Shown here in pieces: positions 1-64,000 of a stretch of DNA of 64,000 nt. The stretch lies in assembly GCF_964355755.1 (NCBI RefSeq), contig NC_092675.1:22850912-22914911 (forward strand). Direction: 5' to 3'. Numbering within the stretch: position 1 is the stretch's first letter; the number at the start of each line of letters is the position of its first letter. Origin of the DNA: Antedon mediterranea (lineage: Eukaryota > Animalia > Echinodermata). The translations under genes and the position numbers were made by a program. A model generated the notes under the pieces. The model was not told the origin of the DNA and searched no databases. It worked only from the letters and a program-made list of their open reading frames with translations.

Positions 1-7
1 GTATGCA

Positions 8-2479
8 TCTATATATAAATTATGGTTAATTCTGACATAGGCGAGCACAATGCAAAAACTTCGGTACTAATCTCCGCCTTGGATACCTACCTTATCTATC
101 TCAGATGTACCGCGAAACGCAGATTTGATAACATTAGTTTTCAGTACTAGGCTATTGTTCCATATTTCTATCTTAGGAATTTATTATAAAGGGTTTTATA
201 AGAAATTTTCTGATTTCAATCGGTATATTTTAACTCTACGCGCAGTAGATGTAATTTCCGGGTTCCCTGCATGGTTGGTTTCAACCAGGGAGTTGTAAAA
301 CAACTCCCTCCCTGTTTCAACTAAGTTGGCCGTTGGTGCTTGGTGGCGATAGCCATTTTGTTTTTTTGTTTATTTTCAGACCGCGTGTGTGAAGGTATAG
401 TAGTACATAAAGATCAAATTAAATATATTCATAAAACATAGTATAGGAGTAAATTGTGGGAAATAATTATATAAAATTACATCGAGAGAATTGATAAGAG
501 CTTTTGTTTGAAATCGAACGAAACCCCGATAGCCGAGTTATTGAGTAAGCTGCCAGGACTCATTAGGGCCTATGTATACTGTGCGCTGTGTCCCGTCAGG
601 ACCCTGGGATACTTCTGCCCATGTTGCAAGCCGTCTAAAACGTCTTACTTCTTACTTCAAAACGGCTCACTGTGTCGCGGAGTAATGTATTAATTATACC
701 AACTAGATGGTACGCTCGCTTCGCTCGCGTACCATCTAGGTCGTTCCCACAGATGGTTCTCGAATACACAGTAATTTCAGCATAACAAAACTGGCGATTT
801 CAAATGTACGTACCGCAGGACTATAGGCCTATACATTGTCGTTTACAGAAACAAATAAATAGACACGATGATTTATGTAGTCAACTAAAATTAGCACCCT
901 GGGAATTACTTCCGAAGGAGAAACTTATCACAAAATGAGTCCAAGTTTTTGATTTGGACTCATTTAAAGAAACCCAATTTGTGTTTTGTATGTAACATTA
1001 GGGTTGAGGGATGGGAAAGCGGATAGGTACAAAGAGGAACAATTTTTAAATATATTCTTTATCCACCCAGTAACAAAATATTTTTTTCATGTTTTATAGG
1101 CCTATAAATAATATACCTCTAAATACAGTAAAACATTTGCGATTTAATACTTTTTTTATTTTATTTATTTATTTATTTCTTTTAAATATTCATTGTACAC
1201 TAATTTTCCCCGTGTATGGCAAGAGATTCCTAATTATATTAGAGAACATTCTTTATTTAGTTTAGTTAAAACTGTCACTGTCATAATCGATTGAAATATT
1301 AAAGTACCATGTCACGATACACCACTACGACGTTTATATTTGGTAATTATTAATTAATACAAACGTTGAGAAAGAACTGTCAGTATAAAGTTTATTTGTA
1401 TATAATAATGTGTTTATATATCTAACAGTAGAGCCTATCCACAATCTCGCAAGTTTATTCTCAAAGGGCCCATATATTTACCTACCGTATGTGTTAAACC
1501 AAGGGCTCATAAATTTACCTACAGTACTTGTGTTAAACCAAACTCTGGCAGACTGAGAGATTGGGATGTTCCATTCATCGCAAATCAATAGATTTGTATA
1601 ATCGTATATTAAATCTATCAAAATAGTATTTTTTAAAGAAAATCGGCCTGTCTTCAACATTATGATGGTGTACTCTAGCTGTTCAACCGGTTTTCAGCTA
1701 TTAAAAACAATTATCGTAGGAGGAGATAGGAAAATGCGAAGCCTCCTCGCATTTTTGTGGCGGGTATTTTTCAAGACGGACATCCATTATACAGTGTATA
1801 CCACGGTCGGAAAACACCCCTATTTGGGGCAAATCTTGGAACCTAAATTCGTTTTAACCGTCAATAACTTATTATCTAACTTAATTTAATTAGTAAACAG
1901 GGTTACATCAGGTGGTTAAAATCAGTACCGAAAGTACGAACCAACTTTATATACCATCGAGTAAAAATTATAGAAGTAAGGCGCGATTTACCGAATTTTG
2001 CCCTTACGTAAATTTATATATAGATTAGGATGGTATTTATTTGAATAAACGCACGTAACACCTTCCCAATAAAAGACTCAATTACAATAATTATCGCCAC
2101 TCCCTCCACCTCTCCCCCCCCCCCACTACCCCACAAAACACAATATTGTATTATTTTATAACAGAATTATACTATTTTTAGTAGATTTCATCGGACTGTT
2201 ATCTACAATTTACCAAGCATTTGTTATTCTTTTTTACCACTTTTCATATCTACAATAAACACTATACGTAAAACGCTATTAATCATCTAAGACACTGTGA
2301 AAGAGGTTAGTGAGTAGGTTTAGTTTTACGAATATCAAAAGCAAATAATGGTAACCGACCGAAATCGTTCAAGCCAGAATGTCCTTCTAAAACTTTTTAC
2401 CCGAGTCATTTTCATTATTCCGTGAACCATCGTCTACACTTCCTAGAGGAGGAGCGAGCTAAGCGAGCTCACCCTCTAG
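8..2479 (+). mobile_element. Non-autonomous Helitron, family B copy 1 (interrupted by a nested family A Helitron at 703-2024)
   Basis: Starts A|TCTATATATAAATT at 8 and ends in a hairpin CTAGAGG...GCGAGCTAAGCGAGC...CCTCTAG|T at 2479. Segments 8-702 and 2025-2479 align colinearly with the reverse complement of 8904-10217. 5'-TC, 3'-CTAG, A|T insertion site and no TSD are Helitron hallmarks. Confidence 0.85.
703..2024 (-). mobile_element. Non-autonomous Helitron, family A copy 1 (nested in family B)
   Basis: On the minus strand it starts A|TCTATATATAAATTTACG (2024) and ends CTAGATGGTACGC-GAGCGAAGCGA-GCGTACCATCTAG|T (703), a perfect 13-bp terminal stem. A near-full-length homolog lies at 36784-38035. 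Confidence 0.88.
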
Positions 2480-3383
2480 TTTATATTAACTACACTATTT
2501 AAGATATGGAATACAAACCAATGTTAGTTGGCATCATTAGAACTAATTTCCAGTGTTTTTCAAGACCTAACTAATTAATTGATGTAGAACATCACCAATT
2601 AAAAAAAAAAGGGATTTGGAACGAGGTCTGGAAGGGTCGGTAAATAGGGATTGTACACATTCAGACCAAAGCAGACTGAATATCGCATTGTAGTACTGTG
2701 TTTTATTTGTTCTGATCTATCACTTAGGCGACTCTTGGTTCGGTAATCTCATGTTGACACACAGCGGCTGACAGCGCAGCAAACTATATTCTGACACGAT
2801 GGCGATTGGTAAAGCAATAAAAGTACGATTATATAAGTAGGAGTTGATGTCGATTAATTTATAAATTGAAATAACAGCAACTGCCAACGAAATAACCTTA
2901 ATCCTATGTGTATTATTATCTGCCATTAAATAAAACTATAAAATGTATACACTTGTTATGTTAAGGTTCCTTTAAAGACACATTCTGGCAACAAACTCTA
3001 TCGGAATATATTTTGTGTAATATAAGATATTTATTTGGGATTTAGAAAGAGAGGAACATTTAATTCAATTCTCGGTATTTATAGTTTGTACTGGGGATTG
3101 AATGCAATCTTGTTTTTTATTTGTGCGCAGTTTTTTTTATCAACGTACTATTTGAAAATGTACGACTTTAAGGAATGACGCATTTCAAATATATGTGTAA
3201 CATAAATCAGCATGGTTTTCTATTTAAATGGTCAAATGCAGAATTCTGCTATAAAAACCAGTCGGACCTTTTCCAGTAGTTTTAAGTGAATTTTACAATA
3301 ATTATCCAGTGAGTTCCCAGTTCTTAAGAAATTTCATATTGAATGGGAAAATAAGGAAGATAGTTGAAAATACTGATACTAAC

Positions 3384-5165
3384 CTATCCATGTCACAATA
3401 GCTGTCGTGACAACCATACTTTTAGAGCGCGTATTCCTAGAACGAATCGCCAGTACAACAAGACGATATCGATCGATGGACATAATTGCCAGAGTAAGGC
3501 ACGTTGCCTGCACACTTACCTGAAAAATGAAGATATATACAGAATATTATATAGTGTATATTGTTAATATGTTATATAATATTAAATACATAAACTGAGA
3601 GGAAGATAATAGATGTGATGTTTTATGAATGATGCAAACCATTGTATTCTATAAAATCAAAATATATAATCCTGTTATCTTATTGTCTTTTACAATAATT
3701 ATGATATAAGTCCATATAAACGATCTATCATAATCAACACGTAATACGATATACTTTTCTTGTCAAAGTGTTTGTTGTTGTTTGGTCCTGTTTAAGAGAG
3801 TACTGTATTCACTATAGTCCTAATTGTATTAACGGTTTTACTGTTGCTTATTAATTAGAACGAGTTTATGCATTAAGTAATCAAACTCTTGCGTTTGTAG
3901 GGTTGATGCAGACTGTCAACGGTTTGTTGATGTCATCATGTCACTTAACTGTATCTTTAGTGAATGTTAGACTTATGAAATTGTATTGTGTTGACACGTT
4001 AGTTATAGCATGTCATGATGTGAATGAAATAGAAATATTCCAGTTCATTACCGGTACCTATGATGTACTGTAGCTCTTATTACTTATTTGTATGTTTTAT
4101 GGCTCCTTTGTTTTATCTTTAATAATTAATAGGCCTAAATTCATTGATCGAGTATGGTAAATACTGTACGTTCAACTAATGAACGTCGTTTCGCACACAC
4201 ATGTAGTAGACATATAACAGTGATTAGTATATTAATGAACCAATTTGTTTTCTAATTATGCAACTGAACACTAATCTAATTAAATTGACCTTTCAGTATA
4301 CATTATATTAATTACGTAATCTGTACACAAAAAAAAATCAAATGCGAAGTTACAATAATTCATAATATATTGAATAATCACAAATTAAAAGCTTTATTAA
4401 AGCACTATTCTGGCAAATAATTACATTGTTTAAACAAAAATATTGTTTAGCCATAAATTCTCATATTTTACTTTAACATCGTGCAGTATAATGTCTACTG
4501 ATGATACCACTGTACATAATAAATATAACATAACATAACCCTCTAAATAATTTCTCATATGAAAAAAATATAACGACACATTTAGGGTCCGAACCAAGGT
4601 CCTATTAGAGAGCTGAAGTGCCAGGGAATAGTGAAATTACACTCTTCACTGGAAGTATTTAACCAATCAGCAGAGCGACTGAATGACAGAAAAATCAGGA
4701 GAAGCTATGCAATATGATACGAAGGTTACTGACAATCAATCAGTCATTACAAATTACCTTTAAAAACAACAAATACAATAAAAACATGATGATTAGAAAA
4801 AAAAATCTACCAAAAATGCTTCTTACCAACATCATGTAATTTACGATCCGGCATACAACTGGACCAACAGCCCAACCTCGGTACATAAACGTTGTTGGTA
4901 ATGCACACGTTAATAATAGAGCGATATCTGTCATTGCTAAGTTTGCAAGAAAATAGTTTGTGGCTGTGCGCATCTCCTGGTTAGTAAATATAATATAAAA
5001 CACAGTAACGTTCCCAATTATACCGATAACAATTATCAGAACGAAAACGACAGGGGCTACTATAGACATCATCCTGAAAAATTCATAAATCTGTCTCGCT
5101 TCCTCTGCGTTAAGCCCTGCATCATATTGTGAGGACAGATTACTTGAGTAATATTCCTCCTCCAT
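3384..5165 (-). CDS. KISS1R: Kisspeptin-receptor (GPR54)-type rhodopsin-family neuropeptide GPCR, partial: exon 1 5165-4827 (N-term to TM3) and exon 2 3519-3384 (TM3-TM4); remainder decayed or outside the window
   Basis: Exon 1 encodes GIIGN...MRTATNYFLANLAMTD...CRIVNYMML and ends at a GT donor in phase 0. Exon 2 (136 nt) encodes VSVQATCLTLAIMSIDRY...TWI and ends in phase 1. VSVQATCxTLxxMSxDR and these two intron positions match vertebrate KISS1R as I recall it. Confidence 0.8.
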
Positions 5166-5529
5166 CGTGAACAATTATGTCTGTACGCGGGTTGTTGCAG
5201 CATTGTAAGAATCAGTTCAAAATGCATCATTGTGGCTAAATGTATAGTGTACTGATTCATGGTTTGTGATGTCATTCGACTAAGTGATTTGGATTGGTTG
5301 GTATGACTTAGCAATGTATAAAACAAAGAATTGTTTCTTTTTATGTAAAATACTTTTACAGTATTATTCATTAATGTTATATTTCGTGGTACAATTAATT
5401 AAATCAATCATTTCCAATTTATGAATGTCGTATAACTATGGGGTGCGTGTTAACAAAATGTTAGTTATATAAATGTAAATCATATAGAAAGAGAATCTTT
5501 GATGGCAAGATTTTTTACTCTTGCTCAAG
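5166..5529. promoter_or_regulatory. Candidate bidirectional promoter between the GPCR and STRA6-like A, with a putative 28-nt first coding exon 5502-5529 (+)
   Basis: TATATAAAT at ~5466. ATG at 5502 reads MARFFTLAQ to a CAAG|GTAACT donor that is phase-compatible with the acceptor at 6240 (giving VSR-MTLH). The GPCR ATG is at 5165 on the other strand. Confidence 0.35.
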
Positions 5530-6248
5530 GTAACTTATCGTGTTCATCATAATTACTGTGTTATTTCCCTTTCATGGAGCAATAAACTTTCTTTTCATAA
5601 TTATTATGTGGATTTAATATCAATTATGACGTGCAAAATACAGTCACAGCAATTCTTAAAGGTAGCTCCGTGTATAAAGTTCCTATTAATTTTGTTAAAA
5701 ATAACAAAGGAACAACATTCACTTATTTTTCGTCAGGTGTAAAGATGATACGATCATTGTGAAATTACCCATTTATTTTTAAAATTGGTGTTTTTTCATA
5801 ATGTTATAAGATAGGATGTTTACTGATTAGCATTAACCATTTAACTATTTCTAAAAAATAGCATTGTTCTTATTTTAAAATTGATTTTTTTTCGAAAATG
5901 CCTCAAATTTACATAAAATGGCAATGAATTTTTGTGTATTTCCTATCTTAACATACTTTTTTTTATACATTTATACAAATAATGAAAATAATTGTGTGGG
6001 TTTATATTTACCGCCTAATTATTATTGTTGTACGCATAATTGCTATCCCACGCAGCAGTGTTTTAATTAATTTTACATGCGACAAAGAACACGAATATAC
6101 TGTAGGCTTACATGCATTTAAAAAGGTTGTATGTCTGATGTTGCTTTATAATAAGCAAATCAAACTCTGCATTTACATTGTCATCACTTTAATAATGCAC
6201 TGTATTTATTATACATTTTAAACTATATAATTTGTTGTAGTTTCTAGA

Positions 6249-9200
6249 ATGACTCTTCATGATACGGTAATTGATCAGTTGCCACCAGGGGCGGATGAGT
6301 GGACACATGAAGAGTTAAGAGACTACTACAATGAGGCTAACCTCACAGAAGATCAAAGAGACTACTTTATGGATTATTTCAGTGCGTATGACTCAGACGA
6401 TGCGCAGTCGGATGAATTTTGGAAGTTTACACAATCCTGGATTTTTGGGTAATATCCTCATGTTTGATTTCAAGAAATAATTTTAAACGAAATCAATGAG
6501 TATTTTATTTATTTATTCAGGTTTATACAATAAAAAAACATGCAGCCCGAAGGCTGAAATTGTTGATTTACAAATATATATATATATATATATATATATG
6601 GAAACACAAAAATTTAAAAAATACAAAAATTTATACAAAACATTAAAAAATTAAAAAGAAAATCAGTTAAAAAAATAAAATTATGTTATGTTAAAAAGAT
6701 TACAAAATTTATATACAAATGCATAGGCCTATATGTAAATATTTATAACATAGCCATCTTCAGCGTGATCAGGTACTGTTTAAATTAAGGATTCTACTTA
6801 TAGTAAGGGCAGGCGAGGTCTTAAGACGGTTAGTTCTACAAACAGGTATATTAATTAGGGGTTTATCTACCGTGGTTGATCTAAGCTCTCTAGTAATAAT
6901 GCGGTAGTCGGGCAAAATAGTTCTGTACAATTCCGATTCCAAGAGCCTTTCTCCAATTTTTTTAATCAACGTCTCTCGTCTGGATGCGAGAGTGGTCATA
7001 TCAGTAAGCTCAAGAGCTGAATCATACGTAAGGAAAGCGGGACCCAGAATAATACGTAAAACTCTCTTTTGCACTCTTTCAATGGTCGATATTTGGGCCT
7101 TATTGATGCTTCCATGCCACATAGGGCAGGCGTATTCTAAGATTGGGCGAATATAACAAACATAAACGGATATCATATCATGAACTGGTACATTGGCCCT
7201 TCTAAGGATATATAACGTATACAACCTTTTGGATGCTCTTTTTACCATGTCACTGACATTGTTATCCCATTTCAAGTCATCCTGGATTATAAGTCCAAGG
7301 AGCTTCATACACGAAACAACATTAAGTGTTGTACCGCTAAGGTAATAATTAGGAGGGGGAATATTTCTTTTCAAAAAATTAACTCTCATGATATGACACT
7401 TAGAGGGTTTAGGGACCATGTGATTTGTATCACACCACTCAGTAAGGTCATCAAGACAAGATTGAAGTTTAGGGGCATTACCATGTTTAACAGTGTCACC
7501 AAGAGTGAGATCATCAACATACTTCCACCATCTGCAGCCTTCCATAGAGATATTATTGACTAATATAAGAAACAAAATTGGCCCAAGCTTTGTACCCTGT
7601 GGAATCCCACATGTGATGTTGGCATAAGGGGAAAAGGATGAACTAAGTTTAGTATTTATTTTACGATCTGTCAGAAAGCTACAGATGGTGGGAATAATAG
7701 ATGTTCTCACTCCGATGTCGACTAGCTTTCTAACAATGACCGTATGGTCAATTCGGTCGAAGGCCTTCGTAAAATCAACGGCACAAATATCCACAAAAAA
7801 ATCACCTTTTTCAATATCACTAATTACAGACTGAATCATGTCCACAAGATAATGGCTAGTAGATGAGCCTTTACGGCAACCAAATTGTTTAATATCTAAA
7901 TGTTCATGAATGTCACTAGTCACCCAATCAGTAAGGAATGACTCAAACATCTTGGCAAAGATGGGGGTAAGTGAAATTGGCCTGAAATCTTGGAATGATG
8001 TTAACATTAGAAACTTTTGGAACAGGAATGGCTGTTGCTAACTTCCATAACTCGGGAAATACACCTTCATAAAGACAACAATTAAAAATATGAGCAAGTG
8101 GGGTAGCAATTTCAAAGGCGAATTCTTTTATAAGTTTAATTGGCAAGTCATCAGGGTGACTAGACTTCTTTGACTTTAATTTATTAATCAATCGTCTGAC
8201 TTGTCCAGGAAAAATTGTTGGCGGGGGTTCAGGTGAAGGCAAATATGCAGGAAGAGCATTTACATCAACTGGGGGAAGCTGTCGGCACACAGATGCAAAG
8301 TGGTTATTGATATCATTTGCAAGATCTTGATTTGAGTGGCCAGGGAATTTTAGCATGGTTCGATTTTTTAGATTGCACAGTTTACGTACACTGTGATGCC
8401 ATGTTGCCGGATCATTATTTTTAAGGCCTCGCATTGATTTATCATAAAAAAATTTCTTTGCTGAACGAATGCTTCTCTGGACAGCATTGCGTGTTTCTCT
8501 CCATTGAGCTTTAGTACAGTTGTTATACATTCGTTGCCTTGCATCAAGTAGTCGACGAACGTTTTGAGTCATCCAAGGACGATCAGCTATTCTTTTTCAT
8601 ATTTGCTTGACAGGGAAATTGTGATTATATGCACCTTTTAAGACATTGAAAAAACCATTTACTTTCTCATTTATACATAAGTTACGATCGAACGTCCAGT
8701 ACTAGTCATAGTATGAGTGTACTTAAAGCTCAGACATTGTTAAACAAGGCCAACAGCCATAAGTCGCGTGCTAAAACGCATAGTGATACCGGACCGACAG
8801 ACAGACTGACAGACCGATAGACCCGACAGACCGACCGACCGACATAGTGAACTATAGAGTCGCTTCCACGCGACTAAAAACAGAGAAGCGTTGCTTTAAA
8901 TTACTAGAGGGTGAGCTCGCTTTGCTCGCTCCCCCTCTAGGAAGTGTAGACGATGGTTCTCGGAATGATAATGTTCTCCTTATACGTTTTCTGTCGGTTA
9001 CCATTATTGAAAATGCTTGACATTCGTAAAACTAAACTACTTCGTTTCATAGTGTTAGATGATTAATAACATTTGAAAGTATGTGTTTTATTGTTTTGTA
9101 GGGCCCTTTGTGGAGGCGGATGTCATTTGAGGGAGGTGCTTATTCGAGGGATATATGTTAAATTTTTTAGTTTTAATAATGGTAACATTTATAATCAAAT

Positions 9201-12200
9201 GAAATCCTCTAATAGATATGAAAAGTGGTAAAAAAGAATAACAAATGCTTGGTAAATTGTAGATAACAGTGCGGTGAATTCTACTACAAATAGTATAATT
9301 GTGTTATTATAAATATGTGGATGGACGTTTATTAGATAGTTGGGTAGGGGGTGGGGGTGGGGGTTATTATTCAAAGTGATGTTTTATTGGAGAGGCGTTT
9401 ATTCAAATGAATACCATCCTAATAATTATTAATACATTATTTAATTTAATCATCTTTTGAAACTAACTGCCGTGACAGAGTGGGCCCAAGAAAGAAGACA
9501 TGGGCAGACATGTCGGTCCTAACGGGACACAGGAAGATAGCCTACAGTTATTCCTGCAAGCTTACTCAATAAAACTCAGCTATCGGGATTTCACTCGAAA
9601 AATGTCTTATCATCAAATCTCCCTATGTAATTTTATAATACTATTCCCCACAATATATTCTGATTCTTTATGGCGTATATTGAATTTGATCTTTATTAAT
9701 TTGCAGTATAATTCCTATTATTTAACTACTGTACCTTCACACATGCGCGCGGTATGTTTTAAAATAAACAAAAAACTGAAATGGATATATCTGATTTTTT
9801 TTTTCGTCTTCCAAAGGGACACTGTATTGATTGATGGAAAGTGCCTGTTTCCAGTCACCTTTAGGGTCAAATCTATTATTTTAACTGCTCCCTTGTGTTT
9901 AAAAGAGAGAAAATATTTGAAACCAGGTCGTTGCAAGGTGAACTTATCTTAAACCCGGAAATTACTTTGACCGGGAAGAATTGAAATTGAGAGGAAAATC
10001 TAATGTTGAAATCATAAATGTTGTTAAAAAACTCTTTATAATATCTTCCTAAGATATAAATATGGAACAATAGCGTCGGCGTGCACACTAATGTTATCAA
10101 ATCTACGTTTCGCGGTACATCTCGGATAGATAAGGTAGGTATCCAAGGCGGAGATTTGTACCGAAGTTTTTGCATTGTGCTCGCCTATGTCAGAATTAAC
10201 CATAATTTATATATAGATGCTCTTTGTGTGTTTTTTTCTCGTTGTTCGGTAAAACGGAAAGCAGTAAGATCAAATATTCTCTAAATTGATAAACGTACTG
10301 GCTTATGACACTAAAAATAGTTAAGAACCCGAGGATTTAAAATTAATTTTAACTTAATGGTATTGCTTATATTCAATAAGAGTGATGGTAGTGATATTGA
10401 ATATTTTTCTATGATAGTTATATTGATGACTAGGAAAGATACCCGTCCCGAGGTGCTTAAATACCATACCCATCTTACTTCCATCCACTAAACATTACAG
10501 TACAATTCCGGTCAATCCACGTGCATATAGCAACTCTCCCTTTATCTTAGGATTTAGATGATGAAGATCATTATGGTGAAACACTAACGATGTTAGTGAC
10601 AATGATTGCAACAATTAGTTACAGTAAGGGTTGTAAACATGATTGCAACAATTAGTTACAGTAGGGGTTGTAAACATGAGGAGGACAGTTAATGAAGATT
10701 TTTACAAAATGGTTTTATTGTATTTATTTATTTATTGTAATTTTTATTTGTTGTTATTTTAATCATCTGATAGATTATATGTTTTTTCCTAACTGCTATT
10801 CAAACTTTGGTTTTATATTGTGTATTTATTACATTAAAGATCTACTGGTGAATACGGTTGCGATAATCCAAGATTTAACTTCATTGACTATCTTGCGTGG
10901 AATTTAGCACCAGCAGTAAGTATTATTTACTTCATTCTTTATTTTGACTGATATTTTAGTTCCAATAAAGCAGTACTGACAGTAGTCACTTTTTACATGA
11001 ATTTTAGCTATAAACAATGTTTCAAGTTATAAAGATGTTTAAGCTTACTCAATCGTTCAGTGCTTCTATTTTGGCACTAGATTCTCATTCGGTATCATGT
11101 CAGGTGACAATAAACTACCCCAAGTACCGTGTCTGCCGACGGCGACGTTTTTCTTTAAGTCTCCTGATAATAATAATATAGTTTGCCTATTCTTCAAAAA
11201 CTGTTACTGTAGGCTGAATGGATATTGCGTTTGAGCTGTTTGGACGCCAATTTTGGCAAATGTTATGTAGTGTAAAAGTCAATTATTATTTTGAAATGTT
11301 TTCACCACGGAATTGCTTGCTTTGGTCTGTGTTTTTGTAAAGGGTGGCTACTGAAGTAAACTAAATTTCTACGAACGAACAGAAATCACTCATAAGCTTG
11401 TCAGTCTATAATATGATACTTTATAATAATTTAAGATAAAAAATAGATGAACGATAAAATAAAATAGATAATATTACTATCTATTGTACATTGCATTGGC
11501 TTTTACCGGTAATTCAGACAATATTGTTAAAAGCTGATTATTTCCATGGATTGTTTTGTCTTCGTTAGTGTTTAATTAGCTGGCTCGTTCACAGTATTTT
11601 GTGACCGTCAACAAGTCTATTATAATGATATAAGTACCGATTATTCATCTCTTTCTGTTTAAGCCAAACAAAAAACTATCACTTTACGTAACTTCACTTT
11701 TAATCAATTGACATTAATCTTGTTACAGTAATGTCTCGTAAATGACTAAAGGGGAGTTACATTCAAGCTTATTGTCTCCTTCAACGTTTCTATTGACTGT
11801 CTTATTTGTATACCTTACATGTTTATTGCTCAGCTATTTTTACTTTTCACTTTTAATGAATAAAAGGAAATATATATCGAGTCCAATTCCTGATATTCCA
11901 GAACCACATTGTAAAATAGAAATCACATTTTTTAAAATTATTTTTATCCAGTTAAATGCAGTTAGATTAATAAGGCTTTCGGGCATGATTAACTCTGATA
12001 CAAAGATAACTAAATCTATGGGTCAACTTTTTGGTTTGATTTTTCAAGTTGAAAATAACTAAGGTACAGTCATCATGTCAACAATCTGCTGTATATTTGA
12101 CAGTATGTGTCTAATAATTTACTATAAAAAGAAATGCAGTCATAAAAGACACGAATCGGTACTTAAATTGATTAGAGAAAGTTATACACGTTTTATTCAA

Positions 12201-15200
12201 TTACATGGCTCCTTCTTTCATAGTTCTGGATAATTGTCTTTCTCTCATTCTGGCAACCGAGGAAACGAATGTGTCCTGGATGCTGTGGCAAACGACCAGG
12301 TATTGCTTTGTAGGTATCAAATTGTTATTAAAATTGGTTTGAACATTAAAATGCTCTTTTCATACAAGTTGAGTTTTGTCAAACCATGAAAACATGATTA
12401 GTGTGTCTTGTAGGCTAAGTAATTTTACTACTAATAAAAACAAGTTTCTTATATTTGTTGTTCACATACAATTCTTAATTAATTTTAATTCTTGTCTCAA
12501 TCTTATCATATTTGATACTATATTGTTTTGCTTTTTTAGCATTGATGCGTTTTATAACAATATATTTTTAATACTACTTTTCGTTTTTCTCTTTAGCCCA
12601 GTAAATTTAGTAGACGCGTATGATGATCGCCTTCCATTCGCGTGTGCGTTCGCTGTAACCTCTACTTGTATCTTAGACCTTTTCACTGGTTCATTCTACT
12701 ATCAACCCGATGTCAGTGATATTCCGTCAATGCTATCGGGTATGTATATTACATTAATACATTTGACGCCTAATGTCACTATAGTTCTTGTTGCTTCCCA
12801 CCATGAAACAAATCGTTGCCAAAAGACTGCGATTACGTTTCAGGCATCTTTAAATTAGATTAGTTAATAAAAACCAGTCACCTAAATAAGTAGGTAAATA
12901 AAATACACACATTCCCAATGCCCATACACATACATTATACCAATCAAACACAGAGATGTGTACGTACCTAAAGTTACATGGTAAAAAAAAAATCAAATTT
13001 AATTAAAAAACTCAATAATTATAAAATCATTAATTACATGGAAAACATAACGACTTATTTTAGTAGTTAATACTCAAATGGCAGCTTCACACCAATAAAA
13101 ACATAACGTAATCATTATAATGTGGAAGAGTTAATAAATGAAATGATTTACGACCATAACCCAAAGATTGAGTGGGTGAGTGGCCGAGCGGTTAAGACAG
13201 TGGAACCGCAATTACGTAGCCATAACATCGGCATGGGTTCGAGGCTCACTCACTCCATGGTTCTGGTGGTAGAACGAGTCTTCTCGGATAAGGACTATAA
13301 ACCGTAGGTCCAGTGTACACATCTAGCTCGTGTGCACTTTAAAGAACCTAGTACATCTTTCGAGACGAGTAGGGGGTTACCCCGGTGTATTAGTACATCA
13401 CAACCACTGATCACCAACTGGGCCCTCTGGGAGACCAGTCTTTGACTGAAGAGGTTAACTTACCCAGTATAAATATATATTTCAATTCAATTCAATTGAT
13501 CTACCTTCGAAGAGTGCATTATATACCGTACCGTTACTGTAATTTGTAATAACGTCACTTATTTCATGAATATGATGTTTTGACATCAGTTAGAATGTTA
13601 TAGAATTGATCCCAAGTGAATGCTTTGTATAAAGTTCAAACTGTCATTAAAAAAAATGATAATATTATTCAATTGGATTTGATTAATAATAATTCTAATT
13701 CTTTTGACTCATACTGTTTATCTTTTATGGAAAGATAGTACAATATAATTGATTTTTAGTGAGATTTTGTTTGTCTTTTGAGATTTTTTTGTTCATTGTT
13801 CATTAGATCATTCAGTCATCTTTATTACGATTACCTATCATTGTCCTTTCAATATGCATTATTATTTTTTACAAAAAAACCCTGTTTTTATTGCTTTTTT
13901 TGTTTTTCTTTGATTCTTTATGTTTGTTAAATGTCATTTTACATTAAAGACGTCCTCTTACACTTTATAAAAGACATTCATGCATAGATGAAAAATGTAC
14001 ATATAAAATATGCAATATATCATTAATACATTAAAAAAACTCTTATACCTGTAACTGTTATATTTTTATTTTCCCATACGTTTTTTTTCTTTTTATATAT
14101 TTCACATTATATAAATATAATAGATCAGGTATTAGGCTACGACCTCCAAGAGCAAATCTTTGTAGAACTAGAAAATCCTTCGTTGTAAATAGCATTCATA
14201 TTTTTAATTCTAATGTAAGACGATAATGCAATTTTTAAATAGTTTTACATTTTTAACAGTTTTTTTTTTATTTTTAACTTTTTATCTTGTATTTTAATCT
14301 GATATAATACTGCACGTTTTAAATTGTGGCAACATTTTTTATGTGTGTTTTTTTATTGTTGTTTTAATCTACCAAGCAAAGTGAATTTCCATTTTTATGG
14401 ACAAATAAAATTTCTTGAATCTTGAATCTTAAATATATATGATTTATTGGCTTTTTTTACTGTCCTCAAAAGCATGATAAATAAAGATGAATACAATCAA
14501 ACTTTGATTAGGTAATTTTTGTACTTTTAATCAAGCTATTCACTTTCGCTAAAAATAAACACCAAAAAGACAATATATCTTAAAACAATAAGAAAAAGAT
14601 ATGTTCTCAAGAGTAACCTAACAAGTTCACACTATGCAATCTACCTTATTTCATTTCATTCTGCAATCTATATATAGAAATTTATTCTATAAGTCTATCA
14701 TCTTGTGACAGTTTATTATCCGAACTAATTGATAGTTAGTCATTTCGCCCACATGATCACAGTAATTTATCAAAGGAAAAAAAAACTCTATGTAGCCGGC
14801 AATGTGCATTAAACACTTCAGATTAGGTAATTATCACATACGAAAAAAAGTGCAAGCCTTTAAGAAAAATAAAACATTAATTTTAATAGTTAAAGTCAAA
14901 TAAATTATCATTTCCAAACACTATAAACACTATTTGTTCGAACAATCACGTTTAGGCTTACCTGTATCATTAAAAAAGATTGGCTGGTGACAAATATATA
15001 AGCTAATACTTAATAACAAATACTGTAAATAGTACACACAAAGTGAAAGGTAATAAGAATTAACTATTTATGACAACACTTTAACTTAAATTTACTCAAT
15101 AATACAGATGTTAGAAATTAGAATATAATACTAGTATATCGAATAGAGGTTACATTTGAGCCCAAGTAAACAGCGGATACCCTGCTCCAACAGGATAACA

Positions 15201-18200
15201 ATTTATTTAACTACTGTCACGGAGTAGCTTTGCGTCAGAAAGTTTAGTAATTTTAAGAACACTTTGACGTAATTGTGTATTTTATACTACTCTAAGTACA
15301 TTAGGAATACTTGGGAAAATGGTTAATAAAAAGGTTAGTAATGACATAGAATTCGCCGAATTTCAAAAAGATTACTAGGGTCAAAAGGACACTAATAAAT
15401 ATGTTTTTTTCCGAGAATAGATATTAGAGTTTAAAATAACATACATCTACGAGTCGCAAACGCGTTGCTTGTAATGCTCTGTCTACACTATCAAACTAGT
15501 TTTAAAAAAAAATTGTGATGTGCTCAAATATGGTAGTGATATGCCCAAATATGGTAGTGATATGACATCATCATGTCCATATGGGCACATCATATTTTGT
15601 TGTCACAAAGTTTGACAGTGTAGACAGAGCTTTAGACATGACATTAGGCATCTTTCGCGGTCATTTTAATGAGACGACAAAGATCACAACAACGCCAGTT
15701 CTAACAATTCTTTTCGTTTTAAGACGCAGTACCAGTAGCCTAAGTCAGGATAGGTTTAAAAAGTCTTGGACATTATTCTCCAACTTCCACCAATTTCCGA
15801 ATACTGATCTCTCTTCGATCTAGTAATGAATTAATTACCCTTTGTCAGATTTAACTAAATATTTAATTTACTAATGAAATGTATAATCATCAACAAAACT
15901 AGCTGTCTCGTCCAAAATGTCATCTTGATTGATTTTAATTAACGTATTTGAGACGGGTTAAAATGACAATGAATAAACTCAAATGGACCTTTATTGACCT
16001 GATGGTGAACTTATTTTATAAGGCGTTCAATCATGTTATACATAATTCTAATCTCGTAAAAATCTGAAAATGAAACAGTAGACTAAACATTTCCCAGAAA
16101 ACTCACATGAGATTATATTAAACTTCATTTAAAATCTAAATTCATATCTAAATACCATCATTGTTTTCTCCACACGAACCAAATGAAAGAACGTTGACGT
16201 ATATTACCAGATTCAGTTTCAGATTCGATTTATTAAGTCATTCATCCATTTCTTGGCAGAAAAACACAAGCAAAACAATACACACATAATATTTACATTC
16301 GTGATCAACTTGGAACTAACTGATCAAGAAATATAAAATACAAAAAACTTCATGACCTATCTTTGGAACTCATTGTTGAGTAGTGTAATATCGCTATGTA
16401 AGAATGAAAATTTATGTCTATTGGTTTTAACTGGAATTGTTGTTAATCATGTCCTAATGCATGGTATTATCGTTCATTTTAGGTACAATACAGGTGTTGA
16501 TCTGTTTCGTAAACGTTATCGAAGTATGCATTGTATATTACCCTCTCTTACTTTGTTTATCTACACCTGCATCTTTGCTTGGAAACTTCATTGGTTTCCT
16601 TTACACGGCAAATTGGTAAGCTTCTTAGAATGTCAAGCAGATACTATACTCTGTTTGAACAATTCTAAAGCTATGTCCTACACTATCAAACTTGATGTGA
16701 CAAACAAATGTGATGTTCCTATATATGGACATGATGATGTCAGCACTACCATATTTAAGTATATCACTTCCATATTTGGCCACATTATATTTTTTTTATA
16801 GTGTAGACAGAGCTTTACCAAGTATATCACGTCAAAAGCATTTATTCAAATGGGATAATTTCATGGTCATTATACCTAAACTATTTCAATAATATGTAAC
16901 CTTTTTTTTCTTGTGAATTTAAACTTAGAATAATATATTTGATAAATTATGTATGATACCACCACCAAACTTTCCAGTTAAAAATCAAAATTGTGAAGCA
17001 TTTGATGAATATGTAAACTGCCTTAAAATACCGTGACATGTTTCGAGAATACTATTCTCATCATCAGAACTGAAATCAACGCCTAGAGTACTTTTATATC
17101 AATAACACAGGTTGTATTTAAATGAGGCAATAATTAGCATGATAAAAAAGCGAGGTAAACGGACAACAAACATCATATGGCAAGCGTGACGCCTAATGTA
17201 TTGGTAATGGCCAGTCTTAGGCTGTGTTTATATAACACCCTACATTTGAAGACGTCTTTAATTTTTAGCACTTTTAGCACTGTTAGTAGGTTATCGTTTA
17301 TTCACTATTACTTTTTTTACTATTAAATATTTAATGAGTTTTAAGTTCTTTTTTCTCTTTAGGTTATTTTTCTATATTATACGCTTCGCAGACTGTCCAG
17401 TTGATTCCGGGGTAAGCATCCTTTAAAAACATTTAAATGCAAATGATACCGTAGATGATATAACTTCTCTCGTGGTAGGTCTAAGGTAAAGTAAAGTATG
17501 ATGTAGACTTACCACGCTACCATAACCCTATCATGCCACACATACAGCATGAAGGAAGTAGCTGGTTAGCTAATACTGTACTGTATGACGATTATTTAAA
17601 GATCTAAACAATAATTACATTATAACAGGATTTATCTCCACAATTTCGGGTATAAAACATTCATAAAGTTATAGAATGGTAGCTTTTCAACTTCAACTTC
17701 AAATTGTTTTAAACATTAAGTACATCACTGTATTAAGTAAATGTAAATGTGCTAGATCTACATGTGTCTGATGTTCTGGTGTTATTAATATAACATTGAC
17801 AATTTCATAAAAAATTCTCTCTCATTAATGATAGAAATTTGATTTGGTTACATTAATAATTTATATTATAGAAAAAAAAGGCCATATACACATGGCCGCA
17901 GTCGGTGCTCAAATTTGAGCTAGTGTTTACCGACTGACCAACCGACCGGTTCAAAAAACGATATTACGTATACTGAAATACTCTACTAAACACAACGAAA
18001 AGGTGTGGTGGTGTTTTCCATTCCGAGAGAGCCTGTTTGTATCTTAGAGCACTTCAGACCATCTTACGATCCGACGAACAATCCTTTAATGCATTCAACG
18101 TCAATAAGTTTATAGTAGTCTTTTGATATAGTGATTCAAGTATATTCTTCAAGTAAAGTGCTTGTTTTTACTTATCAATGATTGTAATCGATTACTTGTC

Positions 18201-21200
18201 GCTGTTCGGTGTAAATGTGTTTCATCATTGTTACTGTTCTAAGAACTCGTGGTAATTTTAAGTATATACATACCGCAATGAAAAGTAGGCAACGGGATGA
18301 ATATGCATATATACAAATGTATCTCTAGGCCTAAACAACAGTTATTAGTCCTAAGTGATCAGTATGTATTTTTAATTTGCTTTTTTAGGTTGTAGGTGAC
18401 CTGTACGCAGAAATACTGGGTCCTGTGTATGCCTGCTATGTAATTCTTTTAGTTCGATTTGCATGGGGTTTATTCAAAGACGTAAAACTTTGGTATCAGT
18501 CATATAAAGAAACAAAGGTTAGTTTGTCATTTTCTTACAGAAATTAATTGATACTTCTCTGTTTGGAAAGAACATTCTTGATGTCTGTAACATTCCATCA
18601 AGGATTTTTTGGGGATCAGTTGGATCACAATATGCATAAATAATTCTTGGAGTTATGCAATTTTGTAAGAGAAGCTACAGAACAAGTGTTGTTCCCTTCA
18701 GTGTCATCAATAAGGAGGTATATGCGTGTATGCTTCTTTGAATGTCTCACTGGAAATGAGGTCGGGCTAGGAAAATGATACAAGAGGAAACAGTGTTTTC
18801 AACATATGGGTTGCCACAGTTGGTAGGATTTGTTGAAGACGTAATGATAATAGTCAAGTAGCTTGCTATATGTTTAGTTTAAACATGCTGTTAACATTTT
18901 CTTTACTGGTGAAAGTCTATGCTATAAGAACGACTAGTCAAACAATGGCGTCACATAATAAGTGATTCAAATTAATTAGATTTTTCCCCCTTGTTTCGGT
19001 TTGTCTTGTTTTCACTAAATAAAAAATACGATCACTTAGCGAGAGCCAAAATATAGAAAAAATTCACAAAACACCTAAAATGTTCACTCATATATCTTCA
19101 AAAAATCAATTTATACAAAAAATATAGTGCATAAAAACTTAACACTACACTATTTTTATCTTGGTAATACAGTATCTCATCTGTATCATATGTGTTGTCA
19201 CATATTATATTACTGTAACAAAATATTCCTATAATGAGATTTCTAGATACAGTAGTGAGATTCGAACTGCAAACGAACTAAATCCAGTCACCAAATATGC
19301 CTTAACCTGATCTTAACAGAAGAAATTTACACACGTCATAGACATTAATTGTCTACGTCCGTCTACTGTAAGTTACAGTGCCGCTGTTACATATATATTC
19401 TGGTCTTATGATATTTGAAATAATAAACTGAATTGAACTGTTATTTTTTATAGAATGCATGTATTTCTTAATACCTTCATCGTTATTATTTGCACAAATT
19501 AATGTATTCTTTTTAATTCGAGGATAAATTAACTAAAAATAGACATAATGACCACATTACACAAAGGAAAATTCACCAATATAATAGACTTCAGTTAATA
19601 TATTACGTGACTTGATATTTTAATTAATGAGTACCATTTTTTCATGAGTTTATTACGTCAATACAAATACAAAGTAAATAGGGTATGAAGATCTACTAAC
19701 TAATTGTATATGACTATAATGCACTGGCATTTCCCATCTAGTAGTGTTTAATAGGTTTTCATAGACAGTTCCGTTTAAGCTACTTAGTGTATTATTTTGT
19801 TCATCTTTTGAGGTAGGTCTACTTGATAATAAACATCACGGCATTATAGTTTACTGCAAAACACGCAGAAACGATTAATTTGTTGCGAATTATTGCCATC
19901 AATTATTGGTTGAAATATTGAAAATGTGCTATAATTCCATAATTATGTGAGTATGCACGTTTTTATGTTCAAATATTTACGTTTAATGTATGTTTTTGGA
20001 CATTTTAATACATTCAGTACGATTAAATGACCCAAATAAAACATCGACCTTATAATGACCCGACACTGATATAGCCAATACATTAAAATCTGTCTTGCTG
20101 CTTTTCCCCAAATTACTATTAAAAGACAATTCTGGTTTTAAATGTAAAAATAAATGATATATAATCACAACTTTGATAGCATTTTCCGGAAAAGAGGTGA
20201 TGGTTTGTGAAATCATTAAACAAGAAGAACATATATTTTACTCACGTTAATATTCCTCTCAAGTAAAACATATTGACATTTTAGTTGGAATACAAAGAAC
20301 GTATTTGCGCGACAATAAATAATTACACACCGGTTTATTTTACTTTAAACTTCCGATCACATTGTTCGTATCAATACATTTTAACGGTTTATTTCCTTGC
20401 CTTTTATGATTTAGTCTTTAAAAAAAGTACGTAAATTAATGAAATGTTACCTTACTTTGGACATGAAACGTAATAATACGGTGATTATATTGTTTCATAA
20501 CAAATACGATTATTAAACTTAAATGATTATTTTAGTGCATTTCGTAGTCGACTGCGGTGTTTATGCGATCAATTTGGTTATTATACAGATCAAACGTTTG
20601 CGTATCATCACGTGGGGGAGGGGGGGGGGGATGACATCAATTTTCTACTGTACGTGTATCGTTGCCTTTTGATGGGTGATTAAGTGCGTGTCACGTGAAG
20701 TGAATTATTCGGGTATTACTTTGCAAGTTCAGATGGTTCATTGCACGTTCAGTTTGCACGTGAGGCTGGTGTATCCCGTCTATGCAAGCGGCTTAATGAT
20801 ATTCACGGTAGATGTATGTAGTTAGTTAGTGCGTGGCCGAGCAGTGGAACCATATTGATTACGTAGCCATAACATCAGCTAACATTCGACCAACCAACCG
20901 ACATACTGAGCTGTAAAGTCGACCAGAGTATCTTTCAACATATACCACTCATAAATATTCATTAGTTGTTTACTATTTAAATTAATTCTTATTTTTTCTA
21001 TTGAGCCGCTTAAGTACAGACGATTTACTTACGCCATAAATGCCAGTCAGTCAACAACAGTACTACATCAACTTCATTATTCAATACCAATGAAATAGTG
21101 GACATTGAACTCATTTAACTTTAAAACAAATCTTATATAAGACAATTGTGAATGTTGCACTCAAATATACGAATATATAGTTGAATGTACCCATAAAAAA

Positions 21201-24200
21201 TAACAACAATTATAACCCACATTGACGTGAATGACAATGAAGGTAATAGACAAAACGAACTCGATGCTGACAGTGACAGAAACTAAAATAAAAATAATTA
21301 AATATAAAATAATTTTAAAAAAAAACTGTTTATCGTGGGTTTTAGATTCATTTTCGTCGTTTCCGTATCCGTGATTCATTTTCGTTTTTGTCACTGTTAT
21401 CTTCCATTTTTTGGCTGTTTGTCTTCATGGTCGTCGTTTTCATCTCCGTACAACATGCCATTTTTGTTCGTTTGTCGCTATCATTATAGCTGTTACCGTA
21501 GCTATTATTGTCATTGTCGTCGTTTTCGTCTCCGTACAGTTTGTCATTTTCGTTTTTGTCACTTTCATCGTCGGTGTTGTCTTGGGTATTATTTTCATTT
21601 TCGTCGTTTTCATCTCCGTAGAACTTGCCATTTTCGTTCTAGTCGCTATTATTGTAGTTGTCACCGTAGCTGTTATCGTCATTGTCGTATTTTCATCTCC
21701 GTGAAGTTTGTCATTTTCGTCCTTGTCACTGTCATTGACGGTGTTGTCTTGGCTATTATTTTTATTTTCGTCATTTTCATCTCATCTTAGTTGTCATCGT
21801 AGATATTATCGTCATTGTCGTCGTTTTCGTCTCCATACAACATGCCATTTTTGTTCTTTTGTCGCTATCATTGTAGTTGTCGACGTAGATATTATCTTCA
21901 TTGTCGTCGTTTTCGTCTCCGTACAGTTTGTTATTCGGTCTTGTCAATGTCATCGTCGCTTTTGTCTCCCCATGTCCCTTTTCGCATTTGTCACGTCATT
22001 GTCGGTTTTGTCGTGAGTATTATTTTCATTGTCGTCATTTTCATCTCCGTACTTTATTTTTAGTTTTGTCACTGTCATCTTATTTTGGGCTATTATCGTC
22101 ATTGTCGTCATTTTATTATCGGATTCTCCTCCGCCTGAAGTAATAGTTGCCGCTGCAATCTTCAATCTCATTATTTGTTGTTGTCAAATTTTTCAAGTTT
22201 TTGTCTTTGTTACCGGTGTTAATTGATCATTATCTAATTATTCTTCATTTTTAGTTTCACGGTCTAGTCTTTTTTTGTTACAATTCCAATGTTGTCTTTG
22301 CTTTGTAATAATATTACTAATATATAACTTTATAATTGTGCTTTAACAGACAATGAATGTGGTGTTGTCTAGAAGCTCAATTACTCCAATAGCTGCTGCA
22401 GACATGGTAATTATTATTTTTTGTTTAAACATTTTATCAGAATATCGAACATTAAAAATTCTATTCCGTAAAAATAGCAGGAACTATAAATACATTATGT
22501 TCATACTAAAATGACGAACAAACAAAAACAAAAGAAAAAGTAATTATTATGGATACATTCGAAGAAAACCAATTTATTAAAGAGTTTTCTAGACACCCGA
22601 AAGAAGAAGGTAAAACCTTCAAATGGCAAACCTGGTTTGGAAGAGCCAAAATGCATACGGAATGTTTTATTCCATATGTACCGACTGCGAGTTGTATAAC
22701 TAATGCATGGTTATTTTTAGTTTTTTCGCTTGGTTATAAGTCGGTTATAAAAAAAAATTGATTTAGACTGATATATCGCATTGGATGTAACTTTTATGTT
22801 ATTACAGTTTATACAACCTATTTTCAGATTGAGGATAATGACCCGATCTTCTGTGCTTTTACTAAAAGTCATTACTATAAGTATGTGCTGACTCTTCTTC
22901 ATAAACCAAAAGAGTAAGTATTCTGCGTTTACAATGATGAATCCAGGTTTTAGTTAATTACTCCTCATTTTAGGATCCACTTTTTTATTAGCTGCCAGTC
23001 ATTGATACAGTATACAAATATTACCTACCTGCTTGGAGATATCATCTGAGAGAATGGTGTGTTTTTCTTGATATTGATTGATCTTGCAAGTCGGGATTAT
23101 TTTCTAATTTGAAAGTTAATTAGGCCTATATTTAGACAATATAAAAAAAGAAATAATTGTGATTTTGTTATCTAATGTGTGACAAGGCATCTGTAAGAGT
23201 TTTTAGACCTAATTAATTTAATTTTAATACACGTATTCCTAACAGTCAGCTTATAATATACATATATAAAACTTTAGCGTCAGTCACGTTGTATCCTCTT
23301 TGTAAAAATTAAATTTACAAATTTAAAGGCACAGGCGTTTTACTGAAGAGTATTTTTCATTGTTATAGCACGTTTCAAAAGACAAGAACATTAATTTTAT
23401 TTGTAAAGCAAATTCTTTGAGATATAAAAGTACTTTATTCAGATGGTTAGGTATACGTTAGGCGCCGGTAAGCTATCTTGTTTTTGTCTTAAATGTATGT
23501 ACCTGTATCTCAACGCATCCGAATACACGTGTATTCCAATTGGTACGAGTTGTACTATGTTGAAATTATTAAAAAATTGCAATATACGTTATGCTTGTTT
23601 ATGTTAACTTTGTTAATGTTGTCATTAGGGAAGATGTCGGAAGATGTCGAAAGTATATATCCAAAGTATACAAGAACATACCTTGTGAGTACAATTTGTC
23701 CTTACTCATCTTATTCATACTGCTTCAAATCATGATTTACCATAATTGGTCATTATGGATCTATTCTGAGCAATATATTTATTAAGTATCAGATTATGAT
23801 GTGATGGATGCTAGTCAAGTCACTCCTTTTCAAAGTCACCTCATTGAATGTCGCCCCTTTGAACGTCAACCTTTCGCCCCTTAAGCTTGGTTCCCACTAG
23901 AACGTAACGCAAGGACGTAAACGCAACGCAAGCGTTTTAACCAATGACAAGCGAAGTTATAGACAGTTAGAAATCACAAGCGAATAAGCCATCACTTGTG
24001 ATTGGTCAATTCACTTGCGTCGCGTCACGTCACGCTTTAGGATGTTAGTAGAAATATAACTGTTGTGAATATTTTGTATTCTATATGGTTATGAATTTCA
24101 TCATAATTTTCTTTATCATAATATAAATTTACATCCTAAAAATGTACCGAACTCTTTTTTATTACGCCATTTTTAGTTCACGATGTGTATTATTTGGGTA

Positions 24201-26939
24201 TTCCTATCACAAGTGATGTACGTTGATATGTACGTTTTTCTAATTAGGCCTACGTGAACTTGTAATACGAATTATTTGTAATTGAATGTTCTTTATTGCT
24301 TACTTTGAACTTTTTTTTAGATTTCAGATATTCAACACGATTTATCTGTACATTTGTCTTATCTGTTTTAACGCTACACCAGGTATGTTACAATGTTTGA
24401 GCCCGAAATTAATGTTTGTTTAAATGAAGACATAATGCTTATTATATACAGTATAGTCATCTTAAACATACTGACATTAAAGTAACGTAATGTATTATAG
24501 AAATTTGTAGAATGCTTTAAAGAAAACACTAGGCCTAATACAAGATGACACAAAAACTGCAAACATTTCTAATCATATGTACTAGATAACCAGTCATTTA
24601 TATGAATGATCAATTGCATTGTAGAGATTGGTGATGACAATCACTTTCAATTATCCTTCTGGTCACTTTTTATTCAATTAATAGGTTGGTATTTTATATA
24701 CATATGCTGTGAAAGAAAAGTTGGATGAACTATTTAAAACATTGTTTAACGATACGTATATCCCGGAAGAGGACCTATCACGCCCTGATGGAAATATTAC
24801 AGATGATTACAATTATGCCAAAGAACTCTTCCAAGTTGCATCAGGTATGTATTTTTCTCTAAATAAAGTTGTGATAGAAGATTTTCGTGATTTTACAATA
24901 TTATGTGGAGTTGTGGCTTGATGGTTATGATGCTTGGTGGTTATGATGCTTGGCTACCACTCCAATGGTCCTGGGTTCAAGTCCCGTCACATGTCAGGAT
25001 TTTTTCTAAGAACAAAATTACAACTCTAATCCCAAAGACTTGTAATAAGACTTTGTTCATCGTTAAAAAAAATTGAATTGATTGACTTGCAATTTGTTGC
25101 AATGCGAGTAGAATTTTCTATTGTAAATTGACTTTTTTCTTAAAATTGTTCTCTAAGAAGAACAAAATTTACTCAAATTTACATAAATGAGAGTACATTG
25201 TTTAATCTAATCTTTTCTGTTAAAACTAAAAGAAGTATATAGCACCGCTTTAATAACATTCTTATTTTACGACGCTCTATCAGAAAATGCACCCGATTTT
25301 GCAGCTGTCAGTAGGTTGAGTCCAACTGACTATCGCATGTCATTTAGAAACGAGACTAGCTGTATTAATATACTTTTAATACACAATATCTCAGTACAGT
25401 TATAAGGTTGTTAATAAACTATATAAAATGTTAAACTTGGTGCTACTCTTAAATCTACTGACGTATTAGACTTTAATTATTACGAATGATCTTGCATTGC
25501 CGAAGGCTTCACTACCTTTACGATTTAACGTTAACGTTACTGATTTGTCGGAATCACATCTTTCCGGTTAGTGTTACGTTTTAAAGTGTTGTTTTCCGAT
25601 TATTATAATGAGGGGAGGAATTAATACAAGAACATACTGTTATTATTGATTTTAATTATGTATCTTCAATAAATCATGTGAATTGAATAATTTCCGAATT
25701 TGTTCATATTACTTTTTAAAAATGTGGGATAATTCCATAAATCTATAGTTTAAAATACCAACTATTCTATGTATGAACGTTTATGTTGCTCTACTCATTA
25801 CAATCTTAATGTTAACACTTACAAACACACTTTAAGCACAAGATGACGAGATCAAACATACAGTACTTGTAAACGTAATGTTATAATCGTTACTCATGTA
25901 GATTCGTTTTACGTAACAAGTTGGATATCGTACACTATAGGAATGCTGTCTCTAGTCCATAGTCTCGTTGTATACAGGTTAGTTATTCACAATACGTTTG
26001 GATTTGGAACCATTCGATCGACGAACTGTTTCATAAACGTATTTTTTATTTCATTTAATTAAAACAATAACAAAATCTTGTACACTTTGACATGTTTACC
26101 GTATTATAATGCAAATCATCACTATTTATTTAATTCCTGCCATACAAATTTCAATTTACTTAATTAGTAATGTCAACTTCATCTGCCAAACGTCGCGCAT
26201 CAAATAGTGTTCACCTAATTCTACATGAAGTTCACACTGATTATGCTTGACTTACCTGAAAACAAAACTAAAATTATGTATAGCTATTGATATTATAAAC
26301 ATTAGTGTGGAATATGTTACTTGGATTCGAAATGCCTTCCTACCGCTATCAAAAAACCATTAACATCATTAGTATCGTTATTATCACCATTAGTATATTG
26401 CATAGACGGCCTCCGTGACCTTTTCCTGATTTGAATAATATTGAATGTAATGTTACATTTTATTTATCATTTTATTTTATTTTGTTTTTGCTTTTGTTGA
26501 CCTTTCTTGTCTGTTGTTGTCTGGTTAGGAGGCACCGGATCCCTGAAAAGATCAAGACTTAACCGATGCTAACTGGGGTAATTACACACTGATCCCCAGT
26601 TAAGCTTGGTTCCCAATAAAACGTAACGCAAGGACGTAAACGCAACGCAAGCGTTTTAACCAATGACAAGCGAAGTTATAGACAGTTAGCAATCAAAAGC
26701 GAATAAGCCATCGCTTGTGATTGGTCAATTCACTTGCGTTGCGTTACGCCCTTGCGTTGCGTCGCTAGTGGGAACCACGCTTTAGCCTTGATGGTGTATC
26801 CCCATACTCCAGTTTGGGTGCTAACTTGGTGTTTTTGTCTTTTTGTTTTCTTCCTTTTTGTTTCCCCTCTTTCTCTTTATTGTTGAGCGCATAGAGACAA
26901 CTTTTATTTGCGATATATAAATCTGTCTATCTATCTATC

Positions 26940-26973
<34 letters not shown>

Positions 26974-29900
26974 TGCTAGACGGAATTCACAGTTGTTATA
27001 TAAAGGTGACAGATCATCATTTCCTCAAGAATTTTCAAACCCATCTATTGTAGTAAGTCAATTGTTTAATTTAATTTCTTTTTCTTTATATAAAAAGTTT
27101 GCAAATATATGTTATTGTTTATTATTTTAGACAACCAGCATATTTTCCATCCAGTATTTTATTGACAGATTATCAACATACTTTTCAATTTGTCTTGGTA
27201 AACCGGGAGAATTAAAATATCTTCTTCAAAGCATAAATATACATCCGTTGAACTTCAGTTTATAAAAATACATTTTTATCTATTAGAAAGATATTGCTAT
27301 AACTTTTAAACAGTAAAAAATAATAATAGTATAGAAAAAAACAAAAGTCACTTGGTACTTCTTCTGCGTTACTTCTTCGGGCCATAACTGTTTACCAATG
27401 TGTGAGAGTGTTTTTTAATCTTTGCCGTTTCTTCTAACATACTCATAGTCACAATTTAATTAATATGCAGCCATTGACGTACTTGTACGGAAATGCCTAT
27501 GGTCAGTTTAAGCATGATCTATTCGTTACGGACAAAACTAATAATTGAAACACAAATAGATGTTACTCTCAATTAGACTAACATGCTAGTAACAACATCA
27601 GCACAAATATAAATTGACGTCTTTACGGACATTGTTTTTCTTATGACCTGTTATGTGTGAAGTATAGCAACAACAAAAAAACTATATTTTCAACAATTGA
27701 ACTGCCACCGCAGAATGATACACGTTCAGATGTAAATTTAGGCGCTTTGTTTAAAAAATATAATCAATATTGTTCTTAAGCTCTGTCTACACTATCAAAC
27801 TAGTGAGACAAAACACTGAGAATCGGGTGATTTTAGACAATTTCAAGGAGAAACTGAACCAATTTCTGTATTTGTAGTTTGTGTTGAGAGTTTATTTGCA
27901 TGGACTGTACAGTTTTTATCTGCGTTTACTTCTATAAAATGGTGATATGATTTGAAGATATTTTAAAAATCACGATGATTTATTTTATAACTTTTTACAA
28001 ACAAGACACTTGGTACTTGATTGATCCCTTTGCAGCTGAAAACAAATCTTTACTGAGAATAGTATTTTAATAGCACGTGTTCTTACAACTTAAGGACCAT
28101 GTGTAATTCTTAATGTTTTTTATCAATTTGGAACTAATTAATATGTATAAGTTATCCATGTAGAGAGCCACAATAATTATATAAATACCAATTAGGCCTG
28201 TTAAATAAACTGTTCAATGCTTTATAAAACAGTAAATGTTACATAATTTTGAACTATTTTCCAATTAATCTAATTGTTTAATAACTTTCAAGTAGATCAA
28301 TTTCTATTTGGGTTGATTGAATTATGGAACCGAAAATGTATGATGGAAGCGATAGAACCGATCTGATTTGTTGACGTACCTTACAAATATTTGTAAAATA
28401 AAACGACATTTTATATTAATGTTGTTCAGTGTAAACCGTATTCAATATTACTATAAACGTTTTATAGATTGCTAATGATTCATCTGTTTTGTAGGTTGCA
28501 AGTATGCGCTATTCGGGATACCAAATCGGATACACGCTATGGGGTAAGTCTTTTGTTCTGTAACATTCTCTTCGCACATTACATAAAGTTGTATAGCCTT
28601 TCGTAAGACGTCACGCTTAAAACGTTAATTAATACAATATAATACATTTCGTAATGGATAGAAACCATATCGCTGATTGTATTTTGTATAATTTAGGTAA
28701 AAGCTGTCGTAAGTTGATTAATAACATTCCGTCATTAGATTTAGTTAAATTTAAATTATTACAGCAAACAAAATATTACATGAAACGTAACTTAAATTTT
28801 TAATTACTTTTTTTTTCTCCCAAGAGTTTTTAATTTTTCAAATCACTGCTTGGGCCTTTGTATTTCTTGTATTCTTCACAATAATACTACCAATCCGGGA
28901 TGGCTACGATACTATCGTATTAATTCTTATACGAGATTATTGGTAAGTTTAATCACCGAGTTTAATCTGTTTTGAGTCGTTCAGACCAGAGGCATTGTAA
29001 TTATGAAAAAGTAATCACGATTATGTTTGAATACCATAGTTGTATTCGTTATGGAAAACAAATTCATAATGATAAAAAATGTGTCTTATTTTTGATAGGC
29101 TAACATTAGTTATCGGATATGCGTTTTTCTACGGACAAGTATTTGCAATAAAATATTGTTGTCTACAAGAAAAGGGAAAGGTATTGGGTCTTGATAACAG
29201 GTATGCAATTATTATTTTATTTAATCAGTTAAAATCACTGATATCTTCACTAAAGGTCTGATTTTAAAACATATTGATAAAATCTCATGACTCTTTCTCT
29301 CTGATATGTTAGTATGAATGAATTTAGTGTCATCTTATAAATTAAAAAATGATTACTGTTATTTTGTATTTGGAGTTTTACGTGTGTTTATATACAGACA
29401 TAGTGATGTCCGATTTATTTACATACGCAACTTGTACCGTTTACAGTGACGTCATAAGCGTTACAATTTCCCTATAACATTATTAAGATTATAATCACAG
29501 GGTCATAATAACTATTCATATCAACCAATAAAATGAAATCCATTAGGCTTAGTTGATTAATTTATTTCATGATATTGGAAATTCCAATTCAGCTATAATA
29601 GAACGTCAATACGCTGTTGCAACTTCCGAAATATAATAATCAATAGAAATAAAGTCTTAATAATGTATTCATGGTTATAAATCAGTTCCGATATTATCAA
29701 GATTTCAGTTCAAAAAATGTATAGTCTTATTATTCAAATTGAAGGGAAAAACTGTTTCCATTCCCCTAAAGCTGAATTTGTATTAACTTTTAATTTTCAC
29801 ACAAATGATTAATTCATTATAATGACAAGTATTTATATCCTTATACAATGAAATTTAAAACGTTTAAAGATGTATTGTCCCCCTGAAAAAAATAATTTTT

Positions 29901-31521
29901 GACAATTTTTTTTTTAATATGCCATTTTAATGTAACATAATAGTTATCCACTTTGACCAAAAATTGGATCGAAAAAAATGTGTTTACCTGAAAAAACTGT
30001 AATCTAAAGTCACAAATTGTCAAATTGGCTGCCATCCAATGGTTTTTGGTGAATTTTAACAATATATTTTGTGATTTTATAAGTGAAAACATTATTTTTT
30101 TTCCTTTTTTTTTTCTACAGAAGTGATTAACTTTATAAAAACTACAAAACACATATTCAAAGTCTGATTTAATTAATCTTCATTTTTCATGTTTTTGAAG
30201 GACAATACATCTTTAATGAATGTATTAATATATAATATTTAACATTTTCACCTAAAGGCGTTGGTTCCACGTAGCTACATACACGTTGTTTTTCTTTCAC
30301 GTCATCACGGGCCTCGTCTCGTGTCTTTTACGGATAATTAAAAGCTTAATCTTCGGCGCAATTTTTATTGGACGTATTGATCGATGTGTTCTTATGAGAG
30401 GGTTTGAATTGTGGGATTCAGGTAACATAAAGTTATATTATAATTATGTTTTAAATTAATTTATATTGGCGGATGTGAAATAACAACCACTTGGCGTAAA
30501 TGTACATTATTATATGTTCAATTTATAAAGAAGCTGCTTGTATATTTTTTATTGCAATATGATAAATAATAGGAAAAATACTAAATAAATCGAATCAAAA
30601 TGTATTTACAATGTTTGAAGTTTTGAAAACAATTCTTTTGACATTTCAAGATAAAGATACGAAACACTATCATATGGTTTTACATATTAATGTTCTCAAA
30701 TCTACGTTTCGCGAAACATCTGCGTCCGCTTATTTAAATTATTCCTTATAGGCCTATTTACACTATTTTTATTGTTTTTTTCATCACAGGATACAAAGCA
30801 TATTTTGGATTTTTAAATCTTGAAGTTTCCCACACTCACCCGGTTTTGGTTACATTTTGCCATCTTTTGTGGAGTTCAACAAGAAGTAAACGATGGGAGT
30901 CTATAGTGTCTAAAGACGGTATTGTTGTTTAATTTATTAAGTAAAGCTGTGTTCGCTAAAACGCGACAGACCATAGATTTGCTTTGGTCCACACTCCCAT
31001 GTGTTATAACTGCCTTGGTGGGTTTGAATACATGTAGATAGCACACCGTCTTTCGGATGAGACGTTAAGTCGTTGGTCCCTTCCTTGTGCAACATGGCCC
31101 ATGTGCACCTTAAAGAATAATCTTACACACTTCGAAAATAGTAGGGGATATTAGTGTAGGCCATTATACTGCCTAAGTCAATATCAGAAGGACCCCACCT
31201 AATGAGAATTTCTGATACATAAATATTAAAAAGAACAAAGAATTTCCACTTCCAATTTTGAAAAAGAAATGGAAAATGCATGAAGCGTGATATCATGTGT
31301 TTATATTCTATTATACTTTTTTTGTAAAAGAAACCAACTATGGAGCGGTTCGCCTAACAAGTACTCAAAGTCGAAGCAAGGTAGCACGGAACCGATGGTT
31401 CGTTGCTATTACCCTGATGCGCAACCAACACGTGTTCGTGAATCGTGCAGCGCTACTACCAGAACTGGAACGGATACGTAATGACAAGAAAGAAGAAAAA
31501 AAATCAGTAAGTTACATTTAG
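6249..31521 (+). CDS. STRA6L: STRA6-like (retinol/RBP-receptor family) multipass membrane protein, paralog A, ~712 aa
   Basis: Exons 6249-6448, 10840-10915, 12224-12309, 12597-12739, 16483-16615, 17363-17411, 18389-18517, 22350-22406, 22828-22913, 23629-23684, 24321-24382, 24685-24844, 25902-25977, 26980-27052, 28495-28543, 28825-28942, 29099-29200, 30258-30421, 30790-30918, 31331-31521. All are GT-AG and phase-consistent, 2139 nt with no internal stop. Family motifs: RPG..PVNL, YYP, FRYSTR, YSGYQIGY, LDNRR, G..SCLLR, GRID, D.GY..Y, E..HTHPV, ARNRW. Confidence 0.9.
6500..8699 (-). mobile_element. 5'-truncated, frameshifted non-LTR retrotransposon (L2/CR1/Daphne-Crack group) in an intron of STRA6-like A
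   Basis: RT ORF 8007-6769 has FRPISLT, QFG, DFTKAFD, GIPQGTKLGP, YVDD, LLG and Y..YIRPILEYA. The upstream part (8572-7943) is in another frame, with a 1-nt shift near 8005 and a stop near 8598. The 3' UTR has a CAGCC-TTCG-GGCTG stem-loop (6543-6556) and an (AATA)n tail at ~6503-6517. Confidence 0.92.
6769..8572 (-). pseudogene. LINE reverse transcriptase pseudo-ORF (two overlapping frames)
   Basis: ORFs 7943-8572 and 6769-8007 join as ...IPVPKVSNV/TSFQDFRPISLTP if one base is removed. Catalytic YVDD is present. Confidence 0.88.
8742..8880 (+). mobile_element. Short Helentron-associated (HINE/DINE-like) element
   Basis: AAACAAGGCC start, internal (GACA/GACC)n microsatellite, terminal hairpin AGTCGC-TTCCAC-GCGACT followed by AAAAA. 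Related fragments at ~17878-17950 and ~20885-20925. Confidence 0.55.
8904..10217 (-). mobile_element. Non-autonomous Helitron, family B copy 2 (uninterrupted)
   Basis: On the minus strand 5' A|TCTATATATAAATTATGG at 10217 and 3' hairpin plus CTAG|T at 8904. Colinear with 8-702 plus 2025-2479. A short related fragment lies at ~30687-30722. Confidence 0.85.
10602..10678. repeat. 37-bp tandem duplication
   Basis: ATGATTGCAACAATTAGTTACAGTA(A/G)GGGTTGTAAAC occurs twice in tandem. Confidence 0.9.
13170..13497 (+). mobile_element. tRNA-derived SINE with a Deu/Nin-like central domain
   Basis: A-box TGGCCGAGCGG (13181), B-box GGTTCGAGGC (13236), acceptor-like stem GAGTGGGTGAG/CTCACTCACTC, central CTCGGATAAGGACTATAAACCGTAGGTCC...TGCACTTTAAAGAACC, and a (TTCAA)n tail. 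Partial head copy at ~20830-20880. Confidence 0.8.
15475..15631. mobile_element. MITE family 1 (PIF/Harbinger-like)
   Basis: TIRs GCTCTGTCTACACT...AGTGTAGACAGAGC flanked by TAA/TTA. Other copies at 16669-16814, 53905-54031 and 63714-63845, and a half copy at ~27779. Confidence 0.85.
16669..16814. mobile_element. MITE family 1 copy (inverted internal orientation)
   Basis: AGCTATGTCCTACACTATCAAAC...AGTGTAGACAGAGCT with TAA/TTA flanks. Interior is the reverse complement of 15475-15631. Confidence 0.8.
17031..17072 (-). ncRNA. Minimal type I hammerhead-ribozyme motif (Penelope-like element remnant), degenerate stem I
   Basis: Minus strand reads CTGATGA-T-GAGAAT-AGT-ATTCTC-GAAA-CATG-TC: conserved core, perfect stem II, palindromic ACATGT in place of stem III. 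Confidence 0.55.
21335..22115. repeat. Minisatellite, ~84-bp unit with alternating variants
   Basis: TCGTCGTTTTCATCTCCGTA-like anchors at 21431, 21517, 21601, 21685, 21768, 21818, 21904 and 22032. Built from GTC/TTC/ATC triplets. Accounts for the cluster of low-complexity ORFs here. Confidence 0.85.
23884..24036. mobile_element. MITE family 2 (PIF/Harbinger-like), internally deleted copy
   Basis: AGCTTGGTTCCCACTAGAACGTAACGCAAG left end, CACGCT right end, TTA on both sides. Confidence 0.8.
24907..25075 (+). mobile_element. Degenerate tRNA-derived SINE
   Basis: GGAGTTGTGGCTTGATGG A-box-like head, GGTTCAAGTCCC B-box, internal 17-bp duplication. Related to 32835-33120. Confidence 0.55.
26603..26781. 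mobile_element. MITE family 2, full-length copy
   Basis: Long imperfect TIRs AGCTTGGTTCCCA..AACGTAACGCAAGG / CCTTGCGTTGCGTCGCTAGTGGGAACCACGCT with a TTA target-site duplication. Confidence 0.88.
26921..26972. repeat. (TCTA)n(TTA)n microsatellite, probably an L2-type 3' tail, abutting the 26980 splice acceptor
   Basis: Repeat read directly. Preceded by GAGCGCATAGAGAC...GCGATATATAAAT, which resembles an L2/SINE 3' end. Confidence 0.7.
29868..30212. mobile_element. MITE family 3 with TTAA target-site duplication (Kolobok/piggyBac-like)
   Basis: TTAA|AGATGTATTGTCC ... GGACAATACATCT|TTAA, perfect 13-bp TIRs. A lone similar end lies at ~62430. Confidence 0.85.
30945..31235 (+). mobile_element. 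Decayed SINE with a Deu-like domain
   Basis: CGTCTTTCGGATGAGACGTTAAGTCGTTGGTCCC...GTGCACCTTAAAGAA...TTCGAAAATAGTAGGGG parallels the core of the 13170 SINE. Confidence 0.6.
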
Positions 31522-32834
31522 CAAATATATTTATTCATGCCTTGTACTACTACAGTATATCTTCTCCTCGGATAAATTTCAGTCTAAAATCAAGAGCTGT
31601 TTGTTCTACTAAATACTACACACTGTGGGTGAAATAATACAAAGAAATAGTATGAAAGCAACCATGATGATAATGTTTAAGCAGAATCGGATCTATTTTG
31701 AAACGGAATTTATACTTTCGAAGATTCTCTCATCTAGTGATACAACGGTTCATAATCATCAGGCATTTGCTCTTGTATAATATTGTGCATAACTCTAACA
31801 ATCTGTTTAGAAGGTAAATTATTAATGTGGGTATGCAAACGATACAAAACTCTGTGCTCTGTACGCTATCTGTAATTAGGGTAATGGTTAGCATACTGCC
31901 TGAGGTTAAACATATTGTATTTGCAACATGTAACTACATTTTTTAATAACTCTGCACCAACCCGTTTTGTAAGTTATGACGGGGTTTCTTAGTTATAGAC
32001 TATAGACTACATGGAATTATGACGACAGATAAATAATTAGGCCATTTATTACTATAGAAAAAAAGAGTATGGTCCGTCTCTTAAACGCCTTCAGTTTTAA
32101 AATAGCAGCAAGCATCGGTGATAAAAACTAACTGTGACATCCATGATGATAAATAGGCCTATACATTGGATTTAACATAAAAGGGAAAGTTAAGAGAAAT
32201 GACGAATAACGACGATTATTACCAAGTATAGAAATACAGAATCCTAATAAGTTATTGAATTTTATTTTCCTTGGCGGCAGGATGTTTACAATGAGAAGAA
32301 CATCAATTCTAAATCTTAATTGCAGTATTGATTTAGACGCAATGTGAAATTTCTCATTTCTCAACGTCCAGGACTCTGTTCTGAAATTGATTGCTCATAT
32401 TATAAATGTAACCGTTTAACAACATCTTCCAACAGAAAGAGAAGTCAATGGTGTCGACGGCCAATGATGTGTTGGATTCTGTTGCCACAGCTACAGTTAT
32501 AGCAATGACAGGTGGTGATTAGATACACATGTTATCAAATACGGTACGCTATAGAAACTACACAACGTTATATTTTGAGGGCGCGTGCTTTATTTCCACA
32601 TTATGGATTTTAAAAACAGTTACTTGTTACTTGAATTATGTTATTGCTGTGAGTAAGATATTTACCTACTTTTTAATAATTTTCTGGACATTAAGCTATA
32701 ATAATAAGTGAAAAATACTATTATGATCATTGTCACTTATCCAGGATAAGGTATTTATAGTCTCGACTTTTGTTTGTTGAAACAGCGACGATTCACGTAG
32801 GAAGTACAGTATCATCAGGCCAAAGGAAGGAAAT

Positions 32835-33120
32835 GGAGCTGTAGCTTGGTGGTTAATGTGCCTTCCAATCCCAGTGTCCGGGGTTCAATTCTCACCTAGT
32901 GTCAGGGTTGTAACTGACTCTTTCAACTCCACTCCCTAAGCATCAAATGAGACTGACTTTTATAAAGTAGTTTATCCATCCTGTAATTGGCGGGTTACTC
33001 GCTGTTGGATGTACACGATACCGTAAATAAAATAATGATTTACCGGCGATTGGTCTGTGACCCTTGATGGGATTGAAAATACTAGCTATGACATTATGAG
33101 ATTTTAACCATCAATAATTA
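32835..33120 (+). mobile_element. Degenerate tRNA-derived SINE
   Basis: GGAGCTGTAGCTTGGTGGTTA A-box and GGTTCAATTCTC B-box, then TGTCAGG as in the 24907 copy. The 3' boundary is approximate. Confidence 0.5.
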
Positions 33121-34727
33121 AGAATTAAGAAAGTTATATCTAGGCCTACTATTTATTGATTTATTATACGCTGTTCATATCGTTTGTTTCTCTCTATACC
33201 GTACTTGTTGATAGATTAGAATTGTATTGGTGAAATAATGTACGCAATAAGAACAAAATGTCATAATAATCTTTAATGATAACAAATCATTGTCAATTAT
33301 AATTAAAGATTAGTGAAATGGCATTGGCTAAAACATATAACAAAGATTAGGCAATATCAATCAAGTTGTCTGTTATTGGAGCGAGCAAAAGTATACAGCA
33401 TTGGTTGATTTTATATAACATATCCACGTGATAAATTAAACCTTATATTACTGTAAATATCCGAACCAAAAAATGCGAAATTAACGGGGTTTTATTTTAT
33501 CGGGACAATTGTTACATTTTAAAATTATTATTCGGAAATTAAACCATTGCTTCAAATAGACCTACTGTACGCTGACTGAGATAACAAATTACATCTCATT
33601 TTTCAAGTTAAATCTACTTATTACTTGCTTCAATCCTTAGGGCATACATGGGCATATCAAATCAATAGTTATTCATACAATAAAGCTAAATGTTACATTA
33701 TTTTACTTAGAACAAAGCAGTCATAAAATTGACATACCGTAATGTGGTAAGATTAATTGCTTTAACTTCTTATTTTTGATATTTTACAGTTGATTTACTA
33801 TTCACATTAGTAAAATTTACAAGGTATGTTTATTGTTTGATTTAAGTCAAATAAATTGTGTTTTAATCAGTATCCAGGGACGTCGAATGACGTCATCAAA
33901 CTAAGAAATCTCTATGGGCAGTTAGTGGCATTACGCCGGAAGTTTCTAAATAGTTTACCAATAATTTTAAATACCGAAGCATTAAAAAGCTTCTTATACA
34001 GTCCCCTTACATGAAAAAAATGATAACATTTATAATAATATTGTCTTACGATAATATACATTTTCTAGTCGTTTGAGAAACTAAAATAACTGGAAATAAA
34101 TCGTATTAAATGTAGAGTCTAATAATGTAAAAATATTCTATTCTGTGTGTAAAATCGGATGTAAAAAGAGTGCGTTTATAAAACTGAAATTTGATATTAC
34201 TATTTGTTTTATTTCTTTTTTTCTGGTCATGATATTCAACCTTGACAATGAATAAGTCAATTTGCTATACTGGAAGTTCGGACTTCCTCGTTTCCGATAG
34301 AACATGACTTTACAAATATATTCAGCACATCACGTGTAGGTTGTAGGCCTATGTAAAATACATCAAACTGTAGGCCTAAGACGGCTGACAAACAATAATT
34401 TAAAAGTGATAGACATGTGTACATAAACGAATGCGCTTACATGGTGTTGTTTAATTGCAAATATTAGGCCTACTGTAGCAAATTCATTCGTTGTTAATAA
34501 CAAAGGCTGTGATGCTATCACTATCTCAGCTATAGTATTGTACTGTGGATTGAATTTCATATGCTTCATTACACATTGTAAGCAATACCGCCTGCAGTAT
34601 TGTAATATTAATGGCAAACAACACCGCTAAAGCATACTGAGTCAAAGAGCAAGCAAAATACTTCTGGCGATGGTCGTTGTTGTCGGTTTTCATCATCGAT
34701 TCCTACGTAAGTGATTGGGAAGATAAT

Positions 34728-37700
34728 ATGGCGTCGACGATGGTACAAACCACAAGTAAGATATATCTATCTATCTATCTATACTTATAACAACTACTAT
34801 ATGTATATCGAGGCTTGTACACAAGCTTTCTCATCAGTAAATTGTCACCCATCATATTCCTCCGCAGTCTGGCATATGCAGATGCAGAGCAGAGAAACTC
34901 TTTAATGTGATATTGCCCAGTTACTTGATTTATTTTACTTTTTTTTTAACTTTTTATTATACTTAATTTAGATTTAACGTAGGTAGGCTGTTTTAGAACG
35001 ATACATCAATGTAGTTATTATATGAAATCGTTGATATATACCGGTATAGATGTCATTAACATGTACAAATAACAATTACAATTATTCAAACTGTTGATGA
35101 ATTAAAAAAAAACAATCCACAACATAAACAATTAATTGTAGTCCAATATAAGGCCACCCTGACAGATAATTTAGATTTAACGTAGGTAGGCTACTTTAGA
35201 GAGGATACAACAACGGCTGGTTATGATATGACATTTTTGATATAATGATGTCATTAACATTTAGAAATAACGATTACAATTATTCAAGGTTTGGATGAAT
35301 TAGAAAAAAAACCACCATAACATAAACAATTAATTGTAGTTCAATATAAGGCCACCCTGACAGCCATCTGCATTGCAAAATGATAATATGTTATGTTTTA
35401 TCTAAATGTAGACACCGGTGGTGTTTTCTTTGAGTTATCAGCATCAATTCCAAATAATTTGACAGATGAAGAAAACCTTTGCTTAGAAGCCACTTACAGC
35501 TTCACCGATTGGTTGAAATGGAGTCAACTTGCTTCCGTAAGTGTCGTCAAATATGAATAATTACATAATGGGCTGGTTTCACATTTAATTGAATTAAGAA
35601 GAACATAGAAATGGTCAATACAATAACATCTGCACCAGTCAAGGAAATACTGTATAAATATTGCAGTTACTCGCGTTTAAAACAATATTAATAGCATTTT
35701 GACAAAGTACTGTTTCGCCTTTTCGTTAAATTCGATGGTTGAAATACATTTTTTTCGTTTGTAGATATGTATCATAGTATTATTTACCCTTCTTCAAAGA
35801 CGGAAGAGACTTTATTTGGAATGTAATTCTGGTATTCCAGGTGTCATATAGTAAGTAGATCAAAGTGGCGTCTCATTCAAACTTCCATAGTGAATATCTT
35901 CACAATCATGGGCAACATTAGTAGTAGGCTTAGCAAATCCTTTGAACTTGAATTTGAAACTAAAAATGATGTTTAAAAAAAGTGAATTAGGGGTACCAGC
36001 TCTTATTCCTGTAAGTTGAAATACCTTCAGTGCCCGGAATGGTCCTATACAGTCCTATACAGTAAAACCTAATCGATAAGTATATGTTGCTTCATCGATT
36101 TTTCTTATGAATACTGTGGTCGTGACGATGTTTTTTTATCTGTAGCTAATCGTATTATTCATTCTTGTTACAGCCCTGTAAATTTAGTGGACGCCTACAG
36201 TGACAGATTCACATTTGCAAGTGCTTTTTGTAGTTCGTTGAAATGTGTCCTAGATTTGTTTTCGGGTGTTAGTTATTTCGAAATAGATACTACACATGTA
36301 GCTGATATATGGAAAGGTAAATCAACAAATTAACATCACATTAATGTATATCTGTTATGTATGTGTGTTATCCATATATCTAACTAAAATAGAAATAAAG
36401 CATTTGATTAACAATCAATCATTTAAACACTTTTACAATTAGTAAAATGGGAAACGGAGATGTTACTATATGTTACATCATAATATAAATAATCATCAAC
36501 TCTTTTCTCCGAAATACACTATGAACAAACAATTAATTTTATTTTGTGAGGGGATTAACTCTAAATGTTCCCAAACCTTTTAAACTGATAACTATGTTTT
36601 ACAAATTATTTGTATATTCTAGGAACGGTGAATATTATCACGATAGCATTTAACGTTCTTCTCATCAGTGTAGCTTTCTACCCAATATTTATATGTCTTT
36701 CAACGCAATACAGACTCATAGGGAACGCTATTGGACTCATGTACACTACATACTGGTAAATACACATGCTTAAATTACTTTTACTAGATGGCACGCTCGC
36801 TTCGCTCGCGTACCATCTAGGTCGTGCCCACAGATGGTTCTCGAATACACAGTATTTTCCAGCGAGAAAAAAATGGAGATTTCAAATGTACGTACTGCAG
36901 GACTATAATACATTGTCGTTTACAGAAACGAATAAATATACACGATGATTTATGTAGTCAGCTAAAATTAGCACCCTGGGAATTACTTCCGAGAGAGAAA
37001 CAAAATGAGTCAAATTTTTTTATTTGGACTCATTTAAACAAACCCAATTTGTGTTTTGTATGTAACATTAAGGGTTGAGGGATGGGGGAAGAAGAAAGGT
37101 ACAAAGAGGAAACATTTTAAAATATATTCTTATCCACTCAGTAACGAAATATTGTTTTTAATGTTTTATAGGCCTATAAATAATATACCACTAAATACAG
37201 TAAAACATTTACGATTTAATACTTTGTTAAAACTCTCACTGTCATAGTCGATTGAAATAGTAAAGTACATGTAACGATACACCACTACGTACGTTTATAT
37301 ATTTTTAAATTATTAATTAATACAAACGTTGAGAAGCAACTGTCAGTAATAACGTTTATTTATTTGTATATTATATGTTTATAATCTAACAGTAGGGCCT
37401 ACCCACACTCACAGTAATAAAGTTTATTTGTATATTTGTTTATATTATATCTAACAGTACCAACACTCACAGTAAGAAATTTGCGATTCAAATTGCGATC
37501 AAAAGTGCATTACAATACTATTTATGTTTATTCTCCAAGGGGGCCCATAAATCTAAATCTATACCTCTATGGTTAAACCAAATAATTTGGAATGTTCCAT
37601 TCATCACAAATCAATACATTTGTAAAAACGTATATTACATTTTTTAAAGAAAATCGGCCTGTCTTCAACATTATGATGCTGTACTCGAACTGTTCAACCG

Positions 37701-40700
37701 GTTTTCAGCTATTAAAAACAATTATCGTAGGAGGAGATAGGAAAATGCGAAGTGTCCTCGTATTATTGTGTGCGGGTATTTTTCAAATTGACATCCATTA
37801 GACAGTGTATACCACGATCGGAAAACACCCCTATTTGGGGCAAATCGTTGAACCTAAATTTGTTCTAATCGTCAATAACTAATTATCGAACTCAATTTAA
37901 TTAGTAAACAGGGTTACATCAGGTGGTTAAAATTAGTACCGAAAGTACGAACCAACTTTATATACCATCGAGTAAACATTCTAGAAATAACGCACGATTT
38001 ACCGATTTTTGCCCTTACGTAAATTTATATATAGATGTATGGTTACTCTTTATCATATTCTAAAAAGAAACATTACTGTAATGGACCTACATGCAATTTG
38101 AATCACTCGCAAGTAAATAAAATAAAATAAAAAATAAAAGACGCCACGGATCATCCGAACTGTTGCTGGTGATTGGTCAACTCATGTGCGTTGCGCCTAC
38201 GTCTTTAGGGTTTCGTTGAAACATTATTATCAGGAGTGACAGTGCATTATTTAATATAGCATGACGCAGATGATTCCTTGTTAAAGCTTGGTTCCCACTA
38301 GAACGTAACACAAGGACGTAAACGCAACGCAAGCGAGTTAACCAATGACAAGCGACGTTATAGACAGTTAGCAATCACAAGCGAATAAGCCATCGCTTGT
38401 GATTGGTCAATTCACTTGCGTTGCGTTACGTCCTTGTGTTGCGTCGCTAGTGGGAACCACGCCTTGGGACTATTTGTACAGTTCGTATTCTGATAAGTTT
38501 TTCTTTGGAGCTTCTGAATGAACTGCTCCTTTCTTTATTCTAGAGTTTGCTATGCATACGTTATGTAAATGTATATTGTTGTACAATGAAACGCCTTGGT
38601 CGTCTGTGAAATAAATATTTGTACTAATTATTTGTAATAATTGTACTACTAACAGTCCCCATTATTGTCGGTTCAAGATCTTCCAGCAGAGCACTATACT
38701 TATAATACAATAAAAACTGTGTAATTAGCATAACTTAGTTTTTAAAGCGAGACCTGTTTAATTTTAATAAATTGTTACAAAATAATGAATTCCTATTAAT
38801 ATTACATTAATATTAAATTAATTCACGATGAACTGTTTTGTATTATAATTTATTATTAAATTGTATACATTTCTTTTTCCAGGGCATTCTATTACACTTA
38901 TAATCTAATTGCGTGTCACGATTTAGTAGAGGTAATTTTTTACTTAATTTATTTTATACTAATAACGGTACCTACTTATTAATTTTAGATTTGATATTGA
39001 TAAAACATATTGCATCATAGGATGAAAGGGCAGCTACAGAATTACTTGTATACACATAACGATCTCCATTACACAAGAAGTGTACAGTAATACAATAGGT
39101 TTACCACAAGCGTGTTATAAATTAGTAATTCGAAACATCTGCAAACTGACTGGGTGCGCTGTTTAAACATGAATTTAGGTTAGGTTCGTGAAGGTTTTCG
39201 AAAATCACGATGTATGCTCTAGCCAGTTCAGCTAGCCTAGAGGATATAGAATCATCCATCATTGTTGAATTATACATTGACATTTTACTGTGTAAAAAAC
39301 ACAATTAATCGTTTACGGTATATTGTGAAGAGAATTTAACTGTGTCAACATGTTGCAATTCTATTTTTATTTTTACTATAACATGTAGCGTTCAATAATT
39401 TATTACAATTCCAATATGTCATGTTTTCATTGTAAATGATGACTTTACATTGTTTGACTTATACCATAGTTAAAACGTTTCTTCAGTTTTTAAGTAATAC
39501 AAAAATGAATACAGTTATTCCCGCTATTATGATTACATTGTTGACACAATGTTGTTACACTATGTGTAGCTCTTGAAATATTACTTTTCAGTTGTTAACT
39601 ACAAGATATTCTGGAGAATGCTATGCAATTAGCATGACTCTACTCTTAAAACAATATGATAAAATAGTAGTAGTATTTTAATGTTTTATTTTCCAGGTCA
39701 ATGGTATGCCCAATACGTTGTATTTAAATTCTCCAGTGTTGGTGTGTTATGTCATTCTATTAATCCGGTTTACATGGGGTCTATGTAAAACTGTTATAGA
39801 AATATACTTGAAAAGGAGAACACAACAGGTAATAATCAATCAACAATATCAAATAAATATTCATTATAAAATAAGAATGTCAATTTGATATTGGTATTCA
39901 TCAATAACACAATCTTTACAATTATTATCATTAATAAGTTGGATAAAAATTAAGTTGCTTTGATTAAACTCACTTACTTTTATCATATTATTTTGTTTTC
40001 GAAAACCAAGTCTAATTAATTACGTTGTCTATATTTTGAAGTACTTTTCATTATGAAAACCATTTCAGATGCAAGTGAAGCATTGTTTTAGTTATTAGCT
40101 AATACATGTAATATGACATCTCCAATTACAACATTAATAACACCACCTCTTTACTCAACCCATACTCTTAATAATTTATTGAAACGCTTAAATTACATAT
40201 TTTAATATTGTATACGGTAACGTTCGGGATTATTAGCAACCACGACGATAGATAAATCTTGCACTGTAATCTTTTTTGTTTTTTTTTTACTTTGATTTTT
40301 CCTAATATATTTGTCTATGTGTTGTACTAGTAAAATGATTGTATTGTTTTCTTAATACTATTATATATGTTTGTTTTACCGAACAGCGTCAAATAAATAT
40401 TGTCTATAACATAGCCTATACTTTTTAAATAAAAGCCCTGTAGAACAAGATAGTTTGTAGTAGTGATGATATGATGGAACTAATTTTACAGTTACATACT
40501 AAAATAACTTTCACATTAATATCTCTCCATCTCTCTTTAAAAAACTCTTTATAATTGTTGTTTTCCAAACTAAAAACACGTTTTCTCAGAACTAAAAATA
40601 CTTTAACATAACGTTTTATTCCACAGCACAACCGCCACCAATATATAAACACTCTCCGAAAATCGCTTTCATCCAAAAAAGAAAATTGGCCTGCATGCAT

Positions 40701-43700
40701 TTTGAAATCTCAATTCCAAGATAAACAGGTTCACATATATTTTCTTCCAGTAGCCTAGACGAGTAAACATGTACTCGAAAATTTAAACGAATGCTCCCTC
40801 CGAATTTTATTTCAAATGGATGAATATTATAATCCACACCTTTATTTTATCACAGTGCCTAATGACTAATTTTTAAATTAAATTTATTGTAATTATATTA
40901 CAAAATACGGATCAAGAATCGAAATTGACATCGAAAGTATGCAAAAAAATGAACTTAAGTTTGTTTAACTTTGAACTTCTCAACTATTTTTATCAAACAA
41001 GATATAAAGCAAATTGTAAGTAACTGTTTCTTATTTTTCAGTTGTTTTTTCCCAAAAACACAGAAGTTGATTTTAATGAAACTCATTATTATGTATACGT
41101 CAATCAGTTGTTGACAAATAAGGATTCAGCGTAAGTAGGTTATTATTTAACTTGTTTGCTAGTCATAAACTAATATAGTTCGCTCTAAAAAGAAAATGAA
41201 ATTTTGAATTTTCTAGGAATTCACTCAACCGGCCGTAAAATGTAATGGTTTAAAAAACATTTCCACTTATAATTCAGCTCCTCTCGTGCATCCACTCTCA
41301 CTGTGTGTCAAACTCGATACCGCTCAGTCCCTCTGTTACTATAAGCACATGAATGAATGAATAGTTTAGTAGTGATATCCAGGAAATTTTTATTGTCACT
41401 ATTTTTTTCAGGAACTCGAATCTCAACAAAACATAGGTGGATGTTTTTTGTTGTTTTTGTTTTGTATTTAGGCCTATCCTTGTAAATATGTAAAAATTAT
41501 GATAAATTTATTCTAGTTTTAATAAAGTATTTTGAATTATTTCTCATTAAAAAAGTAACTATGAGGCTTGTTCATTTGTTTTTCTTATTATTGTTTAAAA
41601 AATGTTTTCTTTACCAAAACTTCGTATAACTAAAACATATCATAAGTGCACATATTGAGTAGGCCTACAAAACTAAATTTAAATAAAAAATAAAAATACG
41701 CGGTTTTAAAAGATGAACAACTGTATAAGAAATATATAATTCCGTAAGTGCTAACAATGTTTTTCATTTCAGGGATGATGCTCCGATTTCCAAACTTCAG
41801 CAATTTGCACAAATATTTTACAAATCTGTTCCAGGTAAAGCATTAATATAAAAAAAGGTTATGGTTGTAATCAGGATTATTGTAATGTACATAATTGTTT
41901 AAAATCGTACTTATAAATTGAATATTTTTTTTTGTAACTACGATGTCACCTTGGTAATAATGGAAAGCGCTTAGTTAGGAGCTTTGACCATAAACGCTAT
42001 GACATCAGCCACTAACTATTACACCCGCACCAACACAGAAATTTGTTTTAAAATTGAAAATCAAAGTGACGCCATACTTTTTAAATTACAAAATAAAAGT
42101 AAAATACAAAATAATTTACCTACAAATATACCACACGTATTAAAATGTTTCTTAAATTATGTTGTAGGTTTCAAGTATTCGAGAAGATTTGTAAGCACTA
42201 TTGCACTATCATCTTTAGCCATTTATCAGGTACAATACTTAATTTATTGTATTTATAATGTTGGAATTACATCAAGCATTGTCCATGTTTGGATTGATAT
42301 CGGCGTCTGCAAGCAAGAATGTAGACGTTTGGAGCGACTCGACATGGAGCCTGGAAACACAGACGCTGATAAAAACAACATACCAGTGGTATCATACAGT
42401 TTGTTCTGTGATGAATTGTTTTTGGACTCGGAGATTTCTTCATTTTAGCAGTTTCTAAAGCATTATTGATTTCAATATATTGTTGGCAAATTTAGGTCTC
42501 TCTTCTAATGTATATAATCAAGGAATAGTGAATTTCACTCTTTTCTGATATAATCTAAAAGGTAATTTTGAGTTAGCAAATAGGAGTGGGAGCCTGTAAA
42601 CATGGCATATTTTATTACTACGGTACTGTTGCAGTCATTTCATTACACAGGTGTTTTTAAAAGAATGCATCATTTCTACAGAAATTGTAAAGACCGTTTC
42701 GGTATTTTTAGGTATGGATTAGCTACGTGTCAATTGTTTCAGATAGTCTTCAAGAATTTACAGATGCGGTATCCGACAACAGTACGTCATACAGTGAAAT
42801 TGCCGAACTCCTAAATCTGACTATACTTATTTCTCTAGAAGAAGGTTTTAAGATTTCGAAAGGTAAACTAAACACTTTTGGTTAAGTTGAGGGTGTTACA
42901 CCGACACCAATTTCAAGAATGAAAGAGAAAACAATACAAAGGAATTTTGTGAAATAATTGATTGTTTGTTTGGTAAGATATGAGATATGGTATGGAGCCC
43001 TTTCCAGGTATAGTCGTAGTACATCCAAAATGGTAATATCTCTAATATAACGAAGTACGATGGGTGTAAATTACTTTAGAATCATTCTCACTGGTTTGGC
43101 TTTTGTGAACTTCATACACAAAACAATGGGTCGAAGATACACCCTTCTGATTCCCAATTGTCTGGATTAATAAAAGGTATGTTTGTGTTAAATGTAGATG
43201 TTGAAACTTTTTGTAACGTTAAGATAATTCCATTTATTTTCATTTCAGATTCATTTCTTTTTACTTCATATATCGCCATTGGTATTACAGTGTTTTTTAT
43301 TGTTCGTGCTGTTCTATCATACAGGTGTGTATCATTTTCAAATTTTGTTTCATTGTCTAATAAATTAAACTAATATAATGTTGTTCTTTGTGTAATTATA
43401 TAGAATAGTGATATTAAAAAAGAAGCACCAAACATGAAAAGCTAACATAAAGGTATAGGCCTTTGTAAAGGTTGTACTTATTTTGTTTTCAGGCGGGATA
43501 CGTTAATGATGTACAAAGGAGATTTTTCGTTCTGTCCCAATGAACCGTTTCCGAATTGGATGGTTATAGTAAGTAGCTGGGAAATTTCTTTAAATATTAG
43601 GTATCAACTATTGTTATAATATTTTATAATAATAGATATTACAGAAGAACACAACTTCAGTGGGATATTTTATTTGCTTTCAACCCGATAGGTTTCTGTC

Positions 43701-46442
43701 TTATACATGCTTCCATTATTGAATAGGATGCAAGTCTATGTTTAATTGTATTTTTTGGCACCGACTGAGAGAAAGTATTATAGTAGTATAGTTTCCAGTT
43801 ATTTATCACGATTAATTTTCTTTTTTCCAAGGTATCTGGCTTCCGATATACCGGTTACCACATAGCATATACTATATGGGGTAAATACAATTGTAACATA
43901 TTTATATCGAAAATAATGTATAGTTTAGTATGTACAATAGGCCTACTTTAAATATTAACATATTTTTATAATATTTATACTACAATCGGTACTTTCATCA
44001 TCATCAAACATATTACCTGATTATCAGTGCTGTGTCTCCACATAATGCAATATTTATAGTAAGGACTGTTTGGTAAAACAGCATCTTATTTGTATCACAT
44101 GTGGTGCCTGTAAAGCTAGGTTGAGGTATAGGTTATGGTATATGATACTAAGATACGGTATGCATATGAAACACATGTGATGATGTATTATCAAATATTT
44201 CTATAATACTGGAGACTAAATACAGTTACCGAGAATTGGGTGACCATATTAGAAGTGGTTATAGTTCACTATATCAAAATAAAAATAAATTGTGTAGTTG
44301 TACATAGTTCCAGAGACATAGTTTCGAATCCTGGTTCAACCTAAATTTGTTCCGTTTGTGGATTTTCTATTGTATATGTATAATCATTAAATAAAAAAAA
44401 AATGTACTTTCTATTTCATTGGAAGCTATGATAACGTAATATGCATATGTTTTAGATTTTAAAAAAATCATATAAATACATAATTATTATACTTGTATAT
44501 TTGCAGGTTGTTTTCTTCTTCAAAGTACTTTGTGGTTGGTTAGTCTCTTTTGTATATTCTTCATCATTCATCCGTTTCAAGATGGAAGGTATACCGTCGT
44601 TACGCAGTTTATCAAGGAATATGGGTAAGTTTGCTTTTTTTCTCAAATCTATTTGTGTTAAGATTGAAAGAGATTTGTATTAGGGAGTTTCCACAAGAGC
44701 ATGCAAACGTTAACCTAATGCTATTTCCAAACATGCAACGTGCAAGCTCCGCACACTTGGTAAACAATCCCCTAGTTACGTCGTCAGGAACATTTTCTAA
44801 CATGGAAGAATTTTTGCAGAAAAGAAAATGATAACTTAGACCTATGTTTTTAATTCCAACAATACGAATTGTGAATTGTTTCATTTTACATGGTTTGTCT
44901 TTAATACGAGCGGCGTAAGCTGCATGCGCGATACATGCGTTGCGTTATAAGTTTCGTCCTTAGTGCAGTGTATTGGCTAAATTACACTGTTATACAAACT
45001 ATCCTGTTGATGTCATCTGTTAACGCTAATATTCTCGTACAAAAATGTATTATTTATGATTATTGTTTAGGTTGAGTTTGGTAGGAACGTATGCTTTCTA
45101 CTACTTGCAAGCATTAGGAGCTTTCCTGTTTTTCCTTCAAAATTATGGTGATGGTGTACTTGGATTAGACAACAGGTATTTACTATTTATGGTCACATTA
45201 TTTACAACTAAAACAAGTAGCCCTAACATTACTAAAGAAGGACGAATATATTGTATTATCAAAGAAACTCCAGTAGGCCTTTCACAATGTCTGTATTATT
45301 TTTTCGTTTGTAGAAGATACTTTCACAACGCTACATACGTGCTTATATTTTACAATGTCGTAATCGGGTTAGCCTCCTGTCTAATGCGCATTGTGAAGGC
45401 AGTGCTTTTTGGTTTATACTACCTTGGACGGCTGGATCGGTGTTTATTAATGCGAGGCTGGGAACTCTGGGATACAGGTAATATATAGCTGTGCCATAGA
45501 ACATATATTTTATCTAACACTACATGAATATACCATAGAGTCAATCTCGTCAATGGCTTTCAAATCAAGTTTCAGCTGAAACAGTACAATCGATTATACT
45601 TTTAATTTAAAAACAAATAATGATAATAATAGATGTCATTGATTATTTGATCATAGATATTCGACAACACGAAACTTTTAAGGACAGAAATTTCAAAAAA
45701 ATTCTTACAACTCACTGAACACCCTGGTTTAGTACACTGAATTTTAAGTTCTATATTTTAGGTTATCGTTCTTATCTTGGTTTCTTGCGTTTGGAAATTG
45801 TCCACACACATCCAGTTCTTGTATGCTTTTGTCAATTCATTCATACAAGTGCGTCTCAGAAAAGGTCAACCAATTCAATCTCCCAGACTCCAGGTAACGT
45901 ATATAATGTTTCCTTGGGTTTCTATAGTAAATCTTACTTTAAAAAATATAGATCCATCCCAACTTTAAAGTTCCTTACCAATTTTAATATTTAAAATTCT
46001 GCAGCTGTTTTTCTGTTTTGAAAGCTCTTTTTATTTCCTGGACGTTCAGTTTCTTCTGGACTCAATAGAGTCATATCATCGCTATTTGATGACGACATAC
46101 AAGCAACGATCTGTAACTAAATTTTGTTGTATTATAAATCAATTAGGTATAACAGGTCCGTATTACATGGTGTTTATTATATGTCTAGGTAAAATTGTTG
46201 CAAAGGTTAGTTTTCTTATTAACAGAGCTTTTTCCTGTTTTACAGATGTCAAGCTTAGGTACTTTTCAAGTAAAAGGCCTACTAACAGTGAGACTGTAAC
46301 CCCAGAGAAAGGTGAAAGTCGTCGAAAGGTAGCGCGTAACCGGTGGTTTGTTGCCATTACACTGTATCGCAACCGAAAGCTTGTGGCATATAGATCTCCA
46401 AAAATAAGTGATTTGAAGAAAGAAGAACCAAGCATAGTGTAA
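34728..46442 (+). CDS. STRA6L: STRA6-like multipass membrane protein, paralog B, ~658 aa
   Basis: Exons 34728-34755 (tentative start), 35412-35536, 35765-35850, 36174-36316, 36623-36755, 38883-38931, 39697-39828, 41042-41130, 41773-41834, 42168-42229, 42712-42862, 43249-43324, 43493-43568, 43832-43880, 44507-44624, 45071-45175, 45314-45477, 45762-45893, 46246-46442. Phase-consistent, 1977 nt. Many exon lengths are identical to paralog A (86, 143, 133, 49, 62, 76, 49, 118, 164). Motifs PVNLVDAY.DR, FKYSRRF, GLDNRR, GRLDRC, HTHPVL, KVARNRWFVAITL. Confidence 0.9.
34964..35363. repeat. ~200-bp tandem duplication in intron 1 of STRA6-like B
   Basis: TAATTTAGATTTAACGTAGGTAGGCT...AATATAAGGCCACCCTGACAG occurs twice (34964-35165 and 35167-35363). 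Confidence 0.88.
36784..38035 (-). mobile_element. Non-autonomous Helitron, family A copy 2, in an intron of STRA6-like B
   Basis: Same termini as 703-2024 (5' TC at 38035, 3' hairpin plus CTAG at 36784, A|T site) and colinear throughout with small indels. Inserted 28 nt after the 36755 exon end. Confidence 0.88.
38285..38463. mobile_element. MITE family 2, full-length copy
   Basis: Near-identical to 26603-26781. A further fragment lies at ~50585-50637. Confidence 0.85.
40430..40835 (-). mobile_element. Possible highly decayed LINE C-terminal fragment
   Basis: Broken minus-strand frames give RVFIYWWRL...W...VKVIL, reminiscent of the post-RT region of RTE-X/Tx1-like LINEs. Weak. Confidence 0.3.
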
Positions 46443-46544
46443 CAGCTTAATTAGCAGTATTATCAGGTGTGCCGATGAGAACCCATTGGTTGTTTTGTAA
46501 AATTGTGGACGGTTCGCGCTTTTTCTGCAAGAAAGCTGTATAGA

Positions 46545-46783
46545 TTGATATGTTTTTGATTTTCAATTCTTCAACAATTAATCAAATTGCACTCAGAAAA
46601 ACAGACTTTCAGAAAAACAAATTATTCAGAAAACCAGATATTTTTCGGTTCGGTTGTGTTCATACTTCGTATCAACTCTTCCAAAAACCGAACCAACAAT
46701 TTTCGAGTTTTGTTTTTCTGAAAGTCTGTTTTTCTAAATGCAATTTAATTCATTGTTGAACTATTATTAAAAAAAACACATCA
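46545..46783. repeat. Long inverted repeat (foldback/MITE-like) just downstream of the STRA6-like B stop codon
   Basis: TTCAACAATTAATCAAATTGCACTCAGAAAAACAGACTTTCAGAAAAACAAA pairs with TTTGTTTTTCTGAAAGTCTGTTTTTCTAAATGCAATTTAATTCATTGTTGAA. Confidence 0.85.
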
Positions 46784-47779
46784 ACAGTAAAAACAGTAAA
46801 TATTTATAGCGACTAACACCTATTTCATTATCTGACAACAATCAATAATATAAACCTATTAATATATTGATCTAAACAGTAAACTTTAATTTATTTCCTG
46901 CTTTTTTATGAAAGTTTTTGTTATCTGTGCTCAGATAACAACGTGTTATATAACTATATTAATTTTTTATTTCAACACATAATTATTTTGTGAACAGAAC
47001 TGAACGTTCACAGTGAATTTTAAAACAAGCAAATTAGACATAATTACAACATATTAAAGTAAACTGAGAAAGATTAGAAACTAAGAAATGTTGTTCCCAA
47101 CTTCCGCCTACCACACTGAAAGTGTTAAAGAGTGGCTATCCAATCTATTTTGAACAATATCATAAGTGGTCTAATATGAGGTAGGATGTTCCGAGTTTGA
47201 TTCTCGATTGGTTGGAAAAAAGCTCAAAGTACCTCACCTTTTTTTATATATTCTCCAATTTACTTTAATTGAAAATAGTGGACGTTATCGTACAAAGAAA
47301 CTTCACATTCATACACTTTGACAAATGTTTATAAAAATGTTGTTCAAAAGAAAAATACAAATACAACAGTACATTGACAGTGATTCCTTTGTCAGGTACC
47401 GTGGAGGTTCAGTCAACTTACTAAAAAAAAGCAGAGTTTGCATTGAAGCGGGACAAGCGGAAAATTTGAAGTGGACACAAAGAGTAAGGAAGTATTAGTT
47501 ATTATTATTATTATTAATTGTTTATTAAGTTTTAGGTAAACAAATAAACGACAAGATGTTGTTTAATAGGAAGTAATCTTAAAATATTATATGTAATAAT
47601 CATTTTAAAATTAAGTTATCTAATCTTTAGCGATATTACCACTTTTAAGGCTTCTATATAAGTTGTAGAAAAAAATAAACGTCACACATTCGGTTATACA
47701 TTATTGTCGTTTTGACGACGAATATTTTCGTGAAAAGCAAATTTGTATATTAAATATTTTATATAGCCCTATTACTATC

Positions 47780-50700
47780 ATGGTGTTCGTGGTGTTTGTT
47801 TTTCTTTTATTTGTGAACAATGTTGTTTCTGTTCCAATACAAGGACGGTAAGTTATTATTGTGTTAATTTATGACTAAAAGCTTTTTTTTAAACCAGCCA
47901 TTGGCATTCACAGGTTTCTAAAACGTATGGCAATACAATCGTCATCATTTTTTATTAGTACGATTGCCATGTATTTAAGAACAATTGGTTTTGGCTAACG
48001 AAAATATAAATTTTCCCAATTTAATGCTAAAGGATATAAACCAATTATGATAATATTAAAACAAAGTCAGAATCTTCTTATAATGATAAATTGAACAATT
48101 CACTAAAAATGTTTCCTCTATCATAGTTAATTTGACACATTTCCCAGCCTTATTTTGTTAAATTCATATTCTGTGATGTTCTTAATTTGTTTACCTTATT
48201 AATTTAATTGGTCAATTAATACGCTACCTTAAGACTCTTGGTACCTATAAAATATTTCATACTGTGTAAATATATTTCATTACTTGAAAATGAACAAATA
48301 AAGCTCGAAATATTGTTTTATATTCTCACATATCAAACTTATTAATGAATCTTCTGATAAATATATGTAGGTACATAATGTAACAATACGAGCATCGTAT
48401 GGTCATTGCATTATATTTTATATTATACAATCCGACATTGATTTACTAAATACTGTAATATGATTTAATTATTTATTGTATGACTGTTTTAGAGGAGTTT
48501 TTTTTTGGGAGGAATTAGTTTACAAAAAATGTTGTCTTATACAGTACTGTTAATGTCACAGTAATAAATTTACACAGGCCTATACAAAATATATATTATC
48601 TATGCATGAACTTATAATAATTAGAGTAAAACAATGTATACGTATTTCTAAAAATGTTGATATATAAACTACAGTCCGATTTACAGTATTTACACAATGT
48701 TCGATATCATGTTACCGATGTGTAAGACCGGAATAAGCTCAGCGTTCACACGTTTATTCATTCATTCATTTATTCAATCTTTCCGAATCTCAGGTTCATG
48801 AAAGTAAAAATTACATATACATGAAATAAAATAAACAAGACTAATTACTACTAGTCACTCAGGATGCCATTCCACCTGGAGAGCATCTTCGACTTAACTA
48901 AGACGTTGCTTATAATCATTGAGACTAATACAATAATACAATTTAATAATTTAATACAAACAGAACTTCTTATAATAGAAGCTGTGTATTTTTCAATCTT
49001 TCTATACTTATACAATAGGTCAATTTACTACTATTCTTCCACTGATACATTTAGATGATTTGGGTAATTAGAATTATACTATTAATAATAAACTTTATAA
49101 ACGTTTTAGTGAAAATGTTTGCAGTAGGCAAGTATCTGTTTTACATTCACGTCAAGTATCCTACTCCGTCTCTTATCAAACCAAAGGTTACACGAAGTGC
49201 GGAGGATTTGGTTGGAACCGCTGTGCAACATATAGGTAAATTTTAATTCAAGGCATTTATTTTATTTAGAGACTTTAATTGAAAATTTAAATTTGAGGTC
49301 TATACTATAGGCAAAGAAAGTGAGGCTATCTTCTCTGGTTCCAACCATGTTGTTGTTTTGTGTGTAAAATGGATATGTTATTCTTGAACTCTTCTATTTC
49401 AAAATACCTTAGTCAACATTGAAATTGTTGTTTTATCATTACTGCTGGTACTAAATGCAATGTTTTCTTTAGTCGGCGATACAGCCGGGCATACCGTGTC
49501 CAGTATTACAGCGTGTACTCAATTAACTACTTTTGCTGTAGCGGTTGGGGTGAGGATGACTTAGGAGGATGTACACACCGTAAGTTTATGTATAAATTAT
49601 GTATTTAAATAAAAGTTGAAAACTACCACAAAATGTTCAAGTGACTGATCATTTGAGTTGCTGGCTAAGTTGTGAGGTGTTTTCTAATTCGTTATAATAT
49701 ATTATCATTATAAAGTTTTTTTCAAAAGTTCTCGCTTTTGTATGTCCTTTTTAACAATATATTATTATAGTTTATGATGAATACATTTTAATTGTATTGT
49801 ATTGTATTAATCAACCAACGAAAATCATGTACGAAAAATTCAACCCAGAGACCAACCAACATTATCGAGGTATATATGGAGATCTTTGATTAGTAAAAAT
49901 TGACGTAGTCGAGACACTGTAAACTTAATTTATTGTTATCGTAAAACAAAAAGCTTTGCCGAAATCACGCTAGATGTCAATTTCGTCTTTTAATTCGTCG
50001 GAGACTGACCGCGTCGTCAGCACGAAAGGTGCCTAATTTACATCACCAAGATTGTTGAAAATCTATTGTAAAGTGAATCTTTGTTTAAAAAAACATACAA
50101 ATTAACGGTATTTTTTTGTTTATGGATGGGTAGCATTGTGTCCACCTAATGATTGCGGCGTTGGTGGAACATGCATTGATCCTGACACGTGTGAATGCGA
50201 AAACGGATTTGAAGGCTCACAATGTCGTGGTAAGTTAATTATTCAATCGAAACCAATTCCATTTGTGTCGATTTGTTACTACATAATTATATATAAATCC
50301 AAGGGCAAATTACTGAAAAAATGACAATGATGTGGGTATCAGTTTCTGGATCTCAATGGAGATACAAAACAAAAGCGAAAAGCTAAATCAAAACGAGAAG
50401 TAAAAAAGCCAGAAAAGTTAGCAGAGCTTTCAGGCAACACTAGCCCTTCATCAGTGCAAGGGAGATCTTTGATTACTAAAAATCGACGTAGTCGAGACAC
50501 TGTAAACTTCTAAATTTATTGTTATTGGAAACACACATAATACATAATTATATATATATATATATAGATATGTATATTCGAACTGGCGTTGCGCTAAACC
50601 TAACCCGTCTTTGCGTTGCTATTGGGAACCAAGCGTAAGATATTTTCCTAGTGTAGGCTGACACAATTGTTATACAATTTTGTGATATTCTATATATTTT

Positions 50701-53700
50701 AGATATCGATGAATGTGCGGTTAACAAGGGTGGGTGCCAACATCTTTGTATTAACACCGATGGAGGTTACTATTGCAAATGTTACACAGGATATGTATTA
50801 TTGACAAATGGAAAGGACTGTGAAGGTAGTAACATAAATCACTCCTAACTATAGTTGAATGGAAATCTTGAATTTATTCTAAACTACCATAATATATACT
50901 ATTTATTTTAAACTTGGCTGCCAACAGTTTATTTGTAACAGTAAATGAATTAAACACACAATGTATTGTACGAAAACCTAATCCTGCCACATGAATATAA
51001 ATATACCTATGTAGAAAAAAAGTTGTCTCTTAAGCTTTCCTAAACCAGGCAAAACAATAGAATATGATACCGATTACACTTTAAATAATAATAATACTAA
51101 ATATACATTATGTAGGCGCAATCCAAATTACACATTTAATTAAAAAATTGAAGTAAAAAATAATACGGCTTTTGAAATATTCTATAGTTACTTGTACCCC
51201 GCCATGTGTAAACGGGGAGTGCACAGCTCCAGATAACTGTGAGTGTGAAGAATTTTATGCAGGCGATGCATGTGACGATGGTAAGTGACATTGAATAAAT
51301 AATAAATTGATTTGCCACTGGTTATACAATTTTTCTATAATAGACTAATTGTTGTTTAGAACACTCAGATTTTATAATAATATATTATTAATATTGTAAA
51401 TGATTTAAAAGTTGAATTGTCTATTAGTGGATGAATGTTGGAAAAACGTTGATGGATGTGCTCACATATGTACTAACAACTATGGCGGATTTGAATGCAA
51501 ATGCTTTCCTGGGTATGAACTTTCAAGGCTTACTGAATGTTTGCGTAAGTTGCTACTTCTAGAAAATCTTGTACCAACATTTTCATATTTCACATTAAGC
51601 AGAAATATAACAAGAGTTTGCATGGAGCAATCTATGCTTACTAACCCATTAGAAACAAATTGTACCCTCTATAATTAATTCAAGCATTCTGAGGAATTGA
51701 GTACAAGTATTTCAAGAATCACGTATTCTAATTGTATGGCTATATAGCCTAAGTAACTATAATTTGGGTTATATTAAAAATTATTTTTACAGCTGTTTGT
51801 GATCCTTCTTGCGAGAATAACGGCCAGTGTACGGGACCCAACAACTGTGTCTGCCCGGATGGATACGAAGGAGAGAGATGTGAAATTGGTATATATTATT
51901 ACACAATATATTTTTTTTTATCTTATGTGGGTTCATCCCACTTTTATTTCCATACAACTGTTCTCTTTACATATATTTTTCACTATACACTATACATATC
52001 ATTATATTTACAATGTTTGTTTAATCATCTGTTTACATATACTTATTTAAAGAGTTTTATTCATTTGTTTACATATTATCACATTGATTACATAGCTTCC
52101 TCCTTTTATACATATTATCTGTAACACATTTTCATTAAAATTAAGATTTTATAATGTAGTCATTACCAGACTATTGTATTGAAAACCGTTGAAAATCTCG
52201 AATTAATTACCACAATATTATTGTTTCAATATATTGCATTTCATTATATATATTTATTATTTATATTTATTTATATGTTTATGATAGATATTGATGAATG
52301 CGAACTCAACAATGGCGACTGCGAACATTTTTGTGAAAACCTTCCTGGAACATTTAGATGCTATTGTTCAGAAGGATATTCTGGCACCACTAACTGCACA
52401 GGTATGCAGACGCATTACCTACTTTACCTGTAAATATTCAATACACATTAGAAACATCTGTTAAATTTACTTTTTATACAAGAACTATGTCTTGTGTTGC
52501 TCATACTGACATTTTCTTTTGTATTTGATTCCATTGTTTATATTAAGCATAGTTTGTGTTTACAGCAATATTTCAAGAAATTGTTTTGATGTTGATCGGG
52601 ACGTTTATGATGGTTTTAAGTTTGTGTTGTGTTTAGAAAGTATTCGATTATTATCATCTTTTTTAAATGTTGTGTTTTGTACTTTTTAAATTGATGTGAT
52701 AGATTCGTTGAAATGTATTTTGATATTATAAAATAAATAGGAATTATTACTACTACTTACTAGAAGTAGATATGTAATAGAACAGCAAGAATGAGTTATC
52801 TTACTCTCAAATGGGGTGAGTGCCTTGATTCTAACTTCTAATCATTTCAACAGATATTGATGAGTGTTCCTTCGCCAATTGCCATAGATGTACAAATTCA
52901 CATGGTAGTTTTGAGTGTTTTTGCCACACAGGATACGAAGCCTACGATCTATACAACTGTGAAGGTACACATATTATGTTGATTTTGTTAAATTTCTATT
53001 AATTTTAGTTTCGTTTTTATGTTTATTTCTTTGTGTGTTTTGTAATACTTTGTCAGACTCGCTTACTTTTATTTTCAATTTACATCGCAAACACTCATAA
53101 TTTACATTGTGGTTATATCATACATTTCATTAAATAATATATTTTTTAAACAGAAACAACTTGCTTCTTTTTTATTTGTGACTTTTTTATGAATCTCTTC
53201 AATCTACTGTTATTGTTTCATCAGATGTTAACGAATGTACCAGTGGTATTGACGAATGTGGACAACTATGTTTAAACTCTATCGGTAGCTTCAGATGCGA
53301 TTGTATTGACGGTTGGACAATTAATAAAGATCAGAAAAACTGCACAGGTAGGCTATAGAATAAATAAGCATGATGATGTAGTTCTTTTTTGTGTCGTTTC
53401 GTTTATGTATTTGCTATTCAATACAATAAAAAAACAATACATAAAGAGATGTAACGTACTGATGCAAAATACTTCGCTGTAACTTAAAGTAATACATTGA
53501 TACTACGTTTATGTAAATACAGTGTCTTCGTCTTACATTATGTAGGCATATTATCAATTCGCATGAAATATTTTAACAGAAAGTATAATTATTATGTGAT
53601 TCTGAAAAAAAAAATAACCACACTTTAATTTCTATTTTCAAAAAAAGTATACAATTAATATAAATAAAATATAATTTCAATCATTATGTATTTTCAGCCA

Positions 53701-56700
53701 ATCCTTGTGTTGAAGTCGGTCTACCGTTTAATGGAAATCGAACATGTACAGGATTTACAACAGGCGAAATATGTCTTTTTTCATGTGAATGGAACTACCG
53801 TTTATTAGGATCCAATCTGAGAGAATGCTTACCGAATGCTATGTGGAGTGGTCATACAACACTCTGTGAAGGTTTGTTTAAACTGATTTTTAAAGCATAG
53901 TCTAGCCTAGACTATCAAACTAGTTTGACAAAAAGGTGTGAAGTACTCAACTTTGGTAGTCATATCATCATATTGATATAAGGCACATCACATTTTTTTG
54001 TCACATAAAGTTTTATAGTGTAGACAGATCTTTAATCGTTAGTAGTAGTTGGTAAACTATAATAATTTAGGCCTAATGAATTCATGCTGCACTCCTGAAT
54101 TGAACATATTTTCTAGACTTGCTTTAAGTTTCTCGTTATTGTTTTCTTAGCATTCCTTTACGATTTTCTGCCGTAACTACATGTAGATTCCAGCTTAAGT
54201 ATACATATGACACGCTATTTGTGCCAAAAGACAAAACATTCAAATCTTGTCTACAATATTAAGCCGAATCGCCGTCTACAAACTATATTATTATAAAATT
54301 GTTATATTTATGTAACATTTCGTTATGCAATAAATAAAGCACTCAATGGTGCTTCATTGCAGCATTCGACTTATACTAAGTTTCTGTATGTGTTAATCAT
54401 AGTACCGTGTTTTCCAATATAAAACCCGTATGTATGGCCCTTGCATAAATAATAAACAAAGATTCTTTCTCTTGTGAAAATACAATAACATAGTATTACC
54501 GTATTACCTTTACAGAGATGCTATGTCCTAACATTCCTTCACCTAACAATGGATACATCCTTTTTCCATGCGAGAATCAAATTGGAAGTCAATGTAGTTT
54601 TGGTTGTGACCCAGGATATTTCCTAGAAGAAAGTATTGTTACAGAATGTCTATGGCCTGGAACATGGAATAGCACTTTTCCAAAATGTATTGGTAAGATA
54701 CGGTAGTAACCTGTTCATATGTTAAAGATACCTGGTAATACTATATAAGCTAATTTCGTGTCACAGTAGTTCCAATGCTATTGTCAGATGTTTGTAAACA
54801 TTTTTTAGAATGTTGTGCAGCTGGTTGGGAACAAACTTGTAGCGTGCGGCGTCTACTGTTCAATATAATACAAAGAATATAATGACAACATCCACTATCA
54901 TGGGTTACCATACCAACCATTACACATCTTGCTTCTCTTGATCAAATGTATAGTCTGATGAAATACTAAATGTCTTTACATTTAGAAATGCAGGTGTGTA
55001 CGCCATCTCCATGTGCAAATGGTGTTTGTCGAGTATCGCAAAATGAGGTAGGTGGATTTCAATGCGACTGTTCCGGGACTGGTTATACAGGGAAGACCTG
55101 TGCAGAAGGAGTTGTAACAACACCAGATTGGCCTGACGTTTGGGTAGGAGATGTGTATGATTTCGAATTCATTGCCAAACCAAAGCAAGCACTTGATTTA
55201 ACTATTGAAGTAGATTCAGATAACGTGTTTGTTGAGCCCTATGAGTTATCATTTTCGTTAACAACAAATAATATTACATGTTCTATTCATGGGGTTAGTC
55301 AGGGGTTTGTAAAAATATCATATGTCTTGAGAGGAAATGAAGCAGCTGATTTCGTCACACCAGACGATGACGAAATATTCGTGTTACAGAACAACTCGTT
55401 GAACACTGTTGATGAGAAATTTACACCGGGCTATCGTCTGCCCTCGGGTTGTTTTGTACTTTCTGATCACTCCACCTGTAAAGGAATAGATTATTCATCT
55501 ACCGAGAAATGGACGAAGGTAAATAACGTTTATATGGAAACTAATGGCGTTGTATCATTGGCAACTGAGACATTCGAACTGCCTCTTTGTCTTGACGGAC
55601 AGGAATTTTCAATCGGTAAGACACCGTTGTCTCAAAATAATAACTGTCAACGTAAAAATGTAACATTGGCTAATATTCAAAGCTTTGTTAAGTTTAACTC
55701 TTTGTATCGTAATTATACGCGTCAGCTTGAAAATATTCTGCCAGACTGGATGACTTTCTTATCCATCGATATAGATCCAATGAATGCTATATCATCTTTG
55801 TCAACATTGAGTCTTAGCGGTACTGATGTTAAATCAATCGACTGGTGTTCAGCTGCTCCCGTTGTAAGTGATAGCCAGTATTCTGTCTTCTTACTCTCTA
55901 AGGCAGAGTTAACTATTGGTGGCAGACGTGTATCTCTGTCAGTACCAGCATTCAAAAGAAAATATTGTTTAGTAGTGGGTGTATGTGATATGACATCTGG
56001 AACTGTGATGATGGTGTTTCCCGAAGGTTCAAGAAATATCTTAAGTTTCATCAAGAACGTATATTATAATGATGTCCTTGCAGTGGATGTCAATGTTCTT
56101 GCATTTTCAAAAACGGATATGCTCAATCCAGAGAAGAGTAATACAACAGAACATCAGTCTTCTCTGTCAAATCTGAGTGAAAAACACAACACTAACATTT
56201 TGGCAAGTCTACAATACTCCTACTACATCAACAACACAGTGTTGGCAAAAGTCGAAGGCAGTGGAGATATCCATGTATCCCTTGAAAATATTACACAGGT
56301 GTGTTTTGTTTTAATTTATTATTTTTATTGAGGAGAGAGGTAATGTATTAAATAAATACAAATCGTTACCTTTATTTGTATTTGTATATATTTGTGTTTT
56401 TACAGTTATTCAGTCATCTTTTTATACAACGTTGGGAGTTTAAACAGTTTGGAGATTCCCAAATTACCTTATTCTGGAGAATGCTTGGTGAAGACGTAGA
56501 ACTAAATTTCATTTCAATTCAAGGGAGTAGACCGATATTGAGCTCAATCATTGGTGGTTAGTTTATTTTTAAATTAAATAATTAATACAACGTAACAATA
56601 TGAGAAAATGTAATGATTCACCAAAACCATATAACAATAATAATATAAAAATAATGACATAACCTCCTATGTTATAGAAGTAAATCTGATTTATTTTGTA

Positions 56701-59700
56701 GGAAGATCCTTTTCATCTGATCAAGGAATAATATTGGAATCATCGACGTCATTTGGGGTTTTTGACGACACGCCGTTTTCATGGTTGCTTAAGACCGACC
56801 AAGCTGATGTTGGCCTAGAAGTGTTTGTAGATTATGATTTGTCACCGAAACTTGAAATTCCAAGAGATCTTAACACCATGACGAAGATTATAAGTGATCT
56901 ACAAACCCTACCGCCTAAACTAAGTGCATTGGCTTGGCAGTTACTTTTTTGTGGATATGTTGATTTATATTCTGATCTACTAGCTGCAGCCACAGATTTG
57001 AATGTCAGTATAATGAAGTATTTCCCCACTTTAACTCAAACAGATTTGAAAGTAATTGCTAACGCTTTAGCAGAAATACGCATGCAGTGTAAAAGGAGTC
57101 TATTAACTCTGTGGAATGTTAACGATGAACTGATTAGCAACACGAATCAAAGTGATTTGCGAAGTGATGATGTATTAAATGTTACAAGACATTTGGAAAG
57201 TCTCAGCAATAACATTCTTATTGAAGCACAGAATATTTTCGCTTATGAAAGTACGTCTGGATCTGGTTTTCGCATGATTTCAGAAGTTTGTTTGTCATCA
57301 CATCTCTGCTTTCCATCGTTAAAGATAGAAGTATTGAATTCTGTGAATAATTCTCTTCCATACAGAGATCTTCAATCAATTTTTCAACCAAAACCTTATG
57401 TTTGCATAACAGGAGAATACTCCAATGCGATAATCCTCAATAAATTCATCAGTATCCAGACTGGATCACGATTAAATTTAGCTTTTGAATCTAACAACAA
57501 CTATTGGCAAGGAAGTATTCCAGTGTTTATCGCATTTCTTGGAATTGAACAAAAGACAACTATGCATCTTACAATGACAGGAACCTGTTTCAGTTTTTCT
57601 GGTAAGCTTTGGGGTCTATATGATATGGTTGGAAATGCTAGTTCTGAATTGAGCTCGTTCGAGTCGATGGTAATATCTCTATATGGCAACATTGCTGCTG
57701 AAGGGCCATTATCATTAGGAAAAATTCTAAAATATAAAGTTATTACGTTTTCCCAGAAATCTGCTGACGATAGCGAACAAAGACTGAGCCAAGCTACGCA
57801 TTCTGTTGAATTAGCAACAACACAATTACAGGATGCTTTAGATGACGAAGCTATACAAAATACTAACGTAGTTGAAGCTAGAAAAAAACATGATCATGCA
57901 GTAGAAGAGGTTATGGAAGCCAACATCGCAGTTGAAAGTGCACGACAATCATTGGAAAATGCACGCGAAGATACAAAAGAGGTTGAAGAAAGCTTGAACA
58001 GTGTGTGTACAATTACTGAATGCACTGGGGTATGTTTACCTGGCAGTAGAATTGTTACTTACTTGGAAGACGTTTATGCATACGTGCCATATGAATGTTG
58101 TAGTAACAGAGACATATCAACAGTTGTTTCTGAGACAACTAGTTGCTGCTGGAGTTGCTGGATCCCAACTGAGGTTAAGGGCGGTTTTAAATTGCCAAAG
58201 CTTGTTAGGGGTGTTGCAAAAATAGCAACTGGTAGATACGTTAAAGGGACAATACAAGTAGTAAATTCTGTAGGTAAAGACAGTGAAACATCGTGGACAC
58301 TAGGCGAATGTTGTGAAGAGTGTCAAAAACCTGTTTTAATAACAGTCACGTTTGAGTCATGTAGCACATGTGTCAGTTATGAAGTCGTTGGCCAGATAAA
58401 AAAGATTAAAACCGAAGAAGTTTCTTGCAGTGTACAGATCCCGGATGCTGAATGTGTAAACAACAACGAGCAATGTCGAAAACAGCGAACTCAATTATTT
58501 GATATAATACAAAACGTATCTCCTGACCTCACTGTACCAATTGAAGAGTTTGATGATGCTGTTTTACTTGCATCAATTGCAGATGCAGAATTGAACGAAG
58601 CTATAATCGAACTAGATGATGCATTAAACCAACAAAAGGTAGTATCAGACAAGGTATTGGCGTTACAGAAACATCTTAACAATACTCAAGAGGCGCTGGA
58701 CCAAATACGCATACAGGTTTCAGCAGGGCTAAATGTAAAGCAGCACCAAATCAATGGATCACTTGAAGGAAGTTTATACTTCAAAGACCTGACATTTAAC
58801 ATTGATCTAGTTACAGAAGATATTTCCGTGCTTCCTATAGTATGCTACATAACGCTATCATCCACTCCAGTATATATACAAATATTTCTTGACGTCACCA
58901 ATTTAAATTATACAATTGAAAATGCTGCTCTTTTCATTACGGAAGAGTTGTTTGGTGATATAACAAGATCAATTAGAAGAAGAAGAGACACAAGAAACAT
59001 TGGCCTTCACATAGAACGCGACGCTACTACCATCATTGAACAGCCACCTATTCAAACAGTAGATTATGTTCCGACAAACGACTCACTAGATACCAATATT
59101 ACTAGTAACCTTTTACGAGATCAAAAAGTTGTCCAAAATGAAAAGAAGTGCACAGACTATAACAATATACTAGATTTTATCGAAAATTCATTCCAAACAC
59201 TTCTGGAGATTGTAAATAACAGCAAATCTGGCAATACAGAGGCATTAGAAAATGAAGAGAGATTTCAAAATGACTACTTGTACAATCTATCAGCATCATC
59301 GTCACCACATGTTGTAAACAGTAGTGTATTTTCATATTTGAATTTGACTATGGATGATTTCGAAGACAGCAACTATACAGAACAAGACGATGGATATGAG
59401 CAAATTGCTTTAACAAATGTCATCGATTCTGCGAGGATAAAATCAAACAACACAAGATCACTACTTGAGATTGATGTATTTTTTGAGTGGGAAACGGTAA
59501 TGAACACATACATCTGTAATTGCAGTTGTATGACGGATTGCCAAGGTTTCTACGATTGTCTTACAACTGAATTGAATTCTTTAAAGTATTTGTCAGAAGG
59601 TAGAGACATTTATGAAGATGTTGTTGTCCTCGATGAATATATATCCATATTTGTTAGAAGTAATGCAACAAGTGCTGATGAAGCAGAGACAAGTGCGATA

Positions 59701-62700
59701 ATTGTACTTGACCAGGTTAGTTTTCTGAAAGATTATAATGATGTATGCTTAGAAGAACCTGTCATTACAGAACATCCTGAACCAATATTAATAACAACTG
59801 AAGGAGCTGCTTTTACTCTGACATGCAAAGCTTCTGGGAATCCCTTTCCAACATTTGCCTGGACGTTTAATGGAAACGTGCTGAGTGGCATGACTTCAAA
59901 CACATTGACACTAAAGCAGGTGAACGCATCTGATTCAGGTACTTATACATGTCAGGCTATCAATGCAGTAACAACAGTTTCGTCATTGCAATGTAACGTC
60001 ACTGTTGAATTTGCACCGTGGATCAGAGAACATCCGCAAGACGCTGATACTGAATATGGTAATAGTGTAGGATCGTATTTCGATTGCAAAGCGTCAGCTC
60101 AGCCACTAGAAAACTACCAATGGTATTTTCAGAACAAGTTGTCATCCGACATGGAACCCCTCCCAGGTCAGAATGTTTCGAGTATTCAGATATTAAGCCC
60201 GGGATTTAACCAAGATGGATGGTATATTTGTGAAGCATGGAACAAACATGGGCGCGTATTATCGAATCCTGCAAGATTTCAAGTTCTTGGGATATCGATG
60301 CCTGAGTTTTCAAGCACTATAACCATCGGACTTTATCAAGGAACCAATTCCAAAACACCTAATGCATCTTTGGAAGAAACCATTGCGAATGTTATTAGTA
60401 ACGATGACCCAGAAATAGAACTTCTCAATTACCAAGAGTCCAGTCCACACGGCAAAACGTTTATAACTCAGATAACATTCGAAATAAAAAGTACTGATGT
60501 CACATCCATTGATATTCTGACTGAAAGTCGATATGACTCAGCACAAACGGTCAAATATAAGATTGACAATATCACTGACAAGGTTGTTCAGCTTCAACAT
60601 TTACTGAGTCCAGCAGACCTATTTGAACATCATGGTGAAGTAGTGGAAGTAACAACGTTTATTTCAGATTTGAAAGGCCCAATCTGTCCCAACAATCAAT
60701 ACGCTCATATTGATGGATATATTTGTGGTGAGTTGTTTAGATTACTGTGATTAATGTTCATGATTGATTTTGTGTTCATTTTTCACATTTAACATTTTAA
60801 ACAACATTTGTTTTTTATTTTGGTATCAATAGGCCTAATTATTCGCTTTTTAAATCTCTATTTTGAAAAACAAGTACAATAAATAATATGCTTACTTTGT
60901 TGATTTTAGTAAACTGTCCACCTGGATCATATCGTGGGAATAATAACTTGCCTGCGATCTGTCAACTATGTCCAATAGGATTTTACCAGCCCCAAGAAGG
61001 ACAAACGACTTGTCTGAAATGTGATGGTAACACTAAAACTGATGTTGGATCAAGAACCTGCGGTACATTATAGTTGTTATGTTGTTAAAGTTAGCATTGT
61101 ATGATGAGTTGTTATATAATAGCCTATTGTTTCCTTGCGTGCCTGATTTTATAAGATAAATTACCCTATGTTTCTAAAGTTTTTAAATAATTGTATGTAT
61201 GTATACCGTACAGTATTAGTTTTACATGTTTACAGTGCATGTTATTCACTAAGATACTTACTTTGTCACACATTATTCATTTGTCACACATTTATCAGTA
61301 GACTGTGCTCCCGGATCGTATCGTGGAAATGATGGAATTTGTGAGCAATGTCCAAAAGGGACTTACCAACCTGAACAAGGAAAAAAGGAGTGTCTGCAAT
61401 GTGATGGTTATACCGATGTTGATGTTGGAGCAAAAACATGCAGTGAACTAAAAAGTACGCAATAAACCATAGTTTTAATATTATTCACGGTTTAAGCGAT
61501 GCGAAAGGAAAAATAAATTATCATTTAGACCATGGAGGTATATACCTCCATGTTTAGACCTTACAAAGTTTTGGGAAGCCGTATAAACAAACAAGCCTCG
61601 CCGACGGGAACGGGGGACGACGGTGGGCATGTCTCTTCCTAACATAACCATTGTTGGAAAAACATTCCTTGTCAGGAATACATTCAGACCGAAAATTGTA
61701 CCAATGTCACGTGTCACACATCCTGAATAGCATGAATGTAAACATATATTTAATACTAAACTATAGACTATAGACTATTGCCATAAAGATAAACAATATT
61801 TTGATGTATATTCTGTTAATTTTTGCTAGTGCCTTCGAGTACGTCTAAGACGTCACCACTAAACACACCACTACCAAAAGAGAAGTCAACGGCAAAGGTA
61901 AATACAATTATTTTCAAACCATCTTGGTTGGTTTCAGTAAGCAAATTCAATTTTGCTGGTTAATATTCCTGTTTTTTCTCTCATAACAGTGATACCGTCA
62001 AACGGTACAAAAATACAAAAGGGTCATTTTGGAGAGAAAATAATCAGTCCACCGAAAACTCATAATTTGTTGTGTATACATTGAAACACTATTCATTCAT
62101 TAACATTTAAACTGGTTTCTTTCTTTCATTGAAATTTTGTTTTGGTCATAAAGGAGGGCAACAATGTGGCCTACATCGTCGGAGGTGTTTGCGGAGGATG
62201 TGTTGTTGTCATCGTGGTATTCGTATTCATCATCAGAAGAAAAGTGACGTATAAAAGTAAGTGGTTTTTACCTAGCCTGACAGACATTTTATTTTTCGAC
62301 ACAAAATTAGGTAGTATACTATAAATTACGGTTTGACGGCCTGGAGATAGTGGAGATGTTGCGATTGTACACTAAATTGAACTATAAAGTGCAAGTCATT
62401 AATATTTTCTTAAGATTTCAGTGTTACTGTTAAAGATATATTGTCACCATCGCAACAATATAATTGTTTAGAATAGGCCATAATATCACATTATAGTTAT
62501 TCAATTGGAAAATAAAATTATTTACTTGAAAATACTGCAATCTAAAGCAACAAACAGTCAAATTGTCTGTCAGACAAATATTTTTATTTAAGCTAACGTT
62601 TTACTATTATCAGAGTTTTTATTTCAATTGGTTTGTTAAAAAGACATTTCAAAATTCGATTTCTACTACACACCATATAAGAGCAATATTCAATCATAAT

Positions 62701-63364
62701 TATAGGAATAACACCAAAGAACTTATAACACAAGAATCTCCTGTTCTTCAATTTGCATTCAAAACACAGTATCGGAAGTACAGGGTTAAAAGGTCAAACT
62801 GGGCGACGCCATTTCACAGCATGGAGCAGCGCCCCCTCCAAACTATGAAGTCAATTACTCTACCCCTCTAGAGAGTATTAGCAGATCCCCTCTATGATTT
62901 TGACTTTCTAATTTGATGCGGGCGCCCTACTCCTCAGTCAATTACTCTATCCCCCTCCCCCCCTAGAGCATTAGTAGATCCCCTCTATGATTTTGACTTT
63001 CTAATTTGATGCGGGCGCCCTACTCCATGGCTCACAATGGCGCCACCCATAGCTCTATTCTATCCCACAATGCCTTTCGAAATTGTTACGCGCTTCGGAC
63101 GAACAGGAGATTCTTGTGTTATAAGTTCTTTGATAACACGGGATACGATGAAAGTAACTCACTGAAAGTATAGTCATTCTTCATAATGTTTGATACTCAT
63201 TTGTTTCTATAGTTATGAAGACGACCGAAAATACTGACATAGATGAGACTGGGGATTATTTTGAAATCAAGTGGGAAGAAGAAGAGGAAGCTGTGGAAAC
63301 TCCACAAGGCTTTACGAATATTCAACCGTCAAATGAAAACATATATTCAACATCTGAATTTTAA
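47780..63364 (+). CDS. Large type I membrane protein (~2548 aa): signal peptide, EMI, 8 EGF/cbEGF, 2 sushi, EGF, unassigned beta-rich and coiled-coil/Cys-hairpin region, 2 Ig, SEA-like segment, ephrin-receptor-like Cys repeats, TM, short tail
   Basis: Exons 47780-47847, 49110-49235, 49473-49579, 50134-50229, 50703-50825, 51188-51280, 51428-51544, 51793-51888, 52288-52401, 52854-52964, 53225-53347, 53698-53871, 54516-54692, 54986-56298, 56406-56556, 56702-60727, 60910-61062, 61299-61454, 61830-61897, 62154-62256, 63213-63364. All phase-consistent, 7647 nt. Signal [17 protein letters not shown]; EMI NVCS...C..YS...CCSGW; D(I/V)(D/N)EC cbEGFs; [22 protein letters not shown] followed by RRK. Confidence 0.85.
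49878..50530. repeat. Dispersed direct repeat flanking an EGF exon (transposon remnants)
   Basis: GGAGATCTTTGATTA.TAAAAAT.GACGTAGTCGAGACACTGTAAACTT at 49878 and 50461. Confidence 0.75.
50421..50457 (-). ncRNA. Minimal type I hammerhead-ribozyme motif (Penelope-like remnant)
   Basis: Minus strand reads GCA-CTGATGA-A-GGGC-TAGTGTT-GCCT-GAA-AGCT-C-TGC: stem I GCA/TGC, stem II, palindromic AGCT, UC cleavage site. Confidence 0.55.
53905..54031. mobile_element. MITE family 1, degenerate copy
   Basis: ACTATCAAACTAGTTTGACAAAAAGGTGTGA...ATAGTGTAGACAGATCT followed by TTA. Confidence 0.7.
56702..60727 (+). CDS. 4026-nt giant exon of the large membrane protein (coiled-coil/Cys hairpin, furin site, two Ig domains)
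   Basis: Uninterrupted 1338-aa ORF bounded by AG at 56700-56701 and GT at 60728. Ig I-set motifs [10 protein letters not shown]...W...DSGTYTCQA and C.A...P...QWY...[15 protein letters not shown] at ~58966-58986. Confidence 0.93.
62849..63026. repeat. ~87-bp tandem duplication inside a GC-richer, possibly transposon-derived segment (~62800-63050)
   Basis: AGTCAATTACTCTA...AGATCCCCTCTATGATTTTGACTTTCTAATTTGATGCGGGCGCCCTACTCC occurs twice, flanked by inverted GGGCGACGCCAT / ATGGCGCCACCC. Confidence 0.8.
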
Positions 63365-63713
63365 AAGAAACTATATTGTTTACATAATTATACTCATTGA
63401 TATGAGTTTTTATGTATTTGGGTTTATTTTAAGTGTCCACCAATTATTAGTGTTCATCATAACATTCCTTTTTAATGATATTCTTTGCCGTTTACTAGTT
63501 TTCACGTAGCTTTTCAAAGATAAAAGAACAAAAGCACGTTATATCTATATATTTATAATAATGTACTTAGCTTTCTTATAATTAGAAGCATGAATTACCG
63601 GTACTTAACAATTTCATTTATATATTTAGGAATAGTCTACCCTACTTCATATACTTTGTTTAATTGAGATTTTAAAAACTTAAGTTATACTAAATATTCG
63701 GCCCTCTGTTTTA

Positions 63714-63845
63714 AGCTCTGTCTACACTCTAACATTAGTTAGTGTGATGTGCCCAAATTACAAATATGGTAGTGATATGACATCTTCATGTCTATATAAT
63801 GGCACATTTTGTTGTCACATACAGTGTGATAGTGTAGACAGAGCT
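63714..63845. mobile_element. MITE family 1 copy
   Basis: TTA|AGCTCTGTCTACACT...AGTGTAGACAGAGCT|TTA. Confidence 0.85.
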
Positions 63846-64000
63846 TTACACCTGAAAGTCGTATGGAACTAGCCTATATCTAGAGACAATAAACAACCGC
63901 ATGGTGAATCGATTTTGTTATAAAAGTATATCCTGCGATTTCCAAATGCTACAGTAAAGCGCTTTATTTGACATCCCAAAATATAAAAGTAGAAAGTGTT

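Follow-up and report, generated by a model that had tools for sequence, protein, structure and literature searches.

An N-terminal EMI domain followed by an array of EGF repeats is the ectodomain plan described for CED-1 and Draper (PMC8092387). This plan recurs in a protein encoded in the window, that is, the whole 64,000-nucleotide stretch of the crinoid Antedon mediterranea analysed here (contig NC_092675.1, positions 22,850,912 to 22,914,911, forward strand). This protein shares with CED-1, Draper and MEGF10 an N-terminal EMI domain (31.8 bits against a Pfam cutoff of 25, scored on residues 24-99 of its homolog P0004), EGF repeats, a single transmembrane segment and a short, tyrosine-bearing tail. 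By contrast, the tail as predicted has neither NPxY nor ITAM, and the ectodomain adds Sushi, Ig and GCC2/GCC3 repeats, together with an unnamed core of about 900 residues. A sequence-only reading of this core had proposed an antiparallel, disulfide-laddered rod with an exposed, cationic and amphipathic tip, which could act as a pore-forming or fusogenic spike.

Other known systems invite comparison with the core. In the alpha-pore-forming toxins ClyA, Hbl and Nhe, long helices end in a hydrophobic hairpin, as in the layout of the rod; unlike them, the window protein is membrane-tethered and its tip falls short of transmembrane length (best 19-residue Kyte-Doolittle mean 0.39), and NheA was reached by the fold search at E 1.7. 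Class I viral fusion proteins are likewise type I membrane proteins with long heptad helices and a furin-type motif (61 of 75 rows here), but the segment of the window protein that might be membrane-active comes before the cleavage site, between intramolecular antiparallel helices. No hydrophobic fusion peptide of the class I kind was found where cleavage would create the new N-terminus of the transmembrane subunit, or beyond it, and sequence matches to HA2 were insignificant coiled-coil matches (E 0.077 or worse). Colicin Ia, the R domains of E colicins and enterococcal PrgA gave generic coiled-coil matches below the significance guides of the tools, and offer a layout analogy only: they are bacterial and lack a disulfide-laddered hairpin. 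Beta-hairpin antimicrobial peptides of the tachyplesin and protegrin type seem to be resembled by the tips of family members with short hairpins, and differ in that the module is built into a large receptor and that the window tip is helical. Finally, the choanoflagellate cadherin-repeat protein XP_001748133 of Monosiga shares the neck motif, a furin-type site, an Ig domain and a core that is homologous; its stalk, unlike that of the window protein, consists of cadherin repeats.

Results

Gene Context and Domain Architecture

The window DNA is AT-rich, of animal type and contains introns. The gene that holds the core spans about 47780 to 63364 on the + strand and would encode a type I membrane protein of about 2,400 residues, according to a gene model whose exon set is inferred from P0004 homology and splice signals. 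P0004, a 2502-residue A. mediterranea protein, is the best homolog (67% identical over the large exon), and its tblastn matches map the exons in order. This mapping, combined with Pfam searches on the paralogs, gives a signal peptide, EMI, EGF repeats, two Sushi-like repeats, a further EGF and an unnamed region, followed by the core, two Ig domains, a domain of about 140 residues, two ephrin-receptor-like repeats, the transmembrane segment and a short tail (Table 1). In Pfam, the unnamed region of about 400 residues gave a weak EGF match alone, and the 140-residue domain, provisionally labelled SEA-like, gave no match to SEA. The predicted tail shows one YxxI motif (YFEI) and ENIY, with no NPxY, ITAM or enzyme domain; ENIYS is also present in the tail of P0006, and NPxY occurs in 3 of the 18 family members that have a C-terminal hydrophobic segment.

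Table 1. Features of the core-module gene and of the predicted rod, in window positions.
Feature	Position	Strand	Basis
First coding exon, signal-peptide-like	47780..47847	+	ATG, GT donor; matches P0004 start
EMI domain, two exons	49110-49235, 49473-49579	+	Splice sites; P0004 residues 24-99 matched at 78% and 46% identity
EGF and Ca-binding EGF repeat exons	50130-53349	+	tblastn with P0004; Pfam EGF_CA on P0004
Two Sushi-like repeats	53694-53879, 54500-54691	+	tblastn with P0004; Pfam Sushi on P0002
EGF, unnamed region (~400 aa) and short linker exon	54985..56554	+	71% and 75% identical to P0004
Large exon, 1342 codons (~4 kb), with core module and the two Ig domains	56702..60727	+	ORF, tblastn
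Predicted beta-meander at rod base	57259..57693	+	Model residues 57-201; alignable to Monosiga P0060
Outgoing helix of predicted antiparallel coiled coil, ~97 aa	57715..58005	+	Model H209-305, block pLDDT 86-97; heptad count
Neck CxxxxCxxxC and predicted outgoing beta-strand, Cys 1-8	58006..58173	+	Model E313-361; Cys conservation
Tip, predicted helix-turn-helix, amphipathic, basic	58180..58278 (helices 58192-58227, 58237-58269)	+	Model pLDDT ~70, flanking loops <50
Predicted returning beta-strand and neck, Cys 9-16	58288..58476	+	Model E400-451; Cys conservation
Returning helix of predicted coiled coil	58447..58716	+	Model H453-542; antiparallel pairing in first model
Predicted three-stranded sheet and helix after rod	58774..58953	+	Model residues 562-621
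RRRR furin-type site, predicted disordered loop	58975..58986	+	pLDDT <50 at model residues 629-646; motif conservation
Predicted helical bundle, four conserved Cys	59122..59733	+	Model residues 678-881; Cys in 70-74 of 76
Two Ig domains	59752..60290	+	Pfam Ig_3 E 1.8e-26, two stretches; fold matches
Domain of ~140 aa after Ig	60304..60727	+	Pfam: weak matches alone, E 0.048, 0.12
Ephrin-receptor-like (GCC2/GCC3) Cys repeats, two exons	60910..61450	+	tblastn; Pfam PF07699 on paralogs
Transmembrane helix, then RRK	62166..62234	+	Translation
Cytoplasmic tail, acidic (YFEI, ENIYS); probably the last exon	63213..63364	+	Frame and splice signals

The stretch at 56208-60099 is not an assembly artefact, since a contig of run X1, possibly the source of the window itself, was identical to it without any difference. 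In another study, two runs from a related organism, X5 and X7, span this stretch unbroken; each differs by 25 substitutions, and neither has an indel. A chance ORF was rejected, as was, given the introns and the crinoid homologs, a bacterial or viral origin. The EMI domain (49110-49579) has a cysteine-closed aromatic loop of its own, CGGFGWNRC, which echoes the short-class rod tips described below; the protein may carry two probes.

Elsewhere in the window, STRA6-like (retinol-binding-protein-receptor) exons occupy 12376-46440 (+), with Pfam RBP_receptor at 45060-45485 (E 2.9e-13), and further exons of this kind, around 12376, 30256-31518 and 36073, point to copies in tandem. A reverse-transcriptase element at 6769-8572 (-), in two overlapping frames (RVT_1, E 6.4e-20), is probably a broken non-LTR retrotransposon. 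A rhodopsin-family GPCR exon (7tm_1, E 1.3e-12) lies at 4740-5174 (-). The ORFs at 21335-22016 (-) are of low complexity and resemble repeats, with many R, H, C and F residues. Very high-copy short repeats with many loose ends, at about 53930-54035, 63740-63850 and 50255-50805, in introns and downstream, are likely mobile-element ends.

A Mirrored Cysteine Ladder Flanked by Heptad Helices

The spacings described by the sequence-only reading, three, two and three cysteines followed by their mirror image, proved exact: 16 cysteines lie in one frame at 58006-58476, separated by 4, 3, 20, 0, 14, 0, 2, 50, 0, 2, 12, 2, 18, 8 and 6 residues. One mirror axis is common to six of the eight nested pairs, with position sums alternating between 1019 and 1017. 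Such symmetry arose in 0.44% of 100,000 trials with permuted gaps and in 0.24% with randomly placed cysteines, figures that are uncorrected for the region itself having been picked for its symmetry. The heptad character attributed to the two helices was likewise confirmed, with hydrophobic residues at 78% and 83% of a and d positions vs 35% and 45% overall, as was the acidity of the protein (net charge -92 for the large exon). The V/I/T-rich character attributed to the strands between cysteines is real but modest, at 30% vs 23% in the exon.

Conservation was assessed on 76 proteins aligned to the window, chosen by hand from 126 on length and coverage. In the neck, C1, C2, C15 and C16 are present in 76/76 homologs, C3 in 73 and C14 in 74, and an Asn at 58465 is kept in 72. 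Further along the ladder, cysteines vary, and do so in mirror pairs: both columns hold Cys in 54 homologs and neither in 22 for columns 324/440, with no discordance, and the corresponding counts are 6, 10 and 0 of 16 for 352/411, 8, 37 and 1 of 46 for 337/424, and 40, 4 and 2 of 46 for 336/427. These counts depend on the alignment and ignore relatedness, which inflates them. Columns 356/407 showed no Cys co-variation (p 0.35). P0003 lacks exactly the mirror pair C6/C11, and in one related-organism sample (run X7, window 58322) Cys11 is replaced by Tyr, within that same pair. Mirror cysteines thus appear to have been gained and lost in pairs across the homologs, a pattern drawn from the alignment and independent of the structure model.

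Predicted Structure of the Rod

AlphaFold2, run with a 77-row alignment, gave a model with a pLDDT of 84.9 and a pTM of 0.72. In it, a beta-meander leads into a helix of 97 residues and a strand of 49, which ends in two short tip helices (pLDDT about 70). A strand of 52 residues and a helix of 90 lead back, and are followed by a small sheet, a disordered loop that contains RRRR, a helical bundle and Ig. The predicted disulfides are nested, C3-C14, C4-C13, C5-C12, C6-C11, C7-C10 and C8-C9, with C1 and C2 joined to C15 and C16 at the neck. Standard rises, rather than model coordinates, lead to an estimated rod length of about 30 nm (14.5 + 16 nm). A first model, built from five sequences (pLDDT 53), left the tip unresolved and the strands at low confidence; in the fold search its two long helices aligned to antiparallel hairpins, over aligned ranges of 83..346. 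The antiparallel, disulfide-laddered ectodomain rod with an exposed tip that had been proposed is therefore supported by the predicted model, by the helix pairing and by the paired gain and loss of mirror cysteines.

Fold searches, considered also for the beta-rich three-domain fold of class II fusogens (fusexins) and for the ClyA/Hbl/Nhe fold, returned lists filled by the Ig domain when run with the good model, and generic coiled coils only when run with the first model, which is of low confidence in its strands. Three bacterial hypothetical clusters found in the ESM Atlas (0.82-0.83) were dropped, their scores lying within the range reached by shuffled proteins.

A Fast-Changing Tip and a Fixed Furin-Type Site

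The tip had been described as cationic and amphipathic, which holds for the window protein (net +7 over 33 residues, hydrophobic moment 0.80), in line with a cationic amphipathic membrane-active peptide, but not for its closest relatives, in which the charge is not conserved: over the two tip helices it is +5 here and +4, +1, +1, +1, 0 and 0 in six other crinoid proteins, hence 0 to +1 in five of the six. The tip is the most basic 33-mer of the large exon (3 of 1310 windows), and since an equally basic window occurred in 127 of 2000 exon shuffles, its charge alone is borderline; its best 11-residue moment, 0.80, is in the top 0.15% of exon 11-mers. The other crinoid tips are more hydrophobic than that of the window protein, with best 19-residue means of 0.82-1.09 in three paralogs and 1.79, nearly transmembrane-like, in P0003. 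With predicted helices of only 12 and 11 residues and a mean of 0.39, the window tip fits lying on a membrane surface rather than spanning it.

The tip is also the part that changes fastest: identity to four paralogs is 20-44% there, vs 39-73% in the ladder and 46-70% in the helices. Between the window and the related organism, the C1-C16 hairpin shows 14 replacement and 5 silent differences vs 2 and 6 in the helices (Fisher p 0.033). The hairpin pN/pS of about 0.76, from small counts that include polymorphisms, is not above 1, and this change is read as relaxed constraint, not as proof of positive selection. Run X4, the window's own sample, carried one replacement allele in the tip, at 58194, its only difference over 956 bases.

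Hairpins fall into three length classes in the alignment, of 42-55 (31 rows), 138-170 (41 rows) and 223-253 residues (5 rows). A wider motif-based census located 108 of 127 proteins, with hairpins of 31 to 253 residues; some mid-length ends were mis-anchored in it, and the alignment-based counts were relied on instead. By the Wimley-White scale, the tip is more interface-favourable than its own stem in 24/31 short, 33/41 mid-length and 2/5 long hairpins. Short-class tips are cysteine-closed, cationic and aromatic, and 29/31 are net-positive; 8/41 mid-length tips are acidic, and some distant members have acidic, Cys-rich tips. Those of P0122, P0126, P0035 and P0123 are Gly/Ala-rich and hydrophobic, P0122 being of glycine-zipper type. 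Membrane contact is therefore not a family-wide property, given the acidic mid-length tips and the few long tips that exceed their stems. What the family has in common is an exposed, variable end, often aromatic, basic or hydrophobic, and not a cationic helix. P0060, P0123 and P0006 have polybasic, furin-like motifs within the hairpin or tip, and some tips may be processed.

The furin-type motif is, in turn, fixed in position: RxK/RR occurs 150-195 residues after C16 in 61/75 rows and in 0/75 in each of four control windows, and the last Arg of the site is kept in 72/75. The segment after RRRR is polar and predicted to be disordered, and the amphipathic tip lies about 230 residues upstream. 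This site, together with the gene context and the variation in hairpin length, had been missed by the initial description, which was accurate as far as it went.

Family and Distribution

Word-indexed protein searches found only four proteins, all Antedon paralogs; a single crinoid species thus has four or more of them. A HMMER profile, built from the four crinoid paralogs and the window, reached 123 proteins at E <= 0.001 and 39 at 1e-10 among 1.84 billion representatives. In a midpoint-rooted FastTree tree, the short class forms one clade of 31 (support 0.999) and seven crinoid proteins another; the closest relatives of the window protein are crinoid. An organism is named for 18 of the 30 relatives looked up, the other 12 having none on record: Anneissia, Branchiostoma, Glandiceps, Ptychodera, Lingula, Tubulanus, Liolophura, Mya, Mytilus, Mercenaria, Ruditapes, Mactra, Nematostella and the choanoflagellate Monosiga. 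These are aquatic invertebrates, molluscs, hemichordates and amphioxus among them, and a bacterivorous choanoflagellate, a bias that may reflect which genomes were sequenced; many of the hosts are suspension feeders. The match to Monosiga P0060 covers base, helix and neck (pairwise E 5e-13). Ig follows the core in 25 of the 26 homologs scanned, Pfam finds cadherin repeats in P0055, P0060 and P0081, and many members have no EMI.

The earlier view that the core belongs to no named domain was borne out in Pfam, NCBIfam, PDB sequences and the literature. No Pfam match above the curated cutoff was found for the core in the window rod region, four paralogs and 26 homologs, nor any NCBIfam match in four proteins; PDB sequence searches returned only Ig and coiled-coil noise. 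Vitellogenin/LLTP, MACPF and aerolysin identities were likewise rejected for want of a Pfam match in the window, paralogs and homologs. The relatives looked up carried no functional names beyond automatic Ig, hemicentin-like and fibulin-like labels. The literature searched, mostly open-access, contained no description of the module family and nothing on the locus tag of Monosiga XP_001748133, which is annotated as uncharacterized. DNA-pattern scans of metagenome and viral contigs, made with short exact patterns, found no relative. Sequence comparison thus points to the core as a new, undescribed domain family shared by a choanoflagellate and animals, "new" being confined to the domain family and not extended to the fold.

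Discussion

Gene architecture, cysteine symmetry, a family-wide neck motif, a furin-type motif at a fixed position and variable tips, all read from sequence, suggest an ancient, undescribed receptor spike, which is likely to probe foreign cell surfaces rather than to puncture them. The rod itself is well supported. The cationic pore or fusion function first suggested for it is conceivable, and nothing in this analysis supports it.

We tentatively favour, as a possibility that we stop just short of calling probable, a surface receptor that captures or recognises its target by means of the rod, which would bring a variable tip into contact with a membrane or a surface polymer of that target. The protein would reach the surface via secretion and be cleaved at RRRR. 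The four conserved cysteines after the site form an even set, so the rod-bearing half would be held on the Ig stalk mainly non-covalently, and could be shed or pulled off. The tip may then lie in the outer leaflet of the target membrane or bind a surface polymer, its lysines and arginines favouring anionic microbial surfaces, and paralogs with different tips would have different specificities. By analogy with engulfment receptors, the short tyrosine-bearing tail may send a signal or cargo inward. The structure model, the paired mirror cysteines, the fast-changing and often interface-favourable tips, the paralogs, the EMI and EGF plan and the aquatic hosts are in line with this receptor; the absence of co-variation at 356/407, the acidic tips, the long tips that mostly do not exceed their stems, a hairpin pN/pS that is not above 1, a tail without NPxY and the moderate confidence of the tip model argue against it.

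A bolder proposal, which we regard as doubtful, is that of pre-animal, furin-primed "harpoon" receptors, in which a fixed chassis and a telescoping ladder of about 30-250 residues would carry warheads that act on membranes and differ between lineages, be they cationic-aromatic hairpins, wedges of amphipathic helices or hydrophobic hairpins rich in glycine, and that seize or breach microbial prey or adjacent cells. If this were true, these proteins would in effect be tethered antimicrobial peptides, or an unrecognised fusogen family.

The variability of the tip can also be read as protein specificity, the rod then being an arm for self/non-self recognition or for gamete or cell-cell adhesion, with the tip binding a partner protein. 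The multiple paralogs, the replacement allele at 58194, the Ig, EGF and cadherin repeats (adhesion modules, the last in P0055, P0060 and P0081) and the acidic, Cys-rich tips, which are closer in appearance to small, folded domains for binding than to anchors in a membrane, agree with such an arm. Yet the single difference over 956 bases in run X4 gives no sign of allorecognition-type high polymorphism, and the composition of most tips leans towards aromatic, basic or hydrophobic residues. We consider this explanation unlikely.

Quite unlikely, in our view, is a tethered or shed spike that attacks membranes, with furin-cut rods clustering and tips inserting deeply to lyse microbes or start cell-cell fusion. 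A family usually conserves its fusion peptides or pore elements, whereas tip chemistry is not conserved here, and acidic tips exist; the cleavage site comes after the tip, an order opposite to that of class I fusogens, and the short helices of the window tip are of low hydrophobicity. These observations have to be weighed against the amphipathic tip of the window protein (moment 0.78-0.80), the nearly transmembrane-like tip of P0003, the Gly/Ala-rich tips of P0122, P0126, P0035 and P0123, the apparent short-class likeness to beta-hairpin antimicrobial peptides and the conserved furin-type site. That shed rods merely form a brush or cross-links in glycocalyx, cuticle or matrix, with the tip as a sticky end, is distinctly improbable: the long rigid rod, the furin-type release, the acidic ectodomain and an EMI domain described as a multimerisation domain (PMC10381214) would suit such a spacer, but distinct tip classes are fixed in distinct clades and the tip changes faster than the stalk, which together suggest a specific contact.

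The module is common to a choanoflagellate and many invertebrate phyla, yet nameless in the libraries searched. To our knowledge, little is known of the molecular basis of microbe holding and recognition at the cell surfaces of choanoflagellates and suspension feeders. The make-up of collar links is given as unclear in one account (PMC4012994). Receptors that combine a fixed scaffold with a reach that can be adjusted and tips that vary are direct candidates for such holding or recognition of microbes, testable in Nematostella or a choanoflagellate, and their disulfide-laddered rod would be an unusual natural spacer.
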